Assembly: GCA_965248775.1 (NCBI GenBank) | Contig: OZ252150.1 | Location: 3,988,042-4,052,041, forward strand | Reading direction: 5' to 3' | DNA length: 64,000 nucleotides | Source of the DNA: Anaerolineales bacterium | Lineage (GTDB): Bacteria; Chloroflexota; Anaerolineae; Anaerolineales; JBHHUI01 | Shown here: positions 1 through 64,000 of the stretch, in pieces | How the letters are laid out: each line of letters opens with the position of its first letter | Position numbering within the stretch: the first letter of the stretch is position 1 | Notes under the pieces: generated by a model | Databases searched by the model: none | Seen by the model: only the letters and a program-made list of their open reading frames with translations | What the model was told of the DNA's origin: nothing | Program-made: the position numbers and the translations under genes

Positions 1-63
1 AGTTTTTCTACATCCACACCGACGAGCGCTGCTGGGACGAGCCCGAAATAGGAGAGGGCAGAG

Positions 64-882
64 GGTAGTGGTTACATGGTAACTGATGGGGACCACGCTG
101 TATTGTAGTAATGGAGATACAACTTGAGTACAGCTTCATGGTAAACGTCGGACTTGGAGAAAGAAAGAGTTTTGCGCACGAAGCGAGCCAGTCTCTGGCG
201 CAAGGTGTTGTTCCAGCGTTCCACGTGAGATGTCTGGCCGCTTTCTTTGCCGACACTTTGGTGAGTGTCGTTTGGTAAAACCTTCTGGTAAGCGTGCCAG
301 AAGTCGCTGAAGGAGCAACACGCTTTGTAGGATGCTGGGATGGATTTCCATAACGCGCGACAACTTTTTTCACTGCGGTCGCCAATAAAATAGGCCACCA
401 CTTGGCGCGTGCGCCGACACAGCGCGACCCATATCCAACGTTTATCGTTTTTTGTGCGTACAAATGACCATAATTCATCCAATTCCAGCACATCATCCGT
501 TTTTACGGTTTCTAAAGTGTCAGCCAGGTTCGGCATAGCGCCGGCCTTCTCCAGAATCCAGCGTGCTAATGTCTGCCGCGCGATGCCAAAGATGCGCTCA
601 ATGCCGCGCATACTGGCTCGCTCTCGATAGGTGCGTAGGACAAATTCTCTGATGAACTCAGGATAAGAACGGCTTTGCGGTTCCAACATTCCATAAGCGG
701 CGCAATCGAGACAATGAAACTTCTGACCGCCTTTATAGTCTGTACCATTCTTGACAATGTTGAGGCTCCTGCACTTTGAACACTCATGCGTGATGACACT
801 CTGGATCATTTTGGCGCTCCTCTGTTTGGCAGGCCAACAACTTACTTTTTCCAGACTCATCAGTCAACATGTAACCACTACC
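64..882 (-). mobile_element. IS1-family insertion sequence (~819 bp). Terminal inverted repeats GGTAGTGGTTACATG at 64-78 and 868-882 (inverted). Flanked by an 8-bp direct repeat GGGCAGAG at 56-63 and 883-890.
   Basis: Perfect 15-bp IRs extend to ~25 bp and end in ACTGAT like the canonical IS1 IR. The 8-bp target-site duplication (TSD) is seen directly. The element encodes a single IS1-type transposase. Confidence 0.85.
72..860 (-). CDS. IS1 family transposase (fused InsAB-type, 262 aa)
   Basis: N-terminal Cys-rich zinc finger (HECSKCRS...HCLDCAAYG) and IS1 InsB-like DDE region (DELWSFV, RWIWVA). Confidence 0.85.
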   Translation of the reverse strand: MSLEKVSCWPAKQRSAKMIQSVITHECSKCRSLNIVKNGTDYKGGQKFHCLDCAAYGMLEPQSRSYPEFIREFVLRTYRERASMRGIERIFGIARQTLARWILEKAGAMPNLADTLETVKTDDVLELDELWSFVRTKNDKRWIWVALCRRTRQVVAYFIGDRSEKSCRALWKSIPASYKACCSFSDFWHAYQKVLPNDTHQSVGKESGQTSHVERWNNTLRQRLARFVRKTLSFSKSDVYHEAVLKLYLHYYNTAWSPSVTM

Positions 883-890
883 GGGCAGAG

Positions 891-1501
891 TAACGCCCAC
901 CAATATCGGGATCATTCAAGAAGGTGGCCCGAAAGTTGTGCTCGCTCGCGAGTTGCTCCAACTTGCTGTCGGGATCGGTAATAGCAATGAAGTGCGCGCC
1001 CGCCTGTTCCGTACCAACTTTGGCAAGCACGCGATTGTAGAAATGCTTGAAGAACGAAAGCGTTTCTACGGTGCCGCCGGATTTTGTTGCTACGATGGAG
1101 AGTGTCTTCTCCAGATCGAGCTGTGCGGCCCGCACGCGCACAGCATCCGGGTCGGTACTGTCGAGAATGGACAGGTCAAGATAGCCCGCCCGGACGTCGA
1201 AGGTCTTGCGGAAAACCTCCGGGGCGAGGCTCGATCCACCCATACCCAGTAGGAGTGCTTGCGTGTAGCCGTCGACGCGCACGGATTCCACCAGCGCCTC
1301 GACACGCTGCAGGTTGCCTAACATTAATTCGGGAGAGTTCAGCCAACCGAGACGGTTCGTGATCTCGTCTGGTTCGGGCTTCCACACCGTGTGGTCATAA
1401 TCCCTGATGCGAGCGACGATTCGGTTCGTATCTAGTTCAGCTTGTGCTTGCTGCACGATGTCTGCGAATTTGGCGAGGCTTGCATTGAATTTCATCGGCA
1501 T
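891..1501 (-). pseudogene. pgi: glucose-6-phosphate isomerase interrupted by IS1. N-terminal ~203 codons lie here; the reading frame continues beyond the IS at 1-55 and off the window start.
   Basis: SIS-domain motif LLLGMGGSSLAPE and ...DPDIGGRYSA at the junction. The complement of 1-63 continues SALSYFGLVPAALVGVD in frame, which is the expected PGI continuation. The TSD encodes the duplicated SA codons. Confidence 0.8.
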
Positions 1502-1719
1502 CTCAGTTTTGCTCTTAGCTAACAGTTAAAGATATTATGCCTAATGAAAACGAGAATAGACATCTTACTGCTCAAATCAAAACGCGCTGGTCACTTTAGC
1601 ATACATCGGGAACATCCTGTCCATGCAAAATCAGCCAACAAGTAAGATTCCGGGCGCTCGTTCTGTCAATAATATGAACCCGCTATCGAGCAGGTCACTC
1701 TTGAGGAGGTATATTTGAA

Positions 1720-2052
1720 ATGGCAAAGCCCGTAAATGTTTCTGACGCCGAATTTGAGAACACAGTTTTGAATTCAGACTTGCCGGTCATAGTGGACTTT
1801 TGGGCCCCCTGGTGCGGTCCGTGTCGCATGGTCGCACCGGTACTTGAGGAACTTGCCGCCGAGTTTGATGGCAAGCTCGTCGTCGCAAAAGTGAACACAG
1901 ACGATAATCCGGAGTGGGCAATGAAATACGGTGTGCAAGGCATCCCGACAATGCTCTTCGTGAAAGACGGTGAAGTGCAGGATCGCATTGTTGGCGCCGG
2001 CCCGGCTCCCATGATCCGTGAGCGCCTCGATGCCCTGATATCATTGAATTAA
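1720..2052 (+). CDS. trxA: thioredoxin
   Basis: WCGPC active site; 110 aa; RBS GAGGAGG at 1701-1707. Confidence 0.9.
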   Translation: MAKPVNVSDAEFENTVLNSDLPVIVDFWAPWCGPCRMVAPVLEELAAEFDGKLVVAKVNTDDNPEWAMKYGVQGIPTMLFVKDGEVQDRIVGAGPAPMIRERLDALISLN

Positions 2053-2082
2053 GTCTGAATAACACCCCACAACAGAAATACA

Positions 2083-2108
2083 GACCGCCCAATTAGGGCG
2101 GTCTTTTC
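2083..2108 (+). terminator. rho-independent terminator after trxA
   Basis: GACCGCCC-AATTA-GGGCGGTC stem-loop followed by TTTTC. Confidence 0.6.
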
Positions 2109-2286
2109 AATTCCCGCAAATACTTGCAATGCTCCGCCCATTGAGTTATTTCCTGAAAATTTGCTGATATTACTTGAAGACAACGGTTTCTTCACAATTC
2201 CAACATGAGTTCCCGCTATTCTGTGGGCATTTCGACAACAAACTCGAAAAAATACCCGGAAACGGGATTGAACTTGGAGGTTCAAG

Positions 2287-2991
2287 ATGAAGAAAAATAT
2301 GTTGTTTGTAACAATCGGTATCGTAGTTGCGTTGGTCGCGGCCCTGGGTGTGAGCGCAGTCTTTGCGCAATCCGACGGTGGCGAACGGCCGGACAGTGAA
2401 GTGAAAGACGCTATTCACGAGGCTGTGCACACAGCAATTGCGGATGCGCTCAATATGAGCGTGGAGGATCTTGAGGCCGCGAAAGAAGACGGCCAGCGCC
2501 TTCCCGAGATTGCTGAAGCGCAAGGCGTCGAGATCGAGACTGTCAAAGCAGCCGCCGAAGCAGCGAAAGAAGAAGCTGTCAACCAGGCTGTTGCAGACGG
2601 CACCCTGACGCAAGAACAAGCCGACCACATCCTGAGTGGCGAAGGTCGCGGTGGACGTGGCGGACGCAGTGGCAAGTTTGGCGGCAACTCGGAAGCTTTG
2701 GCTGATGCACTCGGCATGACCGTCGAAGAGCTACAGGCCGCGAAAGATGAGGGCCTTACACTAGAAGAGATTGCAGAGCAGCAGGGCACAACGATTGAAG
2801 ACGTGCGAGCCGCAATGCAGTCCGCAAAAGAAGAAGCCATCAACCAGGCTGTTGCAGACGGCACCCTGACGCAGGAACAGGCCGACAGCATCCTGAGTGG
2901 CGAAGGTCGCGGTGGACGTGGCGGACGTGGCTCCGGTAACGGCGCAGGCAACGGTCAGCCCACCTTCTTCTTAGGTGGACAGAACGCCTAG
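2287..2991 (+). CDS. secreted protein (signal peptide) with two ~87-aa tandem repeats, each ending in a GRGGRGGRG motif
   Basis: N-terminal hydrophobic signal. DNA 2581-2666 is nearly identical to 2842-2927, an internal tandem duplication. Confidence 0.6.
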   Translation: MKKNMLFVTIGIVVALVAALGVSAVFAQSDGGERPDSEVKDAIHEAVHTAIADALNMSVEDLEAAKEDGQRLPEIAEAQGVEIETVKAAAEAAKEEAVNQAVADGTLTQEQADHILSGEGRGGRGGRSGKFGGNSEALADALGMTVEELQAAKDEGLTLEEIAEQQGTTIEDVRAAMQSAKEEAINQAVADGTLTQEQADSILSGEGRGGRGGRGSGNGAGNGQPTFFLGGQNA

Positions 2992-3087
2992 CCTACTGAC
3001 TTTCCTCTCCCTATCCCCTTCCGGCGCGGCCAAAGTGGTCGCGCCGGATTGATTTAACCGACCGGGAAGATTTCCCGACCCGATCGG

Positions 3088-3516
3088 GTGCTACGCCTCA
3101 TGACAGGCACGTCTTTTTATCCGAAGATGACCCGCATGGAAACCACACGTACAACTTCGAATAACAGGCTAATCGCGGTACTCGCCGGCCTATCCTGGCT
3201 TGGCATGGTTATCCACAATTCCGTGGAGTTGCCGGATATGCCGTTTTACCGGCCGGAATATATCTTTCCGTCTTTGATCAGCTTGTTTCTCTTCCTGGGT
3301 TGGTGGAAGCAGCCCCATCAGCGAAGGTTGTGGGCGCGATTGCTGGTGGGGTGGTCCGCTCTACACCTCATCGGCGGTGCAATTCTTTCGGTCATTCCGT
3401 TGCCTATCTGGCCCTTCTATCCCGAACAATCAGCGAGTCACTACATATCCCATGTGATTTACGGAGTCGCGCAGTTGCCATTACTGTGGGTGCTTGGGAA
3501 AGGGATTCGAAAATGA
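3088..3516 (+). CDS. small hydrophobic membrane protein (hypothetical)
   Basis: ORF with 3-4 predicted TM segments; its stop overlaps the next gene start; no recognisable family. Confidence 0.35.
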   Translation: MLRLMTGTSFYPKMTRMETTRTTSNNRLIAVLAGLSWLGMVIHNSVELPDMPFYRPEYIFPSLISLFLFLGWWKQPHQRRLWARLLVGWSALHLIGGAILSVIPLPIWPFYPEQSASHYISHVIYGVAQLPLLWVLGKGIRK

Positions 3517-4499
3517 ACACTTTCATCTCGGTCACTCGACGCGGTATCATGCGCGTCGACAAAAGCGCAGGCGAATGGAAAGTTGAGCACCTGCTGCAGG
3601 AACACGTCATGGCATGCCTCGCAGCGGACCCCCATAACTCGAATGTGATTTACGCCGGATCGCACGACGCAGGTGTATTGCGCTCCGAAGACCGCGGCCA
3701 AAAATGGTCACCTAGCGGGCTGCAAGACCACATGATCAAATCGCTCGCAGTCAGCCCACACGATCCAAATGTCATCTTCGCAGGCTCTAAGCCGGCAATC
3801 ATGTTCCGTTCCGACGATGGGGGAAAGAATTGGCGCGAATTGGATGGCTTTAGGCGCATACCCAACCGCTGGTGGTGGTTTTCGCCTGCTGAGCCACCCG
3901 ACCGCCGCCCGTACGTCATGGCGATCGCACCGTCTCCCACCGAGCCGGACGTTCTGCTCGCCGGAGTTGAGCTTGGCGGTGTTATGCGCAGTGAAGACGC
4001 CGGCGAAACCTGGTCGCGCCACCTGCGTGGTGCGCTGCGCGACTGTCATTCGCTCAAGTTTCACAAGACGAATGGCGACTGGATATACCAAGCCGGCGGC
4101 TCTGGGGGCGGCGCGTCGCTTAGCCGCGACGGCGGGCGCACCTGGCGCAAGGCCGGGAAGGGCCTGGCTAAGCACTACGGCATCGTGTGCGGGGCCGATC
4201 CCGTCAAGCCTGAAGTTTGGTATGTGTGTGTCGGGAGCAGCCCGTTCAACGCGTTCGGTGCCAATCCCAAAGTCTATCTGTATCGCGCCAGCGGCGGCGC
4301 AGGCTGGCAACCGATCGGCTGGCAATCACATCCGCTCCCGGCGACGCCCACTGCGCTCACAACGCAAACCGACGCGCCGGGGCATCTGTATGCCGGCCTG
4401 GCGAATGGCGATGTGATGCACTCCGTCGACTACGGCGACACGTGGAAGCAGCTGCCGTTCAATCTAAAGAGCATCTGGTTTCATTTGATTGCCATCTAA
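3513..4499 (+). CDS. BNR/Asp-box repeat beta-propeller protein (Ycf48/sortilin-like glycosidase-like fold)
   Basis: Repeated S-x-D-x-G-x-T/K-W motifs (SEDRGQKW, SDDGGKNW, SEDAGETW, SRDGGRTW, VDYGDTW). ATG at 3513 is in frame within the longer 3300 ORF. Confidence 0.7.
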   Translation: MNTFISVTRRGIMRVDKSAGEWKVEHLLQEHVMACLAADPHNSNVIYAGSHDAGVLRSEDRGQKWSPSGLQDHMIKSLAVSPHDPNVIFAGSKPAIMFRSDDGGKNWRELDGFRRIPNRWWWFSPAEPPDRRPYVMAIAPSPTEPDVLLAGVELGGVMRSEDAGETWSRHLRGALRDCHSLKFHKTNGDWIYQAGGSGGGASLSRDGGRTWRKAGKGLAKHYGIVCGADPVKPEVWYVCVGSSPFNAFGANPKVYLYRASGGAGWQPIGWQSHPLPATPTALTTQTDAPGHLYAGLANGDVMHSVDYGDTWKQLPFNLKSIWFHLIAI

Positions 4500-4591
4500 T
4501 ATGGCCAATTCGGAGTTGCGTACGACCTGGCTTGTACTCTGCCTACCAAGTGTAATGAGCCTGGACAGGCTCGAACGTTCAACGAAAGGAA

Positions 4592-5206
4592 TTGAAAATG
4601 CTCGATTTGACCGTACCTACAACTACTTTCAATCCGGTTCAGACGGGCCGGATCGCCATCGCCATAGCCATCGCCGCATTGGTATCAATCATCACTCTTG
4701 CCTTGCTGTATTCGAATCTGCCCATTTTTGGGCCGATCAATGACGTCACCAACGCTGTGGGCGGCCTCCTTAGCGCCTTCTTGATCTGGCAGTTTCATGT
4801 CTTGCTCCGTGAGTACGCTCCGAGGACAGCAACCCTTTTCCTTTTGGTAGGCTGGGCTGGCTCGGCAGCCATCATTATCAATTCCCTGCTGGTAGCTTTT
4901 GGGCAGCTGCACTGGATGACCGGCGGGATGTATACGGCGATTGGTTTCGGTCTGCACGGCATCTGTCTGCTCGCCTTGCTCCGGCTGATCGGCCCCCAGC
5001 CCTTCCTGACTCCCGGGCTGGTACGGCTGGGTACCGTTGCAGCGGTCTCCATGTTGTTCGGTCTGCTGGCCGGCCCACTGCTGGCAGCTGGAACCAGCCT
5101 GACCGCAAGCCCGCTGGTCTGGGTGGCCTATCTGGGCGCGGGGGCGGGTTGGCTGCTCTATCCGGTCTGGTGTTTGCTGCTGGGGTGGAGGTTAGGAGCG
5201 GGCTGA
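4592..5206 (+). CDS. integral membrane protein (hypothetical, ~6 TM)
   Basis: Strongly hydrophobic ORF. It is flanked by two copies of the BNR-gene 3' segment. Confidence 0.5.
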   Translation: MKMLDLTVPTTTFNPVQTGRIAIAIAIAALVSIITLALLYSNLPIFGPINDVTNAVGGLLSAFLIWQFHVLLREYAPRTATLFLLVGWAGSAAIIINSLLVAFGQLHWMTGGMYTAIGFGLHGICLLALLRLIGPQPFLTPGLVRLGTVAAVSMLFGLLAGPLLAAGTSLTASPLVWVAYLGAGAGWLLYPVWCLLLGWRLGAG

Positions 5207-5398
5207 CAACCGATTGGGTGGGAAAAGCAGCCGCTGCTCGCTAAAGACTCTTCGCTCACAACGCTACCCGGTTCGCCGGGGCAACTGTATGCGGGCCTGA
5301 CGAACAGCGATGTGATGCACTCTGCCGACTACGGCGACACCTGGGAGCGGATGCCGTTCAATTTGAAGAGCATCTGGTTTTCGATGATCGTTTTGTGA
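5195..5398 (+). pseudogene. remnant 3' fragment (~67 codons) of a BNR-repeat paralog
   Basis: About 75-80% nucleotide identity to 4298-4499 (the end of the BNR gene). It keeps an open frame ...QLYAGLTNSDVMHSADYGDTWERMPFNLKSIWF with its own stop, but has no 5' part. Confidence 0.65.
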
Positions 5399-5418
5399 CC
5401 TGCTCAAGGAGAAACTAA

Positions 5419-6318
5419 ATGAAAAAAGTACTCAAGTGGATTGGAATCGGGTTAGGAACTATTGTCGGACTGCTAATCGTTGTAGTTGGCGTACTGATCG
5501 CCAGCGGTACATCCAGATTGAACAAGATTTACGATGTACAGCCGGCCGCCATCGCCGTTGCGGATGATGACGACGCCCTCGCCCGCAGGCAGTATCTTGT
5601 CTCGATTAATTGCACGGGCTGCCATGGCGAAAATCTGGCGGGCACACTGTTTTTCGAGGAGCCGGCGCTCGGGAACATTCCATCCGCCAATCTTACAGCC
5701 GGGCGGGGTGGCGTCGGCGAGAGCTACACAGACTCCGACTTCATACGTGCGATCCGCCACGGCGTACGGTCGGACGGGAAACCGATACTCATCATGCCTT
5801 CCGGTGCCTTTTATTACTACAGTGACGCAGACCTGGGGGCCATAATCGCGTACCTGCGGAGCATTTCCCCGGTGGACAACGACCTGGGCAAGCGAAACCT
5901 GAAGCCCATATCGCGGGTATTATTCGCGGTGGGCGCATTCGGCAACGCTCTGCAGGCTGAATCGATCGACCATGACGGACCGCGACCACCCACGCCATCG
6001 CAAGGCGTCAAGGTGGAATACGGCGAATACTTGGTCAACACGGGCGACTGCCGTGGCTGTCATGGCGAGCCTCTTTCCGGCGGGCAGTCGAGCGAACCCG
6101 GCGCGCCCTTCGCGCACAACCTGACCCCGGGCGGGGAGTTGGCTGGCTGGACGGATGCTGACTTCATTGCCGCAATGCACACTGGCCTCACACCGACGGG
6201 ACGAGAAATTGACGGCCGCTACATGCCGTGGGAGCACATCGGCCGCATGACGGATGATGATTTGACCGCAATATTCAAATATCTGGAAGCGCTACCAGCA
6301 CAGGAGACAACACAATGA
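5419..6318 (+). CDS. membrane-anchored dihaem c-type cytochrome
   Basis: N-terminal TM helix. Two CxxCH motifs (CTGCHGE, CRGCHGE). Confidence 0.8.
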   Translation: MKKVLKWIGIGLGTIVGLLIVVVGVLIASGTSRLNKIYDVQPAAIAVADDDDALARRQYLVSINCTGCHGENLAGTLFFEEPALGNIPSANLTAGRGGVGESYTDSDFIRAIRHGVRSDGKPILIMPSGAFYYYSDADLGAIIAYLRSISPVDNDLGKRNLKPISRVLFAVGAFGNALQAESIDHDGPRPPTPSQGVKVEYGEYLVNTGDCRGCHGEPLSGGQSSEPGAPFAHNLTPGGELAGWTDADFIAAMHTGLTPTGREIDGRYMPWEHIGRMTDDDLTAIFKYLEALPAQETTQ

Positions 6319-6971
6319 ACAGTCGAACTCTCTTTAAACTTGGCGCGGCGGGCGGCATCTTGTACCCCGTGCTTCATATGGTTGCACAGAGTCTGATTCA
6401 AGTCGGTGGCATGGAACCTTCCTTTACAGCCCCAGCAGACGAGACACTCGCGTTCTTCGCAACCCGCGATCCCACCTTATTCAACCTTGGCGGCTATCTG
6501 TCAACAGTGACCATCATCCCGTATATCTGGTTCCTCGGGGTTTTGTGGTCGGCTCTGCGCCGCGCCGAAGGGGAGCCGGGCTGGCTCTCGCTATCAGCGT
6601 TCGGTTCCGGTCTGATTGTGCCGGCTACCTGGCTCATTGGTGGATGGGGACTCGCAATGTTCCGCCTTGAAGATGGACTCGATCCGCAGATCGCACAATT
6701 GCTCTTCGATCAAGGTAATTTCGGCTTCGCCAGCAGCTGGGTGTTTTTGGCCAGTATGGTGCTGGCGACGGGGGTGATTACAATTCGAGCAACCCTATTC
6801 CCGCGCTGGTACGGTTGGGTCAGTGTCTTAATCGCTATCGGGCTGCTGGTTGGGCGCGCCGGTTGGACGACGCAGGCGGCATTCGGGCCGTACGTACTCT
6901 ACTGGGTCTGGCTCATCGTAACCAGTATCCTATTGATACGCCGGGCTGACACTTTGCAGTCGACAAACTGA
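6315..6971 (+). CDS. integral membrane protein (hypothetical)
   Basis: Hydrophobic ORF translationally coupled to the cytochrome gene (ATGA overlap). Confidence 0.5.
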   Translation: MNSRTLFKLGAAGGILYPVLHMVAQSLIQVGGMEPSFTAPADETLAFFATRDPTLFNLGGYLSTVTIIPYIWFLGVLWSALRRAEGEPGWLSLSAFGSGLIVPATWLIGGWGLAMFRLEDGLDPQIAQLLFDQGNFGFASSWVFLASMVLATGVITIRATLFPRWYGWVSVLIAIGLLVGRAGWTTQAAFGPYVLYWVWLIVTSILLIRRADTLQSTN

Positions 6972-7027
6972 GCGCTGCCGAGTTGATCAAGTTCTTGACC
7001 CAGACACAGTTCTTCAGGAGGGACAAA

Positions 7028-7498
7028 ATGAACACTTCCACTTTCATCCGCTGGAGCGGACTCGCTGCCATTTTGAGCGGAATACTAAGCCTCCTGTTGG
7101 GAGGCGACAGCATCCCCGACTGGCTCTACCTGGCCAGCACAATTCTTACAATCGTAGCCTTGATCGGAATCTATTTGTACCTGCGCGCGGGGGCCGGCGT
7201 GTGGGGTCTGCTGGGCTTTATCGTCGCTCTGCTTGGAAACGTGTTGTTGTTTTTCATCGATGATTTCACCATCGGGGGTGGGGTGTACGCATTGAGATTG
7301 ATCCTGCTGGCAGTCGGCGCACTCCAGGCGAATCGGTTTGCGGCCTGGGTCCCATGGATGTGGATCATAGCCCCTGTGATCGGCGTTCCGGGCTTGTTCT
7401 TATCTTCGCTCGCCGATGTACTCCTCCTCCTGGGAAGCATTGCTTTCGCAGCCGGATTCATCGGCGCAGGCTGGCATCTTTGGCAGAAGGTCAAGTAG
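7028..7498 (+). CDS. integral membrane protein (hypothetical)
   Basis: RBS-like AGGAGGG lies 6 nt upstream of ATG 7028. The N-terminus is similar to that of the preceding membrane protein (MNTSTF vs MNSRTL). Confidence 0.5.
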   Translation: MNTSTFIRWSGLAAILSGILSLLLGGDSIPDWLYLASTILTIVALIGIYLYLRAGAGVWGLLGFIVALLGNVLLFFIDDFTIGGGVYALRLILLAVGALQANRFAAWVPWMWIIAPVIGVPGLFLSSLADVLLLLGSIAFAAGFIGAGWHLWQKVK

Positions 7499-7618
7499 CG
7501 CGCACAATTTGTGGATGTTGGAACTGATGCTGGCCGAAGCGTGGATGACATTCAATTGCACATCTGATTATTTTCGACACCGGCATCACATTTGTCCGAC
7601 AATTCCAGGTGACATGCT

Positions 7619-8272
7619 GTGAACCGAATCGCCATACGAAGCGCACTCGCCACTGTGCTCACCCTTTTCGGCGGACTGCTGCTCGGGTTGCTGGCGGGCA
7701 GCCTGACATTTGAGCTGATCCCCAGCAGCAGCGTGGACGACCCACAACTCGGGCACGCAGCGATCGCCGCCGTGCCGGCGCTGGCCGGTTTCCTGGCGGG
7801 CGGGGCAGCCTGGGGTGTGCAAATTGGGCGGCTGGCAGGCGCAGACGATAGCCGCCGGATGGCGTGGGCCGGCCTGCTCGGATTTGGGCCAATTACAATC
7901 GCGCTGGCCTTGCTGCTCGGCCTCGCGGAGCCGACGCTGGTCGAACAACTGGGCGCCGCCGGGCAGCCGATTCATCGTGTGTTCACGCTGCTCTTTACGC
8001 CGTCCGCTTTCTTGATCGCCGGTGTGAGCGTCTGGGCGTTAGGGCGAGGATTGCGCCAACCGGTGCTGGCGCGGGCGCTCTTCTGGAGAGTGGGTTTGGC
8101 GGCTGCGATTACCTTCCTGGTCGTCAACCTGACCATGGAGGCCGCCGGCTGGGTAGTCGGCGCGCCGGGCGCTGCTCAACGCGCGACGATGCTGGTAGTC
8201 ATGTTCTCCAGCAACCTGGCGGCAGCGCTGGTAGGAGGTGGGATGGTCGGGTGGCTGCTTACTCGGAGGTAA
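7619..8272 (+). CDS. integral membrane protein (hypothetical, Ala/Gly/Leu-rich)
   Basis: Long hydrophobic ORF; weak start assignment. Confidence 0.4.
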   Translation: MNRIAIRSALATVLTLFGGLLLGLLAGSLTFELIPSSSVDDPQLGHAAIAAVPALAGFLAGGAAWGVQIGRLAGADDSRRMAWAGLLGFGPITIALALLLGLAEPTLVEQLGAAGQPIHRVFTLLFTPSAFLIAGVSVWALGRGLRQPVLARALFWRVGLAAAITFLVVNLTMEAAGWVVGAPGAAQRATMLVVMFSSNLAAALVGGGMVGWLLTRR

Positions 8273-8284
8273 AATAGGCATGCA

Positions 8285-8468
8285 ATGAATCAATTCGCTC
8301 CGACCTTTGCAGCTGACTCAAGCCGGATCGATGCATCCTTACCCAGGCTGGCAGGCAGCTGGCTGCGGGCTGCACGGACTGTGTGGATCGTGCTGGCATT
8401 GGGAGCGATCATCATTCTGGTAGCCTCACTTCCTGGATACGGTCTCAAACTCAGCGGCCAACTAAATC
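8285..8468 (+). pseudogene. 5' fragment (61 codons) of a sensor histidine kinase gene, severed by IS4 insertion
   Basis: The frame is restored exactly with 9952-11892 if the IS plus one TSD copy (1493 bp) is removed. Confidence 0.75.
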
Positions 8469-9951
8469 CAATACCTTTCAAATAAGCAAACAGGTGGCAC
8501 CCGAGGCATACTTGTGAGATATACAAATTCGCAAGATGCCAGGGGGCCACCTGATGGGATACAGATTACGCGAGGTTGACATCGAGAGCAAGTTTTGCCG
8601 GGAACTGACATTTACAAGCCTGAGCCGGGTTATTCCGCCAGATGTGGTCGAAGCAGCGTTGGAGGCAGAAGGCTTGAAAACGCAACGCGAGCGCAAATTG
8701 AATCTGGTCGTGACAGTGTTTTTAATCATCACAATGAACATCTACACGCAATCTTCTCTGGGGCGGGTAATGCGTAAGATCGCCCAGGGGTTGCGGTACA
8801 TCTGGAACAATCCGGAATACGCGGTACCGAAAGACAGTGCGATTACCTATCGGCGCTATCAACTGGGTGCTCGACCGGTCGTGCGTTTGTTTCGGCATGT
8901 ATGTCGACCGATAGCTACGACGGAGACAGCCGGCGCGTTCCTCTTTGGATTGCGCCTGATGGCCATCGATGGCACGGTTGAAGATGTGGCTGACACGCCG
9001 GAGAATGCGGCGGCTTTTGGACGGCACCACAGCCCGCGCGGCCAGAGCGCTTTTCCGCAGGTGCAAGGGGTGTATCTGGTCGAGTGCGGCACGCATACGA
9101 TTGTCGATGCGGGCTTCTGGCCTTGCCACACCAGCGAGCGCATAGGTGGTTTTCGCCTGTTGCGCTCGGTCGAGATGGGCATGTTGGTGATGTGGGACCG
9201 TGGGTTTCATGATTATGACATGCTGCGCATGGTTTTGGAGCGCGGGGGACACATTTTGAGCCGATTTCCAGCCCATGTCAAGCCTAAAAACCGCTGTCCC
9301 TTGCCAGATGGCTCCTACACCGCCTACCTGACCCCCTCCGACTACCAGCGCCGCAAGCGGGGCGAGCGCCTCCTGGTGCGCATCGTCGAATACACCATAA
9401 GTGACCCGGCACTCCCCGGTTACGGTGAAGTGCACCGCTTGGTTACCACCTTGCTGAACCCCGAAGCCTTCCCAGCCCTGGAACTCGCGCGAGCTTATCA
9501 CGAACGCTGGGAAATCGAATTGGTCATCGATGAAGTCGACACCCATCAACGTCTGGCCGGACGCCCGCTGCGCAGTCTCAAGCCGGTCGGGGTCATTCAG
9601 GAACTGTATGGCCTGCTCATCGCACACTTCATCATCCGCTTCCTGATGCATGCGGCTGCCCAACGCACCGGTCTCGATCCCGACCAACTCAGCTTTGTGC
9701 ATGCACTCGAACTCGTGCGCGACACGCTCGCCGAGTTTCAAAAGACGGCCGTTGACCAACTCGGCCAACTCTATGACCGCTTGTTGCATGACATCGCTGA
9801 CGTTCGTCTGCCTCTCCGCCGTGCCCGTTCAAACCCGCGTGTAGTCAAACGCAAGATGTCAAAGTTCCGCCTGAAACAGCCGGAGCATTATCACTGGCCC
9901 CAACCCCGACAACCTTTCCGGCAAGCTTTGGCCCTTATTTGAAAGGTATTG
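8469..9951 (+). mobile_element. IS4-family insertion sequence (1483 bp). Perfect 18-bp terminal IRs CAATACCTTTCAAATAAG at 8469-8486 and 9934-9951. 10-bp TSD CAACTAAATC at 8459-8468 and 9952-9961.
   Basis: IRs and TSD read directly from the sequence. A single DDE transposase ORF lies inside. Confidence 0.85.
8536..9942 (+). CDS. IS4 family DDE transposase (468 aa)
   Basis: YHERWEIE...K motif typical of the IS4/IS10/IS50 Y-R-E-K signature; conserved D residues (MAIDGT, VMWDRGF). Confidence 0.8.
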   Translation: MPGGHLMGYRLREVDIESKFCRELTFTSLSRVIPPDVVEAALEAEGLKTQRERKLNLVVTVFLIITMNIYTQSSLGRVMRKIAQGLRYIWNNPEYAVPKDSAITYRRYQLGARPVVRLFRHVCRPIATTETAGAFLFGLRLMAIDGTVEDVADTPENAAAFGRHHSPRGQSAFPQVQGVYLVECGTHTIVDAGFWPCHTSERIGGFRLLRSVEMGMLVMWDRGFHDYDMLRMVLERGGHILSRFPAHVKPKNRCPLPDGSYTAYLTPSDYQRRKRGERLLVRIVEYTISDPALPGYGEVHRLVTTLLNPEAFPALELARAYHERWEIELVIDEVDTHQRLAGRPLRSLKPVGVIQELYGLLIAHFIIRFLMHAAAQRTGLDPDQLSFVHALELVRDTLAEFQKTAVDQLGQLYDRLLHDIADVRLPLRRARSNPRVVKRKMSKFRLKQPEHYHWPQPRQPFRQALALI

Positions 9952-11892
9952 CAACTAAATCATAGTGTAAGCGTCGTTCCGACGACAAGTATCCGTATCT
10001 TTGCCAGGGCCTCAGTGCTCGCCTCGCTGGCGGCGGCGCTCCTTTCATTAGGACTCGCCACAATGCTTTACCGACGCAAATTTGCAGAACCAGCTGCGGC
10101 CGCGCTTTCTTTTTATCTGTTGATCTTTGGAATTGCGATGGCCGGCCCTTTGGAGGCAGCGAGCGTCTACTGGACCGGTGGCATGTCAGCCGCGCTAGCT
10201 TTGCAGACTATCCTGCTCGCAACCCCCACAGTTGCCTTATTGCTGCTGTTTCCGAGCGGTGCGTTTGTTCCGACCTGGACGCGCTGGGTATTCGCGCTGA
10301 CTATCCCATGGAACGTCTTATTGATCTTCGTACCCGTTTACAATTCGGTCGCGATCTCGCAGCAACCTGGATTATTTGTAGCTTACACCACCCTCTGGAT
10401 CTGTTTCATGGGCGTTGGCATCTACGCGCAGATATATCGTTATAGACGCGTCGCGGGCCTCGCCGAACGCCAGCAAACGCGTTGGGTGCTGTACGGTTTC
10501 GCTATCTGGTTTGGGATCATATTGCTAACGGCAGGCCCGTACTTCTATTTGGAGGGTCTACCACCGGACGCACCCAGCCCATGGTGGGTACCTGCAAGCG
10601 AACTCGTGTGGTTTCTGAGTCTGAACATCCTTCCGATCTGTCTCACAGTGGCGATCACGCGCTACCGATTGTGGGACATTGATCTCGTCGTCAACCGCAC
10701 ACTCGTCTACGGTGCATTGACCGCCGGCGTGGTCGTGCTCTACTTCGGCGGCGTCGTCGGACTGGGACTGTTGTTCCAACCTGCGAACAATCTACTCATC
10801 CCACTCCTCACAGCTGGTTTGGCGGCCGTGGTCTTCAACCCGTTGCGCGTTCGACTGCAAGGGACTATCAACCGTATGATGTATGGGGAGCGGGACGACC
10901 CGGTGGCAGTGTTGTCCCGCTTGAGCACGCAGCTGGAGATGACAGGTTCACCTACCGACGCTCTCAACAGTATTGTCGAGACCATCACTCAAGCACTCAA
11001 GTTACCCTATGCCGCCATCGAGTTAAGAGAAGGAACGAAACCGGCAGCAACTTTTGGTGTCCCGACGAATGAATTACAACGCTTTGCTCTTGTCCATCAG
11101 GGCGTAAATGTGGGCCAGATGGTCGTTGCTACCCGAGCAGCGCAGGAACCTTTCAATCCCAAAGACCTGCGCTTACTCAAGAATATGGCCCAGCAAGCTG
11201 GTGCGGCTGCCCATGCAGTCCGTCTGACAGCCGACCTGCAATACTCACGCGAAAGGCTCGTGACAGCCCGGGAAGAAGAACGTCGACGTATCCGGCGCGA
11301 TCTACACGACGGGCTGGGTCCCACGCTTGCGGTACAAGCCCTCAAACAGGAAGAAGCCCTCGAGGCGTTGTCCGACGACCCGGCTGGCGCCCGCATCTTA
11401 CTGGAGGAACTTAATACAGAGACACAGCAGCTGTTGACCGACGTGCGCCGCCTGGCTTACGATCTGCGCCCGCCGGCGTTGGATGAACTCGGGTTGGTCG
11501 CTGCCGTCCGAGAGCAGGCAATTCAAATGCTCCAGGGCGCGAATGGCTTACGAGTGGATGTGCATGCTCCGCCTGACCTACCCGAATTGCCGGCGGCCGT
11601 CGAAACGGCAGCCTATCGCATTGCGGTGGAGGCCATATCCAATGTAGGCCGCCATACCAAAGCACAAATTTGTACGGTGCGATTCAAACTTTCTAATGAA
11701 ATGTCTGCCTTACACTTCGAAGTTGAAGATGACGGCCAGGGAAATACACACGATCTACGGGCTGGAGTCGGGCTGACTTCGATGAAGGAACGCGCTGAAG
11801 AATTAGGTGGCCACTTGACCATTGAGAACAGCTCGCCGAGAGGTTTGATTGTCCGAGCGGTACTGCCTGTTCCGGTGCGAGGGAATGGATGA
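9952..11892 (+). pseudogene. sensor histidine kinase (multi-TM N-terminal domain, GAF-like region, HisKA_3 + HATPase_c), 3' part of the IS4-disrupted gene
   Basis: H-box RRDLHDGLGPTLA (NarX/HisKA_3 type) and C-terminal G-box (GVGLTSMKERAEELGG). It is followed by a LuxR-type response regulator. Confidence 0.8.
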
Positions 11893-12551
11893 GCATCATC
11901 CGGCTTCTGATCGCGGACGACCATACCCTCTTCCGGGAAGGACTGCATGCACTTCTCGATAAGGAAGCGGATGTACAAGTAGTGGGTGAAGCGCAATCCG
12001 GAGAAGAGGCCATTGCCATGGCCACAGCGCTTGAACCAGATGTAATCCTGATGGATATCCAAATGCCCGGCCAAAACGGCATTGAGGCCACGCGCCAGAT
12101 TGTGCGCGCCAATGAAAAAATTGGCGTGATCATCGTCACAATGTTGGAGGACGACAGTTCGGTATTTGCCGCAATGCGCGCCGGCGCTCGCGGCTACGTG
12201 CTCAAAGGAGCCAAGAAAGCGGAGATGCTACGCGCCATCCGGGCTGCAGCGGCTGGGGAGGCACTCTTTGGTCCCGGCATCGCAAACCGTCTGACATCAT
12301 TTTTCTCTCGTCTGGATTCCGACACGCTCCCCCCGGAACAACCTTTTCCGGAACTCACAGAGCGCGAGCACGAAGTACTCGACCTGATCGCGCAGGGGTG
12401 CAACAACGCCGCCATCGCCGAGCGACTGTCGCTGAGTCCCAAGACAGTCAGCAATCATATCTCGAATATCTACAACAAATTACAAGTAGCTGATCGGCTC
12501 GAAGCTTACCAGCAAGCCCGCGCAGCCGGGATGGGGACCGAAAGGGGGTAG
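11889..12551 (+). CDS. response regulator, NarL/FixJ (LuxR) family
   Basis: REC domain (DDH...D...ILMDIQMPG) plus C-terminal LuxR HTH (EREHEVLDLIAQGCNNAAIAERLSLSPKTVSNH). Overlaps the kinase stop (ATGA). Confidence 0.85.
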   Translation: MSIIRLLIADDHTLFREGLHALLDKEADVQVVGEAQSGEEAIAMATALEPDVILMDIQMPGQNGIEATRQIVRANEKIGVIIVTMLEDDSSVFAAMRAGARGYVLKGAKKAEMLRAIRAAAAGEALFGPGIANRLTSFFSRLDSDTLPPEQPFPELTEREHEVLDLIAQGCNNAAIAERLSLSPKTVSNHISNIYNKLQVADRLEAYQQARAAGMGTERG

Positions 12552-12672
12552 GGGCATACAGTGAAGTGTGCATACCGACGCAGTGCATTCGGCACTGTGC
12601 TGCACTTTGCAGCAGGAACATTCTGGGATAGCAAACATCTGTCGACTTGCCGTTCCCGCAAGGATCATCATG

Positions 12673-12993
12673 TCAACCGCGCCCACCCGCAAGCTGCGCT
12701 GCTTCCGGCGAACGCCGCAATGCCAGCATCGCCCAGATTCCCAGTGTTGGACCAATGGCCAGAATTGAAAATGCAAAACGCCAGCCGACAAGTTCAACAG
12801 CCGGTGGAATCAAGCGAATCGTGAAGAGAGTCAGCAGAAAACCGAGACTCGTTTGAAGCGTAAGCGCGCTCCCGATATATTCAGGCGGGCTGAGTTCGCT
12901 CACACATGCTGAGAACTGCGCCGAGTCAGCTGCTACTACGAATCCCCAGACCAGACTGACCGTGACGACTATCACAGGGTCGTATTGCATCAT
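12673..12993 (-). pseudogene. C-terminal fragment (last 2-3 TM helices) of an MFS transporter gene split by a transposon
   Basis: Hydrophobic MFS-like C-terminus. The matching N-terminal part is at 15111-16145 on the same strand. Confidence 0.6.
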
Positions 12994-13151
12994 GTAAGAA
13001 TCTTACCCTGAGAAGCCGTTGCCAGTCCAGTTTTTCCATCATTTTCAACCTGATTCGAGGTGTGACTTTTCGATCAATTGGTCAAGCCTCACCTAGTTTC
13101 CTCTGCTTCCGCTGGAGCTGCCTGACGCGCAGCCGAAGCCACGCAGGCGAG

Positions 13152-13212
13152 CACTGTCAACACCCCTTGTTGAGATGCGTGTGCAAAGAGCGTCAAGGGG
13201 TGTTGACGAAGC
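13152..13212. repeat. perfect 13-bp inverted repeat GTCAACACCCCTT / AAGGGGTGTTGAC separated by 26 bp
   Basis: Seen directly, in the non-coding end region of the rve element. Confidence 0.7.
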
Positions 13213-13317
13213 GCAGCCGCAGTGGCACGCTGCGGAGCGCAGGGGGCTCCAGCGAGAAGCAGGCGTTCTGTTTCCCGTTGGTGAGCCGAGATAAAAGCAG
13301 GCTGGTAGTCGACACAT

Positions 13318-15066
13318 TCATCCCGACCCAGTGCCTTCGTCACGACCCAGTGCCTTCGTCACGACCCAGTTCATTCGTCCTGACCCAGTACGTTCAGGAC
13401 TGGGTGCTGCTGCGGCGACATGATCCGCGAACTCCTCGTTCGCCTCGAGTTCATGTTCCGCTTGCTTGAGGCGCCAGTCATGTACTCGGCGCTGGAGCGT
13501 GCGTAACTGACCGTCACTGAATTTGCCGGGCTGGCCTTGTTGCAACCACTGGAAGAGCATCTTGGCAGTGAGGTAAGGCGTTTGCTCCAATTGCTGCTCA
13601 ACTTCGTCCCAGACGTCTTCGAATGGATCTTTTCGGGTACGCCACCAGCGCTTCACCTGGCCATAGCGCCCTTTGCGTTTCGTGCGCCGGTACATGCGCG
13701 CAGCACGCTCGAGGCGTCGGGCGGTACCGTTGTCGTTGGGCGGTGGTGCGTTGCCATTGGCCGTGCTGGTGATGGCGCGCGCGTTCGGCAGCACCGGTGC
13801 TTTGGCGGACGGGTATGCTGTTTCCGCCGGATGCACGGATCCATTCACATGCTGTGCGGTGGAGCTGTTGGGTGACGCGGTAGCGGACAGCGCGAGCGGG
13901 TTGACGTAGGCGTGCTGCCAGAATAGGTCCTGTAAAGATTCGATCTGCTGTAGCAGGTTCAAAGGGTCCAACTGGCGGTACTGTTCTCCAAGTGCGCGCC
14001 TGGTTTCATCCGAGATACTCTCAGTGGCCGTGACACGCTGATAGGGCGTCCGCGCCAAATCGTATTTGCGCATGATGCGGTTGCCGACGCGTTTTTTCTC
14101 CACCAGCTTGACAGAAGGCTGGAAAAAGTTCACGTAAAGCCGGAGTTGCGTGTACAAAGCACCCAAAACGCGGCAGGCTTCTATGCCAACGAAACGGTCG
14201 TAGCCGACGAACTTGCGCACAATGGAGCCGTTCTTCTGTTCGACATGGCACTGGTCGTTCTCCCGGTAAGGGCGTGAACGAGTGAAGGTGATGCCTTCGT
14301 CCTGGCAGTAGTGAAAGAGCAGATAATTCAAGAACTCGCCGCCGTTGTCGGTGTCCAACCCCAACAGGTCGAAGGGCAGCTGTGTACGGATGCGCCGGAT
14401 TGCGCGGAGCACGGTGTCCTGGCTGCGGTACAGCAGCGCGGCGAACTCCGTCCACCCGGTAGAAACATCCGTCATCACCAGCGTGTGCACAAACTGCCCA
14501 TCGATGCGATCGCCACAGTGGGCGACCAGGTCGGCTTCGATAAAGCCCGGCCCATCTTCGTTCCACTCTGCAAATGTGCGCACGGGCACATGATGCTTGA
14601 GCAGGCTACCCGGCCTGGTGGTGCTGCGGCCGTAGGGCAGTTGACCGCGCCGCACGTCTGCCAGGAGGCGGTCAACCGTCGCCGTGCTGATCGCAAGCAG
14701 GCGTTCACGCACATCGTCCGAGAGCGAGAGGTGACCGTGCCGCTCCAGGGCGGCCACGAACTCCGGCAGAAACGGCACTAGCCGTTTGGAGCAGATACGG
14801 TTGGCAGCTTCCCAGACCTCCACCAACGCCGCCTGCACCTCGGGCGTGTAGATTCGGGGCGACGGTTTCCGCGGCCGTCTCGCAGGTTGCGCTGCCTGGG
14901 CGTCATGATACTTGAGCAACGTGAGGGCGTATTTGCGGTGATAGCCGGTGGCAGCGGTTAATTCGTTGAGGATGGTTTGCTTCTCTTTCTTGGACGCCTG
15001 CTGGTAACGCGGCGCGGTGCTGGCCAGAAGTTCACGGCGTGATTGCAGACTCATGGGATGCCTCAT
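13318..15066 (-). CDS. DDE transposase with N-terminal HTH and rve integrase catalytic core (582 aa; IS481/ISNCY-like, family not resolved)
   Basis: DTDNGGEF and the downstream E of an rve DDE triad. A long basic C-terminal extension reads through a palindromic repeat (...GRMNWVVTKALGRDEGTGSG). Confidence 0.7.
   Translation of the reverse strand: MRHPMSLQSRRELLASTAPRYQQASKKEKQTILNELTAATGYHRKYALTLLKYHDAQAAQPARRPRKPSPRIYTPEVQAALVEVWEAANRICSKRLVPFLPEFVAALERHGHLSLSDDVRERLLAISTATVDRLLADVRRGQLPYGRSTTRPGSLLKHHVPVRTFAEWNEDGPGFIEADLVAHCGDRIDGQFVHTLVMTDVSTGWTEFAALLYRSQDTVLRAIRRIRTQLPFDLLGLDTDNGGEFLNYLLFHYCQDEGITFTRSRPYRENDQCHVEQKNGSIVRKFVGYDRFVGIEACRVLGALYTQLRLYVNFFQPSVKLVEKKRVGNRIMRKYDLARTPYQRVTATESISDETRRALGEQYRQLDPLNLLQQIESLQDLFWQHAYVNPLALSATASPNSSTAQHVNGSVHPAETAYPSAKAPVLPNARAITSTANGNAPPPNDNGTARRLERAARMYRRTKRKGRYGQVKRWWRTRKDPFEDVWDEVEQQLEQTPYLTAKMLFQWLQQGQPGKFSDGQLRTLQRRVHDWRLKQAEHELEANEEFADHVAAAAPSPERTGSGRMNWVVTKALGRDEGTGSG
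13321..13410. repeat. palindromic repeat family copy A: two tandem 19-bp units GACCCAGTGCCTTCGTCAC plus GACCCAGT...ACTGGGTG hairpins
   Basis: Shares the ACCCAGT-loop-ACTGGGT core with the copies at 32750, 33187, 33662 and 33845. Confidence 0.75.
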
Positions 15067-15110
15067 CGATCTCCTCCGAACGTCCGAACAACGGGAACAT
15101 TCGGTAAGGA

Positions 15111-16145
15111 TTAGCGTGAGTCAACGATCTTGTCAAAGTAAGGTTTTCGATGATGCAATGCGGGGTTAGCGCCAAATAAAAATCCTATCCCGAGTGCACA
15201 TAACCCGCTGATCGCCATACTGCCGATGGTCAAAGTTGTGCGGCCCATACGGTCGGCAAGCAGGCCGGCCAACAAGCTTCCCAATCCCCCGATTGCAATC
15301 ACTGCAAACGCAGCCACGGCAGCCCACGCGGGCGCAACACCCACTTGTTCAAAACTGGCAAGCAAGAACAGTGGTATCCAGGCCCACATGGCATAGAGTT
15401 CCCACATATGTCCAAGGTAACCAAAGTTCGCCAGCCGTATCCCGCGTTCAGCCAAAGCCCGGAATGCAAAGCGCGGATTGAAGCGGGCCGACTTTGTAAC
15501 GTACGGGCCCGCACGCACGCCAACAATTGCAATCAATCCGCCCAACAACGCCAGCCCACTGGCCGCAAGCACCACAGTACGCCAGGAAAAATCACCGAAA
15601 CCAGTGATGAGATGCGGTGCAGCACTTCCCACCGTCAGCGCGCCAACTAGCAAGCCAATCCCCAAACCCCGATCAGCTTGCGTCCAGGTGGCCACCAGTT
15701 TCATGCCGACCGGATACACACCTGCGAGCAACATGCCGGTTACAAATCGCAACACCAAAGCCGGAGGCAGGCTATCCACAAAGAGAGGAATGGCTGCATT
15801 GGCAAATGCTGCCGTGATCGCCGAAGCAGCAAAGAACCAGCGTGCTGGAATGATGTCCGCCAGATTGAACATAGCTGAGATCAACGTCCCGGCGACAAAT
15901 CCGATCTGTACGCTCATCGTGAGCCAGGTCTTGCCGCCATCACTCAGGCCCCACGCCTCCGTCAGGTCTGGCACAACCGCCGAAGCCGAGAACCACAGCG
16001 AGAATGAGAGCAACGCGGCAATCGCCAACAAGATCAAAGTTCGCCATTTTTTGCGCATACCAGGAAGTGTATGCGCGCTTGTAGATTCGCGTCGTAACGT
16101 GCGGCACGGAATGGCTGCTGGTTTGTAACGCAAAGTATATGGCAA
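15111..16145 (-). pseudogene. N-terminal ~300-codon part of the MFS transporter gene (likely true start MRKKWRT near 16058), truncated by the rve element
   Basis: About 10 TM helices and an MFS-like loop motif. The final residues HHRKPYFDKIVDSR are read from element DNA. Confidence 0.6.
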
Positions 16146-16160
16146 GTGCGTTTGCCACTA

Positions 16161-17578
16161 GTGGGTCACTTGGCACGGACATCGCCATAAAATGAATCGG
16201 GCTTTAGAATTGGCTGCATCCTTGATCACATAGGTGATGAAATGAGCCGACGCAAGAAAGACCCGCTTCGTGAACTGACGAAGGAAGAGCGGGAATGGCT
16301 GGAACGTATTGGCCATTCGCAGACGGAGCCTGCTAGTCATGTCGTTCGCGCCCGACAGATTCTGTTCGTGGCGGATGGGAACAATTACACCGAGGCCGCG
16401 CGCTTGTCGGGTCGGAAGTCCGGTGACGCGGTCTCGCAGTTGGTCAGCCGTTTCAACCGGGAAGGCTTGGCGGCCCTCGAGCCAAAGCATGGGGGAGGAC
16501 CTCAGGTGACGTACGGGGCAGAAGAGCGCGAGCGCATTCTGCAGGAAGTGCGCCGACCACCCATTCCGGAGACAGACGGGACGGCGACGTGGTCGCTGCA
16601 AACTTTGCAGCAACGGTTGCGCTCGATGCCGGATGGCTTGCCCGAGGTGAGCACCTATACCATCTGGACGGTGTTGCAGGAAGCCGGCTACAGCTGGCAG
16701 CAGTCGCGCAGCTGGTGCGAAACCGGCCAAGCAACACGCAAGCGAAAGGGCGGCACTGTTATTGTGACCGACCCAGATACCGAGGCGAAAAAAACTTGAT
16801 CGAAAGCGCCTACCATACTGGCGAAACGCTCGGCCTGGCCGTCTGGACCCAAGATGAAGCCGGACCTTATCAGACCAAGCCATATGTGGGGGGCAGCTGG
16901 CAGCCCGAGGCGCAGCCGGCCAAACAGCCGCACGAGTACATCCGCGACGGAACGGCAAAATTGCTAACACTATTTCACCCGGCTTCTGGACAAGTGCGCG
17001 TGAAAGGCGTCACGCGTACTACCAATGCTATTTTGCATCCATGGCTCAAGGACGAACTGTTGGCTATCCTGCAGGCATTGCCGGCCAAACCCCAACTCGA
17101 CGTTGAAGCCAATCGCCTGCTATGGGAAAGCTGGCAAGCCGGATTATCGTTGCCCATCACCTTGTCGCAAGAACTTCCAGCTCTGCGCATGCTACTCATC
17201 TGGGATAACCTCAAAGGCCATTACACTCCGGAGATGGTTCTGTGGTTGTTCGAACACGGCATTATGCCGCTGTATACACCGTTGGGCGGCTCGTGGTTGA
17301 ACATGGCTGAATCGATGCAGCGAATTCTCGTTCGGCGTGGCCTGTCCGGCCAGTATCCGCAAACACCTGATCAATTCATTGCCTTGTTACAAGGCGTCGC
17401 GCAGGGTTGGAACCAGAACCCCACTCCGTTTGAATGGGGCGGCAAACGTAAGGCACGTCGCCAACGCAGTCGGCAGCGGCGGCACATGCTCGGTGGTTCC
17501 GGCGCGTACACTCGGCATCCGATCCGCCGCCGCTCAACGCTGATCCAACAATGGCAATCAGCATGCCAAGTGACCCAC
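16161..17578 (+). mobile_element. IS630-family insertion sequence (1418 bp). 15-bp perfect terminal IRs GTGGGTCACTTGGCA at 16161-16175 and 17564-17578. Flanking TA at 16159-16160 and 17579-17580.
   Basis: TA target duplication and IR structure typical of IS630/Tc1-mariner elements; seen directly. Confidence 0.85.
16242..16799 (+). CDS. IS630 transposase N-terminal (HTH) part, ORF A
   Basis: Helix-turn-helix region. It ends just after an A7 run at 16788-16794. Confidence 0.75.
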
Positions 17579-17581
17579 TAG
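16787..17581 (+). CDS. IS630 transposase DDE (DDE_3) part, ORF B, in the -1 frame relative to ORF A
   Basis: Conserved IS630 DDE blocks ([28 protein letters not shown]). A -1 shift at the A7 tract would fuse ORF A and ORF B. Confidence 0.75.
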
Positions 17582-17679
17582 CTATTATCCATTCGCTGGC
17601 AGCCATTGGCCATTCGTCGTTTGACTCTCGACCGCAACCATATTAGATTCCTTTCATCCCAACAGCGACAGGTGATCCA

Positions 17680-19716
17680 ATGAGTGAGCAAGAAAAACTT
17701 GAAGTCAGCGAAGCCGAAATTGCCGTCCACTGGCAAGAGGAAGGATACTTCCACCCCTCTGAAGAATTTAAGGCCCAAGCCAATATGACCGACGCGGGCA
17801 TCTATGACCGCTTCGGACTCGATAACTTTCCCGATTGCTTCAAAGAATATGCTGACCTGCTAAGTTGGCATAAAGACTGGGACACCACGCTCGACAGTAG
17901 CAATGCGCCGAGTTTTAAATGGTTCGTCGGTGGTGAGATCAACGCCAGCTATAACTGTATCGATCGGCACCTTGAGAAAAACAAGAATAAAGCAGCCATC
18001 ATCTGGGTCCCGGAACCGGAGGACGAGCAACACATTGTTCTGACGTACCAAGAGCTTTACGTGCGCGTGAACGAATTCGCAGCGCTGCTCCAGGATTTTG
18101 CCCGTCTCTCGGCAGGAGACCGCGTCACAATCCATATGCCCATGGTGCCGGAGCTCCCGATCGCAATGCTCGCCTGCGCCCGCTTAGGCGTCATCCATTC
18201 GGTTGTATTTGGTGGTTTCAGCGGCAAAGCCTGTGGCGAACGCGCGGCCGACTCCGGCAGCAACGTGCTCATTTACATGGATGCCTACTATCGCAACGGA
18301 GCACTACTCGACCACAAAGTAAAAGCCGACGAAGCAGTAAAGGCAGCGGCAGCCGAAGGACAGGTGATCGATAAAGTACTCATATGGCAACGCTATCCCG
18401 GCAAGAACTCAGCCGAGACGCCCATGCAAGCTGGTCGCGACTTCTTCGTCAACGATTTGCTCATGGACTATCGTGGCCGGCGTGTTGATGCGGTACCCAT
18501 GCCCGCCGAAGCACCCCTGTTTCTAATGTACACCAGCGGTACAACTGGTCGGCCTAAAGGCTGCCAGCACGGCACCGGTGGCTATCTGGCCTACGCAGCT
18601 GGCACATCAAAATATATTCAGGACATCCATCCCGAGGATGTCTATTGGTGTATGGCCGACATCGGTTGGATCACAGGTCACTCCTACATTGTTTATGGGC
18701 CATTGGTTTTGGCAGCCACGAGTGTGATGTATGAAGGCGTACCAGGCTTCCCGGATCCGGGCCGTGCTTGGCGTATTGCCGAACGCTTGAATGTGAACAT
18801 CTTCCACACTGCGCCGACAACTGTGCGCATGCTGCGCAAGGCCGGGCCGGATGAGCCGCAGAAATACAACTTCGAGTTCAAACACATGACCACTGTCGGC
18901 GAACCGATCGAGCCGCAAGTATGGAAATGGTATTACGAGGTGATCGGCAAGGGCAAAGCAGCCATTGTTGATACTTGGTGGCAAACGGAGACCGGCGGCT
19001 TCTTGTGCAGCACCATGCCCGCATTGCACGCCATGAAACCCGGCAGCGCCGGCCCGGCGGTGCCGGGCATCCACGCTGTCATTTACGACGAAGAAGGGCA
19101 GGAGATTCCGCCAGGCTCCAATAAGGCGGGAAATATTTGTATCCGGAATCCCTGGCCGGGTCAGTTCCAGACCATCTGGGGTGATCACGAACGTTTCGTC
19201 GCTACTTACTTTACAAAGTACAACAAAGACCCAAACAGCACCGATTGGCGCGACTGGCCCTATTTCCCCGGAGACGCGGCCATGCAGTCCGCCGATGGCT
19301 ATTACCGTATCCTTGGTCGGGTGGATGATGTGATCAATGTGGCCGGGCATCGGCTTGGCACGAAGGAATTGGAATCGGCGTGCCTGGTTGTCGATCAGAT
19401 CGCCGAGGCTGCCGTTGTCCCTGTTGCCGACGAAGTAAAAGGGCGCGTGCCCGATATTTACGTCTCTCTTAAGCTGGGGATTGAACCGGGCCCGGAGATA
19501 GCAGCCGCCGTGATCAGCGAGATTGAAGAATCGATTGGAAAAATCGCTCGGCCCAAGAATGTCTGGATCGTGCCCGACATGCCTAAAACACGCTCCGGCA
19601 AGATCATGCGCCGCGTGTTGGCCTCGATTTCTAATGGCACGGACGTGGGGGATGTAACAACCCTAGCCAATCCGGAAATTGTTGAACAAGTAAAGGAAAT
19701 GGTTCAGAACAGCTAA
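17680..19716 (+). CDS. acs: acetyl-CoA synthetase (AMP-forming)
   Basis: Near-colinear with Acs motifs YTSGTTGRPKG, TWWQTETGG, RSGKIMRR. 678 aa. Confidence 0.9.
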   Translation: MSEQEKLEVSEAEIAVHWQEEGYFHPSEEFKAQANMTDAGIYDRFGLDNFPDCFKEYADLLSWHKDWDTTLDSSNAPSFKWFVGGEINASYNCIDRHLEKNKNKAAIIWVPEPEDEQHIVLTYQELYVRVNEFAALLQDFARLSAGDRVTIHMPMVPELPIAMLACARLGVIHSVVFGGFSGKACGERAADSGSNVLIYMDAYYRNGALLDHKVKADEAVKAAAAEGQVIDKVLIWQRYPGKNSAETPMQAGRDFFVNDLLMDYRGRRVDAVPMPAEAPLFLMYTSGTTGRPKGCQHGTGGYLAYAAGTSKYIQDIHPEDVYWCMADIGWITGHSYIVYGPLVLAATSVMYEGVPGFPDPGRAWRIAERLNVNIFHTAPTTVRMLRKAGPDEPQKYNFEFKHMTTVGEPIEPQVWKWYYEVIGKGKAAIVDTWWQTETGGFLCSTMPALHAMKPGSAGPAVPGIHAVIYDEEGQEIPPGSNKAGNICIRNPWPGQFQTIWGDHERFVATYFTKYNKDPNSTDWRDWPYFPGDAAMQSADGYYRILGRVDDVINVAGHRLGTKELESACLVVDQIAEAAVVPVADEVKGRVPDIYVSLKLGIEPGPEIAAAVISEIEESIGKIARPKNVWIVPDMPKTRSGKIMRRVLASISNGTDVGDVTTLANPEIVEQVKEMVQNS

Positions 19717-19744
19717 ACAGGTGCAGTAAGAATGCATTGTGGCC

Positions 19745-19780
19745 CGTCGAAAGAATACAAATTTCGACAGGTCTTTTTGA
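19745..19780 (+). terminator. putative intrinsic terminator after acs
   Basis: GTCGAAA-loop-TTTCGAC stem followed by CTTTTTGATTTT. Confidence 0.45.
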
Positions 19781-19810
19781 TTTTCACATTAAGTTCTGAA
19801 AGGACTATAA

Positions 19811-22474
19811 ATGGACCAGTGGGTCTCTTTGTTTGAAGAAGGCAACCGCACGATGGTGGATATATTGGGCGGAAAGGGAGCCGGACTTGCAGAAATGTCA
19901 CGTGCAGGTTTACCCGTCCCGCCTGGATTCACGATCACGACCGACGCCTGTCGCACATATTACAAGAACGACAAGCTATTTCCAGAGGGCATGTGGTCGC
20001 AAAGCAAAGCTGCGCTGCTTAAAGTGGAAGCGCGGACGGGTAAACAATTTGGCAATCCGGCCAGCCCCTTGCTGCTATCAGTTCGTTCGGGTGCGCCAAT
20101 TTCAATGCCGGGCATGATGGATACAGTCCTCAACCTTGGATTAAATCCTGACACTATCAACGGACTGGCGGAACTTACCGGCGATGAGCGCTTTGCCTGG
20201 GATGCGTATCGCCGCCTGGTGCAGATGTTTGGCGAGATCGTCCTGGGTGTGCCGAGAGACAAGCTCGATCGCGCTTCCGGCAATAAGCCGGTGGTTGATC
20301 TGGATTTGGCCGCCCTCAAAACGCTGGTTGAACGTCTCAAAGAGATCATCTTCGGCGAAGTCCGTCAGGAAGTACCCGATGACCCGGAAGAGCAACTGCG
20401 GCTCGCAATCGCAGCTGTGTTCGACTCGTGGATGAATCGGCGGGCGGTAGATTATCGTCGTCTAAATCGCATCCCGGATGAGAAGAGTACAGCAGTCAAT
20501 GTGCAGGCCATGGTTTTCGGAAACGCCGGGAAAGACTCAGGCACAGGCGTGGCATTCACCCGCGATCCGAGCACTGGCGAGCCGGGCCTGTACGGCGAGT
20601 TCCTCATTAATGCACAAGGGGAGGATGTCGTAGCCGGCATCCGCACACCGGAGCCAATCGCGCGCATGCCGGAGATTTTGCCAGCGGCCTACGAGCAATT
20701 GCTGGACATTGCCCAGCGGCTCGAAGCACACTACCGTGAAATGCAGGATGTCGAGTTCACAGTGGAGCGCGGCAGCCTGTGGATGCTGCAGTCTCGCAGC
20801 GGGAAACGAACCGGCCGCGCTGCCACGCGCATCGTAGTTGACCTTGTTAACGAAGGCCTCATCAATCGGGAAGAGGCCGTGCGCCGCGTTGCCCCCGAAC
20901 AGCTTGAGCAACTGTTACACCCGATCGTAGATACAACAGCAACCACGACGCGCCTCGCCACAGGTCTGGCGGCTTCTCCCGGTGCGGCCGCCGGGATTGT
21001 TGTCTTCGACGCAGACGAAGCGCTGGCGCGCGGCGAAGCCGGCGAGGCGGTTGTGTTAATCCGACACGAAACCAACCCGGACGATTTTCATGGCATGGTG
21101 GCCGCGCAGGCCATTGTCACGGCGCGCGGTGGTGTAACTTCGCATGCGGCCGTGGTCGCACGCGGAATGGGGAAGTGCTGCGTTGTCGGCTGCGGCGCCC
21201 TCAAGATCGATTATGGACAACAGCTGTTTACTGCTGACGGTATTACGGTGTCAAGCGGCGAATGGATAACTGTGGATGGCAATTGTGGCGATGTTTTACT
21301 CGGGCGGGTGCCCACTATCGATCCTGAGCTGGATGAATACTTCGAGACTGTTATGCAGTGGTCCGATGAATATCGGCAGCTTGCTGTGCGGGCGAACGCC
21401 GATAACCCAACGGACGCCGAAGTCGCCCGCCGCTTTGGCGCACAGGGAATCGGTCTCTGCCGCACCGAGCATATGTTCTTTGAAGGCGAGCGCATTGAAG
21501 TCATGCGCGAGATGATCATGGCGCCCAATGCGGTGGTACGGGCGGAAGCACTGGCAAAACTCGAACCACTACAGACGAATGACTTTGAAGGAATCTTTCG
21601 AGCCATGCATGGGTACCCGGTTACCGTTCGGTTGCTTGATCCACCATTGCACGAGTTTCTGCCACCACGCGAGGAGACCCTGCTCACAATCACCGATCTG
21701 AAGTTGAAATTGCGTCAGGCGGGCACTGTTGCAGAAATCGACGCACTGCTCCTGGAGATTAATGAGAAGGAGTCCATCCTGGCGCAGATCAATCGCCTGG
21801 CCGAGTCCAATCCGATGCTCGGCCATCGCGGATGCCGATTGGGTGTGGTCTATCCAGAAGTGACAACGATGCAAGCGCGCGCTATCTTCACTGCGGCAGT
21901 GCGCTGTGTGCGAGAAAATGTAGTGGTAATACCGGAGGTCATGATTCCGCTCGTCGCCTACACGGCGGAATTCATATCACAGGAGGCTATCGTCCGCACT
22001 GTTGCGGAGGAAGTGTTTGCCGGGCACGGCGTGCGATTGGAATACACCGTAGGTACTATGATCGAGCTCCCGCGTGCGGCTTTGATAGCAGACAAGATTG
22101 CTACGACGGCCGAGTTCTTCTCATTCGGCACAAACGATCTCACCCAGACGACACTGGGACTGAGTCGTGATGATTCTTCGCGCTTTCTACCGGGGTACGT
22201 GCAACGCGGCATCCTGGATGACGACCCATTCCAGACGTTGGATATTTATGGCGTTGGTCAGCTCATACAATTGGGGGTCGAACGCGGCCGCGCCACACGA
22301 CCAGATCTGAAGGTGGGCATCTGTGGCGAGCATGGCGGCGACCCACGCTCTGTCGAATTCTTCCACAATGCCGGATTGGATTATGTCAGTTGTTCGCCAT
22401 TTCGCGTGCCTGTTGCACGCCTGGCTGCCGCGCACGCTGCGCTGCATAATGCAGCAGAAGACTCAAAGAATTGA
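19811..22474 (+). CDS. ppdK: pyruvate, phosphate dikinase
   Basis: 887 aa. The N-terminus GGKGAGLAEMSRAGLPVPPGFTITT, the phospho-His region (GGVTSHAAVVARGMGK) and the C-terminal PEP-utilising domain are all PPDK-typical. Confidence 0.92.
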   Translation: MDQWVSLFEEGNRTMVDILGGKGAGLAEMSRAGLPVPPGFTITTDACRTYYKNDKLFPEGMWSQSKAALLKVEARTGKQFGNPASPLLLSVRSGAPISMPGMMDTVLNLGLNPDTINGLAELTGDERFAWDAYRRLVQMFGEIVLGVPRDKLDRASGNKPVVDLDLAALKTLVERLKEIIFGEVRQEVPDDPEEQLRLAIAAVFDSWMNRRAVDYRRLNRIPDEKSTAVNVQAMVFGNAGKDSGTGVAFTRDPSTGEPGLYGEFLINAQGEDVVAGIRTPEPIARMPEILPAAYEQLLDIAQRLEAHYREMQDVEFTVERGSLWMLQSRSGKRTGRAATRIVVDLVNEGLINREEAVRRVAPEQLEQLLHPIVDTTATTTRLATGLAASPGAAAGIVVFDADEALARGEAGEAVVLIRHETNPDDFHGMVAAQAIVTARGGVTSHAAVVARGMGKCCVVGCGALKIDYGQQLFTADGITVSSGEWITVDGNCGDVLLGRVPTIDPELDEYFETVMQWSDEYRQLAVRANADNPTDAEVARRFGAQGIGLCRTEHMFFEGERIEVMREMIMAPNAVVRAEALAKLEPLQTNDFEGIFRAMHGYPVTVRLLDPPLHEFLPPREETLLTITDLKLKLRQAGTVAEIDALLLEINEKESILAQINRLAESNPMLGHRGCRLGVVYPEVTTMQARAIFTAAVRCVRENVVVIPEVMIPLVAYTAEFISQEAIVRTVAEEVFAGHGVRLEYTVGTMIELPRAALIADKIATTAEFFSFGTNDLTQTTLGLSRDDSSRFLPGYVQRGILDDDPFQTLDIYGVGQLIQLGVERGRATRPDLKVGICGEHGGDPRSVEFFHNAGLDYVSCSPFRVPVARLAAAHAALHNAAEDSKN

Positions 22475-22482
22475 CAGCCGAA

Positions 22483-23259
22483 TTAAAGCGGCGAACTTGT
22501 CACACCTCCATCAAACATGAGTGCGTGACCATGAATAAAGGAGGCCGCCGGCGAGGCCAGCCAGGCGACGGTGCGCCCGAATTCTTCAACCGTGCCGATG
22601 CGCCGCAGTGGAATGCTCGCAGCGGCTTGCTCCATCTCTTCATCCATCGACGTGCCCTTATCCGTCATACTATTACGCAACAATTGCTCAACCCGGTCGG
22701 TGTAGGTGAAGGTTGGGTTGATCGAGTTGACCCGGATCCCATCCGGGCCGAGTTCGTTCGCCATCGATTTCAGTAAACCGATTACCGCGAGCCGGATCGA
22801 GTTTGAAAGGATCAAATTGTCGGCGGGTTGTTTAATCGACACTGATTCAATCGCGACGATGCTGCCTGTACCGCGTTCAACCATGTGCGGTACCACGGTG
22901 TAGCAGGCGCGCACGGCGCTCATAAATGTAAGCTGTACGGCCGCTTCCCAGTCCTGCGGCTTGAGCGAAAGCAACGTTCCGGGCGGCGGGCCACCGGCGT
23001 TGATCACCAGAATGTCGATCTGACCGAACTCGGCGAGGGTTGCCTCGACTACACTGGCGATATCTTTCTGCATCGTTACGTCGGCCCGCACAGCGAGCAC
23101 CTCCGCACCGGTCTCCACACGGATGGCTTCGGCAGTTGTTTCCAATGCATCACTACGCGCACAGATAGCCACACGCGCGCCTTCAGCCGCGAGGGCTTGA
23201 GCGCTCGCCCGACCCAGACCCTTCGACGCGGCCATGACGAGTGCGACTTTATCTTTCAA
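22483..23259 (-). CDS. SDR-family oxidoreductase (3-oxoacyl-ACP reductase-like)
   Basis: N-terminal GxxxGxG Rossmann motif (MAASKGLGRA) and SDR-like catalytic region. Convergent with ppdK (8-bp spacer). Confidence 0.8.
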   Translation of the reverse strand: MKDKVALVMAASKGLGRASAQALAAEGARVAICARSDALETTAEAIRVETGAEVLAVRADVTMQKDIASVVEATLAEFGQIDILVINAGGPPPGTLLSLKPQDWEAAVQLTFMSAVRACYTVVPHMVERGTGSIVAIESVSIKQPADNLILSNSIRLAVIGLLKSMANELGPDGIRVNSINPTFTYTDRVEQLLRNSMTDKGTSMDEEMEQAAASIPLRRIGTVEEFGRTVAWLASPAASFIHGHALMFDGGVTSSPL

Positions 23260-23314
23260 CCCAAGGTCCTTACTTAGTTACTCCTCTTCGATAGTTACTC
23301 TCTCCACAAATAAC

Positions 23315-23788
23315 TCACAAATCTTTCATCTCCAGCGAGGTAGTAATCGCAACGCAATCTCGGATCGTGCGCGCCACCGGACAATAGTCTGCGTGAAAGC
23401 CATGCGTATGTTCGGCCAGCTCGCGCTTCTCCGGGTCGAGCTTCAGATGATAGCGGACATGGATGCGCTTGATGACAAGCACCTTCCCATCCTTCTCGAT
23501 CTCGCCCATAGCCTCGGATGTCAGATAGCCTTCCCCGGCCGGAATTTTGCGCGCTTCCAGCGCGCCCCCGAAGGTTCCGGTCAGTCAACCTGCTGTAGAG
23601 GCAACAACATAGTCGAGTGTTGTGGAATGCGGATCTTGTTGCGTCATATCGGTGCCGTAGTGCTCAGCGACTTCGGCATGCACGCCGAAGTGCACCGGTT
23701 CGGTCTCAACTGGTAAATAGGCGCGGCGATGTGGTCCTTTCACGCGTTCGATGCGCACGTTGGATCGATAGACAACTTCGTCTGTCAT
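23315..23788 (-). CDS. OsmC/Ohr-family peroxiredoxin with an in-frame TGA (complement 23585-23587) at the conserved peroxidatic-Cys position. It is either a selenoprotein candidate or a pseudogene.
   Basis: A single reading frame covers the two ORF-track pieces: ...TLDYVVASTAG-[TGA]-LTGTFGGALEARK...HADYCPVARTI. The second conserved Cys (YCPV) is present. A GC-rich hairpin begins 4 nt after the TGA. Confidence 0.55.
23537..23580 (-). promoter_or_regulatory. candidate bacterial SECIS-like stem-loop in the mRNA immediately 3' of the in-frame UGA
   Basis: mRNA CCGGAA-CCUUCGGGG-GCGCGC-UGGAA-GCGCGC-AAAA-UUCCGG: a 6-bp inner stem plus a 6-bp outer stem, starting 4 nt downstream of the UGA. Confidence 0.4.
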
Positions 23789-23887
23789 GATGCTCTCCTT
23801 TATTAGAGTTGGGGAGTTACTGTAAGTCGATGGTACGCGACGAAATGACGAGCGTCAAGAGCAAGCCGAGGTGAATGAACCGCGGGA

Positions 23888-24514
23888 TTAATCCGTGTAC
23901 AAGATGACGATGAAGCGCCCCGGGCCATGAACGCCGATTGCGAGTGTTACTTCAATATCGGCCGATTTACTCGGACCGCTGATGACGTTTACATTGGCGG
24001 GCATTCCACCCTGGCGGGCTGCTGTCCACGTGAATATGTCGGCCGTCAAAGCCGAGGTCGGCACCAGGGCAATGTGCACAGGCGGCAGCAAGGTCGCCAG
24101 CCGGCTCCGTCCAGGACCGCTACTTACAATAATGCTGCCGGTCTCAGCCAGGGCTGCGTCGGCGCCGCTCAGCCCTACGTCGGCGCGGGCGCAGAAGGCG
24201 CGCAAATCGTCGGCAGTCTCCCCAACGATATGCCATTCCAGTTCCGGCCAGCGTTGCGTCAGCCGCGCATCGGAAAGCGGCGGCTCGGCGTTGGCGACGA
24301 CGGTGCGGGCGTTCAGCTCGCGGAGCAGTTTACCGAGTGCGTCCCAAGCCACCGCCAGGCTTGGCGCGCGGACAACCTCGCCTTTTGCAGCAGTCAGCGC
24401 AGATTCGAAACGCCCGGCAGGGTCGCCAAAATCTCGCCGCGAAACCCAGGCCGGCGGCATTTCCTGTTCGCGTGCCAGACCACGCAGTTGCTCAAAGATC
24501 GATTCGCGCGCGCT
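23888..24514 (-). CDS. lutC: lactate utilization protein C (LUD/LutC family)
   Basis: LUD-domain sequence. GTG start overlaps the lutB stop (GTGA) and is preceded by GGAGG. The longer 260-aa ORF-track call extends upstream into lutB and is rejected. Confidence 0.7.
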   Translation of the reverse strand, partial: SARESIFEQLRGLAREQEMPPAWVSRRDFGDPAGRFESALTAAKGEVVRAPSLAVAWDALGKLLRELNARTVVANAEPPLSDARLTQRWPELEWHIVGETADDLRAFCARADVGLSGADAALAETGSIIVSSGPGRSRLATLLPPVHIALVPTSALTADIFTWTAARQGGMPANVNVISGPSKSADIEVTLAIGVHGPGRFIVILYTD

Positions 24515-25926
24515 CACTCTTTTGCCTCCAATTCGCCGGCCTGCCACATTGTGCGGAAGGAACGCTGCGCCAGGCCGGGCATACGGCGACCCACCGTCGG
24601 GTCGAGCCCGCGGGGCAGATGTAACTGGCCGTCGCGCAAAAATATCCCTTGCAAGCGGCGGAATATCCATGTGACAAATCGGAGCAGGCGCTCGTGGGCG
24701 AGCACGACGCCTGCAGCTTCCTCAACTTTGCGTTCGGGCCAGGGGATCACGCCTTCGCGCACCTCCGTCTCGCGCAGCGCCAGCAGCATGCGCGGTAGGT
24801 CGATGCGCACTGGACAGATGTCTTTGCAGGCCTGGCACAATGAACAGGCGTGCGGCAACGCCTCGTACTCGCGCAATCCCGAGTACAGCGGCGTAATCAC
24901 TGAGCCGATTGGGCCGTTGTACGGACTGCCGTAGGCATGCCCGCCGGCTTCGCGGTAGACCGGGCACACGTTCAGGCATGCACCGCAACGAATGCACTGC
25001 AATACCTCTTCGTATTCTCCACCGATCTGTCGGCTGCGACCGTTGTCGAGAAAGACAACGTGCACCTCGCGCGGGCCGTCCGGGTCTTCGTTACGCGCCG
25101 GGCCGCTAATGATGCTCGTATAAACCGAGAGTGGTTGCCCGGTTGCGCTGCGCGCTAGTAAAGCCAGCCAGGCGGCAGCGCCATCCCATGTAGGCACGAC
25201 TTTTTCGATTCCGATCACGGCCACATGCACAGGCGGCGCCGAAGTGACCAGTCGGCCATTGCCCTCATTCGTAACCAAGACGACGCTGCCGGTCTCGGCG
25301 ATGGCGATGTTGCCTCCGGAAATCCCCATTCCGGCTGCCAGGAATTTCTCACGTAGCACGCGGCGCGCTTCGGCGGTGAGCATGGCGATGTCGTCCGGCG
25401 CCAACGAGCGCCCGGCGGCCTCTGAAATTAATTCGGCGGCTTGCTCGCGAGTCTTGTGAATCGCCGGGCCGATGATATGAAAGGGCGGTTCCTGCGCAAG
25501 TTGGATGATCCACTCACCCAAGTCGGTCTCTACCGGCTCAACGCCGACGGTCACAAGCGCGTCATTCAAATGGATTTCCTCGGTCGTCATCGATTTACTC
25601 TTCGTCGCCAGCGTCACCCCGTGCTCCTCGGCTATGTCAATGACGATCTTGCGCGCAGCCTCGCCCGTGGAGGCCCAATGGACGTTCACACCGGCCGCGA
25701 CTGCATTTCGTTCAAATATCTCCAGGTACCGAGCGAGATCGGCCAGCGTGCGGGCACGAATACTTTTGAAATGATCGCGGAGCTTCTCAGAGTCGGGGAG
25801 TTCGGCCAGCGCCTGCCTACGGGCACCCAACAGGTTGCCCGTGGCAGTGTCCAGCGCGCCCTGCAGCCGGATATCCTCTATGGCGATTGTGGCTTGTTGG
25901 CGGAATTGCGGAAATGTGGCCGTCAT
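24514..25926 (-). CDS. lutB: lactate utilization protein B (4Fe-4S ferredoxin domain + LUD/DUF162)
   Basis: CIRCGACLNVCPVY and CSLCQACKDICPV ferredoxin-type clusters. 470 aa. Confidence 0.85.
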   Translation of the reverse strand: MTATFPQFRQQATIAIEDIRLQGALDTATGNLLGARRQALAELPDSEKLRDHFKSIRARTLADLARYLEIFERNAVAAGVNVHWASTGEAARKIVIDIAEEHGVTLATKSKSMTTEEIHLNDALVTVGVEPVETDLGEWIIQLAQEPPFHIIGPAIHKTREQAAELISEAAGRSLAPDDIAMLTAEARRVLREKFLAAGMGISGGNIAIAETGSVVLVTNEGNGRLVTSAPPVHVAVIGIEKVVPTWDGAAAWLALLARSATGQPLSVYTSIISGPARNEDPDGPREVHVVFLDNGRSRQIGGEYEEVLQCIRCGACLNVCPVYREAGGHAYGSPYNGPIGSVITPLYSGLREYEALPHACSLCQACKDICPVRIDLPRMLLALRETEVREGVIPWPERKVEEAAGVVLAHERLLRFVTWIFRRLQGIFLRDGQLHLPRGLDPTVGRRMPGLAQRSFRTMWQAGELEAKE

Positions 25927-26651
25927 CGAGAGGCCGCCTCCAACAACGTGGCGATGTGCTCGACCTGCAGGCCGTCTTCAGGAGCAAGGCTGCGCATCTG
26001 GATAATACAGCCCGGATCGGCCGACGCTAGGATCGGCGCGCCGCTCTCAACCGCCTGAGCGACTTTTTCGATCGTCATCGCGTTGGAGACTTCCGGCATG
26101 CGCAGGGAAAAGAGGCCACCGAATCCACAACAGCGGTCGGACTCACGCATTTCATTCACGCGGTGGCCGGCGGCGGCGAGCAACTTGCGCGGCTCTGCGC
26201 CAAGCTGCAACATGCGGCACATGTGGCACGAATCGTGGTAAGTCACCTCGGGTGCGGAGGCTGCTCTGGCCGGCGTCCAACCAGCCTGCTCGACCAGGAA
26301 TTCGCTCAGCTCAAAGGTTTTTTCCGCCAGCATTTTGGCGCGGTTGTGCCAATCCGGCCACGGCTCCAACAGGTGGGGATATTCGATGCGAAGCATCGCC
26401 GTACACGAACCGCTCGGCAGCACCACCGCTGGATAGTCACCGAGGATGTCAACCGTCCGCTTGGCAAGTCGCACGGCTTCGTGCGCGTGTCCGCTATTGT
26501 GGAAGGGCTGCCCGCAGCAGGTCTGCGCGGCCGGAAACTCGACCTTGTAGCCCGCCCGTCGCAGGAGCTGCAGGGTGGCAACGCCGACCTCCGGCAGCAC
26601 CTGGTCGACCAGGCATGTTACAAATAAAGCAACTCGTCGCGCCTCGGTCAT
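25923..26651 (-). CDS. lutA: lactate utilization protein A / (Fe-S)-binding CCG-domain oxidoreductase
   Basis: Two cysteine-rich CCG motifs (CCGQPFHNSGH; CCGFGG). Overlaps the lutB start. Confidence 0.8.
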   Translation of the reverse strand: MTEARRVALFVTCLVDQVLPEVGVATLQLLRRAGYKVEFPAAQTCCGQPFHNSGHAHEAVRLAKRTVDILGDYPAVVLPSGSCTAMLRIEYPHLLEPWPDWHNRAKMLAEKTFELSEFLVEQAGWTPARAASAPEVTYHDSCHMCRMLQLGAEPRKLLAAAGHRVNEMRESDRCCGFGGLFSLRMPEVSNAMTIEKVAQAVESGAPILASADPGCIIQMRSLAPEDGLQVEHIATLLEAASR

Positions 26652-26854
26652 AATTGTCTCCGTTGTTCAAACAGGCGAATTGTACCGCATCCGGCAAGCC
26701 TATCGGTTCTCCCGCCAACCGGCCGGCAAGGTCGCGATTGCTGCTATCCAAATGGAATGGGGTCATCCTTGCCGAAAGCGTGCACAGTTTTCCCGATGGT
26801 GAAGAACTCATGAACCAAGTGGACATCTCCGTCGGCTAATATCGCTCCCAACAG

Positions 26855-26860
26855 TATAAT
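26855..26860 (+). promoter_or_regulatory. TATAAT -10 box 7 nt upstream of ATG 26868 (leaderless-type promoter)
   Basis: TATAAT-CGCGCGC-ATG seen directly; no room for an SD sequence. Confidence 0.5.
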
Positions 26861-26867
26861 CGCGCGC

Positions 26868-29800
26868 ATGTCCTCACCCGGGCGCATCCTCGCGCTTTTT
26901 GGGCTGCTGGTGCTCTTTTCGGTCCCGGCGATATGGCCCTACATCGGCGGCGATCCTCCCCGCACAAACGACTTAGCCACGCACATGTTCCGGGCCTTCG
27001 AGCTTGAACAACTGATCCGCTCCGGCGTGTTCTTTCCTCGCTGGGCGCCGAATCTGGTGCATGGCTATGGCTACCCGATTTTCAATTACTTTTCATATCT
27101 ATCGCATTATCTGATCGCGCTCATTCACATCGCCGGAGCAAATTTCCTCTGGGCTTATCGTATTGCTGCTTTCGGTATAGCATTGGCAGCAGGTTGGGGC
27201 GCGTTCCAATTGGGCCGGGAAATTACCGGCTCCGAGCGTGGCGGGTTGATTACTGGGCTGGGGTATGTGTACAGTCCGTATTTGTTATATACGGCGAATG
27301 TTCGTGGCGGATTGCCCGAATCGCTGGCTCTCGCGATCCTTCCCTTTGCCTTACTTACATGGCGACGCGCTGCCCTCCAGGGTTGGAGATATGTCGTCCC
27401 GGCCGGGATTGCCTTCGGGATGCTAGTGTTCTCTCATAATGGCATGGCGCTGCAGGTCTCGCCGCTCCTGCTCGCGTATGCTCTCTGGAGCGGGCGCGCC
27501 CACCTCCGCCAGACTCTGATTCAGATTGCGAGCGCCACTCTCATTGGGCTGGCTCTGGTTGCTTTTTACTGGCTCCCCGCACTGACAGAGTTGAATTTTG
27601 CGCAGATTGAAACGCGCTTCGCTACGACGGGTATTTCCTACGCCCTTAATTTCACGCCGCTACGCGCTCTCTTCGACTATCCTGCATTACCAGTTGACAG
27701 CGACTTGCTCAACCCGCCACTGCTGCGCCCCCTGCCTATTGTTACGTTTCTCCTTGCAATTGCAGCGCTCACCTCACAATGGCGTACACGCGCTGCGTTG
27801 CAGCAGGAACGCATCTTCCTGGCAATACTTGCAACCGGTTGTATTTTCATCACGTTGCCTCAATCTGCTTTCGTCTGGGATGCTATTCCGCTCCTGCAAC
27901 GCACTCTCTGGCCGTGGCGCTACCTCGGGCCGGCTGCGCTATTTCTGGCATTAATGGCTGCCACTCTCGACTTTTCACAAGTGCCGACTCCACAAACATC
28001 GTCGAGGTCCAACGTTCTCATACCATTGTTCATTGTTTCTTTGTTCATTGCCAACGCTCTCCCCTGGCTGTACCCTCCGCGCGAACCGATTGAAGCGCCC
28101 ATTTCGTTTGGCGACCTCACACGCTATGAGCTCCCGCCGCTACTGATCGGCACTTCCACCAATGCCGAATATTTGCCACGCTGGGTCTCGAAACTGCCAG
28201 ACACATCCACACAACGAGAAGCTTTATTGACAGACTTTGATCCCGATCGGTTAGATAGAGTTTCACTGCCGAAGAATGCTCGTGTGGTTCACACAGATAA
28301 CACTCTCTACCGGGATCACTATGTGGTGGATCTGCTTGAAGCAAGTACGCTCACATTCCGGCAGTTTTACTTTCCGGGCTGGCAGCTCCTGTTGGATGGC
28401 GAGCGCATTCCAATCCGCATTACCAGCCCACATGGTCTCATTGCGGCGGACATTCCAGCCGGTGAGCACTCGCTTGTATTGGACTTTGTCAACACACCCA
28501 TCCGCACGGCTGCTGACATCATTTCCATTCTCACGGTTATATCCCTCGGCGTCTATTTTATTTTCCGCCGCACGCGGTTGGTAGACAGAATTGAATCTCA
28601 CAGTTCCGACGGGAGAAGTCTCCGGACCGCATTCTTAGGCGGCCTCCTCATATGCATGTTCTTTGGCATTACAGTGTTCGTCGACTCCCCTATCCGACAG
28701 CATGGGCTGGCAGCCGGGAACAGACCTGCTGGCATGGCAAATGCGCTCAACAGAGACCTGGCAGGCGAACTCTGGTTGCACGGTTACACGCTCTCACGGG
28801 CAGCATTCCCCGCCGATGGAGAGATCGAAGTTGACTTGTACTGGCAGGCACAACACGATCTTGGTCTCAGCTACGGGTTCAACTTGAGGCTTGTGGACGC
28901 GGAGGAAAGAATCTGGAATTCAACGGATATTATTCGTCCGGCGGATTGGCGTTTTGCCCCCGGCACGGATTTTTGGCCGCTGGAGGAATACGTTCTGCAG
29001 AGCGCAATTCTACGGCCGCTGCCGGGCACCCCGCCTGGAGCGTACAAACTGCAAGTAGTCGCCTTTCGGGAGGACACATTGCAGGCCTTGGATATAGTCG
29101 AACTCGGGGAGATTACGATCACGACTCCGGATCGTTCGTCTTATACGGACACGCCCCCGCAGGCCACATTTGCAGCCGGTAGCTTAGAACTACTTGTTAT
29201 TCGATTGGATCGAGGCGAGGCGAGGCCGGGCGACGCGCTACGGGTAGATTTTGTCTGGCGCGCCGGTCCAGAATCCCTGGTCCGCGCAGACTACGCAGTG
29301 ATGCTTATATTGGATGAAGTCGAGAATCAAGCGAGCATAAGCTTCGTGCACACTCTCAGTGTTGCTTTCGGCACTGCGCAATGGCAACCTGGAGATGTGC
29401 TCGCAGACCAGATCTTCAATCGACTGCCGGCTTCATTGCCCGCTGGCCAATATACCCTGCGGCTGTGGGTGGAGAAACCCGATGGCGAACCGCTTGGTGA
29501 ATTCACGTTACCCCAGACTCTTACCGTTGCAGTTATTGAGCGCACATTCTCACAGCCTGAAATGACGGAGCAATTGGCTGTTTCACTGGATGACGGGATC
29601 GTACTCGCTGGCTATTACTTAGAATCTAGCGAACTGGCTCCCGGAGATAGCATCGAATTGGAACTTGTCTGGCAAACGATGAAGGAGATTGATACACCTT
29701 ACCGAGTCTTCGTACATCTTATTGATGCAAGCGGCCAGATCATTTCTCAATCCGACGCCGAACCCGCCAATTGGACGCGTCCGACCACCGGCTGGCTCCC

Positions 29801-29972
29801 GGAGGAATACATCCGGGATCGGCACTCCCTTTCCATTCCAGCAGAGGCCATCCCGGGTCGCTACTCTATCCGAGCAGGGATGTACGCTCCCGACAGCGGG
29901 CAAAGACTTTCATCCACTGCCTATCCGGACGGCTCAATCCCCCTTGCAACTATAGCTATCTCTGACTCGTAA
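26868..29972 (+). CDS. large integral membrane protein (1034 aa): GT-C/PMT-YfhO-like N-terminal multi-TM domain (~600 aa) plus three ~100-aa extracytoplasmic repeat domains
   Basis: About 12-14 TM helices and a DxD-like loop early in the protein. The C-terminal repeats share the W..Q...pG.Y.lr motif (PGAYKLQVVAF / AGQYTLRLWV / PGRYSIRAGMY). Confidence 0.55.
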   Translation: MSSPGRILALFGLLVLFSVPAIWPYIGGDPPRTNDLATHMFRAFELEQLIRSGVFFPRWAPNLVHGYGYPIFNYFSYLSHYLIALIHIAGANFLWAYRIAAFGIALAAGWGAFQLGREITGSERGGLITGLGYVYSPYLLYTANVRGGLPESLALAILPFALLTWRRAALQGWRYVVPAGIAFGMLVFSHNGMALQVSPLLLAYALWSGRAHLRQTLIQIASATLIGLALVAFYWLPALTELNFAQIETRFATTGISYALNFTPLRALFDYPALPVDSDLLNPPLLRPLPIVTFLLAIAALTSQWRTRAALQQERIFLAILATGCIFITLPQSAFVWDAIPLLQRTLWPWRYLGPAALFLALMAATLDFSQVPTPQTSSRSNVLIPLFIVSLFIANALPWLYPPREPIEAPISFGDLTRYELPPLLIGTSTNAEYLPRWVSKLPDTSTQREALLTDFDPDRLDRVSLPKNARVVHTDNTLYRDHYVVDLLEASTLTFRQFYFPGWQLLLDGERIPIRITSPHGLIAADIPAGEHSLVLDFVNTPIRTAADIISILTVISLGVYFIFRRTRLVDRIESHSSDGRSLRTAFLGGLLICMFFGITVFVDSPIRQHGLAAGNRPAGMANALNRDLAGELWLHGYTLSRAAFPADGEIEVDLYWQAQHDLGLSYGFNLRLVDAEERIWNSTDIIRPADWRFAPGTDFWPLEEYVLQSAILRPLPGTPPGAYKLQVVAFREDTLQALDIVELGEITITTPDRSSYTDTPPQATFAAGSLELLVIRLDRGEARPGDALRVDFVWRAGPESLVRADYAVMLILDEVENQASISFVHTLSVAFGTAQWQPGDVLADQIFNRLPASLPAGQYTLRLWVEKPDGEPLGEFTLPQTLTVAVIERTFSQPEMTEQLAVSLDDGIVLAGYYLESSELAPGDSIELELVWQTMKEIDTPYRVFVHLIDASGQIISQSDAEPANWTRPTTGWLPEEYIRDRHSLSIPAEAIPGRYSIRAGMYAPDSGQRLSSTAYPDGSIPLATIAISDS

Positions 29973-29983
29973 TAGCGAAATGT

Positions 29984-30005
29984 TGCAAACGCAAGTTTGC
30001 TTTCA
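29984..30005 (+). terminator. putative intrinsic terminator
   Basis: GCAAAC-GCAA-GTTTGC hairpin followed by TTTCATT. Confidence 0.45.
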
Positions 30006-30023
30006 TTAATGTAAGGCACGCAG

Positions 30024-30029
30024 TAAAAT
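30024..30029 (+). promoter_or_regulatory. TAAAAT -10-like box 7 nt upstream of ATG 30037 (leaderless-type promoter for the SPFH pair)
   Basis: Seen directly; same geometry as the promoter at 26855. Confidence 0.4.
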
Positions 30030-30036
30030 CATTTCA

Positions 30037-31320
30037 ATGTCACAAAACAAACGTCGAAAAATGACACTCTATATCCTCGGCGGCCTGGTCGTTCTAGCGA
30101 TCTGGTATTTCGTTGGCTATTGGCGGCGACCGCTGCCCTCGGTTGCCATGTGGCTGCTCGATATATTTGTGTTGGGGGTAGCATTAATCGGCGGGATAAT
30201 GCTCGCGAGCCAGTTCGCGCTGCCGGTATCAGCCTGGAAAGACCGAAATTTGGCCTTCTCAAGCATGCTGCAATTTTTGCAAGGTGGACATGGCCCGATC
30301 ATTTTCGTCCGAAATGGATCGAAGGTCGCGCGCCCGGGAGAGGAAGACAAACGCGGGCCGGGTGTCATTTTGCTTGATAGCGCCAGTGCAGTTGCATTGC
30401 AAACCAATGTTGCCTACAAGCGCTCGGCTGGGCCGGGTGTCACGTTTACAACGCCTGGTGAGTTCATCGCCGATACGATCGACTTGCGCGTGCAATCACG
30501 CACGAATAAGAATGTTAAAGCAGTAACACGCGACGGCATCAATATTAAAGCCAACATCATCGTACGTTTCATGCTCCGGCGTGGGCATGCTTCTCCCGGA
30601 CAATGGGAGACTGACCAGGGGCCCCCCTACTATTTCGAGGAACACCCCGCCTTTCTCGCAGTATTTGGCACTGCAGTTCGCGAACGCTACAACGTTGGGT
30701 GGACCGAGCTTCCAGCGCTGGTCGCCGCCGATGTGTGGCGCGAATTGTTGCTCGAACGCACATTGAGCGACTTGTTGCCCGAAGAGCATGTCGATCCGCT
30801 GCCCTTCACCGCACTCCAACAAGCCTTGACGCAACGTTTGCAGCCCCCGGCCGATCAATTACCCGATGCCGGCAGTTTGGAGTATCGCGTGCTGCACGAC
30901 CGCGGCATTCAGGTACTGGCCGTTTCAGTGGCGAATGTGGATTTTCCAGAAGAGTTCTACAACCGGCGCAAGCTTAAATGGCAAACAGAAATGCTTCGCC
31001 GCACCAAAGATGAGCTTTACGAATCAGAGGTCGACTCTTTACATCGCGAAGGCTTTCGCGACGGCTGGATGCAATTGCGCGAAATACTCACACGCGATCT
31101 GCGCCAGAAGATGCAATCGCGGATTTCCCTCACAGTGCGGAAGGTGGCGCGCATTCTTATCGACGCCACATTGGAGATCATTAACCGGCCAAGCGTCACA
31201 AACTTGGCACGGCGAGAGCAAGAGACCATTTTAGAAATGCGCAGTTGGCTGGACAGTCTCGACGAGACTGGCGCACAACTCCTGATTGCACAACATGACG
31301 ACACGATCGACGCTGAATAA
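30037..31320 (+). CDS. SPFH/band-7 (flotillin/HflK-like) membrane protein, paralog 1
   Basis: Two N-terminal TM helices, a central SPFH-like block (IDLRVQSRTNKNVKAVTRDGINIKANIIVRFML), and a long charged coiled-coil C-terminus. Confidence 0.6.
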   Translation: MSQNKRRKMTLYILGGLVVLAIWYFVGYWRRPLPSVAMWLLDIFVLGVALIGGIMLASQFALPVSAWKDRNLAFSSMLQFLQGGHGPIIFVRNGSKVARPGEEDKRGPGVILLDSASAVALQTNVAYKRSAGPGVTFTTPGEFIADTIDLRVQSRTNKNVKAVTRDGINIKANIIVRFMLRRGHASPGQWETDQGPPYYFEEHPAFLAVFGTAVRERYNVGWTELPALVAADVWRELLLERTLSDLLPEEHVDPLPFTALQQALTQRLQPPADQLPDAGSLEYRVLHDRGIQVLAVSVANVDFPEEFYNRRKLKWQTEMLRRTKDELYESEVDSLHREGFRDGWMQLREILTRDLRQKMQSRISLTVRKVARILIDATLEIINRPSVTNLARREQETILEMRSWLDSLDETGAQLLIAQHDDTIDAE

Positions 31321-32707
31321 TCTACCTACGCCGATCGGTCTGCTCCAGAACATGGCCGATTTCGTCCTCGACCGTTCACCAGGCGGTGAGAAGCAACGCG
31401 GGCGCTTGCTCTATGCGCTCTTCCTGCTCTATTGGCTGCTGATCGTAATATTGGAAGACATTCCACCCTCGACGGCCTCGATATTTATAGCTCAAACTGT
31501 TGCAGATGTCTCTGAAACATTCCGCCCCACTTTGGAGTGGATCGGAAACCTATTCATATCCATCTTCCATCCGCAAACCCTGCGGCACTTGCCTTTCCCG
31601 ATCATTGGCATGATCGTGGCATTACGCTACGGCGCCGGCTACATTCAGGACTTATTCGAACTCAAGAACTATCAGGTTGCTTACGACTATCTGATGGGCG
31701 CCATCTTTGGCCGCTCGTTCGGCAGCATCACCGTAAAGGATGGCAAGGTATCGGAGAGAGACCAGGAAAGCCCTGTCTATCTTATCGGTGGGCCCGGCTA
31801 TGTAACGATTCAACTTGGCAACGCCGCCATCTTTGAGCGCGTCGGGGGTCAGACGAATGTGTTGGCACAAGGCCGCCACCGCTTGCATGGTTACGAGCGC
31901 TTGCGCGAGGTAGTAGACCTGCGAGATCAACACGCAGCCGTGGACCGTATGCCATTCACCACCCGTGATGGCTTACCAGTCGAAGGCTCGGATCTGCAGG
32001 TGCGCTACCGCATCCACAGTAACCGGCGTCGGCAGGAATCTGATCCGTATCCGTATGAAGAAATTTCGATCCGGCGCGCTGTGTACGGAATCGCCGTTAA
32101 CGAAAAAGGGCGCGGCCGCTGGACGGGTTCTGTGCCGGGCTTCGTCCGCGGTCGCGTGCGGGGCCATCTGAGCCGCTTCACACTCAACGAGCTCCTGCAA
32201 CCACAGACAGAAGATCACGCGCGTATGCTTCTAACGCCGATGTTTTACGCGCCCCAAACGCGCGATCAGGTGGAGAAAATGGGGGCGCGCATCGATTGGG
32301 TCGGCGTGGGAACGATCAATGCGGGTGACGAAGTTACCCGTCAATTTCTGGCCCGCTGGCAGGAGGAACAAAAACGATTGCAGGTCACCAGCGAGCCGAC
32401 CTGGCGCGAGCGCCGGCGCGGCGAGACGCGCGACACCGTCCTATGGAACGCCATCAAACAAATCACTGTATGGTTCCGCAATGAAGTGGCCGATGGTTCC
32501 CTCTCGGCTCAGGACTTGCTTTATCGTTACTCTGAGATTCTCGAAAATCTTTGCGAAAGCCAGCCACCCGGCACCGATCCCTGCGACGAGGAAACTGAAC
32601 GCATAATTTCATTCCTGCAGAACCCGATAGAGTTTACTGTGTTAGATCGCGGGCTGCCCGCCCCGGCTGCCTATTCCCTGCCACCCGAACCAGATAGTGA
32701 TAGCTGA
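31286..32707 (+). CDS. SPFH/band-7-like membrane protein, paralog 2 (overlaps paralog 1; start possibly 31295)
   Basis: Two TM helices, an SPFH-like block (VVDLRDQHAAVDRMPFTTRDGLPVEGSDLQVRYRI), and a long C-terminal region. Confidence 0.6.
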   Translation: MHNMTTRSTLNNLPTPIGLLQNMADFVLDRSPGGEKQRGRLLYALFLLYWLLIVILEDIPPSTASIFIAQTVADVSETFRPTLEWIGNLFISIFHPQTLRHLPFPIIGMIVALRYGAGYIQDLFELKNYQVAYDYLMGAIFGRSFGSITVKDGKVSERDQESPVYLIGGPGYVTIQLGNAAIFERVGGQTNVLAQGRHRLHGYERLREVVDLRDQHAAVDRMPFTTRDGLPVEGSDLQVRYRIHSNRRRQESDPYPYEEISIRRAVYGIAVNEKGRGRWTGSVPGFVRGRVRGHLSRFTLNELLQPQTEDHARMLLTPMFYAPQTRDQVEKMGARIDWVGVGTINAGDEVTRQFLARWQEEQKRLQVTSEPTWRERRRGETRDTVLWNAIKQITVWFRNEVADGSLSAQDLLYRYSEILENLCESQPPGTDPCDEETERIISFLQNPIEFTVLDRGLPAPAAYSLPPEPDSDS

Positions 32708-32749
32708 CCCGAGAAATCCTTAGCGGGGCGCAAGCCCCCGGATTTATCC

Positions 32750-32787
32750 GTCACGACCCAGTTCATTCGTGACTGGGTGACTGGGTG
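32750..32787. repeat. palindromic repeat copy B (GTCACGACCCAGTTCATTCGTGACTGGGTGACTGGGTG) just upstream of tnpB
   Basis: Imperfect palindrome; same core as copies A, C, D and E. Confidence 0.75.
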
Positions 32788-33186
32788 GGGACAGCCCCGC
32801 CGATTGAAACAGATGATTCGAGTACACATACTTATGTCGAAGATAAGCCGCGAACAGGCTGACGCGCTCAATCAAGAGAGTGGTCGTATCTATACCAGCG
32901 TAATGGTCGAACACTGGCGCGTCTACAAGAAAGGTCGCGGTCATTGGCTGTCACGTGGGGCTGCCGAGAGATACAACGATTATCTCGGTGGCCCAACTAG
33001 CCTGCACGCTCACAGCCGAGACGCGGCCCAACAAGGATTCTATAAAGCTTGCAAGGTTGTAAAAGCACAACGCAAAATGGGACTGAACATACGTTATCCC
33101 TGGCGACGCAAGTTCTACCGGACAACGATCTGGAAGAACACCGGTATCTCACTCAAGAGCAATATGCTAGGGCTTGCCCTGGCGCG

Positions 33187-33296
33187 CGGCCACCCCGTCC
33201 AGTCCTGTCCGGGACTGGGTGAGCCGATCATCATGACCCAGTGCATTCACCCAGTCACGAATGAACTGGGTCGTGATGACTGGGCGCTCAAGCTAC
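33187..33296 (+). repeat. palindromic element copy C (~110 bp) inserted in-frame in tnpB (encodes ...GHPVQSCPGLGEPIIMTQCIHPVTNELGRDDWA)
   Basis: Contains CCAGTCC-TGTCCG-GGACTGG and ACCCAGT...ACTGGGT hairpins. It is near-identical, in inverse orientation, to copy E (34-nt match CGGCCACCCCGTCCAGTCCTGTCCGGGACTG). Confidence 0.7.
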
Positions 33297-33661
33297 CGCG
33301 CAATCTGGCAAGGTTCGAGAACGAGAATTTCAAAGAAGTCCGGCTGGTCTACAACAAGAGCTGCCGCCGTTACTACTGGCATGTCGTCATTGAAGATGCT
33401 CGCCAGCCCGGAAAGCCAACTGGGAACGGCATCGCCGGGATCGACCTGGGCGAGATACATCCGGTCGCCATCACGGACGGGACGAACGGCCTGGTCATTT
33501 CCTGCCGCGAAATGCGAGCAACAAAGCAGTACACGAGCAAACGGCTGGCAACTTTGAAGCGCCTGCAAAGCAGCAAACAAAAATACTCTCGGCGCTGGTG
33601 GCGAATACAGCGCCGCAGCAATCGGTTCCTTGCGCAACAGGCAAGTCGAACCCGAGACATG

Positions 33662-33747
33662 GAACACCCAGTCATCACGACCCAGTTCATTCGTCATGAC
33701 CCAGTACATTCATGACTGGGTGACTGGGTGAATGCACTGGGTCATGA
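33662..33747. repeat. palindromic element copy D (double hairpin) inserted in tnpB; introduces the only in-frame stop (TGA 33713-33715)
   Basis: CACCCAGTCATCACGACCCAGTTCATTCGTCATGACCCAGTACATTCATGACTGGGTGACTGGGTGAATGCACTGGGTCATGA. Confidence 0.7.
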
Positions 33748-33844
33748 CAAGGTCAGTCGCGCAGTGATCGACTGGTGCCTTGAAAACGGTATCGCTGAGA
33801 TAGCTATCGGCAATGTTAGAGATATTGCAGACGGCAAACGCCTT

Positions 33845-33936
33845 CATCGGAAGAGTCAACACCCAGTCACAAACGCACTGGGTCGTGAAAAACTCTCGAA
33901 CTGGGCGCACACAGTCCCGGACAGGACTGGACGGGG
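33845..33936 (-). repeat. palindromic element copy E (inverse orientation of copy C) inserted in-frame in tnpB
   Basis: The reverse complement matches copy C over the CGGCCACCCCGTCCAGTCCTGTCCGGGACTG block and the ACGACCCAGTGC core. Confidence 0.7.
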
Positions 33937-34431
33937 TGGCCGAATGCGCAAATATATCAGCTACAAAGCCGAGGCCGAAGGTATCGCCGTTTTCGACAAG
34001 GTGGACGAACGCTATACCAGCCAAACATGCCCTGAATGCGGCCAGCGGCACAAGCCACGCGGACGGGTTTACAAATGCCCCCATTGCGGTTTCGTCGGCG
34101 TGCGTGATATTGTCGGCGGAGCCAATATCAAGAGCAGGCATGTTCATGGCGAACTAGCGAAAGTCGCAGCACCTTGTCCAAAGTATCGTAAACCTTTTCC
34201 CCGTCCAGAACCAGACGGGACTGGGCAAAGAGGCTTGCGTAGTCGCGCGGACACCGCGAACTTGGCTTGGGATTGAATAATCCCAGGAAGCCCCCGGCTA
34301 CCCCCCGGTGGGCAGTGTCACGAGAAACCAATATTGGTCATTGGCTCAGCCGGGTTTGAGATCATTGCTGGTGCGCAGTATTTAGTTGCCGGTATTCAGT
34401 GATCAAGCAGCAGGTTACCGATTACTGAAAA

Positions 34432-35352
34432 TTGTCTTCCTACACGAAACCTCCGCTTAGCATTACTGCCGAAATCGAAGATGCGCTCGAGAGCGGCCGT
34501 CCGGTTGTTGCGCTCGAATCGACCGTTATTGCCCACGGGCTGCCCCGCCCCCACAATCTCGAATCCGCCCACAAGCTAGAAGCATTATTGCGCGCGGACG
34601 GAGTCGTACCAGCTACGGTTGCGATCCTGGATGGTCAGGTGCGCGTCGGTATTTCATCTGAGGAATTAGAACGTCTCGCCAATACGGACGATGTACTTAA
34701 AGTGAGTCGGCGCGATTTGCCGGTAGTTGTCGCCCGCGGCCTGACCGGTGCGACCACAGTAGCCGCCACAATGATGGCTGCGCATTGGGCCGAAATTAAG
34801 GTCTTTGCCACCGGCGGGATCGGAGGCGTCCATCGCGGCGGTACAGGCGATATCTCTGCCGACTTGCCCGAGCTGGCGCGCACACCCGTCGTAGTTGTTT
34901 GCGCAGGCGCAAAAGCGATTCTGGATTTAGCAGCCACGCTCGAATGGCTTGAGACACACGGGGTGCCTGTGATCGGTTATGAGACGGACGAATTGCCGGC
35001 TTTTTATGCCCGTCGCAGTGGCTTGCGTCTGGAGGTGAGAGCCGATTCGCCGGCTGAAGTTGCTGCGCTGGTACGAGCGCAGCAACTACTCAATATCACG
35101 AGCGGGCTGTTGGTGACCGTCCCGCCACCAGCCGCCGCAGCCTTGCCCGAAGACCAGCTGGAAGAATCTATCGCAAGCGCTTTGAAAGCTGCTGCAGCAG
35201 CCAATGTTGTCGGGAAAGCGCTCACACCTTTCCTACTTGCTCACATTAGCGAGTACACAGGCGGCGCAAGTCTGCGAGCTAATCTCGCATTGTTGGATAA
35301 CAACGCCCACATCGCAGCGCAAATTGCCGTTGCACTACACGCAGAGAATTAG
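34432..35352 (+). CDS. psuG: pseudouridine-5'-phosphate glycosidase
   Basis: PsuG/indigoidine-synthase-A-like family (PVVALESTVIAHGLP; GGIGGVHRG). TTG start. Confidence 0.85.
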   Translation: MSSYTKPPLSITAEIEDALESGRPVVALESTVIAHGLPRPHNLESAHKLEALLRADGVVPATVAILDGQVRVGISSEELERLANTDDVLKVSRRDLPVVVARGLTGATTVAATMMAAHWAEIKVFATGGIGGVHRGGTGDISADLPELARTPVVVVCAGAKAILDLAATLEWLETHGVPVIGYETDELPAFYARRSGLRLEVRADSPAEVAALVRAQQLLNITSGLLVTVPPPAAAALPEDQLEESIASALKAAAAANVVGKALTPFLLAHISEYTGGASLRANLALLDNNAHIAAQIAVALHAEN

Positions 35353-35395
35353 CCGGCGGCCCCTTTTCGCTTTAACCACTTCAATGCCTCGCGCT

Positions 35396-36729
35396 TAGGA
35401 ATGAGAATTAAATAACTTGTGCAAATGGGAGAGCGCGGTAATTCCATCGGGGCAAGAAATCATCAAAGATAATGCGCATGTTGTCCCTGAAATCTGTGGC
35501 TACTTTACGACCGGTTTCGTAGACCTGGTCAATAACATGGACAAAAGCTTTCAGTCCGGTCTTGGTGCTGGTTTTTTCCATCAGTTCTTTGACGAGTTTG
35601 CGGCTGGTGAAGATCACGCCTTGGCAAGCGCGGGTAACATGCGGGAAGAAACGGTGTTCGCTGGGGTTGTATTTCGAGCAATAGGGTGGATAGTGAGCAA
35701 TGCGAATTTCGACCCCGATTTCATCGGCCAGTGCTTGCAAGTCTTGCTTGAAGATGTAGTAGCGGGAACTGTTACTCCCGCCGCCATCGCAAAGCACGAG
35801 AATAGAAGTGGCGTTGGGATAGTGGTAGTGGCCGTATGTGTACCACCAATGGCGAAAGCTATCGCAAGCGAATTCACTGGTATCATGACTGCCGCCGAGT
35901 TGGATGTAGCCGACATTGAGACGCAAGTCGTAGAGACTGTGAGGAATGCTGACCCCAGCAGCATAGCTGTTGAAATCATGGTCATAAGTTTGCAGTTCTT
36001 CCAGGGTGTACAAATGTCCGTCTCGGTAGAAATTGCCCAGATATTCCTTTTTCTTGCTGTCCATGCTGACAATGGGATTGCCCGCCGCTTCGAATTCGGT
36101 CTTGAGCCGCGTGATGTTCTCAAATTGCTCGTTGCGGTTTTCAATCTCGGCCTTCAAACCGAGTTTCTTTTGCGCTTTTCGGCGGCGATAGTTGTGCTTC
36201 TGCAGCAACTTGCGCACCACATATTTGCTGACCACGATGTCGTGCTCGGCCCGCAACGCCGCAACAATCTCGCCCGGGGTCAGGTTCGTCCAGCGCACCC
36301 TCTCGTCCATCGGGTCACCGGCTGTGTGCTCGCGCAACACTGCCAGGAACTTCTCAGCAAGTTGCGCCCCCCATGTGACGTAGTACGGTTTGCGTCCGCC
36401 GCCTGGCTTCCGAATGCGCTGCTCCACTTCGCCCTTGGGCAAGCCACTGACTTCGCGGGCGCCTTTGCTCACCGTGTTGCGACTGCACCCCAACACCCGC
36501 GCAATGTAACTCCGTCCGCCGTGTCCAAATCTCAAGGCTTCGAAACCAGCAAAGCGACGCCCATCTTTCTCGTTCAAGCTGTTGTAAAAGCGGCGCATCA
36601 TTTCTTCATGTTCGGGCGCATAGGGTTTCATCATGGCCTCCTGGCTAGTGTTCTGATGAAGCCAAGAGAATATCACTGCTTGCATCCGTTGTGAACCAAC
36701 TGCCCAAATTATTTAATTCTCGTTCCTTA
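35396..36729 (-). mobile_element. ISAzo13-family (ISNCY group) insertion sequence, ~1334 bp, with ~20-bp imperfect terminal IRs (TAGGAATGAGAATTAAATAA / TTATTTAATTCTCGTTCCTTA)
   Basis: IRs seen directly at 35396-35415 and 36709-36729. A single ISAzo13-type transposase ORF lies inside. Confidence 0.7.
35408..36685 (-). CDS. ISAzo13-family transposase (Rhodopirellula-type DDE; likely start MMKPYAPE)
   Basis: Characteristic N-terminal HTH (YIARVLGCSRNTVSKG) and DDE region (VSMDSKKKE...LCDGGGSNSSRYY...PPYCSKYNPSEHR). Confidence 0.75.
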   Translation of the reverse strand: MQAVIFSWLHQNTSQEAMMKPYAPEHEEMMRRFYNSLNEKDGRRFAGFEALRFGHGGRSYIARVLGCSRNTVSKGAREVSGLPKGEVEQRIRKPGGGRKPYYVTWGAQLAEKFLAVLREHTAGDPMDERVRWTNLTPGEIVAALRAEHDIVVSKYVVRKLLQKHNYRRRKAQKKLGLKAEIENRNEQFENITRLKTEFEAAGNPIVSMDSKKKEYLGNFYRDGHLYTLEELQTYDHDFNSYAAGVSIPHSLYDLRLNVGYIQLGGSHDTSEFACDSFRHWWYTYGHYHYPNATSILVLCDGGGSNSSRYYIFKQDLQALADEIGVEIRIAHYPPYCSKYNPSEHRFFPHVTRACQGVIFTSRKLVKELMEKTSTKTGLKAFVHVIDQVYETGRKVATDFRDNMRIIFDDFLPRWNYRALPFAQVI

Positions 36730-37367
36730 CTGAGCGCTGCAAGCTCTGTCTCTTTCACAAATCTGTTCACGGCTGTAGCATTTGTCTTTGAATACTCGCG
36801 TAGCGCCCAGCCGATTGCCTTCTGGATAAAGAACTCGTTGGATTCGCAATTTTCGCGGATCAGCGCGAACAACAGGGCGTTGTCCGTCTCAGTCTTATAG
36901 CGCAACTGGAAAAGCAGCGTTGTGCGGCGCAGCCAGAAGTTGTCCGCTGAACGCCAGCGCTGAAGATATTCAGCACGCACCTGTGGGAAGCGGGCAAAGT
37001 GCGTTCCCACTGGATGAACAGCGAGCGCGTCCACAGTATCCCACCAAGACTTTGTAACAATCAGATGTTCGAGCATCCGCACAAATCCTGGCTCGGCCTG
37101 TTTCTGAAACTTCTGCAGCAAGTCCAATCCCCAATGCTGATATTCGCGCTGCGGTTGCTTCCATAAGTCACGCAGAACAATATCGAGTTGTTCAACAGCG
37201 GGGAGGCCAAAGGTAGAGATGAATTCTTTGAAAAGTTCGCGACGCTTTGGAGCTTTGATCCCATAGAACTCAAACTTGTTACGCATATAACGCACCATCG
37301 ATTCGGCTTGCGCAGTATCCGCATGTTGTTCAAAGATTGTTCGTAGTGGTTGCATGTAACTGTGCAT
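36730..37367 (-). CDS. DNA alkylation repair protein (AlkD-like HEAT-repeat glycosylase) whose last codons are replaced by ISAzo13 end sequence
   Basis: AlkD/AlkC-like HEAT-repeat pattern. The ORF runs to 36645 but residues after ...SKERE are read from the IS terminal repeat. Confidence 0.6.
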
Positions 37368-37399
37368 GCAGGTGAATAAGGCAAATTAAAAACAGCTTG

Positions 37400-38275
37400 T
37401 TATTGCTCAGGAGTTGCGGTTGGAGACTCCACAACGCGGAATTGTCCGGCCTGCTCCAATTCCTCGCCCACATAGATACGCACCTGATAATTCCCTGGGC
37501 GCCAGTCTTCGTTCTCCCACTTCGTCACCGCAAAGCCCGCTTCAAATCCATCCCATGGAAAGGTCTCAATGTATATCGGTTCGGACTCGTAAAACCAGAC
37601 TGTTGTCCACTGCACTTCAGGGATCATCCCCGTATAGGTGAAGAGAGTGACAATTTGGGTCAGTCCCTCCGTTTCGAAAACCACGCCACCATTGATTGGA
37701 TCGTAACTTGTAGTGTAATCCTGCGCGAAGGTAAAGAGTCCGATCACAGTGTCGGGGTGAGGCGTCACTGTCGCAGCAGCAATATTCGTTATGAGAAGTT
37801 GGGGGTAAGCCGGGCTGCCGCTCGCCGTCGGCGATTGAGTCTGCGATGGCGAGACTGTACGAGACGGCGTCTGGGTTTGAGAAGGAGAGAGCGTGGACGA
37901 AGCGGTTGGTGTGACAGTTGGAGTAGAGGTAAGCGTTGGTGTATTTGAAGGTGTCGGCGTCGGAGTGATCGCGATCTCGACTGCGCGGATGCCAAATAGC
38001 TGACCACAGAGAGCCATCAATAACAACGCCCCCCCGACAATAAAATAACTCCAGCGCCGCCGCAACATTTGCTGACGCACCATAAAGAATGGTTCGCTAT
38101 CGGCGCGGCGGCTCAAAGCCCAACCTGCCAGCAGACTCAAAGCACCGCCAAGCCCGATAGCAGCGACAAAAATTCGGACGTAAGTCTCTGTAGAGAGTGA
38201 AAACATATTTTGCGGAATCCTTAAGCGCACATAGCATACTTCCGCTGCAGCCCCTGTCAAGACGAGTGATGCCAT
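37400..38275 (-). CDS. membrane-anchored protein with a Pro/Thr/Ser-rich linker and a C-terminal beta-rich domain (hypothetical)
   Basis: One TM helix. A low-complexity TPTPTPSNTPTLTSTPTVTPTASS linker. The C-terminal RPGNYQVRIYV motif resembles the repeats in the 26868 protein. Confidence 0.5.
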   Translation of the reverse strand: MASLVLTGAAAEVCYVRLRIPQNMFSLSTETYVRIFVAAIGLGGALSLLAGWALSRRADSEPFFMVRQQMLRRRWSYFIVGGALLLMALCGQLFGIRAVEIAITPTPTPSNTPTLTSTPTVTPTASSTLSPSQTQTPSRTVSPSQTQSPTASGSPAYPQLLITNIAAATVTPHPDTVIGLFTFAQDYTTSYDPINGGVVFETEGLTQIVTLFTYTGMIPEVQWTTVWFYESEPIYIETFPWDGFEAGFAVTKWENEDWRPGNYQVRIYVGEELEQAGQFRVVESPTATPEQ

Positions 38276-38312
38276 TTACCCTAGAAAGCGGACAGGTGCC
38301 ATAAAGCGTATA

Positions 38313-39719
38313 ATGCAGCCAAGCGGGACCGCACTTGTTATGACATCCACACCTGTCGATCAGACGTTACAAGCCGGCATCTCTGCCGTTCAGGAAGGCG
38401 ACAAAGCGCAGGCGCGCACTCTGTTGCTGCAAATGGTAGAACAAGACGATCGCATCGAACAAGCTTGGTACTGGCTCAGCCTGGCTGTAGAAGATGCGGA
38501 AGATAAAATCCTGGCCCTGGAAAATGTGCTCGTCCTAAATCCGGACCACGAGGTTGCCCGGAGCAATCTGGACTGGTGGCGGCAGCGAGTCAGATACGAG
38601 CGAGAAGACCACTCCGCGCGGCGCGCAACAGCGCAACCTGCTCAGGAACTCACAGCGGAGCCAGGCACCTCCTCTACAAGCGAAGACCAGTCTGACAACA
38701 GCGCTGTCTTCGCATCGGCAGCGCGCAGTACGATGCAGCCCGCGACAGAGCCGACTTTGGATTTGGAGACCCCATTCCTGCTCTCAAAAGATACTGATGC
38801 GGAGATTGAGTACGCTACAGCCCTCGGTCGAGACGGCGCATACGATCCCAATCAATGTATCTATTGCGGCTACCTGGCTGCACTCGAAGACCGGCGTTGT
38901 CCGGACTGCAAACGCAAACTAGTTGCCCCGCGCGAACGTACCCGCATTGCCTCTGGCTATTTAAAATCCGGGCGCGTTGTCCTGATAATGCTCACTGCCC
39001 TAGCCATTTTCGAATTTCTGCTTACGTATTCCATCGTGAGAACCCCAGGCGAATCACTCACTCGTGCACTTGATTTTATAACCAACTTCATTGGTTATCG
39101 CCTCGTCTTTGGCGATATCAGTAGTCTGGATACGCCCATTGTTATAGCTCTGATGGGTGCCCACGCGCTGCGGGTATTGTTGTACATTGTTGTTCTGGCG
39201 GGTTTATTCGTGCGCTTGAACTTCAGCTTCTATCTCAGCATTCTTCTGCTCGCAGCGGAAGTGCTGTTTGCCGGTTATCGCTTTACAAATGATTTCTCCG
39301 GTTTGGGACTACTCATCATAAGCATTGCCCTTGAATTGTCGGGGCTCTACCTTATCTTCGCCTCCGAACGAGACTTCGATGTTGCCGAAGAGCGCGTGCG
39401 CTGCGAACCGGACAAGGCTGCTAAATCGGCCGGAGAACTCAGCCGGCGGGGCTATAAATACTCACAAGAAGGGAAATGGGGATTGGCTGTTTCTCACTTC
39501 CAGGGAGCCGTAGCGTCTATGCCGGATGAGCTTCAACTTTACAAACAACTGGCACCCGGCTATGCTCAGATCGGTCGTTATCGACGCGCATTGAGAGCGC
39601 TCGAAGAAGCCCAACGCCGCCAGCCGCAGGACACCGATACTGCGGAACTGATTGCCATGGTTAAGGATCAACAAGAAAACGACCCGAAACGTGGTGGAGA
39701 ATGGTGGATAGAAATTTAA
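38313..39719 (+). CDS. TPR-repeat protein with a zinc-ribbon (CxxC...CxxC) and 4 TM helices (hypothetical)
   Basis: N- and C-terminal TPR-like helices. CIYCGY...CPDCKRK. A central hydrophobic block. Confidence 0.5.
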   Translation: MQPSGTALVMTSTPVDQTLQAGISAVQEGDKAQARTLLLQMVEQDDRIEQAWYWLSLAVEDAEDKILALENVLVLNPDHEVARSNLDWWRQRVRYEREDHSARRATAQPAQELTAEPGTSSTSEDQSDNSAVFASAARSTMQPATEPTLDLETPFLLSKDTDAEIEYATALGRDGAYDPNQCIYCGYLAALEDRRCPDCKRKLVAPRERTRIASGYLKSGRVVLIMLTALAIFEFLLTYSIVRTPGESLTRALDFITNFIGYRLVFGDISSLDTPIVIALMGAHALRVLLYIVVLAGLFVRLNFSFYLSILLLAAEVLFAGYRFTNDFSGLGLLIISIALELSGLYLIFASERDFDVAEERVRCEPDKAAKSAGELSRRGYKYSQEGKWGLAVSHFQGAVASMPDELQLYKQLAPGYAQIGRYRRALRALEEAQRRQPQDTDTAELIAMVKDQQENDPKRGGEWWIEI

Positions 39720-40180
39720 CAGCTGTCGTTGGCCGCTTGCAAATTACGCTGCGCCGTGCCCGACTGCGCGATTTGCCAGCTCTGTTACATCTGGAAAAAC
39801 TCTGCTTCGACCGGGACTCCTGGGGATCCTTTGGGCTGCTCTGGGCACTCCTTTCCCCACGCAATGTGAACCTGCTGGCCGAATTCAGATCGCGTATCGT
39901 TGGGCTTATCGTCGGCGAGAAAAGCTCCTGGCGTAAACAGGCCATCATTGCAAACCTGGCCGTGCATCCGGATTTTCGGCGGCGCGGACTCGGCGGACAC
40001 TTGCTGAAAACTTGTGAATCGCTCACAAAATGGCCGAGTTACTACCTGACCGTTCGCAATTCGAATGCCGCGGCGATCGCACTCTACGAGAACTCCGGAT
40101 ATATACGCATTGGTGTCCGCCGCTATTACTATGCGGGCGGGGAGGACGCCATCGAAATGCAGAAAACAGCAAAAGATTGA
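39701..40180 (+). CDS. GNAT family N-acetyltransferase (RimI-like)
   Basis: GNAT motif A region (VHPDFRRRGLGGHLL). Confidence 0.75.
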   Translation: MVDRNLTAVVGRLQITLRRARLRDLPALLHLEKLCFDRDSWGSFGLLWALLSPRNVNLLAEFRSRIVGLIVGEKSSWRKQAIIANLAVHPDFRRRGLGGHLLKTCESLTKWPSYYLTVRNSNAAAIALYENSGYIRIGVRRYYYAGGEDAIEMQKTAKD

Positions 40181-40325
40181 CGACGCTTTCCCCCATCTGG
40201 TAGAATTCCCCCCTGGCAATAAATGCCACTAACATCGCAAGATTTATGACAACCAGGGCGTTGTACCCTTCGCCCGCCAAATTTCGCGGACAAAATATCA
40301 GTCCGCACTCCAATCCAGAAAGGGC

Positions 40326-40904
40326 TTGACTCCAATGAGAGTATTGCTGCTTAAAGACGTATATAAGCTCGGCCACGCCGGTGACGTGAAGAAAGTCGCC
40401 GATGGTTTTGCACGCAATTATCTGATCCCGCAAACCTTAGCTACGCCAGCCACGGCCGGCGCACTCAAGCAAGCTGACCGAGTGCGATCTGTCGCAACTG
40501 ATCTGCGCGAAAAGGAAAACAAAGAAAAAGCTGGGCTTGCCGGCGCGCTGGCAGACCTGGAGCTCACCTTCCCGGTACGCGCCAGCGATCAGGGCAAACT
40601 TTACGGTTCTGTGACACACCAGATGATCGCCGACGCCATCGCAGCCACAGCCGATGAGAATATCGATCGCCGCAGTGTCATGTCGCCACCGTTACGCCAA
40701 ATCGGCACATTCAAGGTTCCGATCCGCCTGACCTCCGACTTGGTTCCGGAAGTGACTGTGATTGTCCACCACGAAGATGAAGAACCGGGTGCTGTCACAG
40801 AACCTGCGACAGAGGCAACCGAAGAGCCCGCAGCAGAAGTCGAGGAAGAACCTGTAGTTGAGGAAGTAGAACAAGAAGCAGAGGTTGAAGAGGCTACTGC
40901 CTGA
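40326..40904 (+). CDS. rplI: 50S ribosomal protein L9 with a ~45-aa acidic C-terminal extension
   Basis: MRVLLLKDVYKLGHAGDVKKVADGFARNYLIPQ is the classic L9 N-terminus. The tail is EEPGAVTEPATEATEEPAAEVEEE... Confidence 0.9.
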   Translation: MTPMRVLLLKDVYKLGHAGDVKKVADGFARNYLIPQTLATPATAGALKQADRVRSVATDLREKENKEKAGLAGALADLELTFPVRASDQGKLYGSVTHQMIADAIAATADENIDRRSVMSPPLRQIGTFKVPIRLTSDLVPEVTVIVHHEDEEPGAVTEPATEATEEPAAEVEEEPVVEEVEQEAEVEEATA

Positions 40905-41051
40905 TCGTTCAGCTCGATTATCAAAACGCCGGATACAGCAATTCTTAGTCGGCGATGTCTACCTCGACCTTGCAAGATCCGACATGCGCTGCCTGCCTTG
41001 TCGTCAAACTTAGGTGGCAATCTCTGAGAAGGGGTTTTTGGTTTTAACCTG

Positions 41052-42020
41052 ATGTTAGAAGCTCTGGGGAAGAGCCTGCGCGAGGCCCGTGAGGCTCGCG
41101 GTCTGACACTGGAAGATGTTGAGAAGGCCACGCGCATCCGGGCCCGGTACCTCGAAGCCCTGGAGGCGGGCCAGTTCGAAGCGCTCCCTAGCGCTGTTCA
41201 GGCCCGAGGTTTTCTGCGCAACTATGCGCGACATGTCGGTCTGGACCCCTCCGAGACAATGACGCGCCTGGAAGAAGCGCTCCACGCATCGCGCCGCATC
41301 TCAATTTTCAAACGCTTCCGCCGCAATAAAAAATCTATAGCAGAAGATGCGCCTACACTTGAAAACGGTGTCAAGCCTCTGCCTGTCAGTGAAGCCCCGC
41401 CTTTTGATCCGGCACAATTCGAGTCTGCTGCCATGCCGCGCCTGTCTCGTATGCGCCGCTTGCGACAGTTGATAACGGTGGACGCAGTCATCATCGTTGC
41501 GCTCTTTTTCGGCATTGTCACGTTCTTTATCTGGGGTGGCTCGCGGGTTGCTGCCGCCGTCCTCACCCAACCAGAGATTACTGCTACACCCCAGGTGATT
41601 GGCCCGGCGGCCACACCAACGATCCTCGCAAATATCACTTTTACACCCACAGCGCCTCCTCCGTTGACGAACTTCTCAGAGGTGCAGCTCGAACTGTATG
41701 CAGAACAGCGTGCCTACGTGCGCGTTACTGTTGATGGCGAGATCAGGTACGAAGGCCTGCTGGCCGCTGGAGAACAACTGACCTATTCCAGCGCGCAACT
41801 TGTGGAAGTGACTACCGGCAATGCGGCCGGTGTGCGCATTGTCTTGAATGGCTCCGACTTCGGTACGCTGGGCGAATTTGGTGAGGTCGTCACGCACATT
41901 TACGAACCCAACGGCTGGGTCACACCAACCCCATCTATAACCCCAACACCCAGCGAGACCCCGGACATAGTCGAAACACTACCGGTCCTAGACGAAACTG
42001 AAGGCGATGCAAATGCCTAG
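41052..42020 (+). CDS. RodZ-like cytoskeleton protein (XRE-type HTH + TM + DUF4115-like C-terminal domain)
   Basis: N-terminal HTH (LGKSLREAREARGLTLEDVEKATRIRARYLEALE), a single TM helix, Pro/Thr-rich linkers. Confidence 0.7.
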   Translation: MLEALGKSLREAREARGLTLEDVEKATRIRARYLEALEAGQFEALPSAVQARGFLRNYARHVGLDPSETMTRLEEALHASRRISIFKRFRRNKKSIAEDAPTLENGVKPLPVSEAPPFDPAQFESAAMPRLSRMRRLRQLITVDAVIIVALFFGIVTFFIWGGSRVAAAVLTQPEITATPQVIGPAATPTILANITFTPTAPPPLTNFSEVQLELYAEQRAYVRVTVDGEIRYEGLLAAGEQLTYSSAQLVEVTTGNAAGVRIVLNGSDFGTLGEFGEVVTHIYEPNGWVTPTPSITPTPSETPDIVETLPVLDETEGDANA

Positions 42021-42116
42021 CAACTCACTCTGGCAGTAGAAATTCTTCAAAGATACAAAGTGGATTGACGCTGGCTGCCAGATCATTTCTCTCTGAGCTC
42101 TGACAAATTTAGATCC

Positions 42117-42302
42117 ATTCGAGTTTCGCCACGCGCTTTTCCCATTGGGCCGGCAGCAGAGAATGCGCTCACAATCCTAAGTTCAATAGCATAGCCCCGA
42201 TTACACTGCTGTTACGGATCACAACGCAGCACAATGCGAGATTTGACTCGCCGCAACTCAATGTGATACTATTAGTTTCGCCAGAAGAAATTGAGTTTCG
42301 CC
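42117..42302 (+). promoter_or_regulatory. three direct copies of (A)GTTTCGCC (ATTCGAGTTTCGCC 42117-42130; ATTAGTTTCGCC 42271-42282; ATTGAGTTTCGCC 42290-42302) upstream of the IclR-family gene; candidate operator sites
   Basis: Repeats seen directly in the 270-bp intergenic region. Confidence 0.35.
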
Positions 42303-42332
42303 TACCAAAACTACTCGGGAGACCCGCGGTTC

Positions 42333-43121
42333 ATGTCGAATTCGGCTTATACAATCGAATCTCTGGCGCGGGGGCTCACAGTCCTTAAACTCTTTTCACG
42401 CGAACATCCGGCCCTCACGTTCTCACAGATCGTGACGGCCTCCGGACTCAACAAATCCACCGTGTTTCGCATCATCTCCACCCTAACAACGCACGAATTC
42501 CTTCAACTTGATCCTGATACCCGCCGTTATCGACCCGGCTTGAACGTGCTGCAGCTCGGATTCACAGCGCTTTCAAGCCTCGAATTACGGCAAGTGGCAA
42601 GACCTTACATCGTGCGCCTATCGAGTCAGGTGGGCCAGACCGTCAGCTTGAGCGTGTTGGACGGCATGCATGTGATCTACGTGGATCGTGTGCGCAATCA
42701 CGAACCGGTCGGTGTGGTATTGGGTTTGGGTTCGCGCATACCGGCGCAATGTGCTTCGCTCGGCAAAGCCATCCTGGCGTTCCTGCCCCCGGACGAACTC
42801 GCTGCCCGGCTTGACAATAGTGACCTGTCACCGTGCACGCCTAATAGCATTATCGACCGCGCAGCGCTTAAAGACGATCTGGCTACCGTGCGCGCACTTG
42901 GATATTCAGTCAACGATCAGGAGTGGGTACTGGGTCTGCGCTCAACAGGAGCACCAATTCTGGGAGACGACGGGGGGGCAGTCGCATCGGTGAACATTGC
43001 GGTTTCTGCCATGCAGTTCAGTCGCGAGGAATTGGAAGCGCAGCTCTCGCCGGCCGTACGCGATTCTGCCCGCGAAATCTCCCACGCGATGGGATTTGCT
43101 CCGGCACTCGTAACAAATTAG
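42333..43121 (+). CDS. IclR family transcriptional regulator
   Basis: N-terminal wHTH (SLARGLTVLKLFS...LTFSQIVTASGLNKSTVFRIISTL) plus a C-terminal IclR effector domain. The ORF-track TTG start at 42291 is less likely than ATG 42333. Confidence 0.8.
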   Translation: MSNSAYTIESLARGLTVLKLFSREHPALTFSQIVTASGLNKSTVFRIISTLTTHEFLQLDPDTRRYRPGLNVLQLGFTALSSLELRQVARPYIVRLSSQVGQTVSLSVLDGMHVIYVDRVRNHEPVGVVLGLGSRIPAQCASLGKAILAFLPPDELAARLDNSDLSPCTPNSIIDRAALKDDLATVRALGYSVNDQEWVLGLRSTGAPILGDDGGAVASVNIAVSAMQFSREELEAQLSPAVRDSAREISHAMGFAPALVTN

Positions 43122-43131
43122 GACTGGTAAT

Positions 43132-44460
43132 TTGACTGCCGATCATCCCTTCCGATTCTCGCGCGATGGCCTGCTTGGATTACCGGCATCCCCCACGCTG
43201 GTTATCAACGATCGCATCAAAGAAATGATGGCCGCCGGTCAGGAGGTCTTTCATCTCGGCTTTGGTGAGTCGCGCTTCCCCGTGCATCCACTGCTGGCGC
43301 GCGCATTGCAAGATAACGTTCACAAGCGCAGCTACCTGCCGGCGCTGGGCATTCCTGAACTGAGAGCGGCCATCGCCGCATATTATTCCAACAAATTTGA
43401 TCGTCCAATCTCTCCAGAACAGGTCGTCATCGGTCCAGGTAGCAAAGCTTTGCTTTTCGCGCTCATGCAGGCGCTGGATGCGGACATCGTGCTACCGACT
43501 CCGGCTTGGGTATCCTATGGAGCGCAGGCGCAGTTGGCCGGACGCCCGATACTGCAAGCGCCAATGGACCCCGCGGCGGATTATGCGCTGGATGTCGACC
43601 GTCTTGCTCACGCCATTGATCAGGCCAACACAGAATGGCGCCAGCCCGACCTGCTACTACTCAACACACCCAACAACCCGACCGGTACTGTAATGTCGGC
43701 TGAGACAGCAAAAGCAGCAGCTGAGTTTGCACGCGAACACAAGATGGTGATCTTCAGCGACGAGATTTACAGCCTCGTCACACACCCGGATGTGGCATTT
43801 GCCTCACCGGCGCAATATTACCCTGAGGGCACGATTGTATTCGGTGGACTGAGCAAACATATGTCGTTGGGAGGCTGGCGATTTGGGCTGGCGATTCTTC
43901 CCTCCGGGGAAGCAGGGACTCAGCTCGCACGGGCATTGCAGGCCATTGCCGGCTGCACCTGGTCGTGTGTCGCGGGGCCGGTCCAGTATGCTGCTTTGGA
44001 GGCTTATCGCGGCAGTCCCGAAATCGAAAACTATATCGAAGCCTCCACTCGCCTGCACAGCGCGCGCACAAACTATCTCTACGAAGCATTTGAGGAATTT
44101 GGCCTGACATGCCCCGCGCCACAGGGAGGCTTTTATTTGTATCCATCCTTCGCGCGCTGGCGGGAGCCATTGGCAGCCCGCGATGTGAATACCTGCCAGG
44201 ACCTCTCCATGCATCTGCTCGATCGTTATCAAATTGCCATTCTGCCCGGCTCCTCCTTTGGGGACAACCCGCACGCCTTGGCATTGCGCGTCTCCACCAG
44301 CTATCTCGATGCCGAGACGGACGAACAAGCGACAACACTCATGGAAGCCTTTCAGAAAAATGGTAGCCCCGAGAATTTTATTCAAGACCACAACCCGCGC
44401 CTACGCCAGTTAACCGAGCGTATCGCCGGTTTTATTGGTGAACTTGAAGGTGAACTATGA
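43132..44460 (+). CDS. PLP-dependent aminotransferase, class I/II
   Basis: Fold-type I aminotransferase. Conserved NPTG (LNTPNNPTGTV) and the lysine region (GGLSKHMSLGGWRFG). Confidence 0.8.
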   Translation: MTADHPFRFSRDGLLGLPASPTLVINDRIKEMMAAGQEVFHLGFGESRFPVHPLLARALQDNVHKRSYLPALGIPELRAAIAAYYSNKFDRPISPEQVVIGPGSKALLFALMQALDADIVLPTPAWVSYGAQAQLAGRPILQAPMDPAADYALDVDRLAHAIDQANTEWRQPDLLLLNTPNNPTGTVMSAETAKAAAEFAREHKMVIFSDEIYSLVTHPDVAFASPAQYYPEGTIVFGGLSKHMSLGGWRFGLAILPSGEAGTQLARALQAIAGCTWSCVAGPVQYAALEAYRGSPEIENYIEASTRLHSARTNYLYEAFEEFGLTCPAPQGGFYLYPSFARWREPLAARDVNTCQDLSMHLLDRYQIAILPGSSFGDNPHALALRVSTSYLDAETDEQATTLMEAFQKNGSPENFIQDHNPRLRQLTERIAGFIGELEGEL

Positions 44461-45705
44461 ACAACCGCGAAGTTGTAATTGTTGATGCTGTGCGCAGCCC
44501 GATTGGACGTGTGGGTGGCGTGCTTGCATCCGTGCGCCCCGATGATCTTTTGGCAGATGTCTTAGAGGCCCTTATCGAGCGCACTGGTGTCGACCCCGCA
44601 CTTGTCGAAGACGTATACGCTGGCTGCGGCAATCAGGCCGGTGAGGACAACCGAGACGTAGCCCGTATGGCACTACTGTTGGCTGGGTTTCCCAAGGAAG
44701 TCGGTGGAGTCACCGTCAATCGCAATTGCTCGTCTGGTTTGGAAGCCGTCAACCAGGCTGCGAAATCTATTCTGGTGGGCGAGGCAGACATCTTTATCGG
44801 TGCTGGTGTGGAGAGCATGAGTCGTGCGCCGTGGTCGCTGCCCAAGCCGGAGAAGGCCTATGCGGTCGGCCAGCCCAAACTATACGATACGACTGTGGGC
44901 TGGCGTTACGAGAATCCACGCATGGATGCCCTGTATCCAATTATTAGTCTGGGTGAGACAGCCGAAAACATCGCCGAAGAGATGAACATCACGCGCGAGG
45001 AACAGGATGCTTTCTCCGTGGAGAGTCATCAGCGGGCGGTCAACGCAATCAATGCTGGAAGGTTTCGGGATGAAATCGTCCCCATTCTTGTTGCGCAACG
45101 CAAAGGGGATGCGATCGTTGTCGATACTGACGAACATCCACGTTATCGACGCGACAACGGCCACTACGAACTCGATACCAGTATGGAGAAAATGGCGAAA
45201 TTGCGTCCATCCTTCCGAGAAGGTGGCACCGTCACGGCTGCTAGTTCGAGTGGTATCAACGATGGCGCAGCAGCGCTCATGCTGATGACCCGCCAGAAGG
45301 CCGACGAACTGGGACTCAAACCCATGGCGCGCTGGCTCGGCGGTGGCTGGCGTTGACCCCGGCGTGATGGGTTTTGGACCTGTTCCCGCAACGAAGAAGC
45401 TGCTCAAGCGACTTGACCTGAGCGTGGCTGACATTGGTCTCGTCGAGATTAACGAGGCCTTTGCAGCCCAGACGATTGCCGTGATGCACTTGCTCGATCT
45501 AAGCCCGGAGATCACCAATGTCAATGGTGGCGCCATAGCATTGGGGCATCCGTTAGGCTGTTCCGGCGCGTGCATCCTGACCACACTGTTGCACGAAATG
45601 AAGCGCCGCGCACCGGACGAGCAAGAGCCTTACCGTGGTCTGGCAACATTGTGTGTCGGGGTTGGGCAGGGCGTCTCGACGCTTGTGGAGTTCATTGGAG
45701 ATTAG
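44457..45705 (+). pseudogene. acetyl-CoA C-acetyltransferase (thiolase) with a frameshift near 45320-45345
   Basis: N-terminal thiolase (active-site Cys region NRNCSSGLEA). The C-terminal block ([18 protein letters not shown]) is in the other frame. The shift lies in the GC-rich stretch gcgctggctcggcggtggctggcg. Confidence 0.75.
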
Positions 45706-45759
45706 AGATGGGTGACTGGAGATGAATCTCCCATCCCAAGCTCCTATTCGGAATCATAC

Positions 45760-46155
45760 ATGAATCAACAGCGACCCTTATCCGGCATCCGCGTAATTGG
45801 ACTCGAACAGTACATGAGCGCGCCCTACTGCAGCATGTTACTTGCAGATGCCGGAGCCGAGGTGATTAAGATCGAACGTCCCGGCAGCGGCGATCCGCGA
45901 CGGGCAATTCCCCCCTTTGCGGAAGGCAAGAACGGCAACCGCAAAGCGGGTGGCTTCATGGCTTACAACCGCAACAAGAAGAGCCTGGCGCTCAACCTGC
46001 GCAGCGACTCTGGAAAAGAAGTGCTCAGAAAACTGATTGAGAAATCGGATGTGGTCGTTGAGAACTTGCGTCCAGGCGCAATGGACAAGCTGGGCCTGGG
46101 CTACAAAGCGCTGCAAGAACTCAACCCGCGCCTGATTTACGCTGCCATCTCAGCG
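45760..46155 (+). pseudogene. CoA-transferase family III (CaiB/BaiF) gene, N-terminal ~130 codons only
   Basis: LSGIRVIGLEQYMSAPYCSMLLADAGAEVIKIERPGSGD is the family N-terminus. Homology stops after ...RLIYAAIS (~46152). Confidence 0.7.
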
Positions 46156-46859
46156 CGGGAGACGCACAAGTGCTGCAGAGTGTTTTCGATCCGGTCACTG
46201 GAGCACTCACCCCCGCAGACGAATTGTGGCTGATTGATAAAACCGGGCAACTCAAAACATACACTAGCAATGGAGAGATTGCGTTGGTGGATATGCCGGC
46301 TGCAACACGCGCTGACTGGACGATCAGTGTTACCCGCATGCCCGACGAGACCATGTGGGTCAGTAGCGCGACGAGCGTGAGCGTTCACAACCCGGATTCT
46401 GGTCACTGGCAGGTTTACGATTCCATCCAAACCGGTCTGCAAGGCCCGATTGTTGAACTCGAGCGCGCGCCTGACGGAACTGTTTGGGGCTTACAAACGC
46501 ATACATTCGAAGAACCTATCTGGCGAAGTTGGGGCGTCAGCGCTTTGCAACCCACCGCAGATGGTGACTGGATGAACATTAATATGCGCCAATTAACCGG
46601 CCTCGAAGCGCCCACCACTCCCGATGCTCTCGCCACAGACGGTTATGGTCGTCTGTGGTTTATTGCTGAATCTTGTTATCTCAGCAAACGCTATATTGGA
46701 ATTCTAAATCCTGACGGCACTCTTGTCGAACTGGTGACCATCGGCGAACTAATCAACGAGCCGTATGGCATATTACCGGATGGTGCTGGTGGCGTTTTTC
46801 TGTACTACGGTAAAGAGGAGCCGTTGCGCCGTTGGATGCCGGCCTCACAAAAACAGTAG
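46150..46859 (+). pseudogene. C-terminal fragment of a beta-propeller (two-component-regulator-propeller/Y_Y_Y-like) protein, joined to the CaiB stump
   Basis: No start codon and no N-terminal domain. The frame is open only from 46062. Repeated D-G-x-hWh-style propeller blades. Confidence 0.5.
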
Positions 46860-46953
46860 AAACGGATCTCCCAATAAGAAATCCATCATTTTCAGAAAAG
46901 CACAGAACCTAAGAGTACGCTGTGATGACGCAGTGAAAAATTAATTCTGTATG

Positions 46954-48552
46954 TCATCCCGCCGAAGTACATTTGTATACTGAACTTAGCTGCGCAAACT
47001 GACTCGTCCGCCGATCCTCATCGTCAAGCCAGGCCCCGGCAATCTCTTCGACGAGCGTGCATTGCTCCTGCACGTACGCTGCCACTTCAAACCATTCCGG
47101 ACCCGGTTCCTGATAGCAGCCTGTCGCACGATCCAAAACTATATACTCAGGCGTAAGATGTTCCATTAACGTATCTATATTCGATATCCTTTTCTCATTC
47201 GACGACAAGAATGAACTTAAAGCCGGTGATCGACTCTCATTAATGAAGAAGAAGTACTCGTCCGCCAGAAACGTACGCCTGTCACGCAGCGCCCACCACC
47301 AGGTCATATCGGCGACAACGCGGGTCTCAGTAGGGATGACCGCTGCAACTGCATGGAAAGTCTGGCGATATTCCCCATCACGATAACGATAGATCAACCA
47401 GAGATCGCCTGCCAATTGCACGCTGAGAAATGCCCCGGTAATGAGAGCAAATACGCTCTCCCGCGAGTTATTCCATATCTTGCGCGCGGTGAGCCGATCA
47501 ACGAGTTTGTGCAATGTTGCGGCCCCTAAGACGAACCAGAAGGGACTCCATAAAATCGCGTACTGGATGAAGCGTTGCGAAAACACAAGCGCAAATATTC
47601 CAAGCGACCCGAGCGCAATCGCCGTGATCCAATTGCGAGCCGGAGCGCCATGACGCACCGCGGCCGCTAACCCAGCGAGGGCCAGTAGCAATTCCAACAG
47701 GGAGAGCAGCCCGCCTGCAACCCAGAAGGCCAGTCGGAGCCACTCGACAAATGAAACCAGCCGCTCCCATAACCCCAGGCTGCTGCCCGCATCCGCTAAC
47801 GTTGTATAGAGAAGAAGCTGCCCCAGATTAGCGATCGTCGCGTTCAGGTGGATAAGGACCCACAGAATGAGCGCGAGCAATAGGCCAGCGCCGATCGCAA
47901 CAATCTCACGCCAGCGTTTTTGACGCAGACCTAACTCCACAGCAAGAGCAATTGAGATTGCGCTGGTAAAAGCAAAGCCGTTGCCGTGAAAGTCACCGGG
48001 CACGACAAGCAGCACACCAATAAAAAAAGCATAGCCCAGCCTCCCGCGCGCAGTTAAGACCAGGTTGAGACTCAGCCAAACGGCCAGCAGAACAGCCGCT
48101 GTTGTCCAGGTCTCAGGGCGTGCTGTGTGCGCCGTGAGTAACGACTTCGTCGTCGTCGCGAAAAGCAATGCGGCACTTACTCCAACAGTTCGGTTGAAAA
48201 CACGAGCGCCGAGCTTGTAGGTGAGCACAGCAGCCAGCCCCCAACCCAGAATTGAAAACAAGCGCGCCGACCAGAGTGATAGGCCGAAGAGTTGGAACGT
48301 GGCGGCCAGGCCCAATGCGTATAGACGGCCGTGCGTCGCCATATTCAAATCGCGTCCTGCGGGGTCGCCCGCCGGCAACAAAGGTGACCAGTTTACCTGA
48401 CCGTGCTCTCGCAACGCGAATGCGCTGGCGCCATATCCGCTTTCGTCACACGAGGGCGCCGGATAGGTCTCAATAGAGACCGCAAATATAAGCAGGATGA
48501 GCAAGATGCTTGCGAACGATAAGACGTGCCAGCGACTCAGTTGGAGAGACAT
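46954..48552 (-). CDS. GT-C-fold glycosyltransferase (family 39/ArnT/PMT-like) integral membrane protein
   Basis: 532 aa. About 11 TM helices. N-terminal DE-containing loop and PMT-like periplasmic C-terminal domain. Confidence 0.6.
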   Translation of the reverse strand: MSLQLSRWHVLSFASILLILLIFAVSIETYPAPSCDESGYGASAFALREHGQVNWSPLLPAGDPAGRDLNMATHGRLYALGLAATFQLFGLSLWSARLFSILGWGLAAVLTYKLGARVFNRTVGVSAALLFATTTKSLLTAHTARPETWTTAAVLLAVWLSLNLVLTARGRLGYAFFIGVLLVVPGDFHGNGFAFTSAISIALAVELGLRQKRWREIVAIGAGLLLALILWVLIHLNATIANLGQLLLYTTLADAGSSLGLWERLVSFVEWLRLAFWVAGGLLSLLELLLALAGLAAAVRHGAPARNWITAIALGSLGIFALVFSQRFIQYAILWSPFWFVLGAATLHKLVDRLTARKIWNNSRESVFALITGAFLSVQLAGDLWLIYRYRDGEYRQTFHAVAAVIPTETRVVADMTWWWALRDRRTFLADEYFFFINESRSPALSSFLSSNEKRISNIDTLMEHLTPEYIVLDRATGCYQEPGPEWFEVAAYVQEQCTLVEEIAGAWLDDEDRRTSQFAQLSSVYKCTSAG

Positions 48553-48564
48553 TGCAAATTACGA

Positions 48565-48600
48565 TAACACAAAAGCCGCCCCGTTCATTGGAGCGGCTTC
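48565..48600 (-). terminator. intrinsic terminator downstream of acnA
   Basis: On the minus strand, AAGCCGC-loop-GCGGCTT followed by TTGTGTT. Confidence 0.5.
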
Positions 48601-48654
48601 AAGTTACGGTTCCTACGAAATTCGCGGCTTTAGATTATTACGTGCGTTCCTTGC

Positions 48655-51363
48655 TTACTCTTTCAGCATGTTTCGCAGCACCGTGTGCAGGATACCGCCA
48701 TTGCGATAGTATTCCACCTCCACCGGTGCATCGATCCGGCAAGTAGTAGTGAACTCCAGGATGCTGCCGTCTTCGCGGGTAGCGTGCACAGCGATGTCCT
48801 GCTGTGGTTGCAGATCATCGGGGAGGTCGATATCGAACGTCTCCTGACCGGTCAACCCGAGTGACTGCCATGTTTCGCCAGCCTTGAATTGCAAAGGCAT
48901 CACACCCATGCCGATCAGGTTGCTCCGATGAATACGTTCTAAGCTCGCGGAGATCACAGCCCGCACACCGAGCATCTGTGTGCCTTTGGCCGCCCAGTCG
49001 CGCGATGAGCCGATACCGTATTCCGCACCCGTAAGGATCACGAGTGGTGTGCCATCTTCTTTATATTTCTCGGCCGCATCAAATATGCTCATCTGTTCGC
49101 CGCTGGGCAAATGCGTCGTTACGCCGCCTTCGGTACCTGGTGCGAGCAGGTTTTTCAAACGAATGTTGGCGAAGGTACCGCGCAGCAGCACTTGGTCGTT
49201 GCCACGCCGCGATCCGTAGGTATTAAAGTCCTTGCGCTCTACTCCTAGCCCCAACAGGTAATCCCCAGCCGGGCTATTGCCGGCAATACCCCCGGCGGGC
49301 GAAATGTGATCTGTAGTTACCGAATCTCCGAGAAGTGCCAGCACTCGCGCCCCGCGCACCGGGTTAATTGCGGGAGTCTCCAATGGCATGTCTACAAAGA
49401 AAGGCGGTTCTTGGATATATGTTGATGCGGCATCCCAATCGTAGAGCGCGCCGCCCACGCCGGCGACTTCGTTCCAGCGTTCGTTTCCCGTGAACACGTC
49501 CGCATAACGGTCGGCGAACTGATCTGGACTGACAGCTTTTTCAACCATCGCTGCGGTCTCGGATTGGCTCGGCCAGATATCGCGTAAATATACTGCTTGT
49601 CCGGCACCGTCCAATCCGAGCGGCTCAGTCTCCAGATCGATATCTACAGTACCGACCAAAGCGTAGGCCACCACGAGCGGAGGCGAAGCGAGATAGCTGG
49701 CTTTGACAAGTGGATGAATGCGTCCCTCGAAATTACGATTGCCCGAGAGCACTGACGCTGCGACCAAGCCACTTTCTTCCACAGCGGAAGAGATGACTTC
49801 CGACAGCGGCCCACTGTTTCCAATGCAGGTTGTACAGCCATAGCCGACTGTATAGAAACCGAGCTGCTCAAGATATGGAGTCAGTTCGGCTGCCTCTAAA
49901 TACTCAGTCACCACGCGTGACCCGGGGGCCAGGCTGGTTTTGACATATGGTTTGACAGTCAGCCCCTTTTCAACGGCGTTCTTCGCCAGCAACCCAGCTG
50001 CGAGCATCACGTTTGGATTAGACGTATTGGTACAGGAAGTGATCGCTGCAATGACGACCGCGCCATGACTCAACTGAGTTGGCTGCGCTCCATTGCCATT
50101 TGAGGCCAGAGCCACGTCAACTGTGAGGTGCGCAGCAATCTCGTCCAATGCAAAGCCGTACTCGCTCGTAGGAGCGCGTAGGGCTTTACCAAATGCACGC
50201 TTCATCTCCACCAATGGCACCCGATCATGTGGTCGCTTTGGCCCGGCCAGACTGGTTTGTACGCTACCCAGGTCCAATTCAAGCGTATCCGTAAATATAG
50301 GGTCGGGTGTGTCGTCCGTGCGGAAGAGCCCCTGTTCTTTGGAATAGCGTTCGACCAGATCAATAAGTTCAGCCGGCCGTGCAGTCTGGCGCATGTAATC
50401 GAGGGTCTCAGCATCGACCGGGAAAAAGCCAATCGTCGCACCGTACTCCGGCGCCATATTGGCAATCGTCGCGCGGTCTGGCAGGCTCATATTGCTCAGA
50501 CCAGGGCCGTAGAACTCTACAAATTTTCCAACAACGCCTCTCGCGCGCAACATCTGTACAACCGTGAGCGTGAGGTCGGTGGCCGTGGTTCCTTCCGGCA
50601 GCTCGCCAAAGAATCTGAAACCAATCACCTCGGGCGCGAGTATGTAGACCGGTTGGCCGAGCAAAGCAGCCTCCGCCTCGATCCCGCCGACGCCCCAGGC
50701 CAGAATGCCAAGGCTATTGATCATCGTGGTGTGCGAGTCCGTACCAACGAGCGAATCCGGGAAGGCTTCTACGCCAGCAGCGCTCTCGCGGCGCTGCACA
50801 ACCCGTCCCAGATACTCCAGGTTGACCTGATGCACGATACCGGTTGCGGGCGGCACCACGCGCAAGTTGTCAAACGCCTTACTGGCCCAGGCGAGAGTCG
50901 CATAGCGTTCCTGATTGCGCTGAAATTCGATATCGGCATTGCGGAAGAGAGCGAGGCCGGACCCGAAATGGTCCACCTGCACGGAGTGATCGATCACGAT
51001 ATCGACCGGGATGAGCGGATTGATGCGCGCCGGATCACCACCCATGCGTTGCATGGCCGCGCGCATCGCCGCCAGATCTACAACTGACGGTACGCCTGTG
51101 AAGTCCTGCATGATGATGCGCACTGGTTTGAAAGGAATCTCCACTTGCGCGGGTGCGGTTGCGTTCCAGGCAGCCAAATTGCGCACATCCTGCGCCGTAA
51201 CAAGATGGCCGTCCTCATTGCGCAGCAATGCTTCCAGCAGAACTTTGATCGAGAATGGCAGCTGCGAGACATCCTGCTCCAGCTTGTCGAGACGATAGAT
51301 GTTTACGTCGCCGGAGGCGGTGGAAAGGGAAGTACGGGCGTTGAAAGTGTTAGATTGTGTCAC
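48655..51363 (-). CDS. acnA: aconitate hydratase A
   Basis: 902 aa aconitase A/IRP family ([33 protein letters not shown] motifs). Confidence 0.92.
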
Positions 51364-51602
51364 TCAGATATAGTCCTATTGCAGATTGGTCTTGACCTTC
51401 CTAATTGTAAAAAAGAGTTCCTGATGTCAGTCGATAGAGTCACCGACTTTTTCTTTGACTTGCTTCACTTCAGCTTCGGAAAGCTCTAATCCGAACCTCT
51501 CGTCGGCAACAAATCTCGCTACATAAATGTTGAGGAGTGGATGAATTGTTCTCCCAGAGCATTCGCACTGTCAATTACTCTGCCCCCACTTTAGTCGGCT
51601 TC

Positions 51603-52232
51603 TCAGTTCTCTCGCTCATGCGGCCCGTCGTCCACGTGTTGCGCCAGTTCCCACAGGCGGCGGAATTCGGGCTGCACGCTATCGTCCAATCGATCTGCGA
51701 AGTCAAGCGGCAGGCTGAGTTCCTCGACCAGGCGCTGCACGTCGGCAAGGTCGATCAGTTCGCGGTGCGGCGCGGACAGACCGGATGCGAGTTTGAGTTC
51801 AATAAGTTTTTCCAACGATACGACTGCGTAGCCATCGCGGTCGACGGCACCCTGCACCGGATCGGGGAACGCCACTGGCTTTGGTTTCCCATCACCGGGA
51901 TATTCACCCGCCGTGATGGTTTCGATCTTGACCTTGGTCTCGGTATCGCGAAACGATTTCGAAGCTCCGGCAAACGCTAATAGGTAACCCCGTCCAACAA
52001 GTCGCTCGTGAAAGCGGTCAAGTCCCGCTGATGTCAGCAATATATCGACATCGGTGGTTTGACGGGTATAGCCATGGAGATTAAGCGCCATGCCGCCGAT
52101 GATCGCATATGGGATCGACTCTCGGTCCAAATTCTGAGCCAGCCGCTGGATCGTCATGTAAACGGCCCCCTCACGCATGAAGAACTTCTCCGACTCGCGT
52201 AAAATTTTGGCTGCAGAGCGCAACCGCGTCAT
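51603..52232 (-). CDS. Pol-beta-superfamily nucleotidyltransferase-like protein (hypothetical; possibly AbiEii/toxin-like)
   Basis: Minimal NTase motif IIGGMALNLHGYTRQTTDVDIL (GG-x9-13-DxD). It sits between gltA and acnA. Start uncertain. Confidence 0.4.
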   Translation of the reverse strand: MTRLRSAAKILRESEKFFMREGAVYMTIQRLAQNLDRESIPYAIIGGMALNLHGYTRQTTDVDILLTSAGLDRFHERLVGRGYLLAFAGASKSFRDTETKVKIETITAGEYPGDGKPKPVAFPDPVQGAVDRDGYAVVSLEKLIELKLASGLSAPHRELIDLADVQRLVEELSLPLDFADRLDDSVQPEFRRLWELAQHVDDGPHEREN

Positions 52233-53371
52233 CCTCGCTCTGCAAGCGGCTGAAATTCCCGATCGCTTGGGCCCACATACCTCCCTTTCGGGCGGATGAG
52301 GGTCGCGTCGCGGTATTGTTCGATCACGTGTGCGCTCCAGCCTGCGACACGCGCGATCGCAAACACACAGGTGTCCAGATCAGTCGGGATGCCGAGATAG
52401 TACAGCAGTGGTGCGGAATAGAAATCTACATTCGGATACAGTTCTTTGTGCCGCAGCACCGCCGACGCGACGCCGGTGGCCATGTCCACATAAACTGATC
52501 CATCGCCGCGCGCACTCTCCATCTTGCGCGTCCACTCTATCAGATGTTTTGCGCGCGGGTCGCCGGTCTTGTAAATGCGATGACCGATACCCATGATTTT
52601 GCGCTTCTCGGCAAAGGCAGCGTCGACATACTCGTCCAAGCCTTCCATTATGCCGATATCGAGAAGCATGTTCATAGTGGCTTCGGCTGCCCCACCATGC
52701 AGATTACCTTTCAGAGCGCCCGTAGCGGATGTAACGGCAGCATGAATGTCCGCATTCGTGGATGCAACAACACGGGCTGTGAATGTAGAAGCGTTGAGGG
52801 TATGGTCCGCCAGCAACACGAAATATAAATTCATGGCCGCGGCCGTCAAATCATCCGGGAGTTCGCCTGTGAGCATGTAGAGAAAATTCTCGGCATGTTC
52901 CAGTTCCGTTTTTGGCGGCACAGCTTCTTGACGCGAGCGCGCCCGTTCGATTGCGGCCACGATGACCGGAAATTGCGCGACGAGGCGCATCCCCTTTCGA
53001 CCACTCGAGTCAATCGTAATGTCGTTGGGATCCGACTCCTCGAGAGCCAGCGCTGAGACGGCCGTACGCAAGAGGTCCATTGGGATGGCATCTGACGGTG
53101 CATTGCGGATCAACCGGACGACAGAGTCGGGTAAAACTCGATGCGCTGACAGTTGCTGCTTTAGCCGAGAAAGTTGATCGGCAGTGGGCAATTCGCCATA
53201 GAACAACAAATAAACAACCTCTTCATAACTTGTCGTTCCAGCAAGATCGTCGATGTTATATCCAGTGTATTTCAGGATTCCGTTCTCACCATCAACGGAC
53301 GACAACTGTGACTCGGCTGCGATGACGCCGACCAAACCTTTGGCATACGTCGGCGTGGACTGTTCAGACAT
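52229..53371 (-). CDS. gltA: citrate synthase
   Basis: 380-aa type-I citrate synthase (GLVGVIAAESQLS, GHRIYK, DPRA motifs). Confidence 0.9.
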   Translation of the reverse strand: MSEQSTPTYAKGLVGVIAAESQLSSVDGENGILKYTGYNIDDLAGTTSYEEVVYLLFYGELPTADQLSRLKQQLSAHRVLPDSVVRLIRNAPSDAIPMDLLRTAVSALALEESDPNDITIDSSGRKGMRLVAQFPVIVAAIERARSRQEAVPPKTELEHAENFLYMLTGELPDDLTAAAMNLYFVLLADHTLNASTFTARVVASTNADIHAAVTSATGALKGNLHGGAAEATMNMLLDIGIMEGLDEYVDAAFAEKRKIMGIGHRIYKTGDPRAKHLIEWTRKMESARGDGSVYVDMATGVASAVLRHKELYPNVDFYSAPLLYYLGIPTDLDTCVFAIARVAGWSAHVIEQYRDATLIRPKGRYVGPSDREFQPLAERG

Positions 53372-53505
53372 ACGGAATCAACCTCTTCTCATGTAGGGGG
53401 TTTTGTACTTAACCGGAGTATATCATTGCGAAAATGCGCCGTCAAAAACGGCGCATACTGCAAGTATGCTATTTCAGGTGCGGGCCGAAATTACGAGCTG
53501 CTTGG

Positions 53506-54525
53506 TTAAGTTGTTGCCAGACGCTCGCTGTATTGCCGAGCGTAATATTCCTTAAAATCGCCGTCTTTGATGGGTCGCCACCACCACGCATTGGCTTGAT
53601 ACCATTCCACAGTCTTTGCAAGTGCCGCCTCGAACTCGTGTTGTGGAGCCCATCCTAGTGCATGTAATTTTTCGCAATCCAATGCATAACGGCGGTCATG
53701 ACCCGGCCTGTCCGTCACCGGCTGGATTAAGTCATCAGGTTTGCCCAGTAATTCCAGGATAAGTTTTGTAACTTCAATATTCTGGCGTTCGTTGCCACCG
53801 CCAAGGTTGTAAATTTCACCTGGCGGGCCGGCATGCAATACCAGATCGATCCCCGCACAATGGTCCTCGACGTACAACCAATCGCGCACCTGCCGGCCAT
53901 CGCCATAGAGCGGTAATGGTTGATCATCTATCGCATTTGTGATGAACAGCGGTGCGACCTTCTCCGGATACTGATATGGACCAAATGTGTTGCTGCCACG
54001 GGTGACAACGATATTCATTCCATACGTTTCGTGATAAGCGCGCACCATCATCTCGCCGCCCGCTTTGCTTGCTGCGTACGGACTATTCGGCTCCAGCAAA
54101 TCCCCTTCCTTGAAGAAGCCCTGCGGGATACTGCCGTACACTTCGTCCGTGCTGACCTGATGAAAACGCTCCACGTCCTGCTGTCTGGCAACATCCAGAA
54201 GAATGTATGTGCCAACAACATCCGTATGAACAAAAGCGTCCGGGGTCAGGATCGAACGGTCCACATGCGATTCGGCAGCAAAGTTGACAATTGTGTCAAT
54301 CTCGTTCGATTTGATGGCGCGTTCCACAGCCGTACGGTCGGCAATATCACCCCGCAAAAACTTGTAACGGGGATTATCGTGCGCATCGAGTAAATTGTTG
54401 AGATTGCCAGCATACGTGAGCTTGTCAAAAGCGATGATGGTGTACTCGGGATATTTCGCGAGCATGTAATGGACGAAGTTCGAGCCGATGAAGCCCGCAC
54501 CGCCAGTGACCAGAATGTTTTTCAT
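53506..54525 (-). CDS. rfbB: dTDP-glucose 4,6-dehydratase
   Basis: Extended-SDR with GGAGFIGSNF and YAASKAG catalytic motif. Confidence 0.9.
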   Translation of the reverse strand: MKNILVTGGAGFIGSNFVHYMLAKYPEYTIIAFDKLTYAGNLNNLLDAHDNPRYKFLRGDIADRTAVERAIKSNEIDTIVNFAAESHVDRSILTPDAFVHTDVVGTYILLDVARQQDVERFHQVSTDEVYGSIPQGFFKEGDLLEPNSPYAASKAGGEMMVRAYHETYGMNIVVTRGSNTFGPYQYPEKVAPLFITNAIDDQPLPLYGDGRQVRDWLYVEDHCAGIDLVLHAGPPGEIYNLGGGNERQNIEVTKLILELLGKPDDLIQPVTDRPGHDRRYALDCEKLHALGWAPQHEFEAALAKTVEWYQANAWWWRPIKDGDFKEYYARQYSERLATT

Positions 54526-54571
54526 TTGAACTGAATCTCCAGTTCAAGCTCGTCGCGAGAGATAATATCCT

Positions 54572-55639
54572 TCACACCAAGTCTACCTGCGAATAGTCGC
54601 CCAAATTAATGTTGATTGAGCGTGGCCGCCGATCCGATTGAGTGAGATAAACATTGCGCCCGATAAGCGAGTCCTGGATGCGTGCGTCCACATCGACGAT
54701 CTGAGAATTTTCAAGAATGATCACATGCTCGAGTTCGCTGTTCTTCACAACACAGTCATGGTAAATCGATGAGTACGGGCCGATGAAGGCGTTCTCAATG
54801 CGCGTGTTCTCACCAATGATGGAGGGGCCCCGGATCGTGCTATTGATCACCTGCGCGCCGGCCTGGATTGTCACACGGCGCCCAATGGTGGAGGCCTCAT
54901 CGATATCGCCGTGAACCTGTGGGGTCATTTCATCCAGCACATGGTCATTGGCGTCGAGCATATCAGTGGGCTTGCCTGTATCGATCCACCAACCTTCATG
55001 AACATAGGGATGTACGATATATCCCTGATCCATCAACCACTGGATAGCATCGGTGATCTCGAGTTCGCCGCGCTCGGATGGCCGAATGGCGTGCACCGCC
55101 TCGCGAACATGCCGATCGAACATATAAATCCCAACCAAGGCTAGATCTGAAGGCGGAACGGGCGGCTTCTCGATCAGTCTTTGAATACTGCCATCGCCAT
55201 TGAGTACAGCTACACCAAACTGCTGTGGATTCGTAACACGTTTGAGTACGATCTGGCTGTTCCAATCCGACTCGGCGAATTGCCTGATCAGACGACTGAT
55301 GCCGCCTTCGATCACGTTGTCACCCAAAAACATTACAAAGCGGTCGTCGCCGATAAAGTCGAGTGACTCTCGGACAGCATGCGCCAACCCGGCGGGCGAG
55401 GTTTGCCGGATGTAAGTGATATTAACATCCCAATTTTCGCCGGAGCCAACAACTGACCGAATTTCGGGTTCGGTTTCGCCAACGACGATGCCGATCTCAT
55501 CGATACCCGCAGCATGAATCGCCCGGATCACACGAATGAGCACCGGCTCATTGGCAACAGGTATCAGTTGTTTTGCACGCGTGTAAGTGAGCGGGTAAAG
55601 CCGCGTACCCTTACCACCGGAGAGGATCAGGCCTTTCAT
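54572..55639 (-). CDS. rmlA: glucose-1-phosphate thymidylyltransferase (long form with a C-terminal left-handed beta-helix)
   Basis: MKGLILSGGKGTRLYPLT N-terminus. 355 aa. Confidence 0.88.
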   Translation of the reverse strand: MKGLILSGGKGTRLYPLTYTRAKQLIPVANEPVLIRVIRAIHAAGIDEIGIVVGETEPEIRSVVGSGENWDVNITYIRQTSPAGLAHAVRESLDFIGDDRFVMFLGDNVIEGGISRLIRQFAESDWNSQIVLKRVTNPQQFGVAVLNGDGSIQRLIEKPPVPPSDLALVGIYMFDRHVREAVHAIRPSERGELEITDAIQWLMDQGYIVHPYVHEGWWIDTGKPTDMLDANDHVLDEMTPQVHGDIDEASTIGRRVTIQAGAQVINSTIRGPSIIGENTRIENAFIGPYSSIYHDCVVKNSELEHVIILENSQIVDVDARIQDSLIGRNVYLTQSDRRPRSININLGDYSQVDLV

Positions 55640-55703
55640 CTTCTTTGAGCGCAGTTATCCCGCCATCGTCCGAGGCAGCCTCTGGATTGCAGCGCAGTCT
55701 GCC

Positions 55704-56372
55704 TCAATAGCCGCCGAGACTACTGTCGCGCGGAGCGTTGTTCAGAACCGCACCAATAACATTAATGTTCACCTTTTCCAGCAGGTCCTTTGCACGGGTG
55801 GCGTGATCACGGCGCGTGTTGCCGGCACTCAGTACAAGGAGTACGCCGTCCAATTTCAAGGCCAGCAAAGTCGCGTCTGTCACAGTGATGACCGGCGGCG
55901 CGTCAAAGAGCACAATATCGGCTTCTTTCTTGAAGCGCACCAGTAGGTCTTCCATCCTGCGCGAGCCGATCAGGTCGGCCGGATTGGCCGGTTGCGGGCC
56001 GGAGGGCAAGACCGAAAGGTTCTCGACGCCCACATCCTGCAAAGGCAGCTCGCCATCTTTCAATAACACGCTCGTTAGTCCCACGTCATTGTTCAGTCCC
56101 CAGATATCCTGCTGGTGGGGGCGACGCAGATCACAATCCACAAGCATCGTTTTACGCCCGCCTTGTGCCAGTGTCACAGCCAGGTTTGCGATCGTTTCAC
56201 TTTTTCCGGCTGCATCAGAATCAGAAGAAGGCGCTGTCACCAGTAAGGTGTGGAGCGGCTTGTCCAGGCTACTGAACATCAGATTGGTGCGCAGCGTTCG
56301 ATAGGCTTCCGCACCGGGTGAACGCGGATCGCTCAATGTAACAAGACTGTGGGTATGATGATTCGCAGACAT
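55704..56372 (-). CDS. BY-kinase/CpsD-CapB family tyrosine-protein kinase (ATPase part)
   Basis: Walker A (PSSDSDAAGKS with the conserved Lys), A' and B boxes (VDCDLRRP; IVLFDAPP). Confidence 0.8.
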   Translation of the reverse strand: MSANHHTHSLVTLSDPRSPGAEAYRTLRTNLMFSSLDKPLHTLLVTAPSSDSDAAGKSETIANLAVTLAQGGRKTMLVDCDLRRPHQQDIWGLNNDVGLTSVLLKDGELPLQDVGVENLSVLPSGPQPANPADLIGSRRMEDLLVRFKKEADIVLFDAPPVITVTDATLLALKLDGVLLVLSAGNTRRDHATRAKDLLEKVNINVIGAVLNNAPRDSSLGGY

Positions 56373-56375
56373 AGG

Positions 56376-57050
56376 TCAGTTCTTTCGGCGGCCTTCGTTC
56401 GTATGAGCAGGAATCGCCCCCAGCACGGAGAGTTCCAAATAACGTTCAACATCCTGCCGCGAACGGACGATTCCGGATTCGATATATTCGAGCACGAACA
56501 CGATCACACCCCCTAACAGCAGACCGATTACTGCACCCGCCGCAACGTTGATGACTTTTCGTGGTCGGTCCAACGAGAAGCGCGGCTCATCCAGAATCAG
56601 CGCAGTCACGCGATCTTCGCGACGTTGCTTCTGGTTTTCTTCGTTGCGCCATTGCACGAGTAACTCGGCCCAACGCCGCGCAATGTCATTCGCAAGATCG
56701 CCGTTCTCATTTTCGACCTCGATGCGGATCAGGAATTTATCCGCCTGCGAGGCAATCGCCACATCAGCGCGAAGTGCATCCGGCGTCGTATCGAGTTGCA
56801 GATCGTCGATAACATCTCCCGCGCTGTTATTTGTATCCAGGAAGGCGACATACGCGTCTAGGAGAAGCTTGGCGCTCTGCGTGAGTCCGAAATCCGTACG
56901 GGCAGGCTGAATTAAGATGTTGATAGTGGACTGGTAGACCGGAGTCCGGAGGGTGCTAAAGACGAATGCAGCCGCTGCAGTCAGTATGGCGAGCAAAACC
57001 ATGATCCATCCACGCCGCCACAATATGCGAACATATTCGTTAATTGACAT
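56376..57050 (-). CDS. polysaccharide co-polymerase / Wzz chain-length determinant (CpsC-like)
   Basis: N-terminal TM with Wzz motif (YVRILWRRGWIMVL), periplasmic domain, C-terminal TM. Directly upstream of the BY-kinase. Confidence 0.75.
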   Translation of the reverse strand: MSINEYVRILWRRGWIMVLLAILTAAAAFVFSTLRTPVYQSTINILIQPARTDFGLTQSAKLLLDAYVAFLDTNNSAGDVIDDLQLDTTPDALRADVAIASQADKFLIRIEVENENGDLANDIARRWAELLVQWRNEENQKQRREDRVTALILDEPRFSLDRPRKVINVAAGAVIGLLLGGVIVFVLEYIESGIVRSRQDVERYLELSVLGAIPAHTNEGRRKN

Positions 57051-57108
57051 CTTGGCTACCGGGGCGGGATTCTACCATGTGGTTTTGTGAAGCGACGAGC
57101 AAGGTTTT

Positions 57109-57795
57109 TCAAACGCGGCGCCTTCCTGCTGGAATTTCCCCAACGCAGATAAGCCCAAGACGCTCGACTTCCGAGCGCGTGCGTACCATTGGGTCGAGAT
57201 AATGAGCTGCAAAGGCCAGCGTCACACCGAATGCAATTCCGATCCCAATCCGTACGAACAAGTCCAAGCGGGATCGAATCGAGGGCGGTGAAGCAGCAAC
57301 TTGGGGTTCGTCCAAAGCAACAACGATTGCATTCTCGCCACCGAGCTGCGGAAACACACTACCATTCTGTTCCTGTAAAACATCCACAGCCGACTTTGCC
57401 ATAGTCGATAAATGTTCTGGCGAAGGCATGCTGAGATATAAGACTAACTCGCTTCGGCGGAAGTCACTCACCAACCCACCACGAATCGTAGCTGGAGAGA
57501 TCTCAATTCCCTCCGCAGCCAGGTCTGCACTGACGGCCTCAGCAAATGTGGTTGTCTTCATCCACCCAGCCAGGGCCGTGACAATATATTCCGACGAAAG
57601 CCAACTGTAGTACGCCGGATCAAAACCGCTCTCCTCCGCAGTGGGCGGCAAACTGGCAGTAAGGCGCACCGTAGTTCCGTAAAGAATGGGAGGCGGAGTA
57701 TACGTCGCAACCCCAATCCCGCTCACAAGGAGCGTCGGTATGAGCGCCAACCACCAACGACGCCTCAGAATAGTCCAATACTCACGCAATTCCAT
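57109..57795 (-). CDS. second Wzz-like chain-length determinant protein
   Basis: The same two-TM architecture; N-terminus ELREYWTILRRRWWLALIP. Confidence 0.65.
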   Translation of the reverse strand: MELREYWTILRRRWWLALIPTLLVSGIGVATYTPPPILYGTTVRLTASLPPTAEESGFDPAYYSWLSSEYIVTALAGWMKTTTFAEAVSADLAAEGIEISPATIRGGLVSDFRRSELVLYLSMPSPEHLSTMAKSAVDVLQEQNGSVFPQLGGENAIVVALDEPQVAASPPSIRSRLDLFVRIGIGIAFGVTLAFAAHYLDPMVRTRSEVERLGLICVGEIPAGRRRV

Positions 57796-58905
57796 TTAAA
57801 AAAGCTCTGAGGGCTGTACTCTGTCCTCGACGAATTTCAGCAGCTTCTCTTCAAAGACACTGCGGTCAAATTGTAAAGCATGGCGACGGATGGTTTGCGG
57901 ATCGTAATCAGTGGCATCAAATTTCTCCAGCACGCCTGCCATAGAATCCACCGTTTGTTCGGTAAACAACTGCCCCGAAAGATTCTCAGAAACGTAATCC
58001 AGCGCCCCGCCGCCAGAGAATGCGACAACCGGTCTGCCCGTTGCCATTGCCTGCACAGGCGCAATGCCAAAATCTTCCAGCCCTGGAAATAGAAAGGCGC
58101 GACTGCGCGCCATAAGGTCGGGCAAGTCAGCAGCTGGCACCCGCCCGACAAACTTGACGGTTGGCCCGGCCATACCTTTGAGTCGTTCTAGGTCACGTCC
58201 AGCTCCGGCAACCACCAAAGGCATCCGCAAACGCGTACAGGCTTCCACCGCAAGATCGATGCGCTTGTAGGGAATTAACCGTGACACCACCAGAAAATAA
58301 CGGTCAGGCTTTACCACCGGCAGATATCGATCTGTCTCCACGGGCGGGTGAATGATAGCAGCCTCACGACCATAGAATTGGGCGATTCGGCGCTGCACCA
58401 CCGACGAAATGGCGATGAAGTGATCGACGTCCTGCGCAGCCCTGCGCTCCCAGACCCGCAACAGTCGCACCACAGGCCGCAAGATCGCCGTCAAGTTACT
58501 GGAAATGCGTTCGCGCGAAACATATTCGTTGAAACTCCAAAGATAGCGCGTGGGAGTCAGGCAGTAGCAAATATGCACCGTCCCACGCGGCTTTCGCACG
58601 CCCAGGCAAAACCCACTCTTGTTGGAAAGGATCAGGTCAAAACCGGATAGATTGAAACTGCGAAACGCGGGTGGATAAAGCATCAGGTAGGCTTGGTGGT
58701 TTTTGTAAACCCCCGGCAGCCGATCCATGAAGGTCGTACGGATGTCCCAGCGGCGATACACATGCGGCATTCCGGCGCGCCAATACATCGATGTGTGAAT
58801 CGGCGCACGGGGGAACATCGCAACCATGGCTTCGAGCACATCCTCCGCGCCGCCGATTTGATTCAGCCAGTCGTGGACAAGTGCTACGCGCATGAAAAAA
58901 TGCAA
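57796..58905 (-). CDS. glycosyltransferase family 4 (GT-B fold)
   Basis: C-terminal EDFGIAPVQAMATGRPVVA motif. Confidence 0.8.
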   Translation of the reverse strand: MHFFMRVALVHDWLNQIGGAEDVLEAMVAMFPRAPIHTSMYWRAGMPHVYRRWDIRTTFMDRLPGVYKNHQAYLMLYPPAFRSFNLSGFDLILSNKSGFCLGVRKPRGTVHICYCLTPTRYLWSFNEYVSRERISSNLTAILRPVVRLLRVWERRAAQDVDHFIAISSVVQRRIAQFYGREAAIIHPPVETDRYLPVVKPDRYFLVVSRLIPYKRIDLAVEACTRLRMPLVVAGAGRDLERLKGMAGPTVKFVGRVPAADLPDLMARSRAFLFPGLEDFGIAPVQAMATGRPVVAFSGGGALDYVSENLSGQLFTEQTVDSMAGVLEKFDATDYDPQTIRRHALQFDRSVFEEKLLKFVEDRVQPSELF

Positions 58906-58926
58906 ATGGCCGAGGAGCCACCCGTT

Positions 58927-59664
58927 TCAGACATGCTCTATTCTGGCTTGGGCAATGATATGTGCGGCAACCGGACGATAACTTTTCCTATGTGTTTCAC
59001 AAGGGCCGAGACGATGCAAGGCTCTTTGATGCACTACGGTGCCATAGCCTTTATGCCGTGCGAAACCATAGTCGGGTATGCGCCCGTCCATCTCAACCAT
59101 CAGCCTGTCACGTGAGACCTTCGCAATGATAGAGGCTGCAGCAATAGACAGAGAGATTGAGTCGCCGAAGTACATAGCCTTCTGTGGCAAGTCTACTGTG
59201 GGGCTTAGATCAACAGCATCAATAAGCAGATAATCTGGTTGCAAAGCCAGACTCGCTATCGCTCGCTCCATGGCGAAACATGTTGCCGCAACTAGCCCGG
59301 CAGAGTCCACCTCAGCGGGCCCAGACCCGCCTAATCCAATTGCTAATGCGACTTCCTGCACCCGTGGGAACAATGCTTCGCGACGCGCTGGCGAGAGCTT
59401 TTTGGAGTCAGTGACGCCTACCAGAGCGCTGCGCAGCGTGCGCAGGTCTGAAGGTAGAACGACAGCCGCGGCGACGACTGGCCCAGCCCAGGCACCGCGT
59501 CCAACCTCGTCCAGGCCGGCAACAAATTTGTAGCCATCTTTCCAGAGTGCTTTCTCCAATTTCAAATGCGGTTGAGCCGGAAGACGGCGCGGTTTAGCCC
59601 GAGGCGGCATACTTGCCGTTACGCCAGTTGCGGCGGATGACGAAGATGTCTGAGAACATTGCAA
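58927..59664 (-). CDS. rnhB: ribonuclease HII (likely true start MPPRAKP near 59610)
   Basis: AGLDEVGRGAWAGPVVAAAV, DSKKLS, and C-terminal RNase HII motifs. It is embedded within the polysaccharide gene cluster. Confidence 0.85.
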   Translation of the reverse strand: MQCSQTSSSSAATGVTASMPPRAKPRRLPAQPHLKLEKALWKDGYKFVAGLDEVGRGAWAGPVVAAAVVLPSDLRTLRSALVGVTDSKKLSPARREALFPRVQEVALAIGLGGSGPAEVDSAGLVAATCFAMERAIASLALQPDYLLIDAVDLSPTVDLPQKAMYFGDSISLSIAAASIIAKVSRDRLMVEMDGRIPDYGFARHKGYGTVVHQRALHRLGPCETHRKSYRPVAAHIIAQARIEHV

Positions 59665-60358
59665 GCGAATCCTGGATCAGTCTCACTTTGCTTTCAGGGT
59701 CAAAATACCAGTCGATAGGTACTTCAACAATCGTATAGCCGCGCTGCTGTGCGATGAACAACAACTCGACATCAAAGCTCATCCCGACGAGCTGCTGCCG
59801 TGAGAAGAGATCCTCTGCTATGTCTGCCCGAAAACATTTAAAGCCACACTGCGTATCTTCAAAGCCCGGCAGAGCAAAGGCTTTCACCAGATTGCTAAAG
59901 ATACGGCCACGCAAATGGGTCAAGCCAGGCTCATTATAGCGTACTGAGCCGGGCGCTTCGCGTGAGCCGATTGCGACGTCGTACCCGTTCAGGCGGGGCG
60001 GCAAAAAGCGTTCCACTTCATCAATCGGCATGGAAAGGTCGACGTCACACATGAAACGATATTCGCCCTGCGCGGCGAGCATTCCGGCACGCACGGCCAT
60101 ACCTTTTCCACGTGCTTCTGTTTTGAGCACTCTAACGTAGGGATGCGCATTGGCGAAGTCCTGGGCGATTTGAAATGTCTTATCAGAGCTGCCATTTTCG
60201 ATGACCAGAACTTCGGCGTTATATGCCTGTTGTGTCAGGAATGCGTCGATCGCGTGCAGCGAATCTGGCAAGCGGTTCTCTTCGTTGTGCGCAGGAATAA
60301 TGATCGAAAGATGGATGTCAGTCACAGGTTCAATTCTAAAATCTCGGCACAGAGCCAA
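59594..60358 (-). CDS. glycosyltransferase family 2 (polyprenyl-phosphate sugar synthase-like)
   Basis: IIIPAHNEE...DGSSD...D-x-D GT-A motifs. Confidence 0.8.
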   Translation of the reverse strand: MALCRDFRIEPVTDIHLSIIIPAHNEENRLPDSLHAIDAFLTQQAYNAEVLVIENGSSDKTFQIAQDFANAHPYVRVLKTEARGKGMAVRAGMLAAQGEYRFMCDVDLSMPIDEVERFLPPRLNGYDVAIGSREAPGSVRYNEPGLTHLRGRIFSNLVKAFALPGFEDTQCGFKCFRADIAEDLFSRQQLVGMSFDVELLFIAQQRGYTIVEVPIDWYFDPESKVRLIQDSLAMFSDIFVIRRNWRNGKYAASG

Positions 60359-60362
60359 AATG

Positions 60363-61295
60363 TCATACAGTCAGGACGCTCTCAATATAGTCGTCGCTTA
60401 CCGTGCGTTGTGCCTGCGTCTTGCGCCGTTTGCGCAATAAACGGGGCAAGGCCAGGATACCGACAATCTGCCCACGTAATCGCGCCCGCGCAGCGGGCCC
60501 GCGCCAGGCACGCAAAGCTTCTCCTGTAATCCGTAATTGTGCCCGCAGTATTTTGGACCAATGCTTGCGCCAGATATTGCCAGGCACATCTTTTACAAGC
60601 ACATAAATAAAGTTACGCCCATTATGGAAGCTGGCGGTTGTGCCCGCACCCGTGGCGGCGAGGCGATGATAGACCACCGCTTGCGGCGCGTAGACTGCCT
60701 GCCAGCCCTGCAATTGCGCCCGCCAGCCGAGATCAACATCTTCGCATGAGAAGAAGAAATCTTCGTCCAACAAGCCGATCTGATCAAGCATCGCGCGACG
60801 ATAGGCTGCCGCACCACCACAAGCTGAAAAAACATAACCTTCAGAATATTGCCCGTTGTCCGGTTGCCAGACACCCCGATTGGCAGGCGTACCATCGATC
60901 CGATACTCGTCCCCTGCTGTGTGCAACGTATCACGACGATCATACAGAAGCATTTTGGAGGCGACCATCCCGGCCTCGGGATGCCGTTCAAAAGCGGCTT
61001 CAATATGTGCAAGCCAGTCTGGAGCGACCTCGGTATCGTTGTTGAGCAATACGACGATCTCCCCTTTTGCGACGCGTATGCCTGCATTGCAAGCACCGGT
61101 AAAGCCTTCATTCGTTTCGAGGGCAACCAGATGCACATCCGCATAGTCACGCGCGATCAACTCTTGCGACCCATCCTCGCTGGCGTTATCCACCAAAAGC
61201 ACTTCGTAATGCGCATGGGTCTGCGCCCGCAAGGCATCCAGACACGGCGGCAAATGCACGATGCCGTTCCAATTTGGAATGACGACTGAGATCAC
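60363..61295 (-). CDS. glycosyltransferase family 2
   Basis: VVIPNWNG...DNASEDGS...NNDTE motifs. Confidence 0.8.
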   Translation of the reverse strand: MISVVIPNWNGIVHLPPCLDALRAQTHAHYEVLLVDNASEDGSQELIARDYADVHLVALETNEGFTGACNAGIRVAKGEIVVLLNNDTEVAPDWLAHIEAAFERHPEAGMVASKMLLYDRRDTLHTAGDEYRIDGTPANRGVWQPDNGQYSEGYVFSACGGAAAYRRAMLDQIGLLDEDFFFSCEDVDLGWRAQLQGWQAVYAPQAVVYHRLAATGAGTTASFHNGRNFIYVLVKDVPGNIWRKHWSKILRAQLRITGEALRAWRGPAARARLRGQIVGILALPRLLRKRRKTQAQRTVSDDYIESVLTV

Positions 61296-62131
61296 GACTT
61301 CAGGAACTCTTCTAATGCCTCTTCCCAGGAGCGCATTACGATACCCAGCAACGCAGCGGCAGTATTCGCTAGTACGCTGTAGGGCGGCGGTGTAGAAGCC
61401 CGCTCATAATCGGCGAGAGTAGTTGGCTCGATGGCAATATGGGCATTTCCGGTCAGGTCCAACACTTTCCGTGCAAAATCAAAACGCGAGGCCTGTCCAG
61501 CATTAACGAGGTGATAGATGCCGTACTGATTAGTAGCAACGAGTTTTATCAACGCAGCGGCCAGGTCTTCTGCATAGGTTGGCGAACCCACTTCATCCGT
61601 GACCACACGCAGAGCCTGGTCTTCGATTGCATGTTGCTGAATTTTATCGACAAAATTCCTCCCCGACTGGGGACCGTCAGCGTACATCCAGGCCGTGCGC
61701 ACGATATAAAATTTGTTGAGCAGCTGTTGCACATACCATTCGGCGGCCAGCTTGGAACGCGCATACGGGTTAATCGGTCCTGGCGAATCAAATTCTAGAT
61801 AGGGCTCCGCTTTCGTCCCGGCAAACACTTCATTGGTGCTGATTAGCAGCAGCGGCACATCCGCGGCAGCACACGCAAGCGCGACATTCTGTGTGCCAAA
61901 GGCATTTACCCGGAAAGCAAGCTCCGGATCGCGCGCGCAGGCATCGACGTTTGTTATCGCGGCAGCATGAATAACAACGTCAACTCCCGCGGACCCAATG
62001 CGCGCGTATGTTAGGCGGGAATCCGTGATATCAAAGTCGGGGAGATCGGCCGGCACGGCATCACCCGCAGGCCATTGGCGCATGATCGCTGATCCGAGCT
62101 GGCCGTCGCTTCCGGTAATGAGTGCGCGCAA
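61292..62131 (-). CDS. rmlD: dTDP-4-dehydrorhamnose reductase
   Basis: MRALITGSDGQLG N-terminus and YARSKLAAE catalytic motif. Overlaps the GT2 start. Confidence 0.85.
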   Translation of the reverse strand: MRALITGSDGQLGSAIMRQWPAGDAVPADLPDFDITDSRLTYARIGSAGVDVVIHAAAITNVDACARDPELAFRVNAFGTQNVALACAAADVPLLLISTNEVFAGTKAEPYLEFDSPGPINPYARSKLAAEWYVQQLLNKFYIVRTAWMYADGPQSGRNFVDKIQQHAIEDQALRVVTDEVGSPTYAEDLAAALIKLVATNQYGIYHLVNAGQASRFDFARKVLDLTGNAHIAIEPTTLADYERASTPPPYSVLANTAAALLGIVMRSWEEALEEFLKS

Positions 62132-62238
62132 AGTTGCCTCACAAAGCTAAGGCGACCGTGCACCTGCACCCCGGTCGCCTATGAGCGGCTGGATTATACA
62201 ACGGAAGAAGAGAGGATTTAGACTTTGGCAGGTAGTGC

Positions 62239-62991
62239 TCAACTGCCGAGGGTGTTGCGTAGGACAAGAAAAGCAAAGCCACCGAGCAGACACAGGTCGA
62301 GTATTGCCATCACACCAAGCACAATCAATTGCTGGCGTTTCATGCCGAATAAGCCGGAAGGGGCACCACGATCCAGATCAATGTTTTCAGGCTCATGGGC
62401 ATGCTCCAAAATGACGCCTTCAACAGTAGAGACATCACCGGCATCCATAATCACTTCCCCCGCCAAGATGTCGGTTGAAATGAAGTGCTCAATTTCATTG
62501 AACGCGATAATATTGACAACCGGGCCTTCCAGCGTCAGCTTGGTATCTGCGGATGACATCACCACCGCAGCGTTTACAAACGGGACTGGCAAGCTACGCG
62601 AATGCAGCACTTCTCGCAGGTGAGAGCTTGCGGCCCGGGCGCGCTCGATAGGGTTATCAGTGTCGCGCGAAAATTGCATCTGGCGCGAATCATAACGCTG
62701 CCATTCTTCGCCTTCGGCTTTGTACATACCCCCGATGTGATGTGCGGAAAGAATGTGCACGCCCGTAGGTCCGAGAAGGATCATTTCTATCGGCCCTATC
62801 ATGGGAAGATTTGCCTCGCGGATCAGAACATAGCGTTCATCGAGGATCGCATCGATTGCCGCGGCGATGCGGTTTTCACCTTCAATGAGTTTCTTCCAAT
62901 CTGGCCCAAACTCTTCGGCAGCCAGTTTGTTCGTACCCGGCAGGATCTCGCCGTCCGCATCGAGGTAAGGTGAGCGATTGATTATGCGCAT
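62239..62991 (-). CDS. NERD (nuclease-related domain)-containing protein with C-terminal TM anchor
   Basis: YVLIREANLPMIGPIEMILLGPTGVHILSAHH resembles the NERD core; C-terminal hydrophobic helix. Confidence 0.5.
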   Translation of the reverse strand: MRIINRSPYLDADGEILPGTNKLAAEEFGPDWKKLIEGENRIAAAIDAILDERYVLIREANLPMIGPIEMILLGPTGVHILSAHHIGGMYKAEGEEWQRYDSRQMQFSRDTDNPIERARAASSHLREVLHSRSLPVPFVNAAVVMSSADTKLTLEGPVVNIIAFNEIEHFISTDILAGEVIMDAGDVSTVEGVILEHAHEPENIDLDRGAPSGLFGMKRQQLIVLGVMAILDLCLLGGFAFLVLRNTLGS

Positions 62992-63007
62992 AATGAATTC
63001 AGAATTT

Positions 63008-63757
63008 TTACAAGCCGAGGTAACTGTGCACTAGTTCAATACTTTTGGCAAGCGCACGTTGTCGAAATGATATCAATTCACTCTCAGGGATATTCTCCCA
63101 GAGGCGCGCTTGCAAACGCTGCGGCGAATCCAAGAGCGTTTCGAATTCGCTCGGAGTGCGTCCCATGCGTTCCGCAAATACAGCCACAGTCTGGATATCC
63201 GCACCCGGGGCCAGTTGCACACTGAGGAAGTCACGCCAGGCGCAAAGGTGTTGGTCTTCCACAAAAGGCAGCCAATCGGACGGTTGCACCTGGGCGAGAA
63301 CAACATCGAGGTCGGATGATAATTGGGCTAGGTCTTTCCGATCGAGATGAATGCGCATTACATTATGTAGGAAAAGTCGTTCGCGAATGTTTTCCCAGGT
63401 TGCTTCGAAGCCGAAGTAAGGCTCTAAGATTTCGCCAATCCAGAGCTGATCTAACAGTAGGTGACAGATATATCCGGTGATAAATGCAGACTGTTCTTTT
63501 GGTAGCGCAGCTGCCACTGATAGCTGAGAATGTCGGGCGAACATCGTTTCGTAGGCTGGCGTTTTATCTCGCAATGGCACATCGAAGAAATGCGTCGCAG
63601 CGCGGTCTTCACCAGACATTGTCTGCACGTCCGGCGCTGTATTCCCGAAAATAAATACGGGGCGAGTCTCTGTCAGGAATTCGCGCGTGGAGGGCTGCAG
63701 GCGTTCGTCAGATAGCAATGCCCCGGCGAGCGCAAGATGATAGAAGGGAGTGGGCAT
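63008..63757 (-). CDS. hypothetical metal-dependent hydrolase-like protein (phospholipase C/P1-nuclease-like N-terminal HxxxA start)
   Basis: MPTPFYHLALAGALL... N-terminus typical of the Zn-dependent PLC/DUF4184 fold; assignment weak. Confidence 0.35.
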   Translation of the reverse strand: MPTPFYHLALAGALLSDERLQPSTREFLTETRPVFIFGNTAPDVQTMSGEDRAATHFFDVPLRDKTPAYETMFARHSQLSVAAALPKEQSAFITGYICHLLLDQLWIGEILEPYFGFEATWENIRERLFLHNVMRIHLDRKDLAQLSSDLDVVLAQVQPSDWLPFVEDQHLCAWRDFLSVQLAPGADIQTVAVFAERMGRTPSEFETLLDSPQRLQARLWENIPESELISFRQRALAKSIELVHSYLGL

Positions 63758-63850
63758 TGATAGAATATATGTCGGTCACTCGCGGGGTCAAGGTGAAACC
63801 GGAATTCCACCTTGCTATAATCAATTAAAGCTAAGACAGATTGGTGAGAG

Positions 63851-64000
63851 ATGAATAAAAGTAAATTTGTGGCGATCGTCATTGTTCTGGGACTGCTGCT
63901 GGCAATTGCCAGTCCGCTGGTTGCTCAGGGCACGGAAGTGCAGATTCTACGTTTGGAAGGGCCACTAACGCAAGCAATGGTGCTCTACGTGGAGCGCGTG
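63851..64000 (+). CDS. NfeD-like membrane-bound serine protease (ClpP class), N-terminal part; continues beyond the window
   Basis: Signal/TM then VQILRLEGPLTQAMVLYVERV, the typical NfeD N-terminal pattern. Confidence 0.5.
   Translation, partial: MNKSKFVAIVIVLGLLLAIASPLVAQGTEVQILRLEGPLTQAMVLYVERV

Follow-up and report, generated by a model that had tools for sequence, protein, structure and literature searches.

The minus-strand gene described here (Table 1) very probably encodes a 157-residue selenoprotein of the OsmC/Ohr superfamily, in which UGA at codon 68 specifies Sec and a hairpin downstream of it serves as the SECIS element; we put the probability of this interpretation at about 0.87. 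A sequence-only reading of the window (the whole 64-kb stretch of DNA analysed) had proposed a selenoprotein whose UGA stands in for the first catalytic Cys and is closely followed by a SECIS, and this core is supported by the conservation of the TGA, the existence of Cys homologs, selection on the encoded protein and a locked hairpin. The UGA is conserved, Sec is paired with Cys in the family and coding constraint extends through the UGA codon. The hairpin is constrained at the RNA level, with synonymous sites that are locked in the TGA clade and forms closely derived from it, and not elsewhere.

Direct translation yields a single 157-codon OsmC-superfamily frame whose sole internal stop is the TGA, in the context ..VVASTAG, stop, LTGTFGGALEAR... 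The ORF lister had divided this frame into two pieces, of 67 aa (23585-23788) and 64 aa (23315-23509), which are indeed joined by the TGA only. The N-terminus MTDEVVYRS lines up with the starts of full-length homologs, and the joined product matches the Pfam OsmC profile PF02566 with 43.5 bits against a gathering score of 27.5, residues 58-150 falling on profile positions 9-99. The HADYCPV motif with Cys136 is intact 3' of the TGA, as originally noticed. Full-length homologs are 73-75% identical, and the closest TGA-bearing homologs (72-75% identity) come from Anaerolineae-type Chloroflexota, to which the source organism belongs.

Table 1. Coordinates of the Sec-OsmC gene, its predicted elements and neighbouring genes in the window.
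Feature	Position	Strand	Basis or remark
Sec-OsmC CDS, complete	23315..23788	-	157 residues, Sec at 68, stop codon 23315-23317
UGA codon 68, read as Sec, predicted peroxidatic residue	23585..23587	-	conserved TGA, Cys homologs, profile position 19
Cys136 codon in HADYCPV, predicted resolving cysteine	23381..23383	-	homolog conservation, hhalign
Putative SECIS core: 6-bp stem GCGCGC/GCGCGC, apical loop UGGAA	23549..23565	-	begins 19 nt after UGA
Extended two-tier hairpin, lower helix CUG.CCGGAA/UUCCGG.CGG around core	23535..23584	-	RNAfold; weakly supported as conserved
Translation start: Shine-Dalgarno AAGGAG 23795-23800, 6-nt spacer, ATG 23786-23788	23786..23800	-	sequence inspection
Short-chain dehydrogenase (SDR) gene, context, 55 nt downstream	22483..23259	-	Pfam adh_short_C2, 1.2e-53
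lutC, context, upstream	23888-24670	-	Pfam LUD_dom
lutB, context, upstream	24514-25926	-	Pfam LUD_dom + Fer4
lutA, context, upstream	25923-26651	-	Pfam CCG

The existence of orthologs with TGC or TGA at this codon had been named as a check. TGA occupies the codon-68 column in the window, and each of the 83 related loci that were examined (from 80 species genomes and three other contigs) has it too; Cys homologs also exist. The TGA-bearing loci belong to more than eight bacterial phyla and include Chloroflexota, Desulfobacterales, NC10, Acidobacteriota and Nitrospirota. Among the best 120 protein homologs, 99 are listed with W at this column, 11 (about 10%) with Cys, and two each with Ala, Leu, Gly and Arg, while two are split. 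The W entries carry TGA in their DNA wherever checked; an in-frame TGA is present in two W-listed homologs and likewise in the split KSB3 gene. Downstream of the TGA, pN is 0.07-0.20 and pS 0.5-0.97, giving a dN/dS of at most about 0.2, equal to that of the 5' side. Purifying selection is thus the same on both sides, which argues that translation continues past the TGA. The LTGTFGGALEAR segment after U is invariant in TGA forms with the exception of one locus (L080, U-L-I-G-T), and the Cys136 column holds Cys in 118 of the 119 homologs, among the best 120, that reach it. A general reassignment of TGA (code 4 or 25) was ruled out: TGA is otherwise the commonest stop and terminates 20 of the 38 window genes, hence the genetic code is standard.

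The proposal that the TGA lies at the first catalytic Cys of OsmC/Ohr proteins is supported by both Pfam coordinates and hhalign. Profile position 19 is shared by U68, Cys59 of E. coli OsmC, Cys47 of YhfA and the Cys of the homologs P0074 and P0094, and position 85 by C136, OsmC C125 and YhfA C113, so the catalytic columns of the window protein and E. coli OsmC are equivalent (U68/Cys59 and Cys136/Cys125). In hhalign, both Cys columns of E. coli YhfA pair with the window protein, U68 standing opposite Cys47 and C136 opposite Cys113; C136 also stands opposite OsmC Cys125. A HMMER profile alignment with B. subtilis OhrB instead places Ohr Cys55 opposite T72 rather than U68, via the FGGALE motif common to both proteins. 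In the window protein this motif lies four residues (one helical turn) farther from the catalytic residue than in Ohr, and we judge the four-residue offset to be a local artefact of FGGALE, since Pfam, the YhfA alignment and the helix position favour U68.

Structural comparison was carried out with the AF2 model of a Cys homolog (P0032, pLDDT 92.6), which is 59% identical to the window protein and stands in for it. Foldseek matched it to 63 PDB entries (E up to 0.001); the 50 that were listed are all OsmC, Ohr or YhfA-type structures, with TM up to 0.83. In this model, the counterpart of Sec68 is predicted to be 11 residues inside the long central helix, where OsmC-family enzymes have their peroxidatic Cys. 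E. coli OsmC (TIGR03562) and Ohr (TIGR03561) have the same fold (TM 0.6-0.75) at 10-18% identity, with Cys where the window protein has Sec. The best structural matches are of the YhfA/Ta0195 type (PDB 1ml8, 2onf, 2egt; TMt 0.74-0.83), which carry Cys, have no assigned function, share 12-15% identity with the window protein and lack the N-terminal extension of its subfamily. A direct PDB sequence search with the window protein gave nothing at E up to 1, and a PDB profile search gave marginal matches to OhrB and Ta0195 only. R21 is nearly invariant and D59 invariant in the family alignment; both are tentative candidates for equivalents of the catalytic Arg and Glu, which activate the peroxidatic residue in Ohr and OsmC.

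The RNA 3' of the UGA reads CUGA followed by CCGGAA-CCUUCGGGG-GCGCGC-UGGAA-GCGCGC-AAAA-UUCCGG, and RNAfold predicts both tiers of a hairpin on the window copy. Its location four nucleotides after the UGA had been given correctly, but the true span is 23539-23580 and the boundary at 23537 was 2 nt too far. In a single sequence, the fold is only moderately above chance: over 71 nt, z is -0.82 against shuffles, and among the 1908 TGA sites of the window the hairpin ranks in the top 5% by MFE and in the top 1% by uninterrupted G-C stem in the SECIS window. Single-sequence energy was therefore set aside as too weak alone, and the significance of the hairpin comes from comparative data.

Here the two tiers behave differently. 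The upper stem and its loop are strictly conserved, whereas the lower CCGGAA/UUCCGG tier, which had been taken as part of one strong hairpin, is often broken at wobble positions in relatives. Over 82 distinct sequences, the upper stem is 99.8% paired, with changes only from G-C to G-U, and over the 66 nt 3' of the UGA RNAalifold retains no consensus helix but this one. In the lower helix, 81% of cells are paired, wobble-position pairs are unpaired in 31-60 of the 82 sequences, and covariation is modest (25 double-change cells versus 15 +/- 3.4 in shuffles). No double compensatory changes occur in the upper stem among the 82 distinct sequences, because the encoded peptide is invariant. Hence, support for the stem comes from the freezing of synonymous sites and not from classical covariation. 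Synonymous entropy is 0 at Ala+8 (GCG), Leu+9 (CTG) and Ala+11 (GCG), compared with 1.6-1.75 bits at other Ala codons of the gene. At Gly+7 and Arg+12 the third base is always C or T, either of which can pair with G. Leu+9 contributes a loop G with its third base (23558), an unpaired yet invariant synonymous site. The three locked codons (GCG, CTG, GCG at +8, +9 and +11) occur together in 84/84 TGA forms versus 0/19 Cys forms (Fisher, p about 4e-21), and the core consensus in TGA forms is GCGCGC-UGGAR-GCGCGY. The 19 Cys forms were sampled independently from metagenomes with a search pattern that left all synonymous sites free; a stricter first pattern gave no matches, and the looser one gave 21, of which 19 are real homologs.

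The expectation that the hairpin would be limited to UGA forms failed in five of six close non-Sec homologs, namely three Cys forms and two Leu (TTA) forms, which keep it; in one of the Cys/Leu forms (L087) it is even lengthened to 10 bp. The nearest neighbours of these hairpin-keeping forms are Sec forms, and their hairpins are thus best explained, if not proven, as fossil elements that persist after Sec loss.

The UGA-to-stem distance in the window copy is 19 nt. In the minimal E. coli SECIS element, about 11 nt separate the UGA from the stem. Like bacterial SECIS elements of the E. coli fdhF type, the hairpin is a stem-loop within the coding sequence 3' of the UGA with a small apical loop, and the loop G of Leu+9 matches the conserved apical-loop guanosine typical of these elements (PMC1088965). 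It differs from them in that its core does not vary in nucleotide sequence between phyla, owing to its overlap with an invariant peptide, and in that Rfam SECIS models give no match at gathering scores, nor at E up to 10 on 23400-23700.

By the established bacterial decoding mechanism, the UGA at codon 68 would not be read as a stop during translation. The GCGCGC-UGGAA-GCGCGC hairpin with its loop guanosines would act as a bacterial SECIS that recruits SelB-GTP-Sec-tRNA(Sec) to the ribosome, and insertion of Sec in the source organism would then be SelB-dependent. The likely chemistry, by analogy with OsmC and Ohr, is that of a selenol/thiol hydroperoxide reductase. Sec68 would attack the peroxide and become a selenenic acid, Cys136 of the CPV motif would then form a selenenylsulfide as the resolving residue, and a cellular dithiol (a lipoyl protein or thioredoxin) would presumably regenerate the enzyme.

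As initially stated, the gene is co-directional with lutABC and the SDR gene, all on the minus strand. A conserved operon with either is ruled out: of the 89 related loci, one (L057, 71% identity) has an SDR ortholog downstream of the Sec-OsmC gene, none has lutABC beside it, and no neighbour gene recurs in more than 15 of 83 loci. Among the approximately 58 Pfam-scanned ORFs of the window, selA, selB and selD were not found, and neither a tRNA nor an Rfam tRNA-Sec match occurs within the 64 kb. Two adjacent ORFs of 468 and 647 aa at 8536-11889, considered as SelA/SelB, are an IS4 transposase and a histidine kinase. The window contains many transposases. Its thiolase and CoA-transferase genes are frameshifted, so the assembly or the genome carries some defects. 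A Sec-OsmC had been thought unusual for this lineage; it is not, because Anaerolineae-type Chloroflexota are where the family is commonest. Chloroflexi are a known Sec-using phylum (PMC1794560, PMC5389517), and the Olavius Delta-1 symbiont, whose MAG (L063) carries the Sec-OsmC gene, has documented Sec use (PMC1976440). The presence of the family in such Sec-using lineages supports the selenoprotein interpretation. No Sec OsmC-like protein appears, however, in the 2007 selenoproteome of Olavius Delta-1 (PMC1976440).

Several other explanations share part of this evidence. The gene might be a relic, belonging to a real selenoprotein family in an organism that has lost Sec decoding, with translation stopping at codon 68 and the gene decaying. 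The lack of Sec machinery in the window, the other decayed genes and abundant transposases around it, and the relatives in which the codon has turned into Leu, Gly, Arg or Ala, and in which Sec loss has thus occurred, would all fit. However, Sec machinery genes are few and need not fall in any 64 kb of a 6.37-Mb chromosome. Moreover, the window copy retains all invariant family residues, the full hairpin and a strong Shine-Dalgarno sequence, it does not sit on a long branch of the family tree, and dN/dS is as low 3' of the TGA as 5' of it, which makes a relic very unlikely. An ordinary nonsense pseudogene or a base-call error, with TGC or TGT (Cys) as the true or ancestral codon, is only one substitution away from the observed TGA, and other window genes have frameshift-type defects. 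Yet those defects are indels rather than substitutions, selection acts on the downstream frame, which is uninterrupted, and a random error is hardly expected at the one column where every related locus examined has TGA; we regard this explanation as extremely improbable.

The remaining alternatives accept that the frame is translated and concern how it is decoded and what the hairpin does. Readthrough without Sec, for instance by a near-cognate Trp or Cys tRNA aided by the hairpin, would make this a programmed-readthrough family. It draws on the fact that Sec insertion is here a prediction from sequence, on the missing Rfam SECIS match and on the persistence of the hairpin in non-UGA forms. 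Against this, the column is that of the superfamily's catalytic Cys and its main alternative residue is Cys, the classic Sec/Cys signature; the family occurs in known Sec-using lineages (PMC1976440, PMC1794560), and the position and loop G of the hairpin fit a bacterial SECIS, so such readthrough appears highly improbable. It is also very unlikely that the GCGCGC hairpin is a by-product of the invariant GALEAR peptide, or has another role such as pausing or mRNA stability, with the SECIS located elsewhere. Four of the six stem pairs are set by amino acids alone and Cys forms still pair five of six; the hairpin is also retained in Cys and Leu forms, including the 10-bp extension in L087. But the unpaired loop G and the wobble bases needed for a complete stem never vary among the UGA forms (84/84) and are unconstrained in the Cys forms sampled without bias (19/19), RNAalifold detects no further conserved helix within 66 nt of the UGA on its 3' side, and the nearest neighbours of the hairpin-keeping non-Sec forms are Sec forms, as expected of fossils.

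OsmC-like selenoproteins have been described before, with Sec in place of the first conserved Cys, a SECIS after the UGA and Cys homologs (PMC1088965, PMC2398784, PMC9312934, PMC13188914). This published family (Sargasso Sea, GOS; UxxT; COG1765/YhfA; NF041052 'OsmC-related (seleno)protein') belongs to the same PF02566 superfamily, and the window protein resembles it in having Sec at the first conserved Cys, a hairpin directly after the UGA and Cys homologs. The gene nevertheless falls outside this published family. The window protein scores 13.9 bits with NF041052 (cutoff 95), and the best E-value among 69 family members is 1.2e-6, none being near the cutoff. It lacks UxxT and instead has G-U-L-T-G-T-F-G-G-A-L-E-A-R with G at +3, as also in L080. 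Unlike the published family, its subfamily is extended at the N-terminus by about 55 conserved residues (VVYxSxVRIERxxGPxRRAYLP..FGVHSEVAEHYG). The other curated models are also missed, with 15.4 bits versus a cutoff of 85.8 for OsmC TIGR03562 and best family E-values of 1.7e-5 for TIGR03562, 0.02 for Ohr TIGR03561 and 1.6e-5 for SACOL1771 TIGR03563, all below the curated cutoffs. By these sequence comparisons, the gene represents a separate, uncurated OsmC subfamily in which Sec predominates and which is distinct from the NF041052 family.

Whether the subfamily amounts to a selenoprotein family not catalogued before, a clade of OsmC-superfamily peroxidases present in at least eight phyla, we consider an even call. 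On that view, Sec is the usual state (about 85% of sampled members), the forms with Cys, Leu, Gly, Arg or Ala look like sporadic later losses, and the 17-nt SECIS core, held invariant by the peptide it overlaps, stays recognisable as a fossil once Sec is gone. If so, the family would offer a clean natural means of dating Sec loss, and would allow a test of whether a SECIS that also encodes an essential peptide segment has a second role. It would add a predicted, mostly Sec-containing organic or hydroperoxide reductase to the thiol peroxidases that use selenium, and would leave the understanding of Sec decoding itself unchanged. Annotation is affected in any case: the source record calls the gene as a 67-aa fragment, the KSB3 MAG splits it in two, and about 100 metagenome entries are translated with Trp at the active site. 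NF041052, the only curated Sec-OsmC model, misses the subfamily; a dedicated model would correct this widespread error and add the family to selenoproteome counts in Chloroflexota, Desulfobacterales, NC10 and others. With a SECIS core that is identical across phyla, the family provides an extreme overlap of protein and RNA constraint, together with natural Sec-to-Cys and Sec-to-Leu revertants that retain the hairpin.

The 67-aa and 64-aa pieces of the ORF list fall in a single 157-codon frame joined by TGA (..TTLDYVVASTAG-*-LTGTFGGALEARKIP..), as the sequence-only reading had proposed, and the HADYCPV motif it noted is intact in the translation downstream of the stop. We consider this frame very probably a functional selenoprotein gene (about 0.87), Sec-OsmC, with selenocysteine (Sec) at codon 68 (U68); the present analysis demonstrates the genetic signature of a Sec gene. 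A strong Shine-Dalgarno sequence (AAGGAG) lies 6 nt upstream of the ATG at 23788, and the product, with Cys substituted at the stop, matches Pfam OsmC at 43.5 bits (gathering score 27.5). The 67-aa N-terminal fragment is an exact database entry and hence the source annotation ends the gene at the TGA. The gene does lie between lutABC and the SDR gene, a neighbourhood that is not conserved across the related loci. A sigma-70-like site in the 99-nt lutC-osmC spacer may give the gene a promoter of its own, with one such site against 1.4 expected by chance, which is not significant.

Coordinates of features in the window
Feature	Position	Strand	Remark
Sec-OsmC gene	23315-23788	-	157-codon single frame, one internal stop
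Internal TGA	23585-23587	-	HADYCPV further downstream
FGGALE motif	23560-23577	-	residues 72-78
Sigma-70-like site	23830-23858	-	TTGACG-17-TACCAT
Thioredoxin gene	1720-2052	+	canonical; Pfam Thioredoxin 6.5e-32
TnpB (IS605 OrfB) gene	32777-34273	+	OrfB_IS605 domain in ORF 32777-33712; Cas12f1-like TNB domain in ORF 33728-34273; same frame
TGA in TnpB gene	33713-33715	+	in frame
Thiolase and CoA-transferase region	44457-46856	+	thiolase as overlapping N ORF 44457-45353 and C ORF 45343-45702
Family III CoA-transferase	45712-46230, 46170-46856	+	split ORFs
Transposase genes	72-857, 8536-9939, 16589-17578, 32777-34273, 35408-36682		
Phosphoglucose isomerase fragment	878-1498		adjoins IS1 copy

A protein search with the Sec-OsmC product returned 671 homologs. 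Most of the close homologs in the first alignment carry Trp at the TGA column, and two entries of 89-90 aa start just past it. Among the 120 best homologs, the column holds Trp in 99, Cys in 11, and Ala, Leu, Gly and Arg in two each, and the gene is split there in the remaining two. The DNA carries an in-frame TGA in all three cases checked (two Trp entries and a split KSB3 MAG gene), which identifies Trp as a gene-calling artefact, apparently from a code-4 model picked on short contigs. About 100 database entries of the subfamily (P0001-P0120; loci L001 and L003) show this Trp at the active site; the two checked (L001, L003) fail to translate under table 11. Trp calls in metagenome entries thus hide a selenoprotein.

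A species-level scan (one genome per species) yielded 80 loci related to the gene, spanning Anaerolineae and other Chloroflexota, Desulfobacterales, NC10, Poribacteria, Latescibacterota, Acidobacteriota, Nitrospirota, Gemmatimonadota and others. TGA occupies the column in the window and in 83/83 related loci examined, always followed by the invariant TFGGALEAR, and Cys136 of HADYCPV is present in all except one of the 120 best homologs that reach its column. In comparisons with the nearest relatives, dN/dS does not exceed ~0.2 on either side of the TGA. Because TGA terminates 20 of 38 ordinary window genes, the genetic code is standard. The conserved column, the low dN/dS past the TGA and the standard code exclude a general reassignment of TGA as well as the nonsense pseudogene or sequencing error that the sequence-only reading had left as its alternative. 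The main residual risk is that Sec decoding has been lost in the source genome, where the gene would then be non-functional. No SelA, SelB or SelD is found among the ~58 Pfam-annotated ORFs of the 64-kb window, nor any tRNA (ARAGORN, Rfam). The window's citrate synthase is 72% identical to Anaerolineales MAG versions and GC content is 53-60%, which places the organism among Anaerolineae-type Chloroflexota. A Sec-OsmC had been called unusual in this lineage, which does not hold: the closest TGA-bearing homologs belong to this very group, and Sec use is known in the phylum Chloroflexi (PMC1794560, PMC5389517).

The RNA 3' of the UGA reads CUGA, then CCGGAA-CCUUCGGGG-GCGCGC-UGGAA-GCGCGC-AAAA-UUCCGG. 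RNAfold predicts both tiers of the proposed hairpin at 23539-23580, 2 nt less than first given. In the window sequence alone the hairpin is only moderately unusual, with z = -0.82 against dinucleotide shuffles and a rank among 1908 window TGA sites in the top 5% by MFE and the top 1% by uninterrupted G-C stem. In a gap-free alignment of 66 nt from the UGA (83 sequences), pairing in the upper stem (columns 23-28 with 34-39) reaches 99.8% of cells; this stem varies solely between G-C and G-U and is the only helix retained by RNAalifold. The lower tier is much less secure, with 81% of cells paired, pairs at wobble positions open in 31-60 of 82 sequences, and modest covariation (25 double-change cells versus 15 +/- 3.4 in shuffles). 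Since the encoded peptide is invariant, classical compensatory changes are impossible in the upper stem and synonymous sites carry the informative signal. Counted in codons from the UGA, Ala+8 is GCG, Leu+9 CTG and Ala+11 GCG in 83/83; Gly+7 is restricted to GGC or GGT, and Arg+12 is CGC or CGT in 82/83. Ala positions elsewhere in the gene draw on all four codons (1.6-1.75 bits). At Leu+9 the third base is a loop guanosine outside the stem, yet invariant, in keeping with the apical-loop G that bacterial SECIS elements conserve (PMC1088965).

A codon freeze driven by a SECIS predicts its absence in Cys forms. GGC/AGC-GCG-CTG-GAR-GCG-CGY is retained in 5/6 close non-Sec homologs (three Cys, two Leu forms). 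An unbiased Cys set, retrieved from metagenomes with a pattern fixing amino acids only, comprises 19 true homologs, mostly of one more distant Cys clade; here Leu+9 uses five different codons and Ala+11 is GCT in 11, GCG in 5 and GCC in 3. The locked triplet occurs in 0/19 of these, largely one clade, versus 84/84 TGA forms (Fisher 4e-21). In a rough NJ tree, Cys clades lie outside one large Sec clade, within which the non-Sec loci L088, L089 and L090 are nested. Among the 120 proteins the nearest neighbour of nearly every non-Sec form is a Sec form; examples are the pairs P0055 (Cys) and P0041, at 89% identity, and P0093 (Gly) and P0068, at 86%. We infer that Cys is ancestral and that Sec was gained once and then lost sporadically via single-base changes, leaving fossil hairpins. 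Both Leu forms use TTA (L090 = P0072, from a 5.86-Mb genome, and L091 = P0079), one base away from TGA, as are the Gly and Arg codons (among P0087, P0093, P0101 and P0105) if Gly is GGA and Arg CGA or AGA. The Leu forms retain the hairpin; Leu, Gly and Arg forms have all lost the catalytic residue and kept Cys136. The intactness of the fossil hairpins is accounted for in part only, above all at L087 (1198-1263), a Cys form (TGT) from a Pyrinomonadaceae MAG, where the hairpin is lengthened to 10 bp (GGUGGCGCGC-UGG-AGGCGCGCCAC), at odds with a decaying element in a gene lacking UGA.

The assignment of U68 to the first catalytic Cys agrees with Pfam coordinates, hhalign to YhfA and the AF2 helix position; the OhrB alignment dissents. 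Pfam position 19 corresponds to U68, E. coli OsmC Cys59, YhfA Cys47 and the Cys of homologs P0074 and P0094, a mapping that assumes a gap-free run over 10-17 helical residues, and position 85 to C136, C125 (OsmC) and C113 (YhfA). With a family profile, hhalign pairs both Cys columns with YhfA in a weak match (E = 0.015), and C136 with C125 of OsmC. An AF2 model of the closest Cys homolog (pLDDT 92.6) puts residue 68 at 11 residues from the start of helix 57-78, the same spacing as in OsmC. Its matches to OsmC, Ohr and YhfA structures reach TM 0.83, at only 10-18% identity. When B. subtilis OhrB (PDB 2bjo) is aligned by HMMER profile, the FGGALE motifs of the two proteins coincide, and T72, a helical turn past U68, faces Cys55 of Ohr. 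Ohr reads C-FGGALE whereas Sec-OsmC reads U-LTGT-FGGALE, with 4 more residues between the catalytic residue and the motif, indicating a one-turn insertion or shift of the catalytic helix relative to Ohr.

A single OsmC-like family containing Sec has been described in the literature searchable here; it carries a UxxT motif and is placed in COG1765/YhfA (PMC1088965, PMC2398784, PMC9312934, PMC13188914). The window protein reads U-L-T-G-T and scores 13.9 bits against NCBIfam NF041052 'OsmC-related (seleno)protein' (cutoff 95), and 0/69 family members approach the curated cutoffs (OsmC, Ohr, SACOL1771, OsmC_like_Se). These low scores, the different motif and a conserved N-terminal extension of ~55 residues mark it as a separate, uncurated OsmC subfamily. 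The 2007 selenoproteome of Olavius Delta-1 has no Sec OsmC-like protein among its entries (PMC1976440); a Delta-1 MAG (L063) has the gene with TGA. The subfamily is widespread and predominantly Sec-containing, overlooked by curated models and annotation pipelines, and ordinary in kind as another thiol peroxidase using Sec. By analogy with the established bacterial Sec pathway, SelB would most likely insert Sec at UGA68, guided by the GCGCGC-UGGAA-GCGCGC hairpin. OsmC and Ohr enzymology suggests that Sec68 and Cys136 together run a selenol/thiol hydroperoxide reductase cycle, with the enzyme most likely regenerated by a dithiol reductant. The window's thioredoxin, encoded ~21 kb away, is a possible reductant.

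The window is rich in mobile elements, with transposases of five families within 64 kb (IS1, IS4, DDE_3, IS605/TnpB and ISAZ013) and a phosphoglucose isomerase fragment beside the IS1 copy. The TnpB gene, broken by the window's second in-frame TGA, is probably a nonsense pseudogene. The thiolase and CoA-transferase splits look like frameshifts, whether through genuine decay or through indel errors in a long-read assembly.

Follow-up and report, generated by a model that had tools for sequence, protein, structure and literature searches.

An insertion sequence and its tnpB gene

The window, i.e. the whole stretch of 64,000 nt analysed here, comes from an uncultured marine Chloroflexota, a phylum assignment based on the relatives of its aconitase and PsuG, and carries a TnpB-only insertion sequence (IS) of the IS200/IS605 family, 1613 nt in length. 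This host IS contains copies of a small repeat, which we call units and assign to types A and B. Its main features are as follows:

32709..34321, plus strand: the host IS, with the target TGAC before it and the end GTGTCAC
32716..32748, plus strand: left-end hairpin AAATCC...GGGGC-GCAA-GCCCC...GGATTT, from the DNA fold, identical in 3/3 IS copies
32751..32785, plus strand: left-end insert, a complete type A unit TCACGACCCAGTTCATTCGTGACTGGG (32751-32777) followed by an orphan 8-nt module TGACTGGG (32778-32785)
32813..34276, plus strand: tnpB reading frame, starting with MIRVHILMSK, 487 codons with the inserts and one TGA, from Pfam and the homologue alignment
34268..34321, plus strand: right-end hairpins (TGGGATT-GAAT-AATCCCA; GCCCCCGG..CCGGTGGGC) and the terminal GTCAC, from the DNA fold

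The host IS has the ends and the protein of the IS200/IS605 family. There are no terminal inverted repeats, and subterminal hairpins fold at the left end (LE) and the right end (RE). The tnpB product has the Pfam domains OrfB_IS605 (PF01385) and Cas12f1-like_TNB (PF07282), i.e. the RuvC-like and zinc-ribbon parts of a TnpB of this family. We found 1361 homologues of 400-440 aa, and the PDB matches are to TnpB and Cas12f.

The host IS is best explained as a recent arrival at its chromosomal site. The empty site ATAGCTGAC|GAGAAACCAAT is present in four related strains (L030-L033, 88-95% identity), and the comparison leaves a 2-nt ambiguity (AC) at the junction, with no target duplication beyond those 2 nt. 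Contig L034 has two further copies, a and b, at other TGAC sites. All three independent copies have TGAC before them and GTCAC at the end, and their presence at three TGAC sites indicates that a TnpA was active in the lineage.

Both ends of the host IS hold units in one copy or another. At the position of the left-end insert, copies a and b of L034 have far bigger nests, and the left end of the closest intact homologue (L028) has no unit. The right-end hairpins are intact in the window copy; in copies a and b there are nests of units in the loop of the first right-end hairpin and in the second hairpin.

As an earlier, preliminary description of this DNA had it, the tnpB locus is a single reading frame (32777-34276) with one in-frame TGA (33713-33715). 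About 407 codons had been expected after subtraction of the inserts, and taking out 243 nt of inserts gives a TnpB ORF of 406 aa. This insert-free ORF is 62% identical to P0001, with no gaps at five internal sites, and has the conserved motifs GIDLGE, RDMEH, RDIVGGANI and CxxC..CxxC. The first three presumably hold the catalytic D/E/D and the last presumably provides the zinc ligands. The inserts are low-confidence coil in the AlphaFold model of the insert-bearing TnpB, a model of low confidence overall (mean pLDDT 58.9) that places Ins1/Ins2 and Ins4/Ins5 between predicted secondary-structure elements.

Units of nine codons in tnpB

An alignment with 14 intact TnpB homologues reveals six insertion sites in the ORF, with gaps of 9, 18, 27, 9, 9 and 9 codons:

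33193..33219, plus strand: Ins1, a forward type B unit CCCCGTCCAGTCCTGTCCGGGACTGGG, 27 nt, peptide PVQSCPGLG, at a 9-codon gap in 14/14 homologues
33231..33284, plus strand: Ins2, a 54-nt composite, at an 18-codon gap in the homologue alignment
33667..33747, plus strand: Ins3, three nested type A units, 81 nt, at a 27-codon gap, with arm spacings 14+13 and 19+8
33862..33888, minus strand: Ins4, a reverse type A unit, 27 nt, the plus strand of which reads part of HPVTNALGR, from the homologue alignment
33910..33936, minus strand: Ins5, a reverse type B unit, 27 nt, peptide TVPDRTGRG (repeat I1), from the homologue alignment
34199..34225, plus strand: Ins6, a type B-like unit CCCCGTCCAGAACCAGACGGGACTGGG, 27 nt, peptide PRPEPDGTG (repeat D5), from the homologue alignment

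From Ins1 to Ins6 the inserts measure 27, 54, 81, 27, 27 and 27 nt, so that the six ORF sites together hold nine 27-nt units; the IS left end is a seventh site. The frame is always kept at this locus because all blocks are made of 27-nt units. Together the nine ORF units add 81 codons, and a single unit brings a stop.

Ins1 was inserted at GGCCA^TGAGCC and is open in all six frames, while Ins5 lies at GCGCA^TGGCC and is 95% complementary to Ins1 across 39 nt. Removal of Ins4 gives the native RKSQ|QKLSNW. Two inserts, Ins2 and Ins3, are nests. In Ins2 the loop of an outer forward type A unit (33231-33249 and 33277-33284) holds an inverted type A unit (33250-33276), and the DNA folds as one long hairpin (-18.6 kcal/mol, z -5.65). 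Ins3 follows immediately 3' of the conserved RDxEH motif, which presumably provides the RuvC catalytic Glu. Its outer unit is reverse (33667-74 and 33729-47), its middle unit forward (33675-93 and 33721-28) and its inner unit forward (33694-33720), the last carrying the only stop of tnpB (TGA 33713-15).

These results bear out the general picture of the preliminary description, i.e. that a small palindromic repeat, in direct and inverted copies, has invaded tnpB with the frame kept, in a manner resembling Rickettsia RPEs and intragenic REPs. The peptide HPVTNELGRDDWA that it listed is present, and the copy that it placed at the 5' end of tnpB is found at 32751-32787, ahead of the start codon. 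Its three insert blocks C, D and E do hold inserts, but the ORF has six sites rather than three. Block C (33187-33296) is not one insert; it consists of Ins1, 11 native nt (part of a native His codon and EPI) and Ins2. Likewise, block E (33845-33936) splits into Ins4, 21 native nt (KLSNWA and part of a native His codon) and Ins5. Block D (33662-33747) is one insertion site as proposed, namely Ins3, though its limits are 33667-33747, with 81 nt in three nested units; it had been named as the only block to bring a stop, and the TGA is indeed in the inner unit. Ins6 (34199-34225) had been overlooked. The repeating unit measures 27 nt and is not a MITE-like element of ~90-105 bp; two or three units, nested in one another's loops, make up the longer blocks.

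The extra segments could be thought of as native, lineage-specific insertions of a TnpB subfamily, since the frame is kept and the structure model (mean pLDDT 58.9) predicts low-confidence coil for them. However, the alignment that maps the insertion points has all six segments absent from 14/14 closest homologues, and at the DNA level they repeat each other, both directly and inverted, with the same DNA in unrelated genes. A sister IS copy also has an empty Ins2 site. We consider this reading refuted, with practically no probability left to it.

Each unit has two interleaved, mutually exclusive hairpins in the order a-b-a'-b', with stems of 6-7 bp and loops of 9-10 nt, and ends in ACTGGG. The consensus of type A is TCAYGACCCAGTNCATTCRTGACTGGG and that of type B is CCCCGTCCAGNNCCNGNCGGGACTGGG. 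One stem is constant (CCCAGT/ACTGGG) and the other, TCxyGA/TCy'x'GA, covaries: pair 7-24 is AU in 18 copies, CG in 7 and GU in 2, and pair 8-23 is UA in 16 and CG in 12. None of 500 shuffles reached this covariation score. The dominant arm spacings are 19/8 and 14/13, each pair totalling 27, and the length is not strictly 27, as 25-, 26- and 28-nt units exist. The motif ACCCAGT occurs 24 times in the window versus 4.65 expected, a number reached in 0/100 shuffles.

Two other descriptions of the unit were tried and rejected. An H-type pseudoknot is ruled out by geometry: it would leave 0 nt for each connecting loop, which means that only one of the two stems can form at a time. The excision footprint of a terminal inverted repeat (TIR) is ruled out because the order a-b-a'-b' is not that of a simple palindrome. 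A search of Rfam gave no match at gathering thresholds, and a permissive search gave chance matches to miRNA-like hairpins only.

Type B units are free of stops whichever frame is read, and in type A units 2-4 of the 6 frames are open, which allows a gene to gather many units without being closed. Five of the six type A units in tnpB are in open frames (chance ~0.03), which is suggestive only, the frames of nested units being not independent.

Mobility, nesting and habitats of the units

The units are mobile. Related IS copies differ by at least 10 filled/empty polymorphisms, for which 27 nt is the modal length: 27 nt in ~6 distinct events, 26 in one (both alleles), 25 once and 28 once. Copy b of L034 has the exact empty site of Ins2, GAGCCGATCA^CGCTCAAG, at 17215. 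A unit nearly identical to Ins6 is filled or empty in an IS30 gene (L005:843). Ins1, Ins5 (its right part) and Ins6 are common to the window IS and both L034 copies, Ins6 being identical in 3/3. Copy a has an additional 27-nt unit inside the loop of Ins1, and both a and b have large nests in LE and RE.

Insertion is favoured at CA^TG-like steps and in hairpin loops, the loop of the unit itself included; TGAGCCGATCA^CGCTCA is an example of a hairpin-loop target. We observed that 6/16 insertion points are in loops of hairpins of at least 5 bp versus a background of 0.10, a moderately significant preference that is partly driven by nested events. Target duplications, which had been suggested as something to look for, are not seen: a 2-nt duplication (GT) was considered and fails for both L002:1892 and Ins2, where the junctions are unambiguous.

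A second cluster of units in the window has a different make-up:

13321..13404, plus strand: second unit cluster, 84 nt, with three 19-nt left modules and one complete unit, from the repeat search

It forms the final 28 codons of a transposase ORF of the rve type (13318-15066, minus strand; Pfam rve) in another IS. This other IS splits an MFS transporter gene. The orphan modules, i.e. the 8-nt one at 32778-85 and the three 19-nt ones at 13321-77, are not explained by clean nesting and suggest that slippage or deletion also acts.

One may ask if slippage could explain everything, i.e. if the units do not transpose at all but arise locally, where replication slips or switches template at hairpins, and then pass from one IS copy to another by gene conversion. 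The tandem array of 19-nt modules that lack matching right parts (13321-13377) is consistent with this, and so are the orphan 8-nt duplications (32778-85 and one in L034 copy b) and a ~60-nt duplication flanking a nest in L034. But slippage cannot make the first copy where no repeat existed, and Ins2 and L017:702 are clean filled/empty pairs at repeat-free sites. Near-identical 27-nt units with clean empty alleles are also found in unrelated genes, sites and contigs, and one gene has six separate sites with units in both orientations. We therefore consider slippage very unlikely as the whole explanation.

The type A pattern was found at 26 metagenome loci; deep-sea metagenomes (Ga0310121/2, SMUX/SMUY) are among the carriers of units. 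Most unit copies are in transposase genes of ~11 unrelated IS families, an enrichment in IS DNA that is possibly inflated by the manner in which the loci were collected, and the rest are in intergenic DNA (L034, L035) or ordinary genes (L020). The host genes include those of rve/IS3, IS30, IS110, IS256, Tn3, IS91, IS630, IS4 and ISAzo13. Housekeeping DNA from related strains, ~43 kb in all and including the window versus L029 and L031, contained no unit. The comparison with L029 and L031 showed one unrelated 42-nt palindromic block. The genome collection, in which the source species with the repeats is not represented, gave one chance match to the type A pattern (L001, a GC-rich coding sequence of Solirubrobacteraceae). 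Viral contigs gave 0 matches to the type A and type B patterns, and the plasmid collection had no match to Ins2.

Our analysis suggests, with a probability of about 0.7, that a recently arrived TnpB-only IS has been colonised by tiny non-autonomous mobile repeats of ~27 nt. The units would be copied to new sites with a preference for hairpin loops and CA^TG-like steps, and insertion into the loop of an existing unit would produce the 54- and 81-nt nests, including REPIN-like inverted dimers. Such insertions would cause no frame shift because the modal unit of 27 nt is nine codons. Units within an IS would be multiplied and moved by the IS itself, and some inserts are found in three independently inserted copies. 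We attribute the IS being the main habitat of the units to this hitch-hiking and to hits in IS DNA not being selected against. The nests may grow over time while the IS decays, with the window copy at an early stage and the L034 copies at late stages.

An alternative hypothesis, which we regard as doubtful, is that the units live on mobile DNA as hyperparasites or belong to a host process for disabling such DNA. The units would home to hairpin loops exposed in single-stranded or transposing IS elements, and the IS would be a specific target that fills up with nests step by step and is inactivated; a nine-codon unit could meanwhile ride in functional transposases. If so, few known mobile elements with site or structure specificity would be as small as the units, and their bias for IS elements would be mechanistic, beyond selection and hitch-hiking.

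If instead the reading we prefer, colonisation of an IS by mobile repeats, is true, the nine-codon length is what lets the units colonise coding sequence, with IS elements serving as both vehicles and graveyards. The record would be unusually clear, with three IS copies that each represent a different stage of invasion, empty sites that are exact, a base-exact unit boundary, a covarying stem and a measurable preference for loops and CA^TG. For annotation, a TnpB or transposase gene of such a genome that looks like a 'pseudogene' or has an odd length may be one that repeats have invaded.

Possible movers and related repeats

We infer that copying proceeds via folded single-stranded DNA and is carried out by a trans-acting enzyme, HUH/Y1-like, RAYT-like or otherwise structure-specific, that the window does not encode. 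Searches with Pfam on ORFs and with tblastn probes found no Y1 or RAYT gene in the window, and there was no RAYT match in the ~200 kb of sequence examined. A Y1_Tnp gene (Pfam E 1.6e-25) adjoins another tnpB in the related contig L034, ~600 nt from a host-IS copy.

This gene, together with the activity of a TnpA in the lineage, favours the origin given in the preliminary description, i.e. PATE-like derivatives of IS200/IS605 end hairpins mobilised in trans by a Y1 TnpA. Transposition in this IS family proceeds as single-stranded DNA and relies on hairpins, and one unit lies in the IS left end (32751-77). Like PATEs and MITEs, the units are non-autonomous, hairpin-rich and found alongside IS200/IS605-family elements. 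However, they are three to ten times smaller and have no IS-derived left or right ends, TIR or target-site duplication. The LE and RE hairpins of the host IS are unrelated in sequence to the 27-nt units, and the unit at the left end is an insertion in its own right: the content of the left-end nest varies among the three IS copies, and the closest homologue has no unit there. The flanks of the units (CA^..^TG) do not match the cleavage sites of the host IS (TGAC^ and GTCAC^), and the units occur in ~11 unrelated IS families and intergenic DNA. This origin is thus unlikely.

The units could also move through an RNA intermediate, a route that Elhai and co-workers are said to have proposed in 2008 for the SDR elements of cyanobacteria. 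Most copies are in transcribed transposase genes, the stem covariation fits a folded RNA equally well, and one unrelated contig (L028) has a fragment of a reverse transcriptase gene. Yet no reverse transcriptase is encoded in the window or near the host-IS copies, the units may run either with or against their host gene, and no data require RNA. We give retro-insertion a very small chance.

The closest analogues of the units are REP and CGTC-REP sequences, RPEs and the cyanobacterial SDRs. Our literature search found no description of a 27-nt unit family and no REP- or SDR-like mini-repeats for Chloroflexota. If our reading is true, such ultra-small mobile repeats (REP, CGTC-REP, SDR) extend to marine Chloroflexota, and 27-nt oligonucleotides with defined targets could serve as substrates for finding the mover of REP-like elements without RAYT.

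The units share with the REP/REPIN-RAYT system the form of dispersed, multicopy, non-autonomous imperfect palindromes of 20-40 nt, the frequent occurrence as inverted dimers that fold as one long hairpin (as Ins2 does) and the presumed handling as folded single-stranded DNA. Unlike REPs, they have no 5' GT[AG]G tag (an alignment of 29 copies showed no GTAG or GTGG), they have interleaved stems a-b-a'-b' rather than a single stem-loop, and they nest in themselves at fixed loop positions. Rather than extragenic, the location of the units is mainly in IS elements and coding sequence. The RPE-1 type of Rickettsia resembles the units in that palindromic repeats lie in frame in protein-coding genes and add peptides while the ORF survives. 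In contrast, RPE-1 is ~100-150 bp long and sits in housekeeping genes of an obligate intracellular host, and the units are 27 nt, nested and mainly in IS genes.

The SDRs are reportedly similar in other respects. The same 2008 work by Elhai et al. is said to have described SDRs of Nostoc and relatives as 21-27 nt long, with nested self-insertion and compensatory changes, often inside other small mobile elements, and to have argued that they are the smallest mobile elements. By this definition our units agree with SDRs in size, self-nesting and compensatory changes. The SDR families, SDR1-8 of heterocystous cyanobacteria, are reportedly confined to a cyanobacterial subgroup, and their sequences are presumably unrelated to those of the units. 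To our knowledge, neither the 27-nt in-frame colonisation of transposase genes nor the constant CCCAGT/ACTGGG stem is a feature of SDRs.

The CGTC-tagged REPs come near in size. The passages of Di Nocera et al. 2013 used here include Rickettsia RPE-4 and RPE-6 and Neisseria dRS3 among them and give a layout of tag 4, stem 8, loop 4, stem 8 and tail 3, i.e. 27 nt, with intragenic in-frame copies encoding roughly 9-30 residues (PMC3733652). They name no dedicated transposase, leave open which enzyme moves the repeats, and list CGTC repeats in five phyla, with Chloroflexi named only among the GTAG hosts (PMC3733652). Measured against this account, the units are alike in their ~27 nt and in-frame intragenic copies but have no single 8-9-bp stem starting with AT, no 4-5-nt loop and no CCA tail, and their host, a Chloroflexota, is of a different phylum from the CGTC-REP hosts listed there. 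We found CGTC followed by AT before 14/29 type A copies and CATC before 5. In the same account the CGTC tag is unpaired, whereas in the units the TC pairs within the covarying stem, and the empty site places the CG beyond the limits of the mobile 27 nt.

The tnpB locus and its host element

The tnpB locus, as proposed in the preliminary description, is a single reading frame (32777-34276) whose sole interruption is a TGA at 33713-33715, and its two halves match the Pfam families OrfB_IS605 and Cas12f1-like_TNB. We found over 1300 TnpB homologues of 400-440 aa, with a top identity of 62% over aligned residues. Against an expectation of 4.65, the window contains 24 copies of the heptamer ACCCAGT, a count that none of 100 shuffles got to; 15 of the 24 lie within 32756-33883 and five within 13326-13405. 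Three inserts had been claimed in tnpB, but the alignment with 14 intact TnpB homologues that had been suggested as a check mapped six exact insertion points, with gaps of 9, 18, 27, 9, 9 and 9 codons.

Insertion sites in the window tnpB, as gaps against the 14 intact homologues
33193-33219, Ins1
33231-33284, Ins2
33667-33747, Ins3
33862-33888, Ins4
33910-33936, Ins5
34199-34225, Ins6, near the TnpB C-terminus; peptide PRPEPDGTG

Blocks C and E of the earlier description are real inserts, but each is two inserts split by native codons (EPII and EKLSNWAH), and Ins6 had not been listed. The six total 243 nt, and without them the ORF is 1221 nt long and encodes 406 aa from an ATG at 32813; the anticipated length of about 407 codons is thus right, though it is reached by removing six inserts rather than three. 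The de-inserted ORF aligns to the best intact homologue (P0001) without gaps at the five internal insertion sites, and it keeps the GIDLGE, RDMEH and RDIVGGANI motifs and a CxxC..CxxC zinc ribbon. The AlphaFold model of TnpB with its inserts is poor overall (pLDDT 58.9), and every insert falls in low-confidence coil.

In the related strains L030 (88-90% identity) and L031-L033 (92-95%), the Band_7 gene is directly followed by the pseudouridine-5'-phosphate glycosidase gene, and this empty site, ATAGCTGAC joined to GAGAAACCAAT, sets the limits of the IS at 32709-34321 (1613 nt; the junction is 2-nt ambiguous). The IS bears left-end (LE) and right-end (RE) hairpins of its own, and TGAC precedes and GTCAC ends both this copy and the two copies of the same IS in the related contig L034. 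At its ends it behaves as would a TnpB-only IS200/IS605-family element moved by a TnpA in trans. A second strain-specific insertion, at 35397-36725, is likewise lacking in L030-L033, where its flanks are contiguous. The aconitase and PsuG of the host have near-identical relatives solely in metagenomes and their next relatives, at ~70% or below, in Anaerolineae and other Chloroflexota MAGs; judged from these proteins, the host is an uncultured Chloroflexota.

A 27-nt unit with two interleaved stems

Every block is built from 27-nt units of two types, type A (TCAYGACCCAGTNCATTCRTGACTGGG) and type B (CCCCGTCCAG(N)CC(N)G(N)CGGGACTGGG), which share one plan: a stem-2 left arm, CCAGT, a short loop, the stem-2 right arm and ACTGG(G). 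With no connecting loops between them, the two interleaved stems (a-b-a'-b') exclude each other and must form as alternative hairpins. Stem 2 (TCxyGA/TCy'x'GA) covaries among 29 distinct type A copies, pair 7-24 being AU in 18, CG in 7 and GU in 2, and pair 8-23 UA in 16 and CG in 12. Overall 90% of the stem-2 cells are paired against 20-50% in slid controls, and none of 500 shuffles matched the covariation seen; the covarying columns were unconstrained in the metagenome search pattern. The unit family has no sequence relation to any family in Rfam.

Folding, also suggested earlier, gave only a modest structure for single units (z about -2), while the inverted dimer of Ins2, a forward outer unit whose loop holds an inverted one, forms one long hairpin of -18.6 kcal/mol (z -5.65). 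Ins3 is a three-deep nest, and its TGA comes from the innermost unit. The arm-to-arm spacings are mainly 19/8 and 14/13, and since each pair totals 27, a unit enters a fixed loop position of another unit; the self-nest points are TTCG^TGACTGG (same orientation) and GCATTCA^TGACTGG (inverted). Clean nested insertion fails to account for some orphan modules, namely an 8-nt TGACTG(G/T)G that follows a complete unit (32778-32785), tandem 19-nt left modules lacking right partners (13321-13377) and a further one in L034 copy b (~17205). The 8-nt and 19-nt orphans show that slippage or deletion also remodels the nests.

Type B units have zero stops across six frames, and type A units leave 4/6 (TCACGA variant) or 2/6 (TCATGA variant) frames open. 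With so few stops and a length of nine codons, nine units have added 81 codons and one stop only. The frame is kept through this modal length and by no absolute rule, since 25-, 26- and 28-nt units occur elsewhere.

Mobility and target preference

A metagenome scan found the type A pattern at 26 loci, whose source samples are apparently mostly deep-ocean, judging by contig names. Comparing these loci all-against-all gave at least 10 filled/empty polymorphisms between related IS copies, of 27 nt in ~6 distinct events, 26 nt once (both alleles) and 25 and 28 nt once each, with junction microhomology of 0-2 nt; some are insertions nested in other units. At one site in an IS30-type transposase gene (L017 708, L022 1194 and L025 132, compared with L005), copies 83% identical carry different unit variants, TCACGA/TCGTGA versus TCATGA/TCATGA, and a fourth copy is empty; either insertion was repeated, or a single insertion was followed by compensatory evolution. 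The 337-aa ORF is intact despite the insert. At L025 131-155 and at L007 680-702 / L018 1039-1061, differing left flanks meet one right flank exactly at the unit, through ectopic recombination at 27-nt repeats or as metagenome assembly chimeras.

A search with the Ins1 and Ins2 peptides reached two sister IS copies in L034, both more heavily invaded than the window IS.

Sister IS copies in L034
9751-11990 and 16380-18560, copies a and b

All three copies have Ins1, Ins6 and the right part of Ins5 in common, so Ins1, Ins5 and Ins6 are older than the last IS transpositions. The exact empty site of Ins2 (GAGCCGATCA^CGCTCAAG) is present in copy b and makes the unit boundaries unambiguous. In copy a, the Ins1 loop holds one more 27-nt unit (CACAGTGCCGTGCACACTGCATCGGTA), and Ins2 is longer inside by 53 nt. 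In both, big nests occupy LE, the RE-hairpin loop and the second RE hairpin, and the central part of tnpB is gone; these copies show stepwise IS decay through repeat accretion.

With the register set from empty sites, the junction is CA^TG at Ins1, Ins5, L002:2112 and the inverted self-nest, CA^CG at Ins2, TG^TG at Ins3, TT^TG at Ins4, TT^CA at Ins6, CG^TG at the same-orientation self-nest and CA^CA at L005:843. One or other half of CA^TG is far commoner than the expected 1/16. Of 16 insertion points, 8 lie in a hairpin loop when the stem must have at least 4 bp (background 0.24) and 6 when it must have at least 5 bp (background 0.10), e.g. TGAGC-CGATCA^C-GCTCA (Ins2), AGAGT-CAACA^AAA-ACTCT (Ins4) and CAAGCGC-A^CAAGATT-GCGCTTG (L005). 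A preference for hairpin loops is suggestive rather than conclusive.

Habitat, known relatives and possible mobilisation

The units are short and structured, are copied into new sites, nest, and are carried by IS elements. In the window they are confined to two of ~7 IS elements, and are absent both from all other parts of the 64 kb and from 43 kb of syntenic DNA of relatives. Their hosts in the metagenome loci are mostly transposase genes (rve/IS3, IS30, IS110, IS256/Mutator, Tn3, IS91 (Y2), IS630 (DDE_3), IS4 and ISAzo13), a minority being in intergenic DNA or ordinary genes (L003, L020, L021, L024). The L034 clusters lie in IS91, IS3 and three tnpB elements, and a few units are intergenic in L034 and L035. 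IS DNA is hence their chief but not sole habitat. The simplest explanation of this excess is hitch-hiking combined with weak selection against insertions there; a mechanistic bias of the units toward IS DNA may also produce it.

Other IS elements of the window
12673-16145, rve-type IS: transposase 13318-15066 (minus), its final 28 codons a hairpin array (13321-13404) with the stop immediately after; an MFS transporter gene is cut into 15111-16145 and 12673-12993
35397-36725 (minus), ISAzo13-family IS: 425-aa DDE_Tnp_ISAZ013 transposase
72-860, IS1-like; 8536-9942, IS4; 16589-17581, IS630-like: transposase genes without mini-repeats

The behaviour of the units resembles that of REP/REPIN sequences, CGTC-tagged REPs and Rickettsia RPEs, the cyanobacterial SDR elements, which are reportedly 21-27 nt long, self-nesting and subject to compensatory changes, being closest. 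According to PMC3733652 (Di Nocera et al. 2013), CGTC-tagged REPs are ~27 nt long and are found within genes of R. conorii and O. terrae; no transposase is known for them. In stem, loop, tag and tail our units do not fit the definitions of the GTAG and CGTC families, and our literature searches found this family nowhere described. We classify them as ultra-small REP/SDR-like mobile repeats, distinctive in their interleaved double hairpin, nine-codon length and heavy IS colonisation in marine Chloroflexota. The RPE-like in-frame invasion of tnpB is genuine, with precedents, whereas the PATE-like origin from IS ends that had been proposed with it is not borne out, as the unit ends depart from the TGAC/GTCAC rule of the IS.

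The conserved stem and its compensatory changes, the constant CCAGT/ACTGG motif, the REPIN-like dimers and the targeting of loops lead us to infer that a structure-recognising enzyme would mobilise the units in trans as folded single-stranded DNA. Y1 HUH enzymes are the obvious candidate class, but the unit ends do not obey the TGAC/GTCAC rule of the IS. No RAYT was found in the sequences examined. The 64-kb window has no tnpA, but the lineage does possess a Y1 enzyme: L034 encodes a Y1_Tnp at 15297-15780 (Pfam E 1.6e-25), adjoining a second tnpB different from that of the window (the pair lies within 13863-15780). The IS200-like Y1_Tnp gene has a ~120-nt internal tandem duplication, and the second tnpB is split by a mini-repeat nest (~14740-14990) flanked by a ~60-nt native coding duplication.

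A called 165-aa protein of L035 (P0365, 323-820) consists of translated nested units throughout, and annotation is likely to mistake nests of this kind for genes. The region 44457-46859 is variable: its thiolase and CoA-transferase genes, truncated or frameshifted in the window, are intact in L029 (417 and 412 aa) and absent from L031. L029 also has, at 4203 versus window 57117, a 42-nt GC-rich palindromic block (GACCCCGTCTCCCAGCCGCGGCTGGACGTGGAGCCGGGGCTG) that the window lacks, close to a gene 3' end; it may represent a further family of small in-frame repeats.
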